Of a stretch of DNA of 64,000 nucleotides, positions 1-64,000 are shown one piece after another. Location of the stretch: the NCBI GenBank assembly GCA_039621445.1, contig CP154954.1, positions 26,958,123-27,022,122 on the forward strand, in the 5' to 3' direction. The notes beneath the pieces were generated by a model that saw only the letters and a list, made by a program, of their open reading frames with translations, had not been told where the DNA came from and did not search any database. The stretch comes from Euglena gracilis (taxonomy: Eukaryota). Both the position numbers and the translations under genes were made by a program. Numbering within the stretch: position 1 is the stretch's first letter; every line of letters begins with the position of its first letter.

Positions 1-920
1 CCGTTCGCTGTTTTGGCCGCCGACACGCCTGGCCCGTCTTCCGGCGCGCCTTTGCTGCCCAAAACGGCCATTTTGGGGTGGTTTTTTTTGGCCGTTTTTT
101 GGCCAAAAAAAATCGGGGTTTCCAAAATATCTCGGCAATGAAGCAAAATCAAAGGAAAAGTGTAAAATGAAGCTCTTGGAATTCCCTATCCATCCATGGT
201 TACTTTTCCCCCAACTCTTCGTGTAGCCCGCGTTACGGCCATTTTCCGGCCAATCTTGGCCCATTTCAGGGACCATTTTGGGCTGTTTTCGGGGTCAAAA
301 AGTCGATGCTTTCAAAATATCTCGGAAATGAAGCAAAATCAAAGGAAATGTGCGGAGACCTAAATTGAAGCCCTTAAAATGCCCTATCTAACCGTATTTT
401 GATTTCCCCGCAACTCCCTGCCTAGCCCGAAATATGGCCAATTTACGTCCCAAAACAGCGCGGCAGTCGTGCGTGCCGTTTTTAGCCCTATTTAGGGTCA
501 AAAAATCGATTTTTCTCAAATTACTCAAAAATGGTGGGGAATCAAAGGAAATGTCCGGAGACCTAAATTGAAGCCCTTAAAATGCCCCATCTAACGGTAT
601 GTTTATTCCCCCGCAACTCCCCGCCTAACCCAAGTTATGTCCATTTTTCAGCCAATCTGGGCCATTTTGTACAGTTTTGGCCTGTTCTGACCATTTTCGG
701 ACATTTTTTGGGTCAAAAAGTCGAAAAAAATCGAAAAAAAATCTTGCCTGAAAGGATGTTATTTGGCCTCCGGGACCCGGAAAAACTGTTTTTGAGCCGA
801 AAATGAGCGTTATTCCCCCCCCCCCCCCCCCGGCCCCCCGTTTTTGGCCCGAAACCCATGGAGTTGGGGTCAAAAACGGGTCAAAAAAGTCGGGAAAAAA
901 TCCCATAACTCCGCCTCTGC
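1..920. repeat. Dispersed repeat with ~200-bp internal tandem subunits; related copy at ~34690-35390
   Basis: A motif of the form AAATATCTCGGAAATGAAGCAAAATCAAAGGAAATGT...GAAGCCCTT recurs at ~125, ~316 and ~525. Bases 1-80 align by eye with 34722-34800. Confidence 0.8.
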
Positions 921-1781
921 GTCCGAGCCATGTTTTCAGTTTTACAGTGGAAAACCGTGCAAGGTATAGAGCTCAGCACTATTCATAACCTAGTTGTGGG
1001 ATCAGGAAATCAAATTTTCAGTATCTTGAATTGTTATTGTTGTTGTTGATGTTGCTGCTGCTGCTGCTGCTGTTTCGGCTGTGAATTTGTACAGATGGAA
1101 AGAGTATGATAACAACGAAACCACGGAGCAAGTTTACCGCCTGTTTCCGCCGAAGTTGAGTCATTTGCAGTGCATGTCTTGCAGTGAGACTCCCAGAAGG
1201 TTCTTGATGTTGGGCTCTGGACTGGCTTCGCTCCTGTGCTGGCACAGCCTGAGCAGGACAGAACGACGCTCAGGGACTGCCGTCCCTCCCATGTCCATGG
1301 CCACCCTTTCCAAAGTTTTTGGGCTGAAGGCTTTTTTGTGTGTGCAACTTCATGAGATATCTCTTGGACCTTTTGTTTTCGCAGATTTTTTCTACTTTCT
1401 TGGAACTTTCTTTTTTGGAATTTTTTTATAATTTCGGGAAATATTTGCTTTGTGGCACTTTATGTCCAGTGGGAATCTCCAAGCTGAAAGAATAACGTTA
1501 GAATTAAAGCTGAGGAAGATGGCAGACAGCTTTTTCTCCCAGAAACATTTATTTAATTCTGCTGGTCAAGAGCATCAAAACACCTGCACTGGGGGGGGTT
1601 ATCCGGGGCCCCCACCTGTTTCCCGGCCACGCCACCCCCTGGAGCCTCCCGCTGGCCGGAGGCCGGCGAACACCCTTCGCCTCATCTCCCTCCAATTGCA
1701 CCGCACAGAAGGCTGGCCGGGGGGCAGGGAGACGGATGGGATGCTTTGTGGGTTGGTCTTGCCCCCTCTGTGCTTGCACAG

Positions 1782-1883
1782 GCTCACCCCTTTGGGGGAG
1801 GGAACACGACACCCAGTCGGAGTCGGAGGGGAAAGGATCGGGAACCTTTCCACGAGGCTGCATAGCCGGTGACATAATGGTCT
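1782..1883 (+). CDS. Candidate upstream exon of the RRM gene (..SPLWGREHDTQSESEGKGSG...DIMV)
   Basis: Pyrimidine-rich acceptor ending GCACAG at 1781. Open in the same frame as the 2151 exon if joined by a nonconventional intron at 1884-2150. Gene start not resolved. Confidence 0.45.
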
Positions 1884-2150
1884 GGCGGCGGGCCCACATT
1901 ATGGAATGGATTCTGGTCCAAAAAGAGCACAGACACAGGGGAAGAGCGGGCAGAACCCACAGGAGCTTTTTTCCCCGTTTGTTTATTTATGGCAGCAGCA
2001 GGAGGTTGGCAGGCCATCCGGGGGGGGGGGGGAGGCTGCCGACCACCCGCTCGCCAAGCCCACCTCAACGTGTGACGCGCAACGTGCGACGGTGACGTTG
2101 TCGCGTCACCGCCCGCGGGGCGGGGCGGCGGGGGGTGGCTCCGCCGCGGG
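1884..2150 (+). other. Candidate nonconventional (non-GT-AG) intron
   Basis: GCGGCGGGCCCAC (1885-1897) pairs with GTGGCTCCGCCGC (2135-2147) at 12/13 positions, including one G-U. In the +4..6 / -8..-6 register the join is in frame (MVSRSGTNVY). Confidence 0.45.
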
Positions 2151-2309
2151 CGCGGTCGGGGACCAACGTCTACATCTCCAACCTGCCGGAGGGCGTCACG
2201 AAGGAGGACCTGGAGCAGCTGTTCACGCCCCACGGCACGGTGCTCAGCTGCCGCGTTGCCAAGAAGCCCGGGCAGTGCCCGATCGGCTTCGTGCAGTTCA
2301 CCGACGCAG
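2151..2309 (+). CDS. RRM protein exon: N-terminal part of RRM1 (TNVYISNLPEGVTKEDLEQLFTPHG...IGFVQFTDA)
   Basis: RNP2 (VYISNL) and RNP1 (GFVQF) motifs. GT donor at 2310. The 5' boundary is tentative. Confidence 0.92.
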
Positions 2310-2577
2310 GTGTGGGGGGGGGGGGCGGTCGGCCACCACGCCGGCTGGGGTTGCCGGTGATTGTCATGTTGTTGTTTTGGGTGGAGGTCAAGGATGCCAG
2401 ATTTTTTCCGGGTTGGGTCGGCTAAGGAGGCGAAAAGTGGCCCAGCTAAGGAGGCGAAAAGTGGCCCACTGAGCACCAAAGGTGCACCTTTCCCAACCGT
2501 GGGGGTGGGTGGGTGGGTGGGTGGGTGGCTTGCCGAAATACCCCTCCCCCCGGACTTCCAACAAACCTCGGGTGGGG

Positions 2578-3062
2578 CCGTACCAGGCTCAAGGTCACCC
2601 ACCCCCTGGGTGGTGACTGACTGGTTTTTGGTTTTTGGTTCGAGAAGGGGAGGGAGGTGGAAGGGGAGGTGGGGATGGGGTCCGGGGGGGGGGGGCTGGA
2701 ACCAAAAACCTGGCGCATTGCTCATGATGCTTTATCATTTTTTATTGTTTTTTTTTTTAGAGAAATCACCTGAAAACGCAATTTCGGGCCGTTTTTGAGG
2801 CCTCAAAAAATTGTCCGCGCTTCACGCCAGGTTTAACACCCCCCTCCCCCAGGTTTGGCCAACGAGCCCGGCACCGAAGGTGCGGATATTTTTTTTGACT
2901 TTTTTTGGCCAAAAACCATTTATTTGAGCACTTTGGCCTGAGTGGACAAAATGACCGACCCCCCCCCCCCCGGAGGGATCGGAAGTGGGTGACTGGTTTT
3001 TGAGAAGAGAATGACTGGTTTTTTGAAAGCCACCCCCGGGTGGTCGGTAAGCACCGGTATGG
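2578..3062. mobile_element. Non-autonomous repeat (GTGACTGACTGGTTTT family) in an intron; relatives at ~8595-8897, 24545-24650 and 25040-25162
   Basis: Shared GTGACTGACTGGTTTTT motifs. The copies at 3062, 8897 and 25162 share a GGTC..AA...GTATGG end. Confidence 0.65.
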
Positions 3063-3097
3063 TGCCCATGCCTCGGATGCCCCCCACCGCGCCGCAG

Positions 3098-3209
3098 CAA
3101 TGGCGCAGGCGGCGGTGACGGCGGTCAACGGGATGATGATGGACGACGGCCGCTTCATCCGCGTGAAGCTGGCGGACCGCGACAAGGACAAGGGCGTCAT
3201 CAGCGGGCC
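3098..3209 (+). CDS. RRM protein exon: C-terminal part of RRM1 (AMAQAAVTAVNGMMMDDGRFIRVKLADRDKDKGVISG)
   Basis: AG acceptor at 3096-3097. Phase matches the 2310 donor. Completes RRM helix 2 and strand 4. Confidence 0.9.
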
Positions 3210-3839
3210 GCCCGGCCCCGGCCTCTGGGCGGCTTGCGCTGGACGCGCATGGGCCCCTACCGGCGGTGAACGGCGGAGCCAAGGTGGGTTGGGGTCTGTG
3301 GGGGAGGAAGCTTGGGCCTCGGGCTTGGAGGCGACCCACCCCACGGTCGCCGTGGGCAGGTTGCAAACCAGTCGTCGTGGCCTGGACCGTTCATGGACTG
3401 AACCCCTGTGGGACCCGGGTGCCACGTTGGGCCGGGGGGTGCTGCCATCATCTACGCAGGAGACAACCCAGGCGGCACAACGTGGGACATGCTGCCGCTG
3501 AATTTGCGGAGTGACACCTCCACAGATTTGCGTAAGGCTTCCGTCAGGGTTCACTTGGTGGTGCCAAGCTGCCAAAGGGCAAGGGTACAACTGACCCCCC
3601 CCCCCCCCCCCAAGGTGGGAGATGGGTCGTGGGTTTTCGAGAGAGGGCGGATGGGTATGGGCTGCCGCCTTCGGGGGGTGGGTTGCACCACAATTGCCCA
3701 AACAATTTTCAGGGTCTTTGGCCGATTTCGGGTGGCTTTGGGTTGGTGAGTGGGAAGGTTGCGGGTGACTTCAGTGGGTGACCCCCCCATCAGCAAGCGA
3801 ATATGGTCCAGATGCAGAGGGGAGGGCGGGGCCGGCCAT
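3210..3839 (+). other. Nonconventional intron (C|G...T|G, paired ends)
   Basis: CCGGCCCCG (3212-3220) pairs with CGGGGCCGG (3827-3835), and CCTCTG pairs with CAGAGG. CGG at +4..6 pairs with CCG at -8..-6. Y|R at both junctions. In-frame join ISGPSPDLYI. Confidence 0.85.
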
Positions 3840-3958
3840 GTCCCCCGACCTCTACATCTGCAACCTTCCCCCGGAGTGGTCCTACGCCGAGCTGCATGCC
3901 ACGTTCTCCATCTATGGCCGGATTCTGTCCCTCACAATCTTCAAGGACAGCGGCAATG
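3840..3958 (+). CDS. RRM protein exon: N-terminal part of RRM2 (SPDLYICNLPPEWSYAELHATFSIYGRILSLTIFKDSGN)
   Basis: RNP2 motif LYICNL. GT donor at 3959. Confidence 0.9.
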
Positions 3959-4530
3959 GTGTGCGGCCCAAACGCAGCGGTGGGGCCACTCATATGATGC
4001 ACGTCCCTGGCACAGGACAGGGTCTCGGGTGCCTGCTGGCACCTCCCGTGTACAAATTTATGGGAATCTTATCCGAGTCATGGATGGTACATTTTCTTCT
4101 CATTGACAGAGTGGACCAGCGGGTGAATTTTTGATTTTTTGGTGTGTTGGCAGCACCAAGGCCCTTAGCGATTGTGACAGGTTGGGCATTGCTAGGGACC
4201 TGGACAATTTCTTCTTTCGGGGAGGGGGGACGAGATGTAAGAGATAATTTATTTTTATTATTTTTTGCAATTGGGTTGAGGGTTGGCTCCAGAAATTCAA
4301 TGTTCAATTTGAACCAGTATTTCCCAACCCTCCCAATATAAAAATAACACCCCCCTGCCAATAGAAGCGCGGGTCTGCTACAAGTGCAGGTTCCAAATAG
4401 AAGCGCACCCCCTTCGGCGGCGGTCCGCTACAAGCGCACCCTCCTTTTTGATGGAATGAAAGATATCAGCAAAAATTGCACTGGAGGGTCCAAATAGAAG
4501 CGCACCCGTGCTGCTTTGGGTGGTTCATGG

Positions 4531-4648
<118 letters not shown>

Positions 4649-5331
4649 GACCCCGGGTCTAATTTTAGGGTCTGTTGCTGAAAACCACAAGGGGGATCTT
4701 ATTTTGTGTGGGGGGGTTATTTTCGTATTTTTTGGTGAAGATTTCGCCGAAAAAAACCTTCTCGAGGAAGGGTCCGAAAATTAGCCCCAAAAAGATGATT
4801 TTTGGCAATGAGCAAAAAAAATGCCCCCCAAAATGCCAAATTTAGACAGTTTTGTCTCTTGTATTTCCCGCAAATATCCTGGGGGGGGTCTTATTTTGGG
4901 GGGTCTCGTTTTTGGATTTTTTTTTGCTGAAAATCGACAAGGGGGGTCTTTTTGGGGGAGGGAGTTTACCACGTCCGCTAAAAATCCCTACGACACAGGA
5001 TTTTGCGCCGATTTTGCAAACCTCCCCTCCAAACATCCCCTGCCCACAGCCACATTGGCAGAACCATCGAAACGGATGCCCATTTGCCCCAGAAATGGTG
5101 GAGACCTTCTGGCCTTTGGCGCCTTCCGTTTCCGGCAGGATTGACTCTCGCGTTTCCCCCGTCACTTCCCCGCCGGTTTCCACAATTTCCTTAGAGGTCA
5201 TGGGTGTCCATTCCCCGGACCCCGAAGGTGAGGGCCCGGCAGGGTCACCGTGGCCGCGTCGGGGGGTTTTCCGGCCCACCCCCTCCCACGGCTCACCTTG
5301 CCACCGTTCCCGTTGCCGCCCCGCCCCGCAG

Positions 5332-5377
5332 GGGGGAGCCCGGGCAGCGGCATGGTGCGGTACTCCACGACGGGGGA
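5332..5377 (+). CDS. RRM protein short exon carrying RNP1 of RRM2 (GGSPGSGMVRYSTTGE)
   Basis: AG acceptor at 5330-5331 after a pyrimidine-rich tract. Phase matches 3959. GMVRY is an RNP1 variant. Confidence 0.85.
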
Positions 5378-5520
5378 GGCCAGGGCTGGCTGCGACCCTG
5401 GAAACCATGCGGGTGGCAGGGTTGGGCCCGCGGAGCAGTGCCCCCCCCGGGGGGAGGGGGTCACCAAGTGAGCCTCCCCCCAGGTGCCCCCACCAGGCTT
5501 TCCTATTCAGCCCTGGGGGC
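5378..5520 (+). other. Nonconventional intron (CAG at +4..6, CTG at -8..-6), hAT-MITE-like
   Basis: CAGGGCTG (5381-5388) and CAGCCCTG (5508-5515) form a perfect inverted repeat. The join gives EAAAAIQALN, the expected RRM helix-2 spacing. Confidence 0.88.
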
Positions 5521-5698
5521 AGCGGCGGCGGCCATCCAGGCGCTGAACCGCCGGCACCTCCCCAACATGGACCGCCCGCTGGAGGTGAAGTTCGCGGAGA
5601 GCCGCGCGGAGAAAGACCGGCGCATTGCGAGCCGCATGGACGGCGTGCTGGGCAAGGGCGCCTCTGGCAGCGAGGGGTCGGAGTCGGGGTCAGCCGAG
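5521..5698 (+). CDS. RRM protein exon: end of RRM2 (AAAAIQALNRRHLPNMDRPLEVKFAESRAEK...GSAE)
   Basis: ELAV/CELF-like AIQALN...PLEVKFA ending. GTAGG donor at 5699. Confidence 0.9.
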
Positions 5699-5991
5699 GT
5701 AGGCCCATCCCCCCCGCGCCTTCGAAGTGTTCAAAAAGTGTTCAAAGATTCATAAATTTGTTTTTGAACGCGAATGTGGCGGAAGCCGCTGCTCCCTGGC
5801 AATGCCGCCCCAAAATGCAGAAGCCCATGCGTTGGGAGGCCTAAGGGCGGATCTGCTCAGGGCTTTTGAGCTGCTTTCCCCGCACCTGCTGGACTGATTG
5901 GTGGACTGGTTCCTTGTTGGGAAGGAAGTAGTGGCGGGTAGTTGGCGGTGGCGTGGCGGCACATCCTTCAACTGGGGGTGTGGAGTTTGGT

Positions 5992-6605
5992 CCCCCCCCC
6001 CCCCCCCTTGTCCAACGACCGGGCTTGTCTAACGACCACCCCCCCGGTCAGAGACGATCTTTTTGTTTACGATGTTGGTTCGGCCAAAATTGCTAAAAGT
6101 TGGCTAAAAACAGTCAAAAATAGCCCAAAATGGCCTAAAATGTTGCACCTTTGGCCAAGGGATGGCCAAAGGTGCCCAAAAAGTTGCCAAAAATAGCAAA
6201 AATAAGGCAAAAATGGCCAAAAGTAGCCAAAAACAGCCTAAAGTGGCCAAAAATGGGCAAAGGGGGCCAAAGTCTGGCCAACAGTTGCCAAAAGTGGCCA
6301 AAAGCGACCAAACATGGCGAAAAGCGGTCAAAAATGCCTAAAAATTCCCAAAAGTGCCCCAAAAATGTCCAAAAATGGCCAAAAGTGGCCAACCGTAGTC
6401 AAGAAATAGCATAAATGGCCAAAAACAGCCCAAAAAATGGCCATATACCCCTATCTATGGTAAATTTTCCTCCGATTTGGGGTCCACCCCCCTTGTCTAA
6501 CGACCACCCCCCCTGGTCGGAGACGAACATTGGCCATTTTAGCGACCGCCCCCCCCCCCCGGTCGGAGACGAACATTAGTGGTCGTTGGACAAGGGGGGG
6601 GGAGG
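5992..6605. mobile_element. MITE with terminal inverted repeats (TIRs) C(n)TTGTCCAACGACC / GGTCGTTGGACAAG(n) and an internal TGGCCAAAA-type tandem array
   Basis: TIRs read directly. A related ~105-bp element at 25748-25852 is flanked by TA on both sides. Confidence 0.75.
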
Positions 6606-6865
6606 TAGGATGGTTTTGGCCTGGCGCGAAGGGCAGGCCGGTCCTGGACCCCCGCAGGAACCCCCCCCCCAAAATTTCTGGCGCTTCCACCGGGGAAGAT
6701 GAAATTTTTGGTGTATGTTTTGACTGATTTTTCAAAAAAAAAAAGAGTGCAAAACACGAGGGAGGTCCAGATCCCCCTCCTCCCCGCTCACTTGATACCC
6801 TGCCCCCCCCCATGTCCGTAAATAACTTCTGGCGGGGTGCCAACGCAATCCCTGTCCCTGTGCAG

Positions 6866-7021
6866 GATGCGGACCTAAAGCACATGGGTGTGGAGTGGCC
6901 CGGGGCGGGGGACGTCATGGCCCACACCAGCCATGCGGAGCCCGCCAAGAAGCCGCTTGACGCGATGTGCCCGATGGAGCAGTTCTCCCTCCCGCTGGGC
7001 TGTGTGTCGAAGTCGAAGAAG
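6866..7021 (+). CDS. RRM protein exon (DADLKHMGVEWPG...GCVSKSKK)
   Basis: TGCAG acceptor and AAG|GT donor. Phase 0/0 fits both neighbours. GC3-rich codons. Confidence 0.75.
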
Positions 7022-7300
7022 GTCGACCATATGTGGCGCAACTCCCCTAAGATGGGTTCAATAGGCCGCGAATGGCTGAGAAGGTTGCCCATCATTTTTG
7101 TTTCCCATCATGCCTGTCCGCACTGCACAGGTGCAGACAAGCCATCCCCCCCCCCCCCCAATAACACCATAACATCCCCAGTGCCTGAAATACCCCCCCC
7201 TTTGCCTAAGCACCACCGTGGCAGAGAGCAGGAAACAAAAGATTGTTCCAGTAACCGGGCACATCCCCTTTTTTGAAGGCAAGGAAGCTCGTGGCCCAAT

Positions 7301-7810
7301 AACCCCCCCCCCCAAATATAAGAAACCCCTCGCTATAAGAAACCCCCAAATATAAGAAAACCCTCGCTATAAGAAACCCTTTGGCCGATTTTCAGCCGAC
7401 ACCCAAATATAAGAAACCCCCGAATATAAGAAACCCCTAGGCTGTTGGACGCTAATCCATATATAAGAAGCCCCTCGTCTCTTGCGAATCTTTCTTTCAC
7501 CGACATCACTCCCAGATTCCGAAATTACACTCCACCACTTTCTTCTGGACTGATGGAATGATCTGATTCAGCATAAACACGCTCCAGGGCCTCAAAAGCC
7601 ATTAGACATGAAGAAAATCCTACACGCCGTGGTCATATGTAATTAATTACTTGAAGGAACCAAAGGAGGAAAAAGTTCCATTTATAAGAAACCCTTGGGG
7701 CCTGCCTTCGACACCCAAATATAAGAAACCCCCAAATATAAGAAACCCTTTGGGCCGATCGACTGACATCCAAATAAAAGAAACGGGTTTCTTATATTTG
7801 GGGGGGGGTT
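7301..7810. mobile_element. MITE with TIR AAC(n)AAATATAAGAAACC and many TATAAGAAACCC subrepeats; second, inverted copy at 47079-47530
   Basis: TIRs and an alignable unique core are present in both copies. Confidence 0.9.
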
Positions 7811-7866
7811 TAACTTGGCAGGGGGGAAGGTGAAAAAAAGGTCCCCACATTTTGGCACCGTGCCAG

Positions 7867-7964
7867 ACTATTTGGGATGGGTTGACACACACAATGCGGC
7901 GGCGCTGCTTGATGAACCTCTGCAACGATGCGAAGGCCACCCTGCCTCCGTTCGCCCCTCAGGG
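7867..7964 (+). CDS. RRM protein exon (TIWDGLTHTMRRRCLMNLCNDAKATLPPFAPQG)
   Basis: CCAG acceptor and GTATGC donor. Phase 0/2 fits the neighbours. Confidence 0.65.
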
Positions 7965-9681
7965 GTATGCTGCTCTGGAAAAATGTGCCACACGCTCTTC
8001 TTAGTCATTTTTTTTGCATGAGGGAGAGGCTATGAGGGACAGGCGACTGCGATGGTTTTTTTTGCGATTTGCTGCTGTATTTCCCCCCACAATTTTTAAT
8101 GTGCTTTGCTTTGCATTGTTGAATGTTGCTTTGCTTTGTTGCATCATTGCAATTTCCTTTCTTTGTCATAGTATGTGCAAAATTATGATTTGTTGGTTGT
8201 TCATGTTTTGTTCAAATTTTCATTCATTCTTTTATCCAGAATTAGCAAAAATGTAAAAAATAAAATCCCAATTTTAACACATCCTCTTTTTGGTCTTAAA
8301 ATAACAATTTTAAGACCCTGGCAGCGCAAAGTGCTGGCAACTGTGTAAAAAAGTCAGCCTGGGAATAATTTTTTTGGGGGCGGCGTTGTCTTTGGAGGAG
8401 GGTCTGTGATGGGTGGGTGGGGGGGGGGGAAGCGGTTGGTTGTAGGAAGGTATGGTTTGGTGAGTGGTCAAAAAGATGAGAGGAGTTTTTTAAAGACTTT
8501 TTTTTGGCCATTTTAGGGGTCACCCGTTAGGGACCTCATTTCGGCGGTTTGGCGGTTGCACATTCGTTTGGATCAAACCATTGTATAAGGTGTATCCGAC
8601 CGCACCCCCTGGGGGGGGGGGTGACTGACTGGTTTTTGACTGCAGACCCTCCCCAAGGGGGTGGGGTCGCCAAAATGGCCGAAAGTAGCCACCCTGCGAC
8701 GAATGCACTGGGTTTTTTTTTTGATTTTTTGACCAAGATTCTTTGATTTTTGGGCATTTTTGACCCAGTGGCCAGAGTGACCGATCCCCCAGGGAAGGGT
8801 AGGAAGTGGGTGACTGATTTTGAAAAGTGACTGACTGGTTTTTTTGAAAGTGGAAAGCGACCCCCCTCCCCCGGGGGTCAGCAAGCAATGGTATGGCTTG
8901 GATACCGCGCACAATTATGGCGCTGCACATTTATTGGGGGTTTGCACGATCTTTGACGGGGGGGGGGATTTGGCGGGTTCCAATTTTTTCAAAGTTCTAT
9001 AACAATTTATCTGCCGATTTTCAGCATTCTGCTGGCAGATGCCTTTGATGGAAAAATCATTTTCAATGCTCTGTAAAATTTTCTCGTGCCCAAAGTTTCT
9101 CGAACCAAAGGGCCAGCCACGAATGCCAAACATTAACCATTTTATGTGTGTTTTTTCTGAATCAAAAATGCACAAAGTAGAATTACAGTTTTGTGCGGGT
9201 TCCTTGTGCTTGCTGTGGCAGGCCTCAATATAGCATTGTTGTATGATGTTACATCTTGCCTGGTACATCAAAGCCGCAGGGCACCCCCCCCACAGCAAGC
9301 CAGCACATCGAACAATTGCATGACGCCTGGGTAGATGCCCAGGAGAATCATACTTGTTTGGAAAGGGGCCGAAGCAATCCACAAGGCAAAGCCTCCCTCC
9401 TCGCCATCTCGCACCCGGCTGAAAAAGCAAAAGACAGCAGGGACCCCATGTGGTCATCTGATGCTCTGGTCAAGTTTTGCCATTCAATCCCTGGAAACCA
9501 GCTGTGAAACCAGGTCTCTTGATCCCCAACACAATCCCCAGACATGAAAAATTCCAAAACTGGAAGGGGTTGCGAGCTCCCCTCCAACTCTTCTGTTTCG
9601 GCGGCGTTGCTGGGGTCCAAAGGTGCAGCATGTCTCCAAAACAGACCACTTTCCATGTCTCCTCCCTCCCCTCTCTCTCAG

Positions 9682-9809
9682 GGCCAAGGGGTTGCAATAT
9701 CCAGATGGGACAGATGGAGCATTTTACGCCACGTCCCCGACCAAGAGCCTCTCTTCCATCGGTAATAGCAGCGACGGCATTCCGCAGTCCTTCTGGGACA
9801 GCGTGCAAG
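9682..9809 (+). CDS. RRM protein exon (AKGLQYPDGTDGAFYATSPTKSLSSIGNSSDGIPQSFWDSVQ)
   Basis: Strong polypyrimidine tract plus CAG acceptor. AAG|GTGTGG donor. Phase 2/1 fits. Confidence 0.7.
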
Positions 9810-11229
9810 GTGTGGCGGGCGAAATGCACTCTGGGGTGTGAGAAATGCACATTAGGCAATGCACAATTTGTCCTGATTCAAATAGGAGAGAATATTTTTT
9901 ACAGGGTCTTTTTTTTGCGCAGTGAAGTTTGTGTCTGAGATTCGATAGGTGCATATTGTCGGGCACTGCATACCACTGTGTGCAGCAATGGGACGATCAA
10001 GCGTTTCCCCATGCCAATTATAAGTTTTCCGCTTTTTTTTAAGGATTAAAAATGCATAAAAGAACAGGAAAATTAAATGAAAGCATTTTAAACAGCACAG
10101 GCAGATTTTTGATATTGTATTTATTATTTTTATATTGCATTTAGAATTGAATTTTTTTGCTGGACAAGAAGTTTGATTTTTTTAAAGTTCAAATGATTGG
10201 ATGGCTGAGTCTCAACTAACCCACAGGGGCAGGGATATCTGGGAAGCCCTGAGGACCCCAACAACGTGGGGGAGGGGGAGGCTCCTCCTTCCTCGAAACA
10301 GACAAGGATTTAAGAAGTTTTCGGTTCGGGAGCTTGCTGAGGGTGAAGATGCTGGCACAATTTTGTTGAAAAACCCCTGATTTTGTTGAGGCAGTTTCAA
10401 AAAATGTAGTTTCGTGCACTGTTCCAGCATTTTGCATATAGAGAATACCAAAGATTTCAAGGCACGGCTGGATCAATTCTTTGAAATCAATTGTACATGC
10501 CCATTCTTGTTCTGAAATTTTTATGGTAATTCTTATCCCCAAATACGTCATGAAGCTTTAAAGAAATAAAGTAAGACGCATACAAAAAACCCGTTATTTT
10601 TTCAAACAAAACAAGCAAAATTATGTGGTTAAAAAACACGATGAGAATAAAAAAAGCACTACAAGCAAACAGGTGTAATTTTCACTATGAAACAAAGAGG
10701 AGTTTGCACCCAAGGAATCTTGTGAAAACTCTCCTTCTGTCCTCGTTCCCCCCATTTAAAAAAATGGGTCTGATTTTTATATATGCATTTGATGGTGATT
10801 AGGGGAGTCAATCAAGTATTTCAATTTGTTTACAAAACCTATCCCTAGGTGTCTTTTCTTGAAAAAGAAAGCAAAAAAATCCCTCTCCCAACCCCCCCCC
10901 CCAGAGTGGGTGGGACCCCCCACTCCCTGGTCTTTAATTAGAACACAAATGTGAGTGTCAGAGTTCAGCCAAAGAAGCTCAGAATTGAGAGAAACAATCG
11001 CTTTTCTGACCCCCCCCCCCCCCCGGGAGAGGGGGCGGCTGCCTGGCTTTTTTTTTTGCCTTCAGCGGGACTGCCTGGGCTTTCCCCAAACCCCTCAATT
11101 CCTCAATTCCCAGGGGGGGGGGGTCGGTCAATCATTGCAAAGGCTCGACCCTGGGCCCCCAAGCCAAACCCTGTCTTAGTGACGGTCTTCGTGACCGGCG
11201 GCCTCCACCCACCCCCAACCCCCTCCCAG

Positions 11230-11295
11230 GGATGCTGCGCCAGGACGACGTCTTCGAACACGAGTCCCTCAGCTGTCCGCCGGCGGGGGTCGCCC
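11230..11295 (+). CDS. RRM protein exon (GMLRQDDVFEHESLSCPPAGVA)
   Basis: CCCTCCCAG acceptor. Phase 1 entry matches 9809. The 3' boundary is inferred from intron pairing. Confidence 0.65.
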
Positions 11296-12868
11296 GTGCA
11301 GCGTTCCTTTTTTCCGGCGCGAGGCATTTTTGGCGCGAGCCGATGCCTCGAAGTCGAGTACGTGTCAACAGGATGCGGCTGGCCATAAGATGGCATTGGA
11401 GGGTGATGCCCCGAGCATTTTTCGCCCCTCGGCAATATCTTTCTAGGAGGGTTTTCGCACATTTTTGGGGATTTTAGGGATTGCATTTTTTTTGAGTTCA
11501 AACATATACAATGTTGCGCCGTATTTTCTGTCCTATTCTGAACAGTCCCCACAGCTTTCCAGCTCCCTGTGTTTTTAGAAGAGTTTCACTGCCCGCAACT
11601 TTGGGGATTTGTGTTTGCAGGGGTTTGGTGCTCCTCCCCCAGCTTTTGTGGATTTTGCACATTTTCTCACTTTTCGCACGTTTCCTTTCAAGCATTCATC
11701 ACCTTCCAACCCCTCTCCTGATTCTAGGTTACGAGTCAGAGTCAGAGTGGATACTATGGGTTTTTTTTTTAACAGTGGGCCCTGGGTGGGTTGCCCCCCC
11801 CCCCCCTCAGGGGTATCTGGGGGTTGGCCAAGTGGGTGACCTGGGATCAGGGCAGAACGGGAAACGACCTTGCGGCCAGGGTGGTGGGTGGGGGGGGACC
11901 CCCCCACCCCCTGCATGGTGTGATGGGGGGGGGGTCGAGGTCCCCCCTAAACCCCCCCAAAACCCCATTTTTTCACACCTTCCAAAACATCAACATTTTC
12001 TCGAAATTTTTATTTTGAGCGGTTTTTGATGCAAAAAAAAAGCCATTGAAAATCAAAAAAAAATTCCAAGAGAAAAAATATCAGTAAAATTGGATTGTGC
12101 CAAATTTTTGTCCATTTTTTTGAGCTTTGTTTTTTTTTTACCCCCCTCCTAAAAAGTACCAATTTTTAACCTGAAAATTTTGAGATTTTTTGGTGAAAAA
12201 GATGTGGTTTACCATCAAAAAATCATGTATTTTGGGTCCGTTTTTCAAAAAAATTTTCAAAAATTTACCCCGGCCAACATCCCCGTTGGTCGAAATTGGT
12301 GAAAATGCTGTGGTGGGTGGGTGGGGGTCGACCCCCCCCACCAGGCCTTCCCGTTCTGCCCTGTCTGGGATGGGGGTTTACCCTATGCCATGTTATGCTA
12401 TGCTATGGTGTGCTGTGCTATGCTGTGCTATGCCACAGCATGCTATGCTGTGCTGTGCTATGCCATGCAATGCCATGCCATGCTATGCTAGCTATGCTAT
12501 GCTATGCTATGCTATGCTATGCTATGCTATGCTATGCTATGCTATGCTATGCTATGCTATGCTATACCATGCAGTGCCATGCTGTGTTATGCTATGCCAT
12601 GCAATGCCATACTATGCTGTGCTATGCTATGCCATGCAATGCCATGCTATGCTGTACTATGCTATGCTATGCTGTGCTGTGCTATGCCATGCTATGCTGT
12701 ACTATGCTATGCTGTGCTGTGCTATGCTATGCTATGCCATGCTATGCCATGCCATGCTATGCTAGGTATGCTATGCTATGCCACTGAGCCCCCCCCCCCC
12801 ACAGGTGGGTCAGGTGGGTGGGTGAGCAGGTGCCAGCCCCCTCCGCATCCTATGAAACGTCTGGTGGA
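11296..12868 (+). other. Candidate intermediate intron (GT 5' end, non-AG 3' end, CAG/CTG pairing)
   Basis: GTGCAGCGTT...GAAACGTCTGGTGGA|. The +4..6 / -8..-6 rule predicts 12869 as the exon start, which is the frame required. Confidence 0.55.
12384..12783. repeat. Degenerate (ATGCT)n pentanucleotide microsatellite
   Basis: Direct reading. Confidence 0.97.
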
Positions 12869-13025
12869 TATGGGGCCACACCTCGTCCCTGACGTGGCCG
12901 TCCTGCCAACCCTCTTCCCCCTCGGCCCCTTCGGGAAAGGAAGCCTGCCCCCAAGACGAGGGCCTGACCGTGGAGCACTTCGCCAGCGCGCTGGACCTGT
13001 CCCTGGAGGGCCCAGGGGGCAACAG
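12869..13025 (+). CDS. RRM protein exon (LWGHTSSLTW...EACPQDEGLTVEHFASALDLSLEGPGGN)
   Basis: GC3-rich codons and a CAG|GTGTGT donor. The 5' boundary is tentative. Confidence 0.6.
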
Positions 13026-13325
13026 GTGTGTGGGTGGCTGGCACCGCACACTCGCAAAAGTCCAAGGGCTGATGAGCAGTGAGGGTCCCACAGGATTATG
13101 CTACAAGATTATGCGGGTGGGTGCTTGTTAGTCACATTTGAAATTTTGCTGTGCTTGCACATTTCTGCAACATTCATAAAACATTTCCAGTTAAGACGGT
13201 AATATTCATGAAAGGAGTAAACAAATGCGTTCTTTTTTTTGATGTTGGCCAAAATGCATTTTCTTTGCACATGAATTTGCAGCTGGTTGCTGGTTTTCGG
13301 CTTGTGCCACCCCTCCCCTCCTCAG

Positions 13326-13368
13326 GGTTTGGAAGAACAAGCGGAAGCAACGGCGAGCCATTGCCTGA
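13326..13368 (+). CDS. Probable terminal exon of the RRM gene (RVWKNKRKQRRAIA*); basic, NLS-like tail
   Basis: Polypyrimidine tract plus CAG acceptor. Phase 2 entry matches 13025. TGA at 13366-13368. Confidence 0.62.
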
Positions 13369-13977
13369 GCAGATTGAGCGCCTGCCCTTCTGTTGCTTTA
13401 TTTCCGGTTGATGCGGTGCAGCGGACGCTTCCGGGGGACGTCCTATTTTATCGCGCGCGCGCGCGTGTGTGTGTGCGTGCGTCCGTGCATGCGTGCGTGC
13501 ATCCATGCGTGCGTGCATGCGTGCGTGCGTGGGTGTGTGCGTGTGTGTACTTGTGCGAAGCCTCACTTTTTCAGACAACTAAAAGTAATGCAACCAACCA
13601 AGGAGAAACAATTCCCCGTTCAAAAAGTACTGAAATAATTGGATGCTGATCACTGATTTTGAATTTAAGGAATGAGATACAAAGGGAGGATTGTAAAGAA
13701 GAGCAACAAATGGGATCTGTCAAGGGTCAAAATACATACAATGGGACAGTGACAATAGCGCATGACGTTCAGGACAATGCGAGGACATTGCCATCACACA
13801 AAAAATGAGGGTCAGCACGACAGCGAAAGTGGCCATTTGCAAATGGGTTCTTCTGCACACCGTGTCTGTGGGTGATCCCATTTCAGTCCTTCTTTTGTCT
13901 GCATTGGAGCCCCAGGCACTGGCTTGTGTCCTCATTCCATTGCGCAATGCGTGCAATGTTTGGCTTTTTTGAAAACC

Positions 13978-14278
13978 CGGCTGTTCCCACCCGTATGCGT
14001 TTCATTTTGGCTTTTTGGCTTTTTTGCCACTTTTCTGACATTTGGCTGGCAAAACGGCTTTTTCGCCGTTTTGCCAATGGCGAAACGGCTTTTTCGCCGT
14101 TTCTCTGATGGCAAAACGGCTTTTTTGCCGTTTTGCCAAAGGCGAAACGGCTATTTTGCCGTTTTGCCAAAGGCGAAACGGCTTTTTTGCCGTTTTGCCA
14201 AAGGCAAAACGGCTTTTTAGCCATTTTTCCGAAAAGCCGTTTTGAAACAAATCGGCTTCTGATGGGTGGGAACAGCTG
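13978..14278. mobile_element. hAT-like MITE with an internal ~31-bp palindromic tandem array (GGCRAAACGGCTTTTTYGCCGTTTTGCCA)
   Basis: TIRs CGGCTGTTCCCACCC / GGGTGGGAACAGCTG. Flanks TGAAAACC / TGCAACCC match at 6/8 (degenerate TSD). Confidence 0.75.
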
Positions 14279-15279
14279 TGCAACCCATCCTTTTGACTCT
14301 TTTGTTCTTTTGGCCACCCTCTGATGGTTTGGCCTCTGATGGTGTTGAGACCCAGGGAATTTTGAATTATTTTTTTTAAAAAAGTTTCAAAACCACGGGC
14401 TTCAACGCTCGGAGACATAAATTTCCCAAAAAATTAAGGCCATATTGTAACACCGGAGGGGCTCTTATAAGCCCAGCGGCATCCGTGACCCATTGTGCAC
14501 AAGCTCAACGGTCATGCATTGCGCGCAATGGGTGACCATTGTGCATGTGTGCAGTGGCCATTCAGATTGCAAATGTACATGAACGCGTGGATATTGTGGG
14601 AGGACGTGGGGGACAATGATGAAGTCGGGTTTGAGCACCAGGTGTCCAGAAATTAGTGATTCTGAATCTATTGGGAGGGAGGGGCCGTTCCAATAAGATG
14701 AAGTCTGGGCGGGAGGCTGTGAACCCATGGTGACGTTTGGGAAAACGACAGGATGCCCTGCTTTGGGAACCATGCCCTCCATCTGCCGGTGTGATGGGGC
14801 TTGTCCAGTGGGTTGTAAAACACCAAAAAGGGGTGTCAGTATGTCTCCGTTTCTGCATTGCGATCCATTTTTTGACTCCTCGATTTTGACTTCTCTTACA
14901 TTCGATTTTTTTCATGCTTCAAATCCTGGGTGAGAAAACAAGGGCAATGATCTTTTTGAAATCACGTTTTTGGGGGTGCCCAAATTTTTACTCAGCTCCA
15001 ATTTTGATGGTTTATCTGTTACCTTTTTGAACAGAAATTTCCTGAGTTTCAAGAAATGTCTGAAAAGATGGGACTCTCAGTCATGCTGCACTGCAAAAAC
15101 AAGTGGTGGAAACCTGTGACGCTGAAATTAGGTTCACAACCCATAGGACAAGATACTTCTGGACATAGAGTTGGTGGTCCTGGGGCGGCTTCCTGTTCCA
15201 GGCAAGGCTGCCCTCCACCTTGGCTCTGTCTGCTCTGGTGTTGGTGTTGAGATCAGGGGTTTTCTTACGCCAGAACGGA

Positions 15280-15606
15280 CCCTACCCCTGTGGGGGGTCC
15301 AGCCAGCCAGCACCTTTTTTTTTCCAGCAGCTCCTAGCCAGGCCGAAACCCCCCAAGAAGGGGGTCAAAAATGGCCTCAAATGGCATTTTTGTCAAAAAT
15401 GGCAAATGGTGGTTTTTGGGTCTTCACCTCCTCGTTTTGGCTGAAAATGCCAACCCAGCTGGATTTGGGCTTCTTTGGACATTTTTGGGGGACCTGCCAG
15501 GTTTAGCTCCCAGCCGGCCGGACCCCCTCCCCTTGGACCCCAGCCAGCACCCTTTTCCAGCCAGCACCTTTTCGAGCCGGCCCGCAGGACCCCCCCCCCG
15601 GGGTCC
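15280..15606. repeat. CCAGCCAGC/GCTGGAC repeat family; relatives at ~21470-21960, 27660-27905 and 31490-31775
   Basis: Shared CCAGCCAGC, GCTGGATTTGGGCTT and GGACCCC motifs. Confidence 0.6.
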
Positions 15607-17723
15607 TAAGAAGACCCAGGGTCAGAGGTCCACCTCCCCACGTCTGGAGAAAGACCAAGAAGAGAAGGAACAAGATGAGGCCCTTTTGCAACGAGAGGAG
15701 CGTAGTGTTTGTTATGGGGACCTGTAAAGGATGCTCACAGCCTTCTGCAAAACTGGGTCAGAACATATTCACAGGGGACCACGAGAAGAAGCCAGAGAAC
15801 AGCAATAGAGTAAAATAATGAAACATTACAACACAACAGTTTCAGATGACCCGTACAGTTGCAGTGTTTTGGGGTGTTCAAAAACAATGAATGTTGGCTG
15901 TCAATGCGGGTGTTGAAGGATATAAAAAAGCATGTGGTTGCTCATTTGCCTTTGGTTTATTGTTGCCAACCTGCAAAAGACGTTTGCCATCGTCGACGAT
16001 TATTGTCACCGGTGGCTCAAAAGGAGTGGGTAACACAGGGCTTCCGAAAAATCATGGCCACAAAATTGCCTCCGGCACCGCTTCAGGCCCCCGCCACACC
16101 GCCACAGTAATACGATGTGCCATTCAGGCACCACGACCCCCTCTCTACTATATCCCCCGCCGCCACTGCTGAGGGTGTCCCTCCCTCTCTTTGCTTTTTT
16201 TTTTGGTAAACCCTCCCACCAAAAAATACCCCCCCCCAAATAATACCCCCCCCCTCAGGGTCCGACTTCGGGGACAGACTTAATACCCCCCCCCCCAATT
16301 TCGGGCCGACGACCCGGATTTTGACCTGAAAATGTGGGTAAAAAATCACAATCTCTGACAACAAATTACGAAAAAAAATCGATTTTTCTGGATCATCTAG
16401 CCTCCAAAGATGCTAAATTTAATGAGAAAGTACAAAAAATGACCCCAAAGGGAGATTTTAGGAGCTATTTTGGGGTTCCATGGGACTTCGAAAAATTTCG
16501 AAATTTTTGGGGTGTTATCACCCCCCCCCCCCCCCCCAAATAATACTCCCCCTGCCGGGACAGGCAAAAAAATAATACCCCAGGGGATCATTTGGGGAGG
16601 TTTAGCTTTTCTGCTACACCGCGCCTCGCCAGCAGTGGTTCGGTCCACTGCCCACCCAAACCACCCGGGCCCCATATGCCACAGGGATGTTGGCTGGGAC
16701 TGCCTTGCCCCCACTGGGCCGGCCTGGGAAGTGAGAGCCAGTGGTGTCCCCCCCCCCTTTGTCCCGAGCCCTGCGTCTCAGTCTGCATGGCCACCGCAAA
16801 TGGCAGGGGGCATGGCACATGAGGATGAAGCCCATGCCTCGAAGTCGAGCATGTGTCAATGGATGCGGCTGGCCACAAGAAGGCATTCAGGCCGCAGTCG
16901 GTCTGGCCAGCGGCAACGGGAATTGAGAAAAGTGCTCCTGGTGTTTGGCTTGCGAATGCCGGCATCACGAATCCGCTTAACAAGCGGAAGAATTTTGAGA
17001 TATCCCTCATTGGTATTCTCATGTCACATCTTACTTCATTTTTCCAGTCTTTCTGTCAACGCTGTCAGGCCAAAGGAATATCACGCGAGAAGGAATCAAC
17101 ACAGAAAATTTGCATTGGCCCGTTGGGTTAACCCCCCAAATAGCCTGGTGGGGTGCCAGGTTTATTGGAACCAACTTTTGGCCCTGTCCCCTGCCAGTTT
17201 ATTTGAGCCATTTTCTCAGCGTCGTTAAGGAATTTTGACGTAAAAGGGGGTGCCAAGTTACTGGAACCTTCTTTTTTGCCCCTCCCCCCCCTCCGCCTTG
17301 CCAGGAGCAACGGTCCCGCCAGGTTGTTGGGGGGGGGGGGCGGGTTTAGCACGTTTGAAGGCAGGCGTTCCAGGGTACTCCAATATTCCCAGCCGTGTGC
17401 ACCAAACCCTCCCGGCTTGCTGCCGCGCATGCCTGACGGACCCAAACCTCCCAGTATTTTTTTTGCCACTCCTGAGTTTTGGGAAAGGCGTCATTCATTC
17501 ATCCTGTGGCGTTTTTCCGGGCCCCGGGCCCTGGGCCAGCTGCACACGCTCCCCAGTCCCGTCCCCCAGTTTGCCGCCGCCACTGCTGGGGTACCGCGGG
17601 TCGGCCCAGTCCTCCCCTGCTTCTGTGAATAGTTGACGTGTTCTGTTGCCCGCCGCAGGGAACCCCTGGCATCAGTGGGGACGGGAGTCTGGAAGCCCGA
17701 AAGCCCGGGCGTCAGGTCCAGCC

Positions 17724-18103
17724 CAGGGTTTGATATGAGGAGGGCGTACATGGTTTAGGTGGGGGGGTGTCCCCCCCCCCTCCTGGCCCGCAGGAGGGGG
17801 TCCGGACCCCCCCCACTTGCCAGGGGGGTCCGGACAGACCCTGGGGGGGGGACCCAGGACCCCCCGCAAAAAGGGTCGATTTTTTCCTCCGGCGCTTTGT
17901 GCCGAAATTTTTTTTGCATTTTTGGCAAATTTTTGCCGAAAAAGTGCCCAAAATGGCACTTTTGGTCGTTTTGGGGGTCAAAATTTTTCGGTCACCCGGA
18001 CCACGCCACTGTTTAGGTGGGGGGGTGTCCCTCCCGCCCCCCCCCCCCTCCTGGCCTGCAGGGGGGGTCCGGACACCCCCACCTGTCCTTATATCAAACC
18101 CTG
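17724..18103. mobile_element. hAT-type MITE with a perfect 8-bp TSD
   Basis: TIRs CAGGGTTTGATAT / ATATCAAACCCTG. TSD GTCCAGCC at 17716-17723 and 18104-18111. Confidence 0.92.
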
Positions 18104-19103
18104 GTCCAGCCCGAAAACCGCATAAAGTGATTGTGGCTGTGTGGTTTTTGTGCAATTTTTCTTTGCAGTGCTTTTCGGAAAAAAACAACAAAACCCATTA
18201 AATTCTGGATTGTGCATTTTTTTTCATTTTTTATTTACAGTATTTTATCTGTCATTCAGATTTTTTTGGGGGGAAAAGGCGGAATGGTAATTTTTCTGCA
18301 AGTTCCCTGCAGCAAGTTTTTGTTCACGCTGCAGGGCGATTCATCCTCTTTGCAGATTCTTTGCGATTTTTTACGGTGTTTTTTTTTAAATCTTTCGGGG
18401 CTTTTTTTTCCCTGCCCGTGTGCCCACTTTGAAACCCTGCAGGGGGCGTATTGCACTGGCAAGGGATATCCCGGTTGCCCTGCGGATCCTCTGCCGCCTG
18501 GGCCGCCGCACAGCGCGGCGTGGCCAGTCCCCTCAACACGAGCCGCGCCCTGGCCGGCCCCCGAGAACCCAATCCAAAACAGCCAAACTAATCGTCGGCG
18601 CGCTGGAGGTGGCCGCAGGGAAGGCTGCCGGCTACGCCCAACCCCCGCCTCCCTCCCTGGGTCTTCCAAGTCGTGCCGGTCTCCTCAACTGGGTCTGTGG
18701 GTGGGTGGCTGTGCGTGTGCGTATTACCAAACCAAAATGTTATGTTCTTCCCCCCCTCGGCAGGCATGTTCCCCCGAGCCCCCCCCCCCTGGACCCTTCC
18801 AAGTTCCCCAATCGTTCGACTCTTGCCCTGATTGTCTATCTTCCCCCTCCAACCTTTTGGGCTGCTTATTTTTTTATATGGCTTGCTGATATCTGCAGTG
18901 TGCATTTGTGTCCCCCCCCCCCGATATTCAACCCTATGGATTTTCATTTAAAATTGACTCAGGCCAGGTGCCAGGAGTACACCACAATTATAATTTATGG
19001 CTATATTTTGCAGGAGGCGTGAGTTCCACCCCATTCTCCACAAAGAGCAGATACGCATTCTCTTTGATGTTGTTTTGGAAAGATTCTTGAAAGATTCTAA
19101 TGC

Positions 19104-19284
19104 GTATACACACATACATACGTACATATACATACATACATACATACATACATACATACATACATACATACATACATACATACATACATACATACATACA
19201 TACATACATACATACATACATACATACATACATACATACATACATACATACATACATACATACATACATACATACATACATACA

Positions 19285-19315
<31 letters not shown>
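19104..19315. repeat. (TACA)n microsatellite
   Basis: Direct reading. Confidence 0.98.
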
Positions 19316-19902
19316 GGCAGCTATTGTTTATATGCCCCTCGTGGTGGGGGTCATATTACCAGTCTTTTTGGCTTATTATTACCAAGATTATTTGGGTTAT
19401 TATTGCCAAAATTTTTGGGCTTAACTTATAGATTGGAGTTAGGTATACAAGTTAGGCCTAAAGTTAGGCCGAACTCCTAACCCTAACCCTAACCCTATTC
19501 CCAGTAACACAGAAAAAATTTGATCCCCCCCCCTGGATTGGTTATACGACCCCCCCCTCCCGGGGTGGGGCGTGTAACCAATGTCTGCCTTATTTATTTG
19601 TGGGGGGCCACATAGTTGGGACCAGCATGATTTTATTTGGCCCCCTACCCGAGGGGGGGGGAAACTAAAATCTCCTGGCGGGTCAATTTTTTTTGCGTTA
19701 TTGATGGAGTAGGGTTACAGTTAGTCGTTCGGCCTAATTTTAGGCCTAACTCGTGCACCTGGCACTGATCTATAAGTTAGGCCTAAGGTCAGGCCTAAAT
19801 TGTAACCCTAACCCTACCCCATCTATGACGCAAAAAATTGACCCCCCCCAGGAGATTGTATTTGCCCCCCCCGGGGGGGAGGCCAAATAAAATCTTGCTG
19901 CC
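19316..19902. mobile_element. Foldback-like non-autonomous element containing CCCTAA units
   Basis: GGCAGC / GCTGCC ends flanked by ATAT. Internal inverted repeat 19623-19725 vs 19795-19900. About three CCCTAA units at 19477-19496. Confidence 0.6.
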
Positions 19903-20775
19903 ATATATATTCTCTATTTTCCTTTTTTTGAGATTTTCCCCAAAGAAAGATGCTCTATCTCCCAGAGAGGCATGGGTACGAACAATAGTGTGAACAATTG
20001 TTTGCACCCCAGGCGGTTTTCCGATTGGGGCATTTCCCCTCCTCGAGTTTGGCTCCTCTAATGCTGGCTTCCACCGCTTATTTGTGGCCTTGGGGATCTT
20101 TGTTTTTGGGTTGTTTACGTTATTGTGCTTGGTCCCTTTAACCTGTAACCTTTAACCTGCCTGGGGGAGGGTGTGTTGCCACGCGCGCACGCGCGCGCAC
20201 ACACACACACACACTTGGGGGCTGGGGCGGTTTACTGTGCTCACTTTCTTCCCAAGGCCGAGGGAGTGCCGCAGCCATTTCACTGCGCCTGTGCAGCCGC
20301 CCAGCCCACCCATACCTCACATCATACTCCATACCCTGCCCCGGGGCTTTCTTGGCTCCAAGCGTACTAAACCCCCCAAGTCCAACTGCACAAATGATGA
20401 CTGAAACAAAGTTGGGCCCAGCAGGGCAACACGGCCCGAAAATGAAGGCGATGTGCCGGATCTTTGGCTGCAAGTGCTGGCACCCCCCCCTGTGTTTTTT
20501 GGTTCTCGGCCGCAGCCAGGGTATTAAGTGAGCATTGGTCTTGTAAGGGAGGGGGGGTCCGGACCACCCCTCCCCCCTCTAGGCTTGGAGGGGGGGGGTC
20601 TGCGGCAGGGGATTTTTTCAAGCCGCACCCCATCCCCTGGGGGTCCAGCTAGGCAGCACCTTTTTTCGATGGTTCAGGGGCTCCCTGAACCAAAAAAAAT
20701 CTTCCCGGTGCTTTGCGCTGGAAAACTTATGTTTTTGTCATCTGTTTTTGTTGATTTGGTGCCGTAAACCACAAA

Positions 20776-21375
20776 CATACTTGCAGTTAGTGCGACCGGA
20801 AAAATTGTTTCCGTGCGCCGCGACCACCGCGGAAAATTTTTTTGTAACCGGCAGCGCCGCGGCAAAAAATTTTCTGTGCGCTGCGAATGCCGCGGCACTG
20901 GTTTATGTGTGCGCCGCGACCGCCGCGGAAACTTTTGAAGTTTGTGCCGCGACCACTGTGGCAATTGTCTTTTAAATTGTGTCCCACATATACTTCCTTT
21001 CGACCCCATCCCTCGCCTGGCCTTTTTGATACTTTCTCGACCATGGCCGAGAAAGGTATTTGGCGGCAGGGTCACTTTTGTGCAAGTGTTCTTGTTTGTT
21101 TTCACAGATCAGCGTTCACCATCTTCAATCTAATTTTCCACCAAAAATGTTGGGTCTTGTGTTGCTGCCAATACGTTCTTGAGCTCCGGGCAGAAAATTT
21201 TTTGTGCCGCAACCACCGCGGAAAAAAATTCCCCTTGCGCCGCGACCACCGCGGCAATAAATTTTGCTTGTGCCGCGACAGCCGCGGCAAAAATCTTTCT
21301 GTGCGCCGCGACCACCGCAGAAAATTTTTTTTTGCGCCGCGGCATGAGCGCCGCGGCGCACTAACTACAAGTATG
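20776..21375. mobile_element. hAT-type MITE with a perfect 8-bp TSD and GTGCGCCGCGACCACCGCGG subterminal repeats
   Basis: TIRs CATACTTGCAGTTAGTGCG / CGCACTAACTACAAGTATG (one mismatch). TSD ACCACAAA at 20768-20775 and 21376-21383. Confidence 0.92.
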
Positions 21376-24300
21376 ACCACAAATCTGGGCACTTTTTGCA
21401 GCCCCGAAGCTCAAATAATTTCCTTTGTGCCCCCCCTCCCCTCCCACTATTTCATTTTATACCCTGTCCACAGCTGGCCAGCTGGACGCGACCCCCCCCC
21501 CCAACCTCCACTCCAATGGTTTGCGGTGGATCCCCCAGCCACACATATGCCCACCATAGCTCTATTTTAGGTTTTGCATTCCCCTTCCCCCCCCCCCAGG
21601 GGGCTGCTGCAGCCAACCCCATTTTGGTCCAGCCCTGATGCGGCACCCCCCCCCCCCGCGGGTGGGTTGCTGCAAGTCCAGCTAGCCAGCCCCTTTTTTT
21701 ACTGGCTCCAAGCCGGAAAATTTGTGGCGGAACGTGCCGAAATTATTTAAACAGGTGTTCAAAATGGCCAAAATGGTGTTTTGGGTGCTTTTGGGCGTGT
21801 TTTTTTGGGGTTGAGAAGCTTATTTTTTTTCCAACGCTGCGTTTTTGCGGGCCATTTTTGGGGCAGTTGTCTGATTTCAGCCCAGAGCCCAGCCCGGCTC
21901 AGGTTCAACCCCCTCCCGGGAGGGGGGGGGCTGGCCGGCCTAATAGGAGCGCCGGCCTAGTAGGAGCGCACCCCCCAGCAACCCAACCCCAAAGGGGAAG
22001 CCAGCAGAGAGGGACCCACCCGCGAGGCAGTGGACCGCCCAAACCAACCCCGGACAGGGCATGGAGCACAGGTACCAGTATGTAAGGAACTACTCCGCCC
22101 TAAGGCCGAGACTTGGTGACCCGGGTTTACCTAAGCCGCGGGACCGTGAGGCCACATTGGAATTTTTCAAGTCATGGCGTTGAGCCTGCGCCATGCAGCC
22201 CCCACACAGAAAAGTGGGAAGAGGGCAGGAGGCAAGAGCAGCACTGGGGCGCAAGGGTGTAGACCCACCCACGGGAACCACACCAACCACACAAGGTGAG
22301 TGTATGTCCCTACAGCGCTGGAATTACACCAGAGTTACTCACCCGGCCAGGGGGAGCAACAAAAGAGGACTGGTGTAAGGGGTCCCTGGCCACTCACCAC
22401 GCAGCAAACTGGGCCAGAAGCGAAGTCAGCGCCGGCCATAAACAGACAAGAAGCCTCAGTGCAACTAAGGGGGGGGGGTTGGCCAGCCCAAATTTCTCGC
22501 CCTTGCCCAGCAACCCCCCTGGGTTCTTAAAGAAATGCACTCCCCCATATTATCCCACGGGGGGCCCAGGGGTGCCACCACCCCCCGCCCTGCCCCTAGA
22601 GGGATGTCCTGAGGAATCCCCTGACCTCGGGCCCAGCCCCTCCGCACTGTGGGCTCAGCCCGATCCGTTTGAGACCCAAATGGCATCCCAACCTCCCCCC
22701 TGCGCTGCCTGCGCGGCGCCGGCTGAGCGGCGCTGTCACACGTGCCGCCCGGCCACGGCTTTCCTGGCCCCGGCGTCGCTCATGTCGGACGGGACACCAT
22801 TCCCGTGTCACCATCCCCCCACAGGGAAAGCCAAGCCAGTTAGCAGCCGTCTTCCAACCTTGGGCCACCCTCCCCTATCGACAAAATTTTAACTCCTGTC
22901 CACTTGGCAGGGTGGTGACAGGCTGTTTCGCTTTCCGAGGTGCGACAATGGGTGGGCAAATGGGCCCAGGATGGGCTACCCAGCTAAACTGTTGGGTCGA
23001 AAAAATTGTGTGGGGGTTTGGGTTCTTTTTTTTTTTGCTTTTTTTTTGTTCCTGACGTCTAATGTGAGGTCGGGCCCAGTACCAACCGGGGGGAGACAGC
23101 AGCCCAATTTTTTAGGCCACTGAGCTGACCTCTGGGGGGAGGCTCGTTCAGCGACCCCCTGCACCTGGTTGTGGGCCCCATCTCAGCTTCGCCCCTACCG
23201 CACCTCTACCTCTGTCCGATGCCAACCACAGTTTACCGCCGGCGACCCATGCTGCAGTGGCCGGCCAAACAGCCCTCACCTCCCTGACGAGAGGCATTAC
23301 CTCAAGTGGTATTTCTGTGCCACAGATCTTCTTCCAACCCGACCGGCCATCTGCGAAGACTTTTTTCTTTTGTGTGAGGTGCATTATTTGTGTGTGCATG
23401 CTCAACGTCCGCTTTAATTTTGCCTTGATGCCATAGTTTGTCCTCTCCCTGTTCAGCCAGGCAACCGCCCCCCAACACAGAGGGGTGAGGCGGCCCGCTC
23501 TGTGGCCCTGCCATTTATCTCCCTCGGCCTTACCTCCCGTCTCCCCATCGGCATACCTGGTACCTTCCGACCTACCCGCCCCGCTGTCCCCCACCTGGCA
23601 CCGCGTTTGGTGGGCTTCTTTTCCACAGGAGCCCTGCTGTGGAGATTGGGGCCGTTGCCATTCGTAGGCCGCTGGCTCTCCATCCCCAGAACTCCCCTGC
23701 CCTGCACCCCTTCCCCCCAGAAACCTGCATGCCTCCCCCGGCGCTTGGACCCCCTTCTCCTTACATGCAAACTTGGCCCCCCTAAGGTTGGCCCCCTGGC
23801 CTTACCTTCAATCATCGGGCCAAGCGCCCGGGGGGGGGGGTACTTTCTCTTGGTACAGGTTCTCCCATCCCTCCACTTTCACTGCATTCGCAATTGCTCA
23901 CGCTGCAGTGGGTGACAGACCATAGATGGACGACGAATTATGTGCAGGGAGGTCGACGTTGGGTTCATGGGGAGGGGGAGTTGTCGGGATACCCGTTTAG
24001 TCCTGGGCCATAGAATGTGTATCACCAGGGGAAAAAGGATAGTCACCGAGCAGATGCAGGACCAGCCCAACTGTGACCATTCATAATTTTACGCAAAAAC
24101 TTTCAAGAACTTTTAAGTTTTTTTAGGGGGTTTTGAAAGTTTTTGGGTTTTTTTAAGGCATTCTGAGAATTTTAAGGATTATTAAGGTGTCTATCTTCCT
24201 TCCAAGGCGCGGCGCGGGGGTCGTTGTCAGTGGGGGTGTGTCTGTGTGTTTGTTGGCATTTGGGGCGGGAACACGGGTGAGAAACCTTAACCCTAAACCC

Positions 24301-25747
24301 AACCGACAACCAACCCACCAACACCAGTGACCTGCCTGCCACACCTGCCACACCCCCTGCGGGTCAGGGAGGTACAGGATGTAGCGGCTGCTGCAGGGTG
24401 GCGAGGTGGGTGGCGGTGCGCGGCGAGGACGGGGAGGGGATCCGTCTAAATAATTTATATGTGACAGAAAGGAAAGAAAGTTGTGCGCTTTGCGCACAGG
24501 CGCACACCGACACCAACCAAAAAGGCTTTAGTGATTTTTTGCCGAACCCGCCCCGGGGGGGGGGTAGGGGGTCCGGGCCAAAAACCAGTCAGTCACTCCA
24601 AAAAAACCAGTCACCCACCCCCCGGGGGGGGGGGGAGGGTCGACCAGTGCTTAAAAAATTGTCTGACCCTGACCACGCCGGCCGCAGCGCAGCGCAGCCA
24701 CGCCGTGAGGGAGAGAGGAGAGAACCCCCTGCTGGGTTCGTCTTAAGTTGTCATTTTTTTGGTCTTCAAATGTTCACCAAATGTTCACCAAAGGTTCTTT
24801 TTTGGAGTGTTTACGATTTGTGCACTGTTTCACAATGGTGGTTTTTTTTCTCCAAAAAAATACTGTTCTATGGGTCGGTGTGCGCATTTGTGCAAATGGT
24901 TCACAACATTTATCCCTTGTTTTACACTCCCAATAATTCAAGTCCCCTCCCTCATCTATATTTCCCATATTTGTCGGCGCCGGAAAAATTTTTGGCCTTT
25001 TTTGCATGTTTTTGGTCAAATTTCTTTTGGATTCCAGAGTGGCCGACCCCCCCCCCCCCTGGGGGGTAGTGACTGACTGGTTTCCCGAAAAAAAAGTGAC
25101 TGGCTGGTTTTTCAAAAAGTGGAGTGACCCCCCCCCCCGGGGGTCGGTAAAAAATTGTATGGTCAGGGTTTCCGCCGTACCGCCTGCCGCGCCGCGCAGC
25201 ACGTACCGCTGGTTCAGATTGGGATCTATCTTCTGAATGATTCTTTTGAGTGAGGGGAATTGGTAGTAAAGGAAAGCGATTGCACCATTTGTGCAAATGC
25301 GCACACTGACCAAAAAAAACGTTGTAGAAAATAGAGTGACCCGAAGGGAGGGGATTGCCGAGGAGTATTCAACTTCACTTGATTGCACGCATGCGTTGGA
25401 CTGTTTGCGCATTTGAGTTCATCGACACACAATTGCTCCGTCGTATTACGTCTGCTATGTGTTCCCATCGGTTTTCTTACCCCTTGCCCCAAAAGCAGCC
25501 TCATCGCCTGTTCACACTCTCACAGCAGTTGCCTGTTTTTCAAAGTTTAAACATAATCCAAAACAGGGTTCTTTAAATGCAATATGTATGAGCGTTGTTA
25601 TTCCATTTTCCCTACACCACAAACGACAGTCACATACACATTTTACCAGGTCAGTCGTTACTTACAAATTCAAATGTCGATGTGCGCATTTGCGCACATT
25701 GACATTTAAATTTTACGTGATTATTTCACATCACCCAAAATCACGTA

Positions 25748-25852
25748 CCTCCCCCCCCTTGTCGTTGACACGGCGTGTCGTTGACCCCCCCCCCCCCCCC
25801 GTGTCAACGGCACTCTCCTGGAACATTGGCGTGCCAACGACAAGGGGGGGGG
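25748..25852. mobile_element. Miniature TA-flanked MITE (Tc1/mariner-like target)
   Basis: TA|CCTCCCCCCCCTTGTCGTTGACAC ... GTGCCAACGACAAG(n)|TA. Confidence 0.7.
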
Positions 25853-25878
25853 TAACCCTGCCACTCATCCCACCCTCT

Positions 25879-25944
25879 AATTGGAACGATGATTTGTGTG
25901 GATGTGCGCAATTGCGCACATCGACACAAATCATCGTTCCAATT
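25879..25944. repeat. 66-bp spacerless palindrome with one mismatch
   Basis: AATTGGAACGATGATTTGTGTGGATGTGCGCAA|TTGCGCACATCGACACAAATCATCGTTCCAATT. Confidence 0.95.
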
Positions 25945-28900
25945 TCCACATTCCAATTAGAACCAGGTTCTAATTCATAGTGATATGTTTGCCCAACCCT
26001 TTGTACAACTCAAAATAATAAGGGTCCCCCCACACTCCCCAAATGTCTCCATTTTTCTTAAAAGTGACAATTTTTAACGTTTTTCAGACCCTCCAAAATA
26101 AATTGGACGGCATACAGTTCCTCACACCATTTGGACAGGCATCCAAATCCGTCACTTTCAACAGGTCATGCAGGGTCAAAAACCTAAAATCCGCACCCGT
26201 CGATTCTGGCGGGCGCAACCACCAGGGGTAGTTTTCGTACACTCCAGGCTATACCCCCGTATCGCTGGTGAGGGCGCAAAAACACAACTTGTGGGAGAAC
26301 AGACAACACACATTTGGTGGAACGCTCCAGTCGCGATTTCAGTTAGGATCGTGTATTCAAACCTTCCGTGAATTAGAAACTTCCTTCTAATTCTCGTACA
26401 TACCAAGAAATAATTTCGGTGGAGGCAATCAGCGGATTCGGGGTTTTGCAAAAAATATCTATTTGCGCTATTGCGCACATCGACAAAGAAAAAACCCTTA
26501 AGTGCGAGATGTGCTGCCTACGAGGAGGTCTGACCCCTTCCTGTCCTGCCAACCTCTGGCTTCTCGTGTCAGTCCCCTGCCAGCTTCCCAGCCTCACCCC
26601 ACACGGCGTCCCCAACCCCCGTCCAAATGGTCACAGAGCCAAAGGTGCCCTGGGGCCGCTTGACCCAAAGGCTTGTGGTGGGCCTGCTGCGCTTGCCTGC
26701 GTGTAACCCACTGTTGGGTGACGGTTTGCCAAACCAGTGCCATCCCCAGGATGCTGGTCCTTCCGGCTTGACCAGAGGGGGTCGGGGAAGCTGCCGCAGA
26801 CATGGGTTGGGCGGTGAATTACTTTTGGAAGTATTGTGGCGCCCCCAAAAATGAGAAGTGCTTCAATCGCGTTTCCTACCCTGGATTATTCTTTAAATCC
26901 AGGGTTGGGGTCATAGATTCGCTCAACACCTTTGCGACCCTACCCCCCAGGGGTTTTGAGAGTGGGTGGCTGGGGCCACTGGACCCCACCCCCTTGTGAT
27001 GGGGTGCGCCATGGTTTGGTCTTTGGCCCACCAGAATTTCAAAGGGTTTCGGCTGATTTTGGGTGGGTTTTGGGTGGGTGGATGGGTGGGGGTTTCGAGA
27101 GAGAAAGTGGGTGGGTGGGCATGCATGCGGGAAGCAGTGCCCCCCCCCCCCAGGGTCATAGGTGAATCTATGGTGGGGGTCCAGCCAGCTTGCCCTTGGC
27201 CTGGAAAGAGACTTGGCTGCTGCTTCCACAGCTGGCCGGTGGACGGTGCCAAAACGACCATTGGCACAATCCCCTCAAATTCTGTATGTTCAAGTAATTT
27301 TGCGGGGGGGGAAGGTCGAAAAGATCCGTCCAAATTATTTTTTGCCCCCTTCACAAGGAATACCATGAAAAAAATGGTCTTTTTGGAAAACCAGGAGGCG
27401 TTAATCACAAAAATCATTCCAAAATGCTTCACCGTATGAAGCATCAAATCATGTTACAATTATTAATGAAAACAGCATTTGACAACAATTGCTTTAGGAA
27501 AAGTGGTCAATCGTTCCATAAATGGTTTTGGGAACTGCCAATTCGCTGCCCAGTGGGCAGGGGCCAAAAAAACGGCCCACCAATTTTCCAAGAGGCAAAG
27601 TTATTTGGAGGGGGGCGTTAGTACCTGCGTGGCAAAGCACTCTGAGACCCCCCAAGCCGAATTCAGCCTGAAGGGGATGGGGCATCCAGCCAGCCAGTCC
27701 CCTTTTCAGCCAGCAGCTCCCAGCTGCAAAACCAATTTTTAGGGAAGGTGAAAGGGGTCAAATTTGTCGGGAAAGTGCTGCTTTTTGTGCAGCACATCTA
27801 ATCAGCTTAACTTGTTTTGGCAAAAAAAAAGATTCTGAGCCAGCTGGGATTGAGTTCCTTTGCTAGGTTTCGGGAACCAGCCAGGTCCAGCCAGCTGTTC
27901 GAGCCAGAATGGAGGGGGATCAGATTGTTCTGCGAACCACGGTCCCCAACCTGAGCATGGTTTTGAAGAACCGTGCTTGGGGGGGGGGCTGATCGAGGAG
28001 TATTTTTATTTTCCCTCGATTAAAGTTGGCTGTGCCTTTTTGGAGTATACACGGGTATTTCGAAGATTTTTGGCTTTCTTCCCCCACCTGGTTTCGGCTG
28101 TCTGCCAACACCTGGAAGGGGGGGGGTATAAAACACTGACTTAAGGCTGTTTAGTGCCGAATGCAGGGTGTGACAGACCAGTTATTTTTTTCCCAACCCC
28201 GAGATTTGGCTGGCCTGTCGAATTTGGGGGGAGACAACGTCAAATTGCCCCCCCCCCCCCACACATATTTACGGCCGTAGACAGATAATCTGGGAGTCCA
28301 GCCCGCCAGAATGGAGGACGTTTCAGAGTTTCTTTTGAGCAGAATCCTGAACTTACAGGAGGTTGATTGCTGCTTATATGCAGCCACCAATTGCATTGCT
28401 TGCTTGCTGTTCCCATTGAACATATGCAACAGCATGGCAACAGCATATGCAGGACTGTACGGGAATCCCTGCAACCCTATGGGTGGTGGGTGCGGAGGTC
28501 AGACCCCCCCCCCACCCCCATCCTGGTGGGTGGGGGGTCTGACCTCTCCCACCAGGCCTTCCCGTATTTCCAATTTTTAAGTCAAAAGTTTCGGCGCCTT
28601 CGGAACCGAAGGAGTTTTCTTTCCGCAGGTGCTGTGGTGGGTGGGGTGTCGACTCCACCCACCTCCTTGGTGCGGGGGGGGGGGGGTCGACCCCTCACAA
28701 GGCCTTCCCATACAGCCTTGAGCATCTCTCCTCTTTTTGATATACATTGAATATGGAACGCATGGCGCCGTTGTGAGTGGGCTGGACATCTTGGCAAATT
28801 GCTGCTTGCCAGTTGTGGTCGCAATTTATTTGCTCCCGTCCATTTAGACGTTTGGGCACAGGGCCGGTCTTTCAGGAACCAGATTCTTTTTTTGTTAAAG

Positions 28901-29232
28901 ATTTCCTTTAGGGGCGGCCAACGGCCGACCTGGGCATCAAAAAAAAAAAGTCGAAACAACCCATTTTTTGACGTTTTGGGGGATGGTCGATGGTCCTAAG
29001 GATGTCAGAAATCACTTTTTTCCCCGGAACTCGGCCCACTTGCCCAAAAAATGGCCATTTTTTGTCCATTTTCTCTGCGGATTTTTCATAGAACGTGCTG
29101 GGATGTGATTTTTTTTTGATTTTGTAAGGACCATCGTTGGCCATCGTTTGTTGGAGGTACTAGTGCGCCATACTTTGTTCCTCGTTCCAGTATGGGTTCC
29201 TTTATACACACACACATGTGTGTGTGTGTTGT

Positions 29233-29792
29233 GTGTATGTATGTATGTATGTATGTATGTATGTATGTATGTATGTATGTATGTATGTATGTATGTATGT
29301 ATGTATGTATGTATGTATGTATGTATGTATGTATGTATGTATGTATGTATGTATGTACGTATGTATGTATGTATGTACGTATGTATGTATGTATGTATGT
29401 ATGTATGTACGTATGTATGTATGTGTGTATGTATGTATGTGTGTATGTATGTATGTATGTATGTATGTATGTATGTATGTATGTATGTATGTATGTATGT
29501 ATGTATGTATGTATGTATGTATGTATGTATGTATGTATGTATGTATGTATGTATGTATGTATGCATGTATATATAAATGTATATATGTATTTCTGTATGT
29601 ATATATGTATGTATGTCTGTATGTATGTATGTATGTATGTATGTATGTATGTATGTATGTATGTATGTATGTATGTATGTATGTATGTATGTATGTATGT
29701 ATGTGTGTGTATGTATGTATGTATGCATATATGTACGCAACGCGTGCATAAAAGCACGCACACACGCGAATACACGTACGCAGACATATATA

Positions 29793-29858
<66 letters not shown>
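29233..29858. repeat. Compound microsatellite: (TATG)n, then (TA)n at 29786-29858
   Basis: Direct reading. Confidence 0.98.
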
Positions 29859-29861
<3 letters not shown>

Positions 29862-30755
29862 GCATTTGAATAGAAAATCCCTAACGCGTTGTTTTTCTAT
29901 AAAACATGTACTTTTTATGTCCCCTCCTCTTTTCATTCGAAAAATTTTATGCCCCAAGGTTTTTAGGTGGTCTATTTCGCACTTAAGTTTTTTACCTTTT
30001 TTTTGCACAATTGCTCAAACGAATTGAGATTTTCTGCATTTCAATCCTCGTCGAAAAAACCCCTGTTTGGGTCTTTTCACCTGGTGGCACATTTTTGGCA
30101 ATGTGCAGAAATGATGGTTTGCAACTCGAGTGTCACTTAAAACATGTGAAGAACTCAAAAAGGGCCTTATTGACAAACTCAGCTCTTTTTTTTTTGTCTG
30201 ACACTGGAGCCAGAGATTCCCACAAATTCGTGCCACAAATAATCACGAATAATCACGAACCAGCACCATCATCATTATCAGAGTCATCCTCTCACCTGTT
30301 TCTTCCTGATGAAAATTTTATGGGATTGGAGAACAGGTGGTTGGTGTTCGGCAAGATGGCATGCTGAATGGGGCATCATCAATATTTTTTTTTGGCATTG
30401 TTGGCACTCTTTTTTTTGGCTTATTGTCGCAATTTTGTGCCCTTTCCATCCAAATTTGTAAATTTTGGCCAGTTGTCAATCATTTTCTACCATTATTGGG
30501 CCACTATTGGCCATTTCGGGCATTTTGAGTCAACTTTGGAATATAGGTATCTTTTTTGTTTTGTTCTGCAGCCCTCTTTGAGCTTGACCCAGGGACCGAG
30601 ACCCCTTCAGAGATGAGGTTTTTTGCAAAATTCAGCAATTTTTGAACAAATTCCTGCAAAATTCCACAAAATACTGCAAAACTGTATTTTTTTTATATAA
30701 AATGTGTATTCAGGAAACGTGAAAAACCAGACGCTTTTTTTGGCAGCACGAAAAA

Positions 30756-31460
30756 TCACAGATAATCAGGGTCGTCAGCGCGAATTTGTGGGATTCCCTG
30801 CTGGAGCCCTCGGAGCGTCCTCAAAGCCTTGTGAAAACAGTCCCCCATTCCTGTTTTCCTAACTGACAAATATCCAACCAAAGGAATTTCAAAAAAATCC
30901 TTTTTTGTTTTCACCTGCACAACCATTTGGAATAGGAGATTGGCATCAGGGAAGAAAATCCATGGTGTACCGGTTTGATAAATTGAGGTCGGCAGGAGGG
31001 GAGAGTGGCAGGCATTTTCGGAGTGACAGAGCGACCGAGAGGTGAGGGCACCAGTTTCAGTGCTGACGACCGACATGGGGGAAGTTTAGATATTCCCTGG
31101 TTTCTTGTCAGGCTGTAAGACATCGAAATCTTGCTCCTGTCTGACGGCTGGAGGAAAGATGTGTAACAAGGTTTAAAATGCCTCTCAGGGGAACATGCTA
31201 GATGACACCGGTCATGCATCAATTTCTGAAAAGCAAAAGATCACGCAGTCACAAATTTCCCTCCTCTGAAAAACCCTGAAAGACTTTTTTGAAACTGAAA
31301 GGGTTTAAACTGTAATCCCCTGGGTCGAAGTGCCATCTGCTGATGGCATCGCTTTTCATGCTTTGGGAGGGGGCCCAGTGAACTTGGAGGGTGATGCCCA
31401 TTTCCATACACCACTTGAGAAAGGGTCTGATGAGTTTGTTCAGGTGGGGTCCAAAAAAAT
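30756..31460 (-). pseudogene. Degenerate RNase H region of a divergent DIRS-like element
   Basis: LNKLIRPFLKWCMEMGITLQVHWAPSQSMKSDAISRWHFDPGDYSL aligns with FNSMLRPFFKWCMEHNVNLQVKWVPSKECLADPISRWEMDRGDYSL of the 43250 ORF. The left boundary is approximate. Confidence 0.8.
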
Positions 31461-32278
31461 GGCCATTTTTGGCCATTTTCGATACTTTTGGCTTCGCTGG
31501 GCTGCGCACAGCCCAGCTGGGAACTGCTGGCTGGAAAAGTGCTGGCTGGCTGGACCCCCCCCGGGGGGGGGTAAGGTGGGGTCTGGCTTTACTTGCTTTT
31601 GGGCAGCTTCACAAAATCTTGGCCAAAAAAAGTCCAACCAAGCTGGATTTGGGCTTTTTTTGGCTATTTTCAGGTGGCAGTCAGCTACAGCCTGGCAGCC
31701 CCTTTGGACCCCCACCCGGGGTCCAGCCAGCATCTTCTTTTTCCAGCTGGCCAGCTGGACCTCCCCCCCAGGGGTATTTTAAGGAATTCCCCATAGAAAC
31801 AGAGTTTTCACACACCTTCGCGAACACCTCATACACATACCATTACATGCTGCACAAGAGAGCACTTGTTCCGATGTGTGAAAACAAACCGGTGGCCCTG
31901 GTCTTTCCGTTGACTGATGGCATCTTCAAATTTTTAGTGGAAATCAAGAGTGTACGACGCCGGCCTGCGAAACAACTGAATGAAGGGCACGGTGAGCACC
32001 CGAAACTCACTCTGCAAAAGGGGGTTGAACAGAGGCATTTTTAAACGACCGAGAATGGCTTAACTCCCTGGCCCTAGGAGTGGTGTAAATGGGACCCGGT
32101 AATAACCGTGGCGTACACCACCGTGGCGTACACCACCGTATTTGCAAATTTACGTTGATGTCGGATGACTTCCAAAACTCCGAACCAAAAGTTTGTGAAA
32201 ACAGGGGGTACAGATTGAAGTTTCGAATGGTCTTTTGTTGTTAATTCTATTTGTATGGGTGGTTTTTGGGACACAGAC

Positions 32279-32615
32279 CAGGCTTCTGCTTAAGGGATTG
32301 CAGTACCCCAGGGGGGGGGGGGGGCTGGACTGCAGCTTGTCCAAATTTGGCTAGTGGGCCCGGGGGGGGGGTCTGCTAGCAAGGCTAGCTAGTGGAAAAA
32401 AAATTGGGATTTTTTGGAACAAAATCAGCCAAAAACTTCAAAAAAACTCATTTCCACCTCGGCGCACAGCGCCGGAGGAAATTTTTTTTCCAGTTGGGCG
32501 GACCTTGGGACACCCCCCCCCGGGGGGGGAGGGGGGTCTAGCTAGTCCATTTTTTCCAGTGTCTTGCCGATTGGCTAGCCAGTACCCTCCCCCCGTGTCC
32601 TTAAGCAAAAGCCTG
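32279..32615. mobile_element. hAT-type MITE with GCTAG subrepeats
   Basis: TIRs CAGGCTTCTGCTTAAGG / CCTTAAGCAAAAGCCTG. TSD ACACAGAC / TCACAGAC matches at 7/8. Confidence 0.88.
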
Positions 32616-34689
32616 TCACAGACTGACAATTTTTTAGACGCATACACGAGTTTTGGGACACATACTGCATCCAGGGATTTTTTTAAGTTTGGACCCCCGG
32701 GGGGGAGGTAGGGTGGGTGGGTCCGGCCGAGCCCCCCCCGGGGGGGGGTCCCCCCGGAGGGGGGTGGGATATAATTTTCGGCGCCGCAGGCGCCGAAAAA
32801 AATTCTATTTTTAGCACTTTTCGCGATTTTCGGCCATTTTTTGTGGGTCCGCGGACCTGCCTCCCCACCCGGGTGGCGCCAGGGGGTGGGTGGGTGGGGG
32901 GGTTCCCCCCCACCCACCCACCCTAAGGACAGATTTACTGCATCCCAGTAAATCTGTCCTTAAACCAACTCCAAAATGCCAAAAAAAAAACAAAACGCCA
33001 AAATGCCATTATTTTTTTTAATTTCAGTTGCCCAAATGTGTGAGCTAAGTCCATAGTCATTTGTTAAGGGTGAAGTGGACAATCTCAGATGTTGCCCCCC
33101 CCCCCCCCCCGCCTTTCATCCAATAATTGCCTGGGGGGCCCTCCTCTGGGGACGAAACATAACCATTTATGTTCATCCCTTCTCTTCGGGTATCTTGTAA
33201 TGATGACTCTCTTTACGAGGGAAAGCTTTTTACGAGGCATTTTTCAACAACAAAAAAAACGATTATTAAAGTGCAAAGAAAGAGGACAAGCAAAGAGGGA
33301 TCTGGTTGTTTCAAGAGTGTGGAATGGTCAGGAAATGATGATAAGCAACCATTATTTTTAAGCACACATTCTTAAACTTTTTAAGTTTTTTTGACACGTT
33401 TTAAGGTTTGTTAAGGTTTTTAGGATTTTTAAGGTTCTATTTTTCAAGGGTGGTCCAAGGGCGTTCTGTCAGAGAATGGGGTGCAATCAAAAAAGAGTTG
33501 AAGCACCCATTTGTTGAATTTGGGCGGAAAGATAACGTTCCAGCGATGCCACACATCATTTTTCCCTGCAGAGCTGGCTATTTTGTTTTTTGGGCCATTT
33601 GCCGAGATTTTGATTTTGCTCAGGTGGAGATAAATTTTGCCAGACTGATTTTTTTGAGGTTTGTTTAAAGTGGTTTTAAGGTTTTTCTAAGGCGCCTCAA
33701 ACAATAATGCCTGGAAATGAGGTCTGAAGGTAATTGAAAAGTGAATCCATGAATGATGTCATCGGTCGGTGCCCATGTCCTCTCCGGCTGTAACGATGGT
33801 TGAAGGTCAGATTTCGTTTGTCCAGGGGGGCTGACCAAGGGGGGACTGGGGGGGGGGGGGGCGACAGCAAGCGGGGGTGTTGGCACGAAGAGGCAGGACT
33901 GTAGACGCATAGGTGGTGACCCCCAACCCCCACCCTGGTAGGTCTGACCACCCCTCCCCCACCACGCCTTCCTGTAACAGCCCTGTGGAGGGGGGGGGAG
34001 ACGGTCAGTGTGTGTTGCTGGGTGACTTCGAGGTATTGTGGGTGCATCAAGGAGGATTGCTGTTGCCCCCCCCTCTCCGCTGGCAGGACCGGACCCCATC
34101 CCCCCCCCCCCGCCATTCCTGTCAGCGGCCCCCACCGCCCCAACCACTGTCCGCCGTGTCCGCGCTCCCGTGTGGCGCGTGAAGAGCGTTGCCAGCCACC
34201 CTCATCGCCGCTGTGTGCACAGTGTGGCACGAACTCGGGTGAGGGTGGGAGGGGGTTAGGTTGGGAGGGGGTGGCTGTGGGATGGGGATGCCATTTCCGG
34301 TGGGACGCTGGGGGTTTAGGGTGGGGTTGCTAAGCTCTTCTCTATTCCGAGTGAAGCTGACCACCATGCCCCTGCGATGAAAACCGCGGATTATAATCAC
34401 CATGACCCTGGCCCCGTTCCCAAATTTTTTTTTCAGCTACAAGGAATTGGATCCCAACTTTCTGGATCACCTCCGTTTGAGCCCCAACTCCCTTCCAGGC
34501 CCCAGTTCTTTAGCCGACAAGGGGCCCAAACTGGGTGGATTAGCCAACCCCCCCCCCCCGTTTTGACTGTGCTATTTCTCCAGGTGAAATTTTTCGATCA
34601 AAAACTTTTGACCGAAAATTGATTTTAAAACTGACTTTCCAATAATATCTCGAGAAAACGGTCATTATTTCTGAAAGTGTCTGCCAGAC

Positions 34690-35390
34690 CAAATGTACCC
34701 CTGGATACTCTTAACACCCCCCATTCGCCGGTTTTGCACGCCGGCACGCCTTGCCCGTGTTTCAGCTCGGTTTTGTTGCCCAAAACGGCCATTTTGGGAG
34801 TTTCTGGCTGTTTTTTTTTTTGGTAAAAAAATCGAATTTTTTAAAAATATCTCGAAAATGAAGCGAAGTCAAAGGAAATGTCTGACCAAAAATGAAGCCC
34901 TTGGAACGGCCTTTCCAACCATACTTTGTTTTCCCCGTAACTCCACGGATAGCCTGATTTATTGCCATAAAATGACCATTGCGAGCCAAATACTGTACAT
35001 TTGGCCTGTTTGATTGAGCCCTTTTGGGGCCATTTTGAGGTCAAGAAAATCGAATTTTCAAAATACTCCAAAATGATGGCCAATCAAAGGAAATCAATGG
35101 GGACTTAAAATAAAGCCCTTGGGTCTCTATCACCCCGGACAGGCCGCCAACTGCGTGTCTGGCCCCAAATACATGCCATTTTGGGTCAAAGACCGAACAT
35201 TTCAAAATAAAATGTTGCGGAACCAAAGGAAATCACTGGGAACTGAAATCAAGCCCCAGGGACCTTGCACCAATTTGTATAGGCTTCCCAGGACAGCTGC
35301 ACGCTTGGCCCTGTTTCAGGGTTCCAAAAATAAAAATTATCAAAGTATCCCCAAAATAATTGCCAATCCCTTAGAGCGGGCTATCTAGCG
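34690..35390. repeat. Second copy of the 1-920 repeat family
   Basis: Shared AATCAAAGGAAAT...AAGCCC subunits and a shared leader sequence. Confidence 0.75.
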
Positions 35391-36670
35391 TTATTTTGAT
35401 TCCGCCGCGACTGAACCCCAGACCGACAGGCACCCAACCCAGTCGGGCTGCCAGACCGCCGGCCGTGCCGGCCACTGGACGGGCTGCCAGGCCGCCGGGC
35501 CGGGCTGAGCCACTGGGCCGGGCCGGGCCGGGCCGGGCCGAGCTGCTGGGCTGGGCCGGGCCGGGCTACAAGGCCGCCAGCAACCGTATGCTTCTGCTGC
35601 CTCCTGGCAATCAGGCACATCACTACACAAAGTTTGGTGTGGGGTCTGAGGGCAGGAGGTGGCAGGGTGGGGGGGGGTCCCGGGTTCGCGCCATTTCTCG
35701 CCCTGTGAGCGTCCATCCACCTTTTCTGCCCTGTTGGGCAGGGTGTGCGGCGTGTGTAGGGTGTGGGGGTGACGGCCGACTTTGCCCCTCCCCCCGTGCG
35801 GAGCTGTAGCCTCGGTGGGTCGTTCCACCGTGCTGTGTGGGCCGGCTTGACTCACGAGTGGTCCACTTGCTGGTCGGAATCAGGCTTCTTTCTCTTGAAA
35901 AGAAAAAAAATGTCTGGCCCCGAAGGGAAGGTGGGGGTGCACACCTGTTTGATTAATTTGCATAAACCGACATTCCATGGCTTCTTGCATCCATTTTTGT
36001 TTTTTTGAAAGCAATTATTTGACTCGTTTGCTTGACCCCCCCATCGGATTTTGAGTTTTTTAAGAGTGTGGTGGTTTTGGGGCCCCTCATCCCCAGGGGA
36101 TGTGTTGCCGAACCCAGCTGGAGATTGAGCAAATAGATGGATGGAGATGAACATGGACAGGCCGAGTGCGTATGGAATTGTGGTGGGTTTCGAAAAAAAG
36201 TGGATACCTACCCCCTCTCCCAGGGTTCGCTGGGTAAATTTATGGGAGAAATCCCAGACATACCCCGTTTTGCTGTGGCACATGAAAAGCATTTAAGCAG
36301 GGTGCAACGCCCCACCCACCTGAGGGCTGACAATAACTATTTCCTCTTCAACTTTCTCAGTCACATCCAACCCCCCCCCCCCCGGAAAATTGTGGGCAGA
36401 CCCCCGGGTCGCTACAACGAAGCCTGGTCGGAGCGATGTGCTGCGGCCCCAGCTGCTGTGTTCGGTGTGTCTGTGTGGCGTGGCAGGCACTGAGCGGGAT
36501 GAGACCCCATGTGGCCACCCTGGTAGGAGAGGGCAGCTTCCGAGAAGCACTGGAAGTGAAGGAGGCTCGCCTCCGCAATGGACGAGCCAGGAAAACGTTC
36601 AAACAAGAGATGGAATGTTCAAGAATTTTTGCTGGTGACATTTGGCACAGATAACCAGAAAATTAAAAGC

Positions 36671-36709
<39 letters not shown>

Positions 36710-36783
36710 CGTGGGTGGGTGGGTGGGTGGGTGGGTGGGTGGGTGGGTGGGTGGGTGGGTGGGTGTGTGTTTGTGTGTGTGTG

Positions 36784-37768
36784 CAGGGTTTCCCACTGAT
36801 TCGTACACGAATAAGTACGAATAAGTACGAATAAGTACGAATTGCCGAGATGTGCCAAAATACGAATAAGTACGAATAAGTACGAATAAGTACGAATGAA
36901 AAATTCCCCAGTTACGAATAAGTACGAATTGCCAAGTAGAAAAAGGTACAATTTTCTACACCAGTGCACTGAGTTGAAGGGCCCCTCACACTTCTCTGTA
37001 TGTGATGCATATCTTACGCTGCAGGACGCCTCATGTCCTCTTTTCCCTCCGAAAATGATTTTTAGGTTTGCCCATCAACAAGTTAGACCATCCATCCATC
37101 AGGGGACTCATCCGAAAGTACACATCTGTACATGGCAGTGTGAAAGAGGGGAGTGGTTTGCACCGGTCAGTGGACAGAGTGTATACCACACACATTGCGA
37201 GCATAAGGAAATCCTTGAGCGGGAAGAAAGTGTGGCTCACAAAATTGAATTGCCCTGGTCTGAACGGTCTTTCAGTTTGGCAGGACTGATTGATGTCAAA
37301 AAACCGCCAACGCATGTCATCTAACCTTCGGCAAGCAGCCGTTGGCATGTTTTGCAATGGTGACTGCGAAGAACGCTTTGCACACCATTGAACAATCCGC
37401 TCGTTTCATCTTGAGTATTTGTTCGTGCATGGCATGCTGGACAACATCAGTCGCAAAGAAGGAATGTGTTTTTCCTGTAATGTTTTGTATTTTTTTTCAC
37501 AGCGCGTTTTTTTTTCTTCACAAATTTCGCCAGCATGAGTTCGTCACTTAGATAGTTTCTCAAGTGAATGACCTGTTTTCCTTGCTTTTCCCGGTTTCAG
37601 AACGTTGAAGATGTGCCCAAGGAAGCATACCAAATGGTCACCCATTGCCATACATGGCCCTTTTTTGAAGTACGAATAAGTACGAATAGGTACGAATAAG
37701 TACGAATAAGTACGAATAAGTACGAATGGGCAAAGGAGTCCCCAAGTACGAATCAGTGGGAAACCCTG
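36784..37768. mobile_element. Non-autonomous DNA transposon with 23-bp TIRs and ACGAATAAGT 10-mer subterminal arrays, inserted in (GT)n
   Basis: CAGGGTTTCCCACTGATTCGTAC / GTACGAATCAGTGGGAAACCCTG. Flanks GTGTGTGTG on both sides. Confidence 0.9.
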
Positions 37769-40700
37769 GTGTGTGTGTTTATTTGGTTGGGATCTTCAAT
37801 GAAATTTGTATGATTAACTCCAGCCAAGTTTTGAGCCTTCATATTTTGGAGGAATTTCAAAGACCCTCTTGCAGCTTACATCCTGAATGGCATCATATTT
37901 TCCTCTTCATTTTCAGCAAGTGTGGTTTTGATGATAATGCACCTCTGCACAGCCAAAAAAATTGCTTCAGTAATCAAAAAAAAATGCTTTCATAAATAAT
38001 TAATGTGTGCAGTACACCGGAGATGTAATTGTGTTTAAAAAACATTTTCTAGCAAACAAGAAAAATAGGAAAGACCAGAGATCATCAATTATGATAAAAC
38101 ACCACAAAAAAGGCATTCATATTTCAACTCATCCTCAATCACCCTTCTGTTTCTCGGATGGATCATTAGGGTATAATTTAAGCCACCCCCCTAAGTGAAT
38201 GCCTTTGCTCCCCCCCTGGCCAGCACTGGCTGCCTCCATTCCACCCTTTTTGCATCCCTCCTGGGACTGCAGGGTACCCCGCTTTTACGCCCCTCCTCCC
38301 AAACCTCTGCTCTCTGGTGGTTCCCCATGTTGTACAAAGAGTCGTCAGTTTCAGGCCTGGATGCTTGTTTGGGTGCCCCCCTGCTTCTCCGAGAAATTTT
38401 TAAAGTGCACGCAATGGGGGGCGCTCCAAAGTGTTTGTCCGGCTAAAAGTGGGAATCAGCCCTTCAGACAGAGGGCATTATCCCTCTGAGTTTCCAATCT
38501 GGAAAAGAAACCAACTCCAGATTTTTTTCTGTCTCGCGTCCTGGGCCTCTGACACAGCATGAACAAGTGAATGGTATGGGGGTGACCTTCACCGGTCGCA
38601 TCCCGTTTCAGTTCACCGTTGTCACCCCCGGGGTAGTCAGGTTGGAGAAACCTGATCCAGGCCTGACCCACACCTTGGCTTGCACTGGCGGCCAGGGGAT
38701 GGCTTGCATCCCAGGCTGGGGGGGGGGGGTGCATCGGGGTTAGTCGTCGACACAAAACCACATTCCTGACCTGTTCCTCAGGTGCAGCAGATCTGCCCCA
38801 AATTTACATCCCCTGTGATAATTTGCAATCCATGGTCAATGTCTCATGTCTTGTCAAAGGGGGAATGCATTGGCATTCCCCCTTTGAAAAATTGATTTGG
38901 ACTGGACCCCGTTGCATCCGAGCCTCGATCGGGGTTCCCAATGCTCTTGACCCCCTCCTCACGAGCAAAGGATCCCTAAAGTTGACCTGCGGCATTGACT
39001 TGTGACTCCATTAAATACCGGATGAAGGTCAAACCAGGGCTCCTGCCTTTGAGCCAAATCGACCGGCCCCACGGGACCACCTCATTCATTTATATGTTAC
39101 CCGCAGCAGTTTACATCGACTTCTCACCCCTCCCCCTTTTGGCTCCTCAATTCCCTTGGCAGTTCACGGAACTCACTTGGGCTGTGGCCAGGATGTGAGC
39201 ACAACACGTCGAAAGGGTGGTGTGTATGTGCGCATGTGGTGGTTTAGTGGGTGGGCATTACCTTCCACCCCAAAGCACAAAAGGAATGAAAAGGGTTTTG
39301 AGCTTGAGTGTTTCTTAGTGAGTGAGAGCATTTTGGCTCCGACAGACCCCCCCCCCCGGGGGGATGGAAGTGGAAATAGAACGGCTGATATTGGTTCAAA
39401 TGAAAGTGATCCCCAGCACATAGGTTCGCAAGCAATCACAGGGCAGACATTGGACCATTTTTTCAAATGGTCATCGAAAGTTCCTCTCGTGCCCTGGTTT
39501 GATCAAAAGTTGTAATTTAAGGGCATTTACACACCCACTTACCCACCCACCCAAGGCTTTGGCTTTGGAGATACGTTTGGGGAAGGGAGGCATCTCCACC
39601 CTTGAGCGGAATGGCCGGCAGCCGGATCCAGGTTTCAAAATAAAATCCCCCCGCCATTGCATGAATGCTGCTTCGCAACAATAAGCTGAAGAAAAATAAA
39701 TTCATCGAAGAAAAACAACTCCTGATCTCCGAGATCAAGAAATCAGAAACCAGGGGATTTCCGTCTTTGCGGCCAATCTGCTAACCAACGACCAAGGACC
39801 CCTTCTCGGCAGCTGGTTTGTCAGCTCACTTATACAAGAGCAGGAGGTGATGGCGTAAAGTGGAGCCCCCACAGTATCCCCACATTTGGCCTCGTCCGCC
39901 CCCCCCCCCGACCCCCCAGAACCAAAATAACAAGACCCCTTTACTGTGCAACCAGCCGCATGCAACACCCAATGTTTCCAGACACCCACCATGCCCCCAC
40001 CCCCACCCCCACCCCCACATTACAGCCTCGAGACCAGCCAAAAATTCTGCTGGTGTGGGGGGTTGGGGCAGTGCACTGGTGCAGACGGTGGTGAGTAACC
40101 TGGCCGGCGTACATTAAGAAAAAACCTGCCAAGGATAGGAATACGTGACCGTGCGTTCCTAGACACCGGTCCGGGCGTGAACCCAGAGCCTCTGATACAC
40201 GGTTTCAAAAACTGTGTGCAAGACACCGGCACCAACCCCCAATACCCCCCACACATACCCCCAACAGCACCTCACATTTAAGTACGGGGCTCCACTATAT
40301 GCCATGTGGTTGTTTGGACCTAAAAATTGGCTTAATAGCATTCAAGAAATGGATGTTTCAGAAAGTCATCTTTTGTTGCTTCGTTTGATCCTGGTGGGCA
40401 GTGCCGCTCCTTTGGAAATTGTCAGTTGTGATCCAAAAAAATCCCTGATAAAAATCACCTTTCCCCCCAGCATTGAAGCCAACTTTGGGCCAACCCCCCC
40501 CCCCCGTTGCCCAAATTCCCTGGTCCAACGAACACCCCCTATTCGACCGCAATTTTTGCCATTGTAAATGGAATTTTGTCTGTTCGAAACCCCTTTGTCC
40601 AGTGAACACCACCGCAATTTTTATCACCTGAGTGCTCGTTGGACCACGTGGGATGGATTGCCGTGGGATACGGATACGGATTGCCCTCTGCAAATCCAAA

Positions 40701-42124
40701 AGGCCCAGAACTAGAGTCCAAAATCACAATTGAGGCCGACAGCTAACTTCAGGGGGGAGGCCGACAGCTAACTTCTGGCATGGAAGGGGCCAAGCCCCCC
40801 TCATTCAACCCGCCCACCCCCCCCCCCCCCAACCCTTTAACCCCCAACCCCTCCGCCATGCGGTTTTATGAATTTTAACCCTTAAGCCCTTCCCCCAGGT
40901 CTTCGGGAAAAGTGGCACGGTCCAAGAGCTGCCCAACCAGCCGCATTTCTGCCTTGCTGGTCGGCTTGGATAATCGCCCATTGTGTCGTTGAGTGCTGCC
41001 AACAATTTCCTCTTTCTTACCTTCCCTGTCCTTATGGCTGCCACAAACGGGAAAAAAAACAAACTAAACGTCAAGTTGCTTTTTGCGGCACAGGTCATTA
41101 TTGCGATCTTTGAATCGTTGTGTGATTTGCGTGACAGCCTTGAGAGGCACCTACACCCAGTTAAATGAACAATTTTTGTGCGGAAGTGGCTGAGTTGAGC
41201 AAAAATTGGTTTTTTTTTCGACATGTATTAAAAAAGCGGTATTCTTTTGTTTGTGGGCCAATACTTTCGGGTTTTATTTGCGGCTTTAGGTATTTAAGAA
41301 AGGCTTTTGTGCCAATGGACTTCAGAAAAGGGTTGTAGCCTTTTTTTTATTCAAGAAACTGTTGTTGCATTTTTGGCGGCAAATTCTTCCACCTTTTCCA
41401 ACAAGCTTTGAACGCTGGGCTGGATAGTTGCTGAATGATGTGGGACGAAAGGTCTAAACACCACACTTTCTATCGGTGCGCCGCGGCAGCGGAAATTTTG
41501 TGACCTCGTGTGCCGCGGAAGATTTTGGCACCAAACGGGGACTCCTAACCCAGCGCAGCGAACAATCACGACACCGCGGGCTCCGCACTTTGCCCTTGTG
41601 AGGCCATGCCTTGCTCGCCGGCGGTGTTTGGATTGTTTGGGTGCGTTGGGTTAGGAGTCCCTGCTTAGTGCCTTTTTCGCCGGAGTTGGCTGACTCTTAA
41701 TTTGCCCTTCGACAACCCAGAAGAAAGGAGCTGCAGTTCAAGAACCTCGACAATTGAATTTCAGAGAGTGAAGTCAATCGAATTATCCAGAGGGTGACGC
41801 TGGTGGGAAATATATAATCAAAAATTGTTGACAAATTCAAGACTTCAATGAGAAATGCAATTGCCAAAACGAAGACGAGCGTCGCTGCGCAACAAGAGCT
41901 GGCTGCCGCCACAGCTGGACGACCTGACGGCGCAGTCCAACCGTGGCGAACCGTGGCTGTCCCTTCCCCCCCAGAAATTTTTTTTAAAAACCCACCCAGT
42001 GACAGTCGTACTCCCTCGAGGCAGACCGAGAAGGGAGGAAGGGACACCGAGGGCGAAGCACAAAGACATTGTGAGGCCATGCCTTGCTCGCCGGCGGTTT
42101 GTTGTGATTGTTTGCTGCGCTGGG

Positions 42125-44303
42125 TTAGGAGGTCCCGCTTAGTGCCGCCTCGCCGGAGTTGGCTGCATCGTCTCCGACGTGGCGACCATGGCGCTGTTTC
42201 TTTGCCTGGGGGGGTCCCCCCCCACCCCCCCCCTGGCCCCCATCTTCTGATCGAGGGCGTTTGAAGACAAAATTTCTTATATGGGTGGGGGGGTTGGGCT
42301 CACAATGTCTTTGTGCTTCGCCCTCGGTGTCCCTTCCTCCCTTCTCGGTCTGCCTCGAGGGAGTACGAGACACCTCGGGCTCCGCACTTTGCCATTGTGA
42401 GGCCAGATTGTGCACTGAAAAAAAGGGGGCCAGGGCATTCTCCAAAGAACCTTGGGCACCAAGTCTTTGATAATGGGCTGTAAAAGCCTCCACCCCCTTC
42501 CATTGACCAATTTCACAAATTTCTTGGGCAGAAAGGCCCAATTTTTTGAGCAAACCAACCCCTGCCCCTCTGGTGGAGTGGGGTCCCCAAACCTGGGGGG
42601 GCACCCCCTGTTTGGTCAAAAAGTTTTTGGTGATAGAAGCAATGGTATCTGCCTTAATGGCTTTGTAGGGGGGTTTTAACGTAATTAAGAGGGGGCCCCC
42701 AGGTTTCACAAAGAAACGTGTTGCTGCCACATAAGACAGCATTAAATGAAAGGGGCTGATTTGGGGGCACTGGGGTATGGAGACAACCCGCTCCCACTTA
42801 TGGAATTTTTGCCCTTTACGTTTAATTTTGATGTAGGGTGCCCCCCCCAACACACTGGTGGTTCTTTGGACCTGTGCCAAATCAGAACTTCTGTATAAAC
42901 AGAGGATTCGTGAACAGAAGATGAGTTGTGTACGCAATGTACATATATCAGAGGGCAGGGGGGACTGTGCCAGCCCCAGGAGGATTGGGAGGGGATCCCA
43001 GAATGCACCATATTTCTCCAGGTTTTGGTTCCAAAGCCTTTTGTAAGGTGCCAACATGGCATGGAACCTCAGGCCCCCAAAGCCAGGGATCAATAGCATA
43101 GCACTGTATGCATTGCGTGCTTGGGCCTTTGAAAATTGAAACAGTTGAATTAAAGCGTCAACCACTTGGTCAGTGGTGGCTTCAGGGGGGGGGTACCCCC
43201 ATTTTTTCCAGAATCACCCATAAAAGCGTAAAGGCACTTTGGTACCTTTTCAAACTGGGGTTTCTTCCCAGGAAATCTGTAATGGTTGAATTTTGTATTT
43301 GTTTCCCCTCCAAAATTTGCCTGAGCAAATCATGCAAAGGAGGGGCCACCTGGGGGGTGGCATTTTTTCCCCCCTGCAATTGGTAAACATACCCTTGTAA
43401 GGGGTGATTTTCAGGCAGGGGGTCCCTGGTACTTTCATTTTTATTAACTGGGGCCACCATGTGGCTGAATCCCAGTAGGGGGTGACCATCAAAACTTTGG
43501 CTTGTGGAAACATTCTTAATCTGGGGAGAAATTTTTGAATTACAGACCAGGGGGGGTTTGCATAAAGGCCCCCCATGTTGTCCAGTGGACATTGCAATGC
43601 ATCCACTGCTGTGGCCTCCCAGTGGGGCCACCTGGCCACAAATTGTGGCAGTTTTTTGTTGCCTGGTGAGGCAAAAAGGTCTGTTTTCAGGGTGATGTAA
43701 TTTTTGAACTGCTGCCTCAGCCATTGAAAAAGTTGGGGGTCCAGGGAATAATCCCCCCTGTCCATTTCCCACCTGCTTATGGGGTCTGCCAGGCATTCCT
43801 TTGAAGGGACCCACTTTACTTGCAGGTTTACGTTGTGCTCCATGCACCATTTGAAGAAGGGTCTTAGCATGGAATTGAAGGGGTCTTTTCTGCCCCCCCC
43901 TTTTGTTAGGTAATAGTAAATTACTTGATTGTCCACTGACAGGGACACAGTTTCTCCTGGTTGGCTGAGGCTTTGAACTGCGCTTATTGCTGCACTTAAT
44001 TCTTTGACGTTTATGTGCAAAATGGAGCTTTCCCTCCAAAATTCTTGCACAATTTTGCCTGTTCGAATGTCCAGTCCCCCCCATGCGTGGGTGCTGCTGT
44101 CTGAGTGCAACTCCCTGGTTGCACTTTGGGGGAAGGGTCTGCCACCCCAGGTGTCCAGCAGAATTTTTATTTCCCTTAATTGGGCCTTTATTCTTTGGGA
44201 AATGGGGTGTTTTGAGTCCCAGGGGGCTGTGGAATTTTCCACCAAAAAATTTGCCAGGGCATCCGTAAAGGCCCTTAGAAAGGGCAGGGCCATCAGATTG
44301 CAT
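42125..44303 (-). CDS. Tyrosine recombinase ORF of copy A (ORFs 43182-44303 and 42125-43165 joined across a frameshift in a G run)
   Basis: Catalytic pattern R (LYRSSD), K (KRKG), HxxR (HSTR), W (GQW), Y (AHY). Copy B reads MGVPPLEATTDQVADALIQ without the shift. Confidence 0.9.
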
Positions 44304-44362
44304 CTTATTTGGCCCAAAATGGCAGCCAGTTGCCTTTTTGACATGTAATCTTTTTTCACCAT
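43250..44362 (-). CDS. RNase H plus Dam-like N6-adenine methyltransferase domain of copy A pol
   Basis: RNase H motifs HSDSS..AWGG, HINVKEL, VDNQ, LADPISR. MT motifs DLFAS...N, YANPPW, VTPYW...WW. Confidence 0.92.
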   Translation of the reverse strand: MVKKDYMSKRQLAAILGQIRCNLMALPFLRAFTDALANFLVENSTAPWDSKHPISQRIKAQLREIKILLDTWGGRPFPQSATRELHSDSSTHAWGGLDIRTGKIVQEFWRESSILHINVKELSAAISAVQSLSQPGETVSLSVDNQVIYYYLTKGGGRKDPFNSMLRPFFKWCMEHNVNLQVKWVPSKECLADPISRWEMDRGDYSLDPQLFQWLRQQFKNYITLKTDLFASPGNKKLPQFVARWPHWEATAVDALQCPLDNMGGLYANPPWSVIQKFLPRLRMFPQAKVLMVTPYWDSATWWPQLIKMKVPGTPCLKITPYKGMFTNCRGEKMPPPRWPLLCMICSGKFWRGNKYKIQPLQISWEETPV

Positions 44363-44388
44363 TTTTCCCAGCTCCTTTTTTACTGGTT

Positions 44389-44958
44389 TTATTTTCTGGG
44401 GGGCACCTGTAATTTTCCCTCTTGGAAGTTTAGTTGAAATTCAAGAAGATTTACGATTTGTGTGGGCTGCAGGGTGGACTTTTTTACATTGATTTTGAAT
44501 CCTGATTTGATTAAATCCCTGACCACTGTGTTCAGGTGATTTTGTAAGGTGATTTGTGTTGGGGCCACCAGTAAAATGTCGTCCAGGTAAATAAATACCT
44601 GGATGCCCCTTTTCCTCCACAGTTTTTCGAATGTTTTCATCACAGGGGCATCACATTCAGGCCAAAACAGCCTGCCTGGAATTCCCAGGTCTGCCCCCCC
44701 ACCTGATGCCTTAAAAATGGCCTTAGGCCTGGACTTACTGGAATATGAAAATAGGCATCCTTCAGGTCTATTTTTGCTGCCCAGTGGCCTTTTTCCAAAA
44801 CTGGAAAAATGTGCTGGATGTGATCCAGCTTGAAAGGTTTCACATGAAACTGCTGATTTAATTCTCTGCAGTCGCTGATCATTCTCCATTTGGTTGTTCC
44901 CCCTTCTGGTTTCGAAATTAGAAACCATGGGATTAAATGCTGGGTTTCTGAATCCCAA
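44389..44958 (-). pseudogene. Reverse transcriptase of copy A (frameshifted)
   Basis: WRMISDCRELN, KIDLKDAYFHIP, CFGLNVMP, IYLDDILL. A ~13-bp deletion near 44645 relative to copy C. Confidence 0.92.
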
Positions 44959-44963
44959 ACTCT

Positions 44964-46466
44964 TTACGGATCCAGTTTTTTCGTAATCCAGCAGGATTTT
45001 TTTCTGCCTGGGGTAGGTTCAAATTTGGCTCTGGGTTTTGGGTGGGTGGACAATTTTGGTGGGCAGACCCAGGGGGGTTGAATGCCATCCCTGATGAGTT
45101 GACATGTTGTTGGGGGGGCATTTTTTGTCCACCATTTCAAGCTTTTTTGCAGCCTTTGATGGAGGGGGGTGTCTCCCCATTTTTCCTCCATGGAATTTAT
45201 TTCTTGGATGACATGATTTTGGGGGGGCTGGGCTGGGGGTGTTGGACCTTTCAGGCTTTTTTGCAACCTTTGATGGAGGGGGGTGTCTCCCTTCGCTTCC
45301 TCCATTGAATTTTTTTTCTGGACAAGATGATTGTGGGGGGGCTGGGTTGGGGGTGTTGGACATTGCACCCTTAGGTCCCCTAGGGCTTGGGCCCTTGGAA
45401 AAAGAAATCTTTTCTGGGGGGATGTGCATGCACTCTCTCCCTCTCTGCTCACCTCTCTGGATGATCTTGTTGTTGGAAGACATACCATAGGGCTTAATGC
45501 CCCTGTTTGGCCTATCAGGTCTTCTCCATGTTGATGTGGTTGGTTGACATACCATAGGGGGGCCTCTGTGGGTCCCCCCCTTGATTGAATCATTGGAAAT
45601 TGAGGAATAAGTGTTGGAGGGGTTCCTGCCCCTCCCTCCACAAGGGCCACTGTGAGTCCCTTTTCCTCCTGGGGCTGGGTCATTGAAAGGGCCACTGTGG
45701 GTCCCTTTTTCCCCCATTTTTGGCAGAGGGCCTCTGTGGGTCCCTCGGGGGATTTCACCAGCAGCTTCCTTAGCTTCTTGGTGGCCACTGTGGGTCCACC
45801 CTGCTGGTTGGGGATGATGCCCCTTAGCTTCTTGGTGGCCACTGTGGGTCCACCCTGCTGGCTTCCAAGGTCTCCATATATAAATTTTTTTCCATAATCC
45901 ATCTGTTGGTCTTGTGGGCCTTGAGTTCTTCTTGGCCTCCAACCGCATTGGAAATCTGGGGGGGCTGCTGTGGTCCCCCCTTGTCCCCCTGAGAGGGGCT
46001 GTTGTGTAAGATGAATTGGGGGGGTTTGACAGACCTTTTCTGCCCCTTCCTGAGGGGATTTGCTTGTAAAATTGGCCCCCATGGCCCCTGTAATGGTGAC
46101 CTCCTTGGCCTTGATTCCATCTCCCCAGCCTTTGGCCAAATTGTGTGCAGGCTTGGGGGAAAAGCCCCTGATCTGTGGGCTTTGGCTGTCCAATGCTGAA
46201 GCATTTTGGGCCTCCATGGCCCATCCTTGGCCCACTGAGGGTTGGGGCTGACTTCTGTTTTCTGGGCCTTCTGGCCACAGTGGTCCAAGGACCGTGGCCG
46301 TCACTGGGGGGGTTTTTGTGGGAATTTTCTGGGGTGGGGGTCTGGGTGGGAAGAACGGCCACGGTTTTCCACGTGTCGACCGCATCTCCAAGTTCTCCAG
46401 CTGCTGCTGCGGCCTCTGCTTCAAGACGTCCGCGGCCGTGAAATTCCAATTTCTTCTCAACTGCAT
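44964..46466 (-). CDS. Long ORF whose 3' part is the pre-RT N-terminus of pol (QRLQKSLKWW...LIRDGIQPPW)
   Basis: Lies directly upstream of RT, is conserved in copies B and C, and overlaps the 45019-46482 ORF. Confidence 0.65.
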   Translation of the reverse strand: MQLRRNWNFTAADVLKQRPQQQLENLEMRSTRGKPWPFFPPRPPPQKIPTKTPPVTATVLGPLWPEGPENRSQPQPSVGQGWAMEAQNASALDSQSPQIRGFSPKPAHNLAKGWGDGIKAKEVTITGAMGANFTSKSPQEGAEKVCQTPPIHLTQQPLSGGQGGTTAAPPDFQCGWRPRRTQGPQDQQMDYGKKFIYGDLGSQQGGPTVATKKLRGIIPNQQGGPTVATKKLRKLLVKSPEGPTEALCQKWGKKGPTVALSMTQPQEEKGLTVALVEGGAGTPPTLIPQFPMIQSRGGPTEAPLWYVNQPHQHGEDLIGQTGALSPMVCLPTTRSSREVSREGESACTSPQKRFLFPRAQALGDLRVQCPTPPTQPPHNHLVQKKNSMEEAKGDTPLHQRLQKSLKGPTPPAQPPQNHVIQEINSMEEKWGDTPLHQRLQKSLKWWTKNAPPTTCQLIRDGIQPPWVCPPKLSTHPKPRAKFEPTPGRKKSCWITKKLDP

Positions 46467-46482
46467 TGCTCATTGAAGTCAA
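45019..46482 (-). CDS. ORF1 (gag-like, G/R/H/Q-rich) of copy A
   Basis: First ATG ORF after the left ITR. Homologous frames occur in copies B, C and E. The gag assignment is positional. Confidence 0.7.
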   Translation of the reverse strand: MTSMSNAVEKKLEFHGRGRLEAEAAAAAGELGDAVDTWKTVAVLPTQTPTPENSHKNPPSDGHGPWTTVARRPRKQKSAPTLSGPRMGHGGPKCFSIGQPKPTDQGLFPQACTQFGQRLGRWNQGQGGHHYRGHGGQFYKQIPSGRGRKGLSNPPNSSYTTAPLRGTRGDHSSPPRFPMRLEAKKNSRPTRPTDGLWKKIYIWRPWKPAGWTHSGHQEAKGHHPQPAGWTHSGHQEAKEAAGEIPRGTHRGPLPKMGEKGTHSGPFNDPAPGGKGTHSGPCGGRGRNPSNTYSSISNDSIKGGTHRGPPMVCQPTTSTWRRPDRPNRGIKPYGMSSNNKIIQRGEQRGRECMHIPPEKISFSKGPSPRGPKGAMSNTPNPAPPQSSCPEKKFNGGSEGRHPPPSKVAKKPERSNTPSPAPPKSCHPRNKFHGGKMGRHPPPSKAAKKLEMVDKKCPPNNMSTHQGWHSTPLGLPTKIVHPPKTQSQI

Positions 46483-47078
46483 ATTTGAAATTTGATAATG
46501 GATGTTTTGAGTTGATATTCGTCTGGTTCGTGTCCTTCTGGATGTTGAATTGATATTTGACTTCTTTTCTTGGTTCTTCTTCGTTCGTTGACTCTGTTCC
46601 TTTCTTCTGGGTGTCGAAGGGCAAGTTAAGAATCAGCCAACTCCGGCGAAAAAAGGCACTAAGCGGGACCTCCTAACCCAGCGCAGCAAACAATCACAAC
46701 AAACCGCCGGCGAGCAAGGCATGGCCTCACAATGGCAAAGTGCGGAGCCCGAGGTGTCCCACGGACTGTGGCAGACAGTGGTCAGAAAAACCCGACGGAC
46801 ACCAAAGCCAAGGCAGATGTCATGCCACAACGGAAAGGGCCATGGCCGCCCATATCCCAGTTACACCAATACCTTGTTCAAGCTGGGCCATGGCGGCCAA
46901 AACAGCAAGCTGGGCCATGGCGGCCAGAACAGCAAGGGCCATGGTGGCCGATGGAACAAAGGCCAGGGCGGCCAACACTACCAAGGCCAGGGAGGCCGAT
47001 TCCACAAACAGATGCCCAGTGGCAGGGGCAGGACAGGTCCACAACACCCCCCCCAATCATTTCTTCATCACGAACCCT

Positions 47079-47530
47079 AACCCCCCCCCCCAATATAAGA
47101 AACCCGTTTCTTATATTTGGGGGTTTCTTATATTTGGGTGTCGAAGGCATGCTCCAAGGGTTCCTTATAAATGGAACTTTTTCTTCCTTTTGTTCCTTCG
47201 TGTAACTAATTACATATGACCACGGCATGTAGATTTTCTTCATGTCTGATGGCTTGTGAGGCCTTGGAGCGTGTTTATGCTGAATCGGATCATTCCATAA
47301 GTCCAGAAGAATGTGGTAGAGTTTTGTTTTTGAATCTGAGACTGATGTCAATGAAAGAAAGATTCGCAAGGGATGAGGGGCTTCTTATATATGGATTAGC
47401 ATCCAACAGCCTAGGGGTTTCTTATATTCGGGGGTTTCTTATATTTGGGTGTCGGCTGAAAATCGGCCAAGGGTTTCTTATATTTGGGGGTTTCTTATAG
47501 CGAGGGGTTTCTTATATTTGGGGGGGGGTT
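47079..47530. mobile_element. TATAAGAAACCC MITE (inverted relative to 7301-7810) inserted in ORF1 of DIRS copy B
   Basis: TIRs and shared core. DIRS homology resumes on both sides. Confidence 0.92.
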
Positions 47531-50500
47531 TACCAGGGGAAAAGGATTGGCCCCCAGAAGCCCCCGAAGATTTTCAATGGGCATGGCGCCCAAGATCAAA
47601 GAAGTGTCAATGGGGACTGTCAACATTTCAAGAGGGCCAGTGGAGCCAACATCAAGAAGGCCAGAGGGGCCAGAATTATCATCAAGGCCTTCGGGGCCAT
47701 CATCATTTTTATCAAGGCCACAGGGCCCAGCACCTTGCTCAACATCAACAAGTTCAAGGCCACTGGGGCCAATTATCAAAAGGGGGAAACCCCCAGAAGC
47801 TAAATGGCTGTCCCCCAGCAGGGGGCTTCAATGTACGGTGGCAGCCCCAGGAGGATGCCCCCAAAGGGGCAGTGGAGGACAAGGGGGCAACCCCCCCCTC
47901 AACATTCTTTGTCAATGCCGATGGCAGGGGCAAACCAAAACAAGGGGGAGACACAAAAAAGGGGCCCCTATGGTATGTCGATCGACAACACCAATGACAA
48001 AGTGGAGGATCAGAGAGCCTGTGAGCAGAGCATGCACACCCCCCAGCCACCTTTAGAAAATGCTCAAACCCCAGGGGGACCAGGGGTGCAATGTCCAACA
48101 CCCCCTACCCAACCCCCAGAAAATCATCTAGTTGGGAAAATGCATTCCATGGAGGAAAAATGGGGAGACATCCCCCTGTACCAGAGACTTCAGAAAAGTC
48201 TAAAATGGTTGAAAAAAAAATGCCCCCCCCCCCCAGCAACATGTCAATTGATAAAAAATGGAATTCAACCCCCCTGGGTGAATCCCCCAAAATTGTCCAC
48301 CCACCCAAAACCCAAAGCCCACCTGGATTTAAACCAGGCACAAAATTCTGCTGGATTAGGAAATAACTGGGTCAGTGAAACGAGTTTGGGATTCAGAAAC
48401 CCAGCCTTTGATCCCATGGTTTTTAATTTCAAAACCAGAGGGGGGAACAACCAAGTGGAGAATGATCAGCGATTGCAGAGAAATCAATCAGCAATTTCAA
48501 GTAAAACCTTTCAAGCTGGATCATATCCAGCACATTTTTCCAGTTTTGAAAAAAGGCCACTGGGCAGCAAAAATAGACCTCAAGGATTCCTATTTTCATA
48601 TTCCAGTAAGTCCATGCCTAAGGTTTTTTAATCCTGCCAAATAAAGTTTGCCCAAGCAATGATGTGACATCGTGAGTGGGGCCCCCAGGCCGGCCTCTGT
48701 GCTGGTTGTCTGGGCCCCCGCCCAGTCTCTTGTCTTGCTGGAGGGGGTCCACACCCCCCCCACCCACCCAAGCCCTGGAAAAACTGCAAAATTGTGGAAA
48801 GTCAAAAAAGTGCTGGCGGGGAAAAGCTGGTTTTTGCATGGTGTAAGTCAATTTGCTTTGGATTAGAAGGCAAAGTGGGTCAATTGGAACAAAGGGGGAC
48901 AAAAGAAAAATGGGGAAAATTTTGTGGGGAAACGACCACCCCAGGTGGCACGCCACGCAGTCCATGCCCAAGACATTGGTTATCAATTTCAAAAAACCCC
49001 AAAGCAATCCACCAAACTACAGGCTCAAAAAAAGGATAACCTGCAACGAAATGCTGGTGGCCCACCATTGCACATCCCACGGAAACAGAGGTAGTCAAAT
49101 TTTTTTGGGGATTCTGGTTCAAAATCAATGTGAAAAAGTCCACCCTCCAATCCACCCAAGTAGTATCCCATCTGGGTTTTCAACTGAACTTCCAGGAAGT
49201 AAAGCTACAGGTGCCCGCCCCAGAAAGTCAAAAACATAAAAAAGGAGCTGGGAAAATTGTGAAAAAAGATTACATGTCAAAAAGGCGGCTGGCTGACATT
49301 TTGGGCCAAATAAGATGCAACCTAATGGCCCTGACCTTTTTAAGGGCTTTCACAGACACCCTGTCTATTTTTTGGTGGCAAAGTCCACAGCCCCCTGTGA
49401 CTCAAAACACCCCATTTCCCAGGAAATCAAAGCCCAATTAAGGGAAATAAAAATTCTGCTAGACACCTGGAGGGGCAGACCCTTCCCCCAAAATGCAACC
49501 AGAGAGTGGCACTCAGACAGCAGCACCCATGCCTGGGGGGGGGGGCTAGACATCCACACAGGAGAACTAGTGCAGATATTTTGGAGAAAAAACTCCATTT
49601 TACACATCAATGTAAAGGAGCTCAGTGCAGCTATCAGCACTGTGAAAAGTTTGAGCAAACTTGGGGAAACAGTTTCCTTGTCAGTGGACAACCAGGTAAT
49701 CTACTATTACCTGACCAAAGAGGGGGGGCAGAAAGGACCCTTCAACAAAATGCTAAGACCATTTTTCAAATGGTGCATGGAGCAACAAGTAAACCTCCAA
49801 GTCAACTGGGTGCCTTCAAAGGAATGCCTAGCAGACCCCATAAGCAGCTGGGAAATGGGCAGGGGGGATTATTCTTTAGACCCCCAACCTTTTCAATGGT
49901 TAAGACAGCATTTACAAAATTTCATAAATCTGGAAACAGACTTGTTTGCCTCCCCAGGCAACAAAAAACGGCCCAATTTTGTGGCCATGTGGCCCCACTG
50001 GGAGGCCACAGCAGTAAATGCACTACAATGTCCACTGGACAACATGGGGGATCTTTATGCAAACCCCCCCTGGTCAATAATCCAAAATTTTCTGCCAGGT
50101 TGAAAATGTTTCCCCAGACCAAAGTTTTGATGGTCACCACCTTCTGGGATTCAGCCACCTGGTGGCCCCAATTAATAAAAATGAAAGTTCCAGGGACCCC
50201 CTGCCTGAAAATCACCCCCTACAGGGGTATGTTCACCAATTGCAGGGGGGAACAAATGCCACCCCCCAGGTGGCCCTTGCTTTGCATTATTTGCTCAGGC
50301 AAATTTTGGAGGGGAAACAAATTCAGGTTAAAGCCACCAAAGATTTCCTAGGGAGAAACCACAGTTTAAAGCGGTATCAGAGTGCTTTTGCAATTCTGTG
50401 GGTAATTTTGGAACACATGGGGGTGCCCCCCCTTGAAGCCACCACTGACCAAGTGGCTGACGCTTTAATACAATTCTTCCAATTTTCAAAGGCCCAAGCC

Positions 50501-51461
50501 CGAATGCATACAGTGCTATGCTTTTGAATCCTGGGTTTGGTGGGCTGAGATTCCACACCCTTTTGACCCCCTACAAGAGGCTTTGGAACCAAAACCTGGA
50601 GAAGTATAGGGCATTTTGGGATCCCCTCCCATTCCTCCTGGGGCTGGCCAAGGCCCCTATGCCCACTGGGAAAGGGTGGTCTCCATTCCCCAATGTCCAC
50701 AAATAAGCCCCTTTCATTTAATGATGTCTTATGTGGCTGCTACACGTTCATTCGTCAGACCTGGGGGCCCCCTTCTGGTTTCATTAAAACATCCCTTCAG
50801 GGCCATAAGTGCAGACACTGTTGCTTCTATCACAAAAGAGTTTTTGGCCTAGCATGGGGTGAGCCCCCAGGTGTGGGGGGCCCACTCCACCAGAGGGGCA
50901 GGAGTTGGTTTACTCAAAAAATTGGGACTTTCTGCCCAGGAAGTTTGTGAAATTGGCCAGTGGAGGGGGGTGGAGGCTTTTACAGCCCACTATCAACGAC
51001 TTGGTGCCCAAGGTGCCCTGGAAAATGCCCTGGCCCCCATAATTTCTGTGCACAATCAGGCCTCACAACGGCAAAGTGCGGAGCCCGAGGTGTCTCGTAC
51101 TGCCCCGAGGAAAACAGACCAGGGAGGAAGGGACACCGAGGGCGAAGCACAAAGACCTTGTGAGCCCGAACCCCCCCCCCACCCGTAAAAGAAAATTTGT
51201 CTTCAAGAGCCCTCGGTCAGCAATCCGGGGCCAGGGGGGGCAGAGGGGGGGGAACGCCCCCCAGGGGCAAGAAGTCACGTCGCCAAGTCGGAGCAGCATC
51301 GTCAGCCAACTCCGGCGAGGCGGCACTGAGCAGGGACTCCTAACCAAACGCACCCAAACAATCCAAACACCGTCGGCGAGCAAGGCATGGCCTCACAAGG
51401 TCTTTGTGCTTCGCCCTCGGTGTCCCTTCCTCTCTTGTCGGTTTTCCTCGAGGGAGTACGA

Positions 51462-54400
51462 ACAACACTTCCGCCTCGCCGGAGTTGGCTGACGATGCTG
51501 CTCCGACGCGGCGACGTGGCTGCTTGCCCCTGGGGTGGGTCCCCCTCCTCTCGCCCTCCTGGCACCGCATCCCGAGGGCTGTCGAAGACAAATTTTCTTT
51601 TACGGGTGGGGTGTCGGGATCACAGAGTCTTTGTGCTTCGCCCTCGGCCGTCCTCCGGTGTCGTTTTTTTTCGAGGGAGTACGAGTTAACTCGGGCTCCA
51701 CACTTTGCCCTTGTGAGGCCTGATTTTGCACTAAAATTAGGGGAATACAGGGCATTTCTCAAAAGCCTTTTGGCACTAAGTCGTTGATGTGGGCTGTAAA
51801 GCCTCCATCCCCTCCACCGGCCAAATTCACAAACTTCTCGGGCAGAAAGGCCCAATTTTTTGAGTAAACCAACTCCCACCCCTCTGGTTGAGTTGGACCC
51901 CCACACCTGGGGGGTACCCCTTCCTTGCATTATTTTTTTGTTTATTGAATTAATTGTGTCAGCACTTATGGGTATATACGGGAGGCGAAAGTGAAATGAG
52001 GAGAGGACCCCCAGGTCTGAAGAATGAACGTGTGGCAGCCACAGAGGACATCATCAAATGAAACGGGCTGATTTGTGGACATTGGGGAATAGCCACAAAC
52101 TCTCTCCCACTTGTGGAGGTTTGGCTTTTACTCCAAATTTGATGTAAGGCGCCTTTCACAAGATACTGGTTGTACGCATGATGCTTTTCAGATCAGAAGA
52201 TAAATATAAACAGAGAATTCATGATCCAAAAGAAACCTGTGTGCGCAATGTACCAATATCATTGTGGAAAGGGGCTTGGGCCGGCCACAGGAGGATTTGA
52301 AGGGGGTCCCAAAGTGCACCGTAGTCTCAGTCCACCACACCCAGGGATCAAAAGTATAGCGCTGTATGCAGTACGGGCCTGGGCTTTTGAAAACTGAAAT
52401 AATTGTATTAAGGCCTCAGCCACTTGGTGTGTGGTCGCTTCAGGCGGGGGGATGGCAACCCCATCTCTTCAAAAGTATCCAAAGAAGCGCAAAGGCGCTT
52501 TGAAAACGTGTCAAGCTGGTATTTATCCCCAGGAAATGGTCAATGGGTTTATTTTGTATTTGTTTCCCCCCCAGTATTTTCCCGAGCAAATCATGGAAAG
52601 GAGGGGCCCCCTGGGGGTTGTCATTGGTTCCCCCCTGCAATTGGTAAACATGACCTTGTAGGGGGTGATTTTCAGGCAGCGAGTCCCTAGCACTTTCATA
52701 CTTACTAATTGAGGTCACCACGCGGCCGAATTCCAAAGGGGGTGACCATCAAAACTTTGGTCTGGGAAAACATCTTCAATCGAGGGAGAAAATTTTGAAT
52801 TACTGGCCAGGTGCTGTTTGGCATAAAGACCCGACAAGTTGTCCAGTGTTGCAGGGCATCCACTGCTGTGGCCTCCTAGTGGGTCCATCTGGCCACAAAA
52901 TTTGGCAGTGTTTTGTTGCCTGTGGAGGCAAATAAATCTGGTTCCAAATTTATGCATTCTTTGAACTGCCGCCTTAGCCATTGAAAGAGCTGGGGGGTCC
53001 GGTGAGTAATACCCCCTGTCTGACGCCCACCTGCTTATGGGGTCTGCTAAGCATTCCTTTGAAGGAACCCATTTCACTTGTAGATTCAAGTTTTTTTTCC
53101 ATGCACCAATTGAAAAATGGTCTCAGAAGGCTGTTGACAGGGCTTTTCTGCCTTCCCCCTCCTTATGTCAGGAAATAATACATTACACGTGATTGTCCAC
53201 TGAAAGGGAAACCGTTTTCCCTGGCACGCTTACACTTTTCACTGTGCTGATGGCTGCACGTAATTATTTTACATTACTGTGTAAATGGAGCTTTCTCTCA
53301 AACATTCCTGGACAATTTCTCCAGGGTGAACGTCCAGCCCCCCACCCCCCAGGAAAAGTGCTGCTGTCTGAGTGCAACAACCTTGTTGCACTTTGGCTGA
53401 AAGGTCTCCTCCCCCAGGTGTCCAGCAGATTTATTCTGCTTTCTCTCAATTGGGCTTTTATGTCCTGCGAAATGGAACGCTTTGAGTCCCGTGGTGCTGC
53501 AGACTTTTTGACCGAACATATTGTTAGGGAATTTGTGAAATCCCTTAGGGCATGGGCAGGGGCATGAGGTTGCTTCTGATTCGGACCAAAATGGTGGTCA
53601 ACTTCCTCTTCGACCTAAAATCTTTTTTCACTAATTTTCCCAAGCTTCTCTTTGAATTTTTTCACCTTTGGGTGGAATTTGCAATAGACCCTCCTGGAAA
53701 TATAACTTGAACCCCCAATGGTTTACAACTTGTGTGGGATCTAGGGCTGACTTTTTCAAATTTATTTTGAACCCCGAATCGATTAAGCCTCTGACAAGCC
53801 TGTTCAAGTGTTTTTGCAATGCATTTCTGGTGGGGGCTACCAGTAAAAAAAATCGTCCAGGTAAATGCAAACCGGGATTCCCTTTTTCCTCCAACGCTTT
53901 TTGAATGTCTTCGTGACTGACATCAAAATTTTGGGCATCACATTTAGGCAAAAACCGCTTGCCTGGAATTCCCAGGTTTGCGCGCCCACGTAATGCCTTA
54001 GAAAGGGTTTTAGGGCTGGATTAACTGGAATGTGAAAACATGCGTTTTTTAAGTCGATTTCGTCGCCAAACTGGCCTTTCTCCAAAACGGGGAAAATTGT
54101 TTAAATGTGATCTTATTTCGACGAGAAATCTTTCACGGTAAAATGTTTGGGTTACTTCCCTGCTTGATTTCAGGAACCAGGGAATTAGATTTTCAGTTCC
54201 TGAATGCTGAACTCTCTTTATGGACCCATTTCTTTTCGAAATCCACTAGGATTTTTCTGCCAGGTTCAGGTCAAGGTTGGCTTTGGTTTTCAGATGTGTG
54301 GAAAATTTTGGGGGTTTGACCCAAGACTGGTGAATGCCATATTTTATAAGTTGGGGGTTGTTGTGGGGGCAGTTTTCAGCCACCATTTCAGGACTTTTTC

Positions 54401-55250
54401 GCAGTCTCTGGTGCAAGTGGGAGTGCCCCCACTTTTCCTGCATGGAATTTATATCCCTCATCAAATCATTTTGAGTGCTATGTCTTGGGGTTGTGGGACA
54501 TTTCACAACCCTCATTTCTGGACCGATTCATGGAAAGGGAAATAAAGGGGGGCACACTGAAAGGCCCCTATATGGTTTGCCAGCAGACAAACCCAATGAC
54601 AAGATGGAGGACCAGAGAGTCTGTGAGAGAGAGAGGGTGAGTGTATGCACCACCCCCAGCAATTACATTCTGGAAATGATCAAAACCCCGGGGGTGGGGT
54701 TGATCCCCTTTGTCCTCTTTTGCCCTCTGTGGGGCATTCTTCCTGGGGCTGCTGGAATTGATTGATATAATAATAAGGTTTGCACTTTAGCCTCTGGGGG
54801 GCCATTTCTGGACCAGCCCTTTGTCACGCATGGCCCTGTGAGGTCTGGCCATCTTGGTCCTGAAGATTATGGCCTCTATGGCCCTGAAGGTTATGGCCTC
54901 CATGGCCTTGCACTTTTTGGCCTCCATGGTCGTGCAAAAGAAAATCATTCGAATTCTGGCCTCCTTGGCCATGACTTCTCCTCCCTGACGCTTGTCTTGA
55001 CTTTGGTATCCAGCTCCACTTGTATGAAACGTGTGGGGGGGTTCTGTCCCCCCCTCTTCCCCTTGGGATTTGTAGTTGTGTTAGACAGTTTGAGGGGTTT
55101 GGCAAACCTTTTTGCCACCTTCTTGAGGGAAACGCCTCTGTAATTGGCCACCATGGCCAGAACCTTGGCCTTGGTTCCATGTTATCTACTGTGTGCTGCC
55201 GCTGGCGGCTGCAGCTAAAAGTTGCCCAAAAATCCTCAAAATACCCCCAG
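51462..55250 (-). mobile_element. Degenerate DIRS1-like copy C (its terminal 43 bp lie at 41527-41569)
   Basis: ICR 51620-51720. Remnants of YR, MT, RNase H and RT (IDLKNACFHIP, IYLDD). ORF1 remnant ~54790-55250. No left ITR seen. Confidence 0.9.
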
Positions 55251-58200
55251 GAACCAGCAAAGCCAGTCAAAAAAACCGCGCAAGGAAGTTTTACCCCAGA
55301 GAATCCCAAAAGGAAAGTCATTTGAGAATTGTGGAGAGATTTGAAGAAAGACACAAAGATCTGGGATTTTCAAAGAATTTAAAATTGCAATGAAACAAAG
55401 CCGTTGCTTTCCACCTTTGTCCAACCAACAAACCGCTCACCTGAACCAAAGGTACTCGCCCACCCTCTCAAGCTGGTTTGTTTGTGCTCTGCTGTTTGCT
55501 ACCAAGTAGGTGGGTTGGTAATGTATTTGTCCACCTCTTTGATCTGAAAGTTAGGAAATGAGAAAACAAAAATTGCGGCAAGAAAAAAAAGATCCTACGC
55601 AGGGCAAATGGGGACCCCGAGTCGGGGTGGCACACCTCACCCCCACCTGTCGTTAACAACCGGGCCCAATTTCAGAAACGCCCTGGCCTGAGCCCACCAG
55701 GGCCGGAAAACAGTGGTTGCAGCCCCGGAGGCCCCCATTGGCGAGGGTCCCTACCCCCCAACATGGTTATTAGAGGGGTTGATTCTGCTTGCTCCAGCAG
55801 AATCTGTTCCAATCTTGAACGTGGCGATTCTTCATCTCTGAAAGGTTAAACGGAAACAGATGACAATACCCTTATCTTTGAGGATTCTGATGATGAGGGT
55901 GAGCCCAGTCATCCTGAGGGACAACTTTATCCAGCCAGGCGGCGTCGGAGAATTGAATTTCAAGTAGCACAAACTCACGACACTTTTCAAGGTTGGTGTA
56001 GTGACCTTGAAACCAGTTTTACGAAATATTCCCAGTCCCTGCTTGAGTGAGATGAGGCTCTGACGAAAGCACTGGTAGAGGTGGCCTATTCATTGTTAAT
56101 GCAAAAGAAGAAATGGGAAGAATGGCAGAACGAATAAAAGCATTGGAATCGCAAATCACTGAAAAGTTGCAGCCGTCTGAAATAAAACCAGCAATTCCAG
56201 AAAACGTTGTTCCTGTAAATCTAAATTCTGGACACATCGCAAATTTGCAAATGTCATCAGTGTCCTCTGAGAAACTTTCCTCAAATTTTTCCTCTGAGCC
56301 CAAAAAAAAAATCAGATGGGCAAAAAAAAACTTGGAGTCCTGCCAGAAACGGTTGGAATCACTTTTCTGGGAAACCTGCGTGGCCCAGCAACAAATCCTG
56401 GTTTCCTGATTAGCGGTGTTGGGAATTGGCCTGTAAATCCTTGGAACGGATGGGGATGGTTTTTCCCACGCCAGTGGTGGTAACCTTCCCTAACTTCATT
56501 TGCACAGCACATGTTTTAATCAATAACGCACGCAAATCAAACGCAATCACGGTGTGTTTTCAGTCACAATGTGTTTTTTTTTATGTTATGTGCAAATCTG
56601 CTGTGTTTCTTTGGGCCAAAGAATCCGAGTTGGCTGTTAATTACGAACGTGTGGGATTATTCCTTTGACACATAATCTCTGCCGCTGCAAAGAATCTGCA
56701 ACAGATTGACAGCATTTTCCTGGAGACTTTTGCTTGTTATTATTTGCGGGTTCGTGGCTCATCCATGTTTCGTATGGAGTGGAAGCTGCTGTTTTCAGTT
56801 GGCGGTGAGAGTTCCTTTTCAGTGGGCGTGAATTTTCTTCAGAATGGCAGAATCTGAAACCCCAGAGACGATTTTCATGTTGAAGTTCTATTTGCAGCCC
56901 CGTGCATCATTAGGTTCACCAAGAGTCTTCATGATGTGAGTTTTCAAGCCGGGACTGCTACGTACATCTCTCACAAAGTATTTGTGTTTGATTCATTCAG
57001 TTTTCGGTGTGGCTTCATGTTGGCAGCCCAGTATTTTTGGTGACTGCCAAAATGTGAGGAACAGAACCTCAACTTTACAACCGGTTGCCAAGATATATTC
57101 TTTTTGGGAGGCGCCAGGGAGGGGTACCGAGAGTGTTGTGTATCCAGGTAGGAACGAACACCCTGTCGAAGCACACTCATGAGGGCCCAGGGTTCCAAAT
57201 TGTGTTACGGTCGACCTGGGAGAATTTTGGTGGCCAACACAAAGTTTTAAGTTGATCAGTGACGAGAAGGGGAACGTACAGATGAGTTGCTGCAGCCACA
57301 CCATCTCTAGTATAATCCCCAAGAAACGAAATCCGCTGGAACAAAAATGAGGCGTTGCATTTCTGAGGGCCCCAAAAGAAGACTCAGTTTTGAGTTTTCG
57401 GTTGTTGCTTGTCTCATACAGCATTCTCTATACAGCCGAATGAAAAATACCAAGGGGGAAAAAACGAGACTTGAGAAAGCGCAGAAAACATGCGTAAAAG
57501 GTCAGTTGAACCCTTTTATGTGCATTGCATTGTGGTGCTGATTTTTTTATGAATCTGCGAGTCCTCCCTGTTTATGCCTAAATACTGAGTTTTGTCATGG
57601 AATGTGTCTTTCTTGTTTTTGTTCTTCACTGTACAGGTTTCACAAGTGCCAAGGAGTCCAAATGGAGACGTCAATCAAGACTCGGGATCAAGATCAGCAT
57701 TTAAATTGAATTACATTGAAATGCGCAGCAGATCTTTAACATTTTTGAAGTGCAAATATCGCTTTGGATTATCTGTGGATACATTATCTGCGGTAGATTT
57801 TACACAAGTGCTGTGGAGTGAAGCTTAATGGCTGACAACGCCCAGCCTTGGGCAATGGCCAAATGCATGGCCAAGGCCAACTGCCCAGGCCCACAGGTTG
57901 GCCATTCCACAGTGCAGAAACTGTGATTTTCAGAACTGTGATTTGTGGTTTCAGGTTTGAGTTCTTCAAAGTGGATTTGAGTTTGATTTCAATCGGTTTG
58001 GATATCATGATTTTCTAAATTTAGAGGCTGAATTCAGGTTATGCCTCCTGCCCTTTGCTGGGGGGGGGGGGGCAAGAAAAATTGCCTTGGCTGAGGAAAC
58101 TGGTTATGATTTTTTTTGGAGTTTTGAGGTTTCCGTTTGACCCCCATTGCCCATGTGACTGGGGGGAGGCAGTTAATTTTAATTGGCAGGCCGGTTTGGT

Positions 58201-59389
58201 TGGATTTTATGGCTTCAACGTTTGGTTTGGCGCCGGGTTGGGCTGGATTTGGCATGGTCCCCATGCAACGGTATGCTGCCGGATGTTGCTTCTGTTTGGT
58301 TGGTTGCTGTTGGTTGGACTTTGTTTATTTCATGTGGCAGGTTGGAATTCTCGATTGGATTTTGTTGAGTGCTTTTGTAGGCTGTTGACTTGTGGGTTGC
58401 ACACAAATTTTTAATTTTTCAGGATTTTTGTTTCTGGAGGATTTTTATTCGAGGAGTTGGAAAAACCTGGGATTTTTAAGTTTTTTCTGGAGGATGAAAA
58501 ACGAGTTGGGATTTCAGAACTCAGTTTTTTTTAATTTGGATTACGACTGTGCGTCAAAAGGAATTATTTCATGGAACACAACTTGGAGACATGCAAACTG
58601 GGGGGGGGACCCTGGACTGGAGATGACTCTCCTCCGTCCAAAGGCCCTGGTGTGGGCCAATAATAATAAAAAAGCCACGTGGGCGACCAAAGCCCTGTGA
58701 TAAAGTTGCTGAAGGCCAATGTGAAGCCCTGCTCTGTTTGCGTTTAAAAAATTGTCCCAGTCATTTTTGGTCGGAATGCATGACAAGGAAGTGAGCGTGC
58801 ATACACACAAAACACACAACTGCACATGCACACGAACCCGAACACCCATTGTACACTATTCCCCCATATAATCGTCTTATCTTTGCACCGTTTGCCTTTT
58901 CTTACCCATTACCTTTTCACCGTTTTACCTTTTCTGACCCAGATTGGAAGGGAATGCCTAGGTTTCTGTTTTTCTTTTTCCCAACACAATTCGTTTTCTG
59001 AGGCACTGTTGGCCAAAGTCCCTGATTTTGTTAATCAAAGTCGAAATAGAAGGAATTCTCACAGAATGAAAGCTGCCAAAAAGAAAAAAGAAAGGACATT
59101 TTTTAAGGGGGTAGCGTGGGACTTAGGCATTGGTGGTAGAGCGCCCAGAGATGGTTTTGTTTGGAATCGTTTTGAGATTTTGTGTCCAAAGACCCTTTCC
59201 CCTGGCTTGTCGGAGGAAAGGGGTGGGGCTTTTCCACGTAGACCTGATTTTTCAGAATCCCCCAAGGTGCCCGATATTATGGTTTTGGGGGGGTTCAGGC
59301 TTGAATCACTGATCTTCAAAAAAAAATGCGACAGGACCCGTTACAAAAAAAAAACAACAAAAAACCAGAATTTTCCCCGCACCAAAAAC

Positions 59390-61190
59390 TTGAGAAATTT
59401 TCCAGGAGTTTTGGAGAGAAAGCTCCATTTTACATATGCATGTAAAAGAATTACGTGCAGCCATTAGCACAGTGAAAAGTCTAAGCATGCCAGGGAAAAC
59501 AGTGTCCCTTTCAGTGGACAATTATGTGTAATATCTTATTACCTGAAAAATAGGGGGAGAAAAAACCCTGCATTCTGAGACCATTTTTCAGTTGGTGCAT
59601 TAAAAAAATGAACGTACAAGTGAAATGGGTTTCTTTACAGGAAAGCTTAGCAGACCACATAAGCAGGTGGGAGTCAGACAGGGGGTATTACTCACCGTAC
59701 CCCCAGCTCTTTCGACGGCTAAGGCGGCAGTTCAAAGATTTCATAGATTTAGTAACAGATTTATTTTCCTCCCCAGACGTCAAAAAAACTGCCCAATTTG
59801 TAGCCAGATGGACCCACTAGGAGGCCACAGCAGTGGATGCCCTTCAGTGCCCAGCGGATAACATGGGGGACCTTTATGCAAACCACTCTTGGACGATCAT
59901 TCAGAAACTTCCTCCGCAATCGAAAGACGTTCCCCCATACCAAAGGTTTGATGGTCATCCTCTTTTGGGATTCAGACACGCGGTTGCAACAACTAATAAA
60001 CATGAAAGTGCCAGGAACCGCCTGCCTGCAAAAAATTACGAACTGCAGCGGCGGAGGAAAGGCCACCCCCCAGGTGGCCCCTCCTTTACATTGTTTGCTC
60101 AGAGAAATATTGGAGGGGAAACAAATACAGAATAAAACCACTGACGATTTCCTGGTGAGAAATCCCAGCCTAACGCGTTACCTAAGTGCTGTTACGCTTT
60201 TTTAGTCTTTTTGGAAAAATAGGGTTCCCCCCACTGATGCCACCAAAGACCAACTGGCTGACGCTTTGATGAAATAATTTCAATTTTATAATTCCCAAGC
60301 CCGTAACACGTATAGTCCAATGCTTTTGCTCCCTGGGTTTGGTGTACTGAGGTTCAACACCATGTTAGCACCTTACAAAAGACTTTGGAACCAAAACCTG
60401 GAGAAATATGGTGAACTTTGTGGTACCCTCCCATTTCTCTTGGGGCTGGCCCAAGCCCCTTTCCACTCTTTTTTATCAACCTTCTGATCTGGAAAAAGTC
60501 CAGCGTACAACCAATTTGTTCCGAAAGGCGCCCTACACAAAAATTAAACGTAAACGTCAAAACCTCTACAAGTGGGAGGGAGTTTGTGGCAATTCCCCAA
60601 ATGTCTACAAATTAACCGGTTTCATGTGATGATGTCATATGTCGCTTTGACGCGCACATTTGTTTTACCGGGTGGTCCCGTACTCATCTCACTAAAACCC
60701 CATAAGTGCCGAAACAATTGCTTCAATAACCAAAAAAAATTAGGCAAGATTGGGTACCACCCCAGGTTTTAGGGGCCCATTCAACAAGAGGGGCAGAAAG
60801 ATGGTTTACTCAAAAAATGTGGGCTTTCTTCCTAAGAAGGTTGTGAAATTGGCCAGTGGAGGGTGGCGGAGGCTTTGTAATGCCCATTACCAATGACTTG
60901 GAGCCCAAAGCGTTTGAGAAAGGGCCGTGGCCCCCCTAATTTCAGTGCGCAATCATGCCTCACAAGGGAAAAGTGCGGTGCCCGAGGTGTCTTGTAAAAC
61001 CTCGAGGAAAAACGACAAGGTAGGAATGGACACCGAGGGCGAAGCACAAAGACCCTGTGAGCCAGCCCCCCCCACCCGAAAAAGAAAATTTGTCTTCAAA
61101 ATCCATCGGAACGAAAGGGACCACCACAGGGGTAATAAGCCATGTCAATACGTCGGAGCAGCATCGTCAGCGAACTCCGGCGAGGCGGCA
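59390..61190 (+). mobile_element. Degenerate, 5'-truncated DIRS1-like copy D (RNase H, MT, YR, ICR)
   Basis: VKWVS..LADHISRW, DLFSSP, DLYANHSW, YR remnant, ICR 60957-61061. Confidence 0.88.
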
Positions 61191-61520
61191 GTTTTGTCTG
61201 ATTGTTCGTTGCGCTGGTTTATGTGCCCCCGTTTGGTGCCTTTTTTTCGCCGGAGTTGGCTGATTCGTAAATAGCCCATCGATGACCCAGAAGAAACGAA
61301 CTGAGTTTCAAACGAAGTTGAACCAAACAGAGAAGACAGAATCAAAAGGATATTCAGAAGTAGATTCACCAGACAAATTTCAATCGGCAACTCGATGATC
61401 AATTTTCATATTCGACTTCAATGAATTTTTGAATTTTGGAATTTTTGCGGTCGACGTGATCAACCTAGAGCAGCTGCCGCCGCGGCAGCCGGAGGACCTG
61501 GAGGTGCAGACAACATGTCA
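61186..61520 (+). mobile_element. Partial left ITR, 5' UTR and ORF1 start of a DIRS copy fused head-to-tail to copy D
   Basis: GTGCCTTTTTTTCGCCGGAGTTGGCTGA...CCCAGAAGAAA matches the left ends of copies A and B. The poly-Ala ORF1 segment follows. Confidence 0.8.
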
Positions 61521-62768
61521 TGGACCGGTGTGCACGCACTCAATCTCTCTCTTACAGGATCTCGGGTACTCCGTCTTGTCCTTTGTGTTGTCTGACGACG
61601 TACAATAGGAGGGCAACCGTGACTCCCCCCTTGATATCTCCTCGGACGGGAAGAAATAAATGATCTGGGGGGTTGACCGCTCTGTTCTCCGTTGCCCCCT
61701 CTTGGGCAGCCTACTGGGGCTGCACTTTATATTTGATATAAGATTGGCACCTTAGCTTCTGGGGGACCATTTCTGGACGAACCCTTTGGCCTCCAGGTCC
61801 GTGTAAATTGTGGCCTTTTTGGCCCTGAAGATAATGGCGGCATGGCCCTGCACTTCTTGGCCTCTATGGCCGTGTTAATGAATATGATTCGAATTCTGGC
61901 CTCCTTGGCCATGATATCCTCTCCCTGCGGCTGAGCTTGGCGTTGGTCTCCAGCTCGACTTGAAATCTGGGGGGGTTTTCCCCCCCCTCTTCCCCTTGGG
62001 AGGGGTTGTTGTGTTGGAAAATGTTTGGGAATTTGACAGACCTTTCCTCCCCTTCCTGAAGGGAATTGCTTTTGCATTTGGCAACCATGTCCACGACCTT
62101 GGCCTTTATTCCATCTTCCCGACTTCTGTGAAAATTGTGTTTTGGCGGCTTGGCGCCGTTGTGGGACTTGCCTTTGGAATCCTGCGGCCTTGTTCTGTCC
62201 CATTTTGTTTCATCGGACCCCGTTTCCCAGGTCTTTCTGCCCGTAGCTTAATGGTGGTTCCTTCTTCCTTCTGGTCTTCCTAGCCACTGTGGTCCACAGG
62301 CCGTTGCCGTCAAGGGGTGGGGTTTCATGCTGGGATCTGAAGGTGGCATCAGTGGGGGTGGGGAGGCCACGGTTTGCGACACGTTGTCCGCACCTCCAGG
62401 TCCTGCAACTGCCGCGGCGACAGCTGCTCCAGGCAGTTCACGTCGACTGAATCATACTAGCTTCTTATCCACTTCATTGTTCACTGAAGTCGAACTTCAA
62501 ATTCATGATTGAATTATCAACTGAATTTTGTCAGGTTTGATTCCTTCTGTATACTCTTTTTATGTTGACTTCTCCTGTTGGTTGTTCCTCGTTTGAGATG
62601 GAGTTCCTTTCTTCTGGGTGTCGAAGGGAACTTTAAAAATCAGCCAACTCTGGCAAAAAAAAGGCATTAAGCAAGGATTTCTAACCCAGCGCAACAACAC
62701 AACCAAAACAACACCGCCTGCAAGCAAGGCATGGCATCACAAAGGAAAAGTGCGGAGCCCGAGGTCTC
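61521..62768 (-). mobile_element. 5' fragment of DIRS1-like copy E (left ITR and ORF1 remnant)
   Basis: Left ITR 62641-62768. GRWNKGQG...FPSGRG ORF1 homology. Confidence 0.88.
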
Positions 62769-63063
62769 AAGGTGCTCCGCGTCTGTGCCGCGGCAAATAA
62801 CTCGTCCGTGCGCCACGGTTTCTGCGCCGCGTGGAAAACTTCGCGGTGGCGCACTAAATGAAAGTCTGATGAACACGCAAAGGGCAAGGTACAAACACCA
62901 AGTGAGGTAATACTATGTTTTAAGCTTTTTTGGAGGGTTTGTTTTTGGGAAGGTTGGATTTTTCCCCCTTAGTGCCGCTATTTGTCGGTGTTTGCTCGCT
63001 CCTCGCCCCGGCGGGGCCGATTCCAGGATGGGACCGAGTATTTTTTTCCTTGTAGGGACGGGA

Positions 63064-63800
63064 GGGCTAACTTGTGTTTCTGCTACGCCCTTGGTGTCTC
63101 TTCCTCCCCTCTCAGTCTGCCGCAGGAAAGTGCGAGACACCTCGGGCTCGGAACTGCCTCCGAAAGCGAAAGGAAGACAACTGCGCCCCCCCACCCCGGG
63201 GAGGTCGGATCCACAAATGATTTTTGTGGAGAAGCGTGCCCCAAGTTTGATTGGGCATCCAACTGATAGTGGGAAGAAAAGGCCCCCACACTTTTCGACC
63301 GAGCAACCTCAAAAGCGTTTTTGGAGCTCAAACACAGTTGTTTCGTCATCTTCGTCCCCGCCCTCGTGGAAGAGTGTGGTTTCCCAAATATTGGAATCAA
63401 CCCCAAAAAAGTACAAGGCTTTGCTTTATGTCAATGGTGCTCTGCTTTCTGCCTTAATACCGCTGAAGCAGGGTTGTAAGGTCAAATCGTTCAGTTTGTA
63501 AACACCGCAGCCGCCTTCGCCACGAGGTTTGCAACTAATTTCTTTAGGGCCTCAAAAGGGTACACGCGGTCTCCCGCGACAGAAAAATACCGTCGGAAAT
63601 GTTCTGCAGCTCCGGTGTATCAACTCTTGTGATGAATTTGGCCAGCAGTTCTTCCGCCATAGGGAAATTAGGATCATTCCAACTCAGGGAAAGGGGGGAA
63701 AAGTTTTACCTTCCCAAAAAAAACATTCAACTTCAAGAAGCCGGCAAACAAAGCCCGACGGCACGTAGGGGAAGTGAGAAGCCTGGTGGATCCTTGATTT
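63064..63800 (-). pseudogene. Highly diverged DIRS ICR and YR remnant
   Basis: 63064-63158 aligns with the ICR. RKVWGP and HYQLDAQSNLGHA resemble the YR C-terminus. The right boundary is approximate. Confidence 0.65.
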
Positions 63801-63834
63801 ACTCCTGTTTTAGGGGAACCCCTAATCTCTGGAG

Positions 63835-64000
63835 AAAAAAGGACAAGGAAGAAAGGGACACTGAGGGCGAAGCACAAAGTCCTTGTGAGGCCACGCCCTG
63901 TTCGCCGGCGGCGTTTTTTTGGATTGTTTTGGTGCGCTGGGTTAGGAGTCCCTGCTTAGCGCTGCCTCACCGGAGCTGGCTGACGATGCTGCTTCAACGT
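63835..64000 (-). mobile_element. Right ITR and extension of a further DIRS copy continuing beyond the window
   Basis: Aligns with 42025-42175. Confidence 0.85.

Follow-up and report, generated by a model that had tools for sequence, protein, structure and literature searches.

A nonconventional intron of Euglena gracilis that probably began as a CAGG-ended MITE flanked by an 8-bp duplication

The window analysed here is a stretch of 64,000 nucleotides of Euglena gracilis DNA, and all coordinates refer to it. It contains part of a gene for an RRM protein, whose structure we obtained by mapping the 585-aa protein eukprot:EG_transcript_3382 (P0001) onto the window and combining the result with RNA joints; the exon at 5522-5695 is 100% identical to this protein, which marks the window as nuclear DNA of E. 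gracilis. Twelve introns fall in the part of the gene inside the window, six with GT-AG borders and six nonconventional. A screen by GC3 and open reading frames (ORFs) found no further convincing coding segments past 13.4 kb.

Three of the nonconventional introns, A (1268-1646, CAG..CTG), B (1668-2142, CAC..GTG) and D (3210-3839, CGG..CCG), are placed by protein colinearity and their terminal motifs. Intron H (6990-7906, CGC..GCG) is defined by an RNA joint. Intron K (11296-12952, forward strand) reads GTG-CAG...CTG-CCCCC before an exon starting with A, has a loose RNA end at 11295 and harbours a nested MITE at 11848-12363. The sixth, intron F (5378-5520), is the subject of this work. RNA mapping covered positions 4649-12100, and read evidence is limited to that stretch: the upstream exons, the right end of the MITE 11848-12363 and the other MITEs of the window lie outside it, and among the six nonconventional introns, reads support F and H in full and K at its left border. 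A simple repeat, (AAC)n, occupies positions 4533-4648.

Intron F lies on the forward strand between two well-defined exons. The upstream exon (5331-5377, forward strand) provides the codons for GGSPGSGMVRYSTTG and the first two bases of a glutamate codon; it matches P0001 exactly, and RNA ends and joins delimit it. The downstream exon (5521-5696, forward strand) encodes AAAAIQALNRRHLPNMDRPLEVKFAE and onwards, the second half of an RRM, and is supported by both RNA and protein match. RNA contigs and raw reads agree that the 143 nt between them are spliced out, leaving an mRNA that reads GGGGA|AGC across 5377/5521. The joint 5377->5521 has GG..GC at its ends and no freedom to slide. One contig in set X1 (depth 205.7) and one in set X2 (depth 154.6) carry it, as do 13 raw RNA-Seq reads with 12 start places in X21 and four reads in X24, so that the cDNA junction proposed in the original prediction is found in two contig sets as well as in raw reads.

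Without GT/GC-AG borders, the intron reads GGC-CAG...CTG-GGGGC and is followed by an exon beginning with A. Knock-in experiments in E. gracilis (PMC12501133) define a splicing code 5'-N3CDG-/-CH'GN5-6|R: the donor spacer is strictly 3 nt and tolerates neither +1 nor -1, the acceptor spacer is optimal at 5 nt and tolerated at 6, and a purine is functionally needed at the exon start. Intron F fits this code, including the purine as first exon base. It shares with other euglenid nonconventional introns (Milanowski 2014/2016; Gao 2024; Nomura 2025) the lack of GT-AG, a CAG at +4..+6 that is followed by G at +7, a CTG at -8..-6 that is preceded by C at -9, and the purine that starts the downstream exon, while its ends are complementary and could pair as theirs do; the consensus given for E. 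gracilis in Gao 2024 is CCAGG at +3 to +7 (PMC11170887). What sets it apart is the likely link, set out below, of an individual intron to a repeat family with 8-bp duplications around its intact copies.

A second joint, 5378->5522, can be shifted onward by up to 2 nt, and the resulting mRNA reads GGGGAGGC. It is supported by contigs of depths 72.9 and 44.4, by seven reads in X21 and by two in X24. Its contig depths equal those of the variant 5369 G>C, which points to another allele or a close paralogue as the source of the second mRNA form. The copy behind it may have G at 5521, may be spliced 1-3 nt further on, or may lack the intron. Nine further joints, checked among those listed, do not fit N3-CAG/CTG-N5 and look like repeat copy variants rather than splicing; examples are 4684-4894, 4818-4908, 6109-6361, 7341-7624, 8519-8615 and 8633-8823.

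Inside the splice sites, the core of intron F opens with CAGGGCTG (5381-5388) and closes with CAGCCCTG (5508-5515), both on the forward strand. On either side of this core lies a putative target site duplication (TSD): the left 8-mer, GGGGAGGC, at 5373-5380 of the forward strand, is made of 5 nt of exon and 3 nt of intron, and the right one, GGGGCAGC, at 5516-5523 of the same strand, of 5 nt of intron and 3 nt of exon. Core ends and flanks sit precisely where they had been placed in advance. The perfect inverted repeat described at these ends is also present, but its length is 9 bp rather than 8: the left arm on the forward strand, CCAGGGCTG, spans 5380-5388 and its partner 5508-5516. The 501 bases around intron F contain 35 inverted pairs of at least 7 nt, so a short inverted repeat alone is not beyond chance; what counts is that this one opens at +4 and closes at -6 of an intron defined by RNA. 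The predicted minimum-energy fold of the RNA does not contain the terminal stem, uses other pairings and is no better than that of shuffled sequences (z = -0.13). G-run and C-run motifs like those within intron F are scattered across the window.

The two flanking 8-mers are identical at 6 of 8 positions. Both are G-rich, and an earlier caution that such composition favours coincidental similarity was well placed: against a local null made of all unequal offsets within 15 nt, the probability of at least six identities is 0.025, which as sole evidence is weak. The further remark that a single base separates each flank from the spliced 8-mer is correct and follows arithmetically from the 6/8 match. 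The mismatches fall on the last base of the intron (-1) and the first of the downstream exon (+1). Since GAG and GAA are synonymous codons and the exon still starts with the purine that splicing requires, the two changes may both have been neutral. In the second mRNA form, which goes with 5369C, the sequence is exactly that of the left flanking 8-mer.

Elements that end in CAGG and are bordered by 8-bp repeats occur elsewhere in the window. The MITE nested in intron K (11848-12363, 516 bp) is intact: its terminal inverted repeat (TIR), CAGGGCAGAACGGGAA, matches at 16/16 positions and its flanks, CCTGGGAT and TCTGGGAT, at 7/8, in the 8-nt register only. A second copy of the same family (28450-28720, 271 bp) has a TIR matching at 13/16 and flanks AGCATATG and AGCATCTC at 6/8, again in the 8-nt register only. 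The family has a further right terminus, ..CACGCCTTCCTGTAACAGCCCTG, at 33956-33985, whose left end is uncertain, with a candidate at 33894. Both MITEs that the original prediction had cited as 8-bp-duplicated are real: one, CAGGG-ended and of another family, spans 17724-18103 (380 bp) between two copies of GTCCAGCC (8/8), and the other, CAGGC-ended, spans 32279-32615 (337 bp) between ACACAGAC and TCACAGAC (7/8). Finally, a CAGGG-ended element of 950 bp (20517-21466) is flanked by GCCGCAGC and TCCACAGC (6/8). The flanks of the five CAGG-ended elements thus agree at 8/8, 7/8, 7/8, 6/8 and 6/8 positions, and in each of them the identity collapses when 7 or 9 nt are compared. A length of 8 does not hold for all CAGG elements: in a different CAGG family (30211-30800, 36784-37768) the repeat measures 7 nt.

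The same register emerges from a scan of all pairs of CAG and CTG lying 50-4000 nt apart with at least 12/16 inverted-repeat matches. Flanking 8-mers with at least seven identities were found in 4 of the 215 pairs and in none of 212 controls shifted outward by 12 nt. One of the four, an apparent 8/8 duplication around 42022-42352, was rejected, since a longer inverted repeat takes in its flanks and the 8-mer is palindromic.

The intron core resembles the family represented by 11848-12363. BLAST of intron F against the window picked out a similarity between the 29 nt that close its core and the right end of that MITE. The right terminus of the core (5487-5515, forward strand), which ends at the CTG, matches 12335-12363 at 25/29 positions and 28692-28720 at 23/29. 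The match of 25/29 is the best among 2356 other CAG-anchored 29-mers on both strands, with 19 as the next best value. Within the 64-kb window, the right termini at 12363, 28720 and 33985 share between 18 and 25 of 29 ungapped positions with the terminus of the intron. When the four termini are aligned, similarity halts at CTG and the flanking bases are unrelated, which is the mark of a mobile-element terminus.

At the left end the resemblance is weaker. The first 16 nt of the core agree with its own right end at 11/16 positions and with 11848-12363 at 10/16, whereas the TIRs of the intact copies pair at 16/16 and 13/16. Starting at the terminal CAGG, the first 70 nt can be aligned colinearly with the left end of 28450-28720 at a score of 14.5; among 5112 tiles, 14 score at least as high, of which six overlap intron F itself, one is 28450-28720 and seven are other G/C-run repeats. 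Against the left part of 11848-12363 the same 70 nt stay at background level, 369 of 2556 tiles scoring as high, and a global alignment of intron F with this MITE reaches z ~2.8 over shuffles, one of which scored higher. A pattern search matched solely its two source sequences and has no evidential weight; a metagenome scan for the family terminus returned 0 matches. The core (5381-5515, forward strand, 135 bp) shares terminal homology with 28450-28720 on both sides and with 11848-12363 on the right. It is a putative MITE of the CAGGRCTG family, and is likely to be a short, decayed member of this family, which is intact in the window.

Intron F could instead have another origin, the flank identity stemming from G-rich sequence and the likeness of its right end from part of a MITE that ended up, by insertion or conversion, in an intron that already existed. 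The flanks, taken alone, would allow this (P 0.025), as would the scatter of G-run and C-run motifs over the window, the left half that does not significantly resemble 11848-12363, and the five of six nonconventional introns of the gene in which a repeat-end match is missing. However, the homology ends exactly at the CTG of the splice motif (-8..-6), 5 nt from the exon and in register with three other termini, so a secondary insertion would need to have hit that exact spot; moreover, at the left end too the alignment with 28450-28720 sets in at the first base. We consider such an origin unlikely. A transposase-free route is less probable still: direct repeats can be produced by staggered double-strand-break repair that captures filler DNA, and this has been proposed for a gapC intron with eight-nucleotide repeats (PMC4770533). 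Yet the DNA inserted here appears to come from a family that has terminal inverted repeats, and other copies of that family, located outside exons, are flanked by 8-bp duplications of their own that are exactly in register with the termini, a signature of transposition rather than of randomly captured filler. We give break repair very little credence for this intron.

Our preferred reading is that intron F is a genuine nonconventional, non-GT-AG intron whose CAG...CTG core probably began as a CAGG-terminated MITE that duplicated 8 bp on insertion. The exon target, GGGGAGGC, would have been duplicated when the MITE inserted, and the inserted element may have been spliceable at once. Cuts at the positions known from the knock-ins, 3 nt before CAG and 5 nt after CTG, would remove the element plus 8 nt. 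As the element with 3+5 nt equals the element with one copy of the duplication, the pre-insertion exon and its frame would be restored free of any scar. Later changes would have affected the right TSD copy at intron -1 and, for the allele of the window, also at exon +1 (GAG to GAA). The geometry 3+5=8 on which this scheme turns had been put forward in the original prediction, and it agrees with the experimental spacers, 3 nt strict and 5 nt optimal, reported in PMC12501133.

From the same cut positions one would expect a hairpin product whose 3' end overhangs by 2 nt, a geometry that may hint at the nature of the nuclease. The spacers of 3 and 5 nt could reflect the enzyme itself and not the transposon, namely a 2-nt staggered cut across the CAG/CTG helix by an RNase III-like or symmetric splicing endonuclease; the sum of 8 would then be coincidental and the Y|R preference a matter of cleavage specificity. 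The overhang deduced from the positions speaks for this, as does the functional requirement for a purine at the exon start (PMC12501133). It leaves unexplained, however, both the direct repeat of 8 nt at the most recent intron on record and the exactly 8-bp duplications of the CAGG-ended MITEs. A purely enzymatic cause of the spacing seems to us doubtful, and such an enzyme is in any case compatible with a MITE origin: a pre-existing ruler would favour the retention of elements that make 8-bp duplications.

The superfamily of the elements is a separate question. CAGGG ends together with 8-bp duplications are the classical combination of Ac/hobo-type hAT elements, and the ends of P-type elements likewise begin with CA. 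Both intact copies of the family and the three other CAGG elements display the 8-bp duplication of hAT, and like hAT MITEs these elements have short TIRs that start with CAG, are non-coding and measure 0.1-1 kb. They differ from hAT MITEs in two respects. No transposase was found: Pfam searches with the 10 longest of 51 ORFs of at least 170 aa gave only a reverse transcriptase (44392-45018). Second, the Hermes-type target pattern nTnnnnAn (PMC10368747) is not reproduced in the few sites at hand, T occurring at position 2 in one and A at position 7 in two of four well-defined duplications, a small sample.

Merlin elements with 8-bp duplications have been reported in E. gracilis, and their ends start with GG in all described families (PMC8101967). 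Membership in Merlin fails on this account: the elements of the window start with CAGG, and their CA/TG bases are inverted, not duplicated. That the MITE origin is right while the superfamily is P-like, or another maker of 8-bp duplications, is favoured by the transposase result, the poor fit to the Hermes pattern, the CA-initial ends of P-type elements and the occurrence of Merlin in this species; the GG start of Merlin and the Ac/hobo-like ends tell against it. We regard a superfamily other than hAT as a serious possibility, somewhat short of an even chance. A hAT label for the CAGG elements is plausible, and other superfamilies with 8-bp TSDs are possible. In describing the intron as a hAT MITE, the original prediction was borne out as to the relationship of the core with intact, 8-bp-duplicated MITEs, but the assignment to hAT is unsupported, the Hermes pattern not being evident and the 10 ORFs searched of 51 giving no transposase.

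Do the other nonconventional introns of the gene tell the same story? Their flanking 8-mers agree at 3 (A), 3 (B), 3 (D), 2 (H) and 5 (K) of 8 positions, against 6 for F. The summed identity of all six exceeds the local null (P = 0.02), but once intron F, through which the pattern was ascertained, is set aside, the sum of the remaining five is not significant (P = 0.13). An outlying match to a repeat end is seen in one of the 12 termini of the six introns, the best matches of the others being 17-21 of 29. The broader proposal that these MITEs act as general intron generators consequently finds no support in the other five introns of this gene, and the window neither shows nor excludes a MITE origin for nonconventional introns at large.

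Published data bear on the model. Junction repeats make 69.1% of the nonconventional introns of E. agilis 'slidable' (PMC12501133); by our own rough expectation, any 1-nt junction repeat would arise by chance in ~44% of cases at equal base use. PMC4770533 describes the one intron known to be newly gained, intron 4 of gapC in E. agilis ACOI 323, with eight-nucleotide direct repeats at its junction, which its authors attribute to double-strand-break repair. The same source lists 55 introns with a purine at intron +1 in 51 and at exon +1 in all 55, a pyrimidine at exon -1 in 49 and at intron -1 in 49, A at exon +2 in 43 and C at exon +3 in 30. Under an 8-bp duplication the target positions coincide, exon -1 with intron -1, intron +1 with exon +1 and intron +3 with exon +3, so that the mirroring of junction preferences (Y|R on both sides, C at exon +3 as at intron +3) is to be expected under the model. 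A symmetric endonuclease would account for it as well.

The idea of a MITE origin is not new. It was proposed in 2014 from inverted repeats alone, when, by that paper's account, no transposable elements were known in euglenids (PMC3935182), and a 2024 review names the CAG/CTG ends TIR and calls the junction repeats 'TSD-like' (PMC11282704). MITE origin, TIR/TSD-like ends and the 8-nt repeat at a new intron are therefore already published. In the passages of the literature that were searched, these introns are linked neither to hAT nor to an 8-bp target duplication nor to the relation 3+5=8; to that extent the original prediction was novel in its hAT link and its arithmetic, but not in its starting idea. 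What appears to be new here is that one intron is tied to a concrete repeat family whose intact copies bear 8-bp duplications.

We would extend the model tentatively. Most euglenid nonconventional introns may be insertions of CAGG-ended, 8-bp-duplicating (hAT-like) MITEs, scarless from birth wherever position 6 of the target is a purine; we rate this generalization at slightly under an even chance. If true, it would make MITE families the 'introners' of a second, non-spliceosomal splicing system, and it would account for the proportion of 72% that nonconventional introns reach in E. agilis, for the abundance of repeats at their junctions and for the mirrored preferences there.

Maize Ds, a non-autonomous hAT element, was reportedly spliced as a de novo intron (Giroux 1994, as cited in PMC3935182). 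The transcript there loses a hAT-type non-autonomous insertion in an exon, as it would here if the element is hAT-like. Ds is removed through spliceosomal sites and in general imprecisely, whereas the removal of intron F is exact and independent of GT-AG. Closer parallels are the introners of Micromonas and Aureococcus (Huff 2016, as cited in PMC11282704 and PMC7789003) and of Amoebophrya (PMC7789003), which are described as non-autonomous DNA transposons with inverted repeats. There, too, the target duplication overlaps the exon/intron boundary, and splicing removes the element together with one copy of the repeat. Introners, however, are removed by the spliceosome, and in Amoebophrya have repeats of 3-5 nt and inverted repeats of 8-20 nt (PMC7789003), while for intron F removal is non-spliceosomal, the element's own CAG and CTG set the position of the cuts, and the putative duplication spans 8 bp. 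As its ends are GG..GC and not the GT-AG (or GY-AG) sites of spliceosomal introners, intron F is not one of them.

The origin of euglenid nonconventional introns has been at issue since the 1990s, and a genome-scale study of 2025 still calls it unclear. The window described here brings together an RNA-verified intron, a repeat family with 8-bp-duplicated intact copies, and measured spacers of 3 and 5 nt. Should this link hold genome-wide, an intron generator would be identified and it would be explained why its insertions into exons are harmless from the outset. If true, it would provide a second, spliceosome-independent case of 'transposon plus target duplication equals intron'.

The RRM-protein gene (EG_transcript_3382), whose nonconventional intron F occupies 5378-5520, is also represented by a second transcript form, which covers 5342-5378 and 5522 onward and carries 5369C. 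Its junction reads GGGGAGGC, and at 5342 it is joined to a different upstream sequence (nine loose-end reads in X21, a raw RNA-Seq run labelled Euglena gracilis). This form, with a depth roughly half that of the main one, comes from an allele or a close paralogue of the gene.

Two further nonconventional introns of the same gene contain repeats. Intron K (11296-12952) starts with GT and ends with CC, and its layout, GTG-CAG..CTG-CCCCC|A, matches the nonconventional code. It contains the intact MITE 11848-12363, immediately adjoined by a (CTATG)80 array (12383-12781). Intron H (6990-7906) has CGC..GCG ends and a flank identity of 2/8; nested in it is a repeat of about 440 nt, across which RNA contig depth is very high. 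It has a counterpart with 89% identity at 47106-47528 of the opposite strand (partner region 47078-47532).

The stretch 42100-55700 is rich in retroelements: besides a reverse-transcriptase domain on the minus strand (44392-45018), it holds long ORFs that have no Pfam match and kilobase-scale inverted repeats at about 44.8-48.6 kb and 49.6-53.3 kb.

A different CAGG family is represented by two elements, 30211-30800 and 36784-37768, with ends CAGGGTTTCCCAC.../CAGRGAWTCCCAC... and flanking repeats of 7 nt rather than 8; one of the two is located in a (TG)n tract. At 42022-42352, a 331-bp stretch with perfect 20-bp inverted ends is embedded in a longer inverted repeat. The 8-mer CCTCGAGG, which flanks it with 8/8 identity, is a palindrome and does not represent a target duplication.

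Simple repeats include two long microsatellites, (AAC)39 at 4533-4648 and (ATAC)53 at 19106-19314, and a degenerate TGGCCAAAAG array at 6163-6435. Because RNA contig depth at 5.9-6.6 kb is 10-fold that of exons, such repeats are abundant either in transcripts or in contaminating DNA.

Finally, a motif in which a C-run is followed by a G-run and AGGGGGTC is found at more than 15 sites throughout the window (for example 5441-5462, 24610-24635, 32504-32535 and 39345-39367), often within MITE-like elements. Repeats of the Euglena gracilis genome seem to share it commonly as a subterminal building block.
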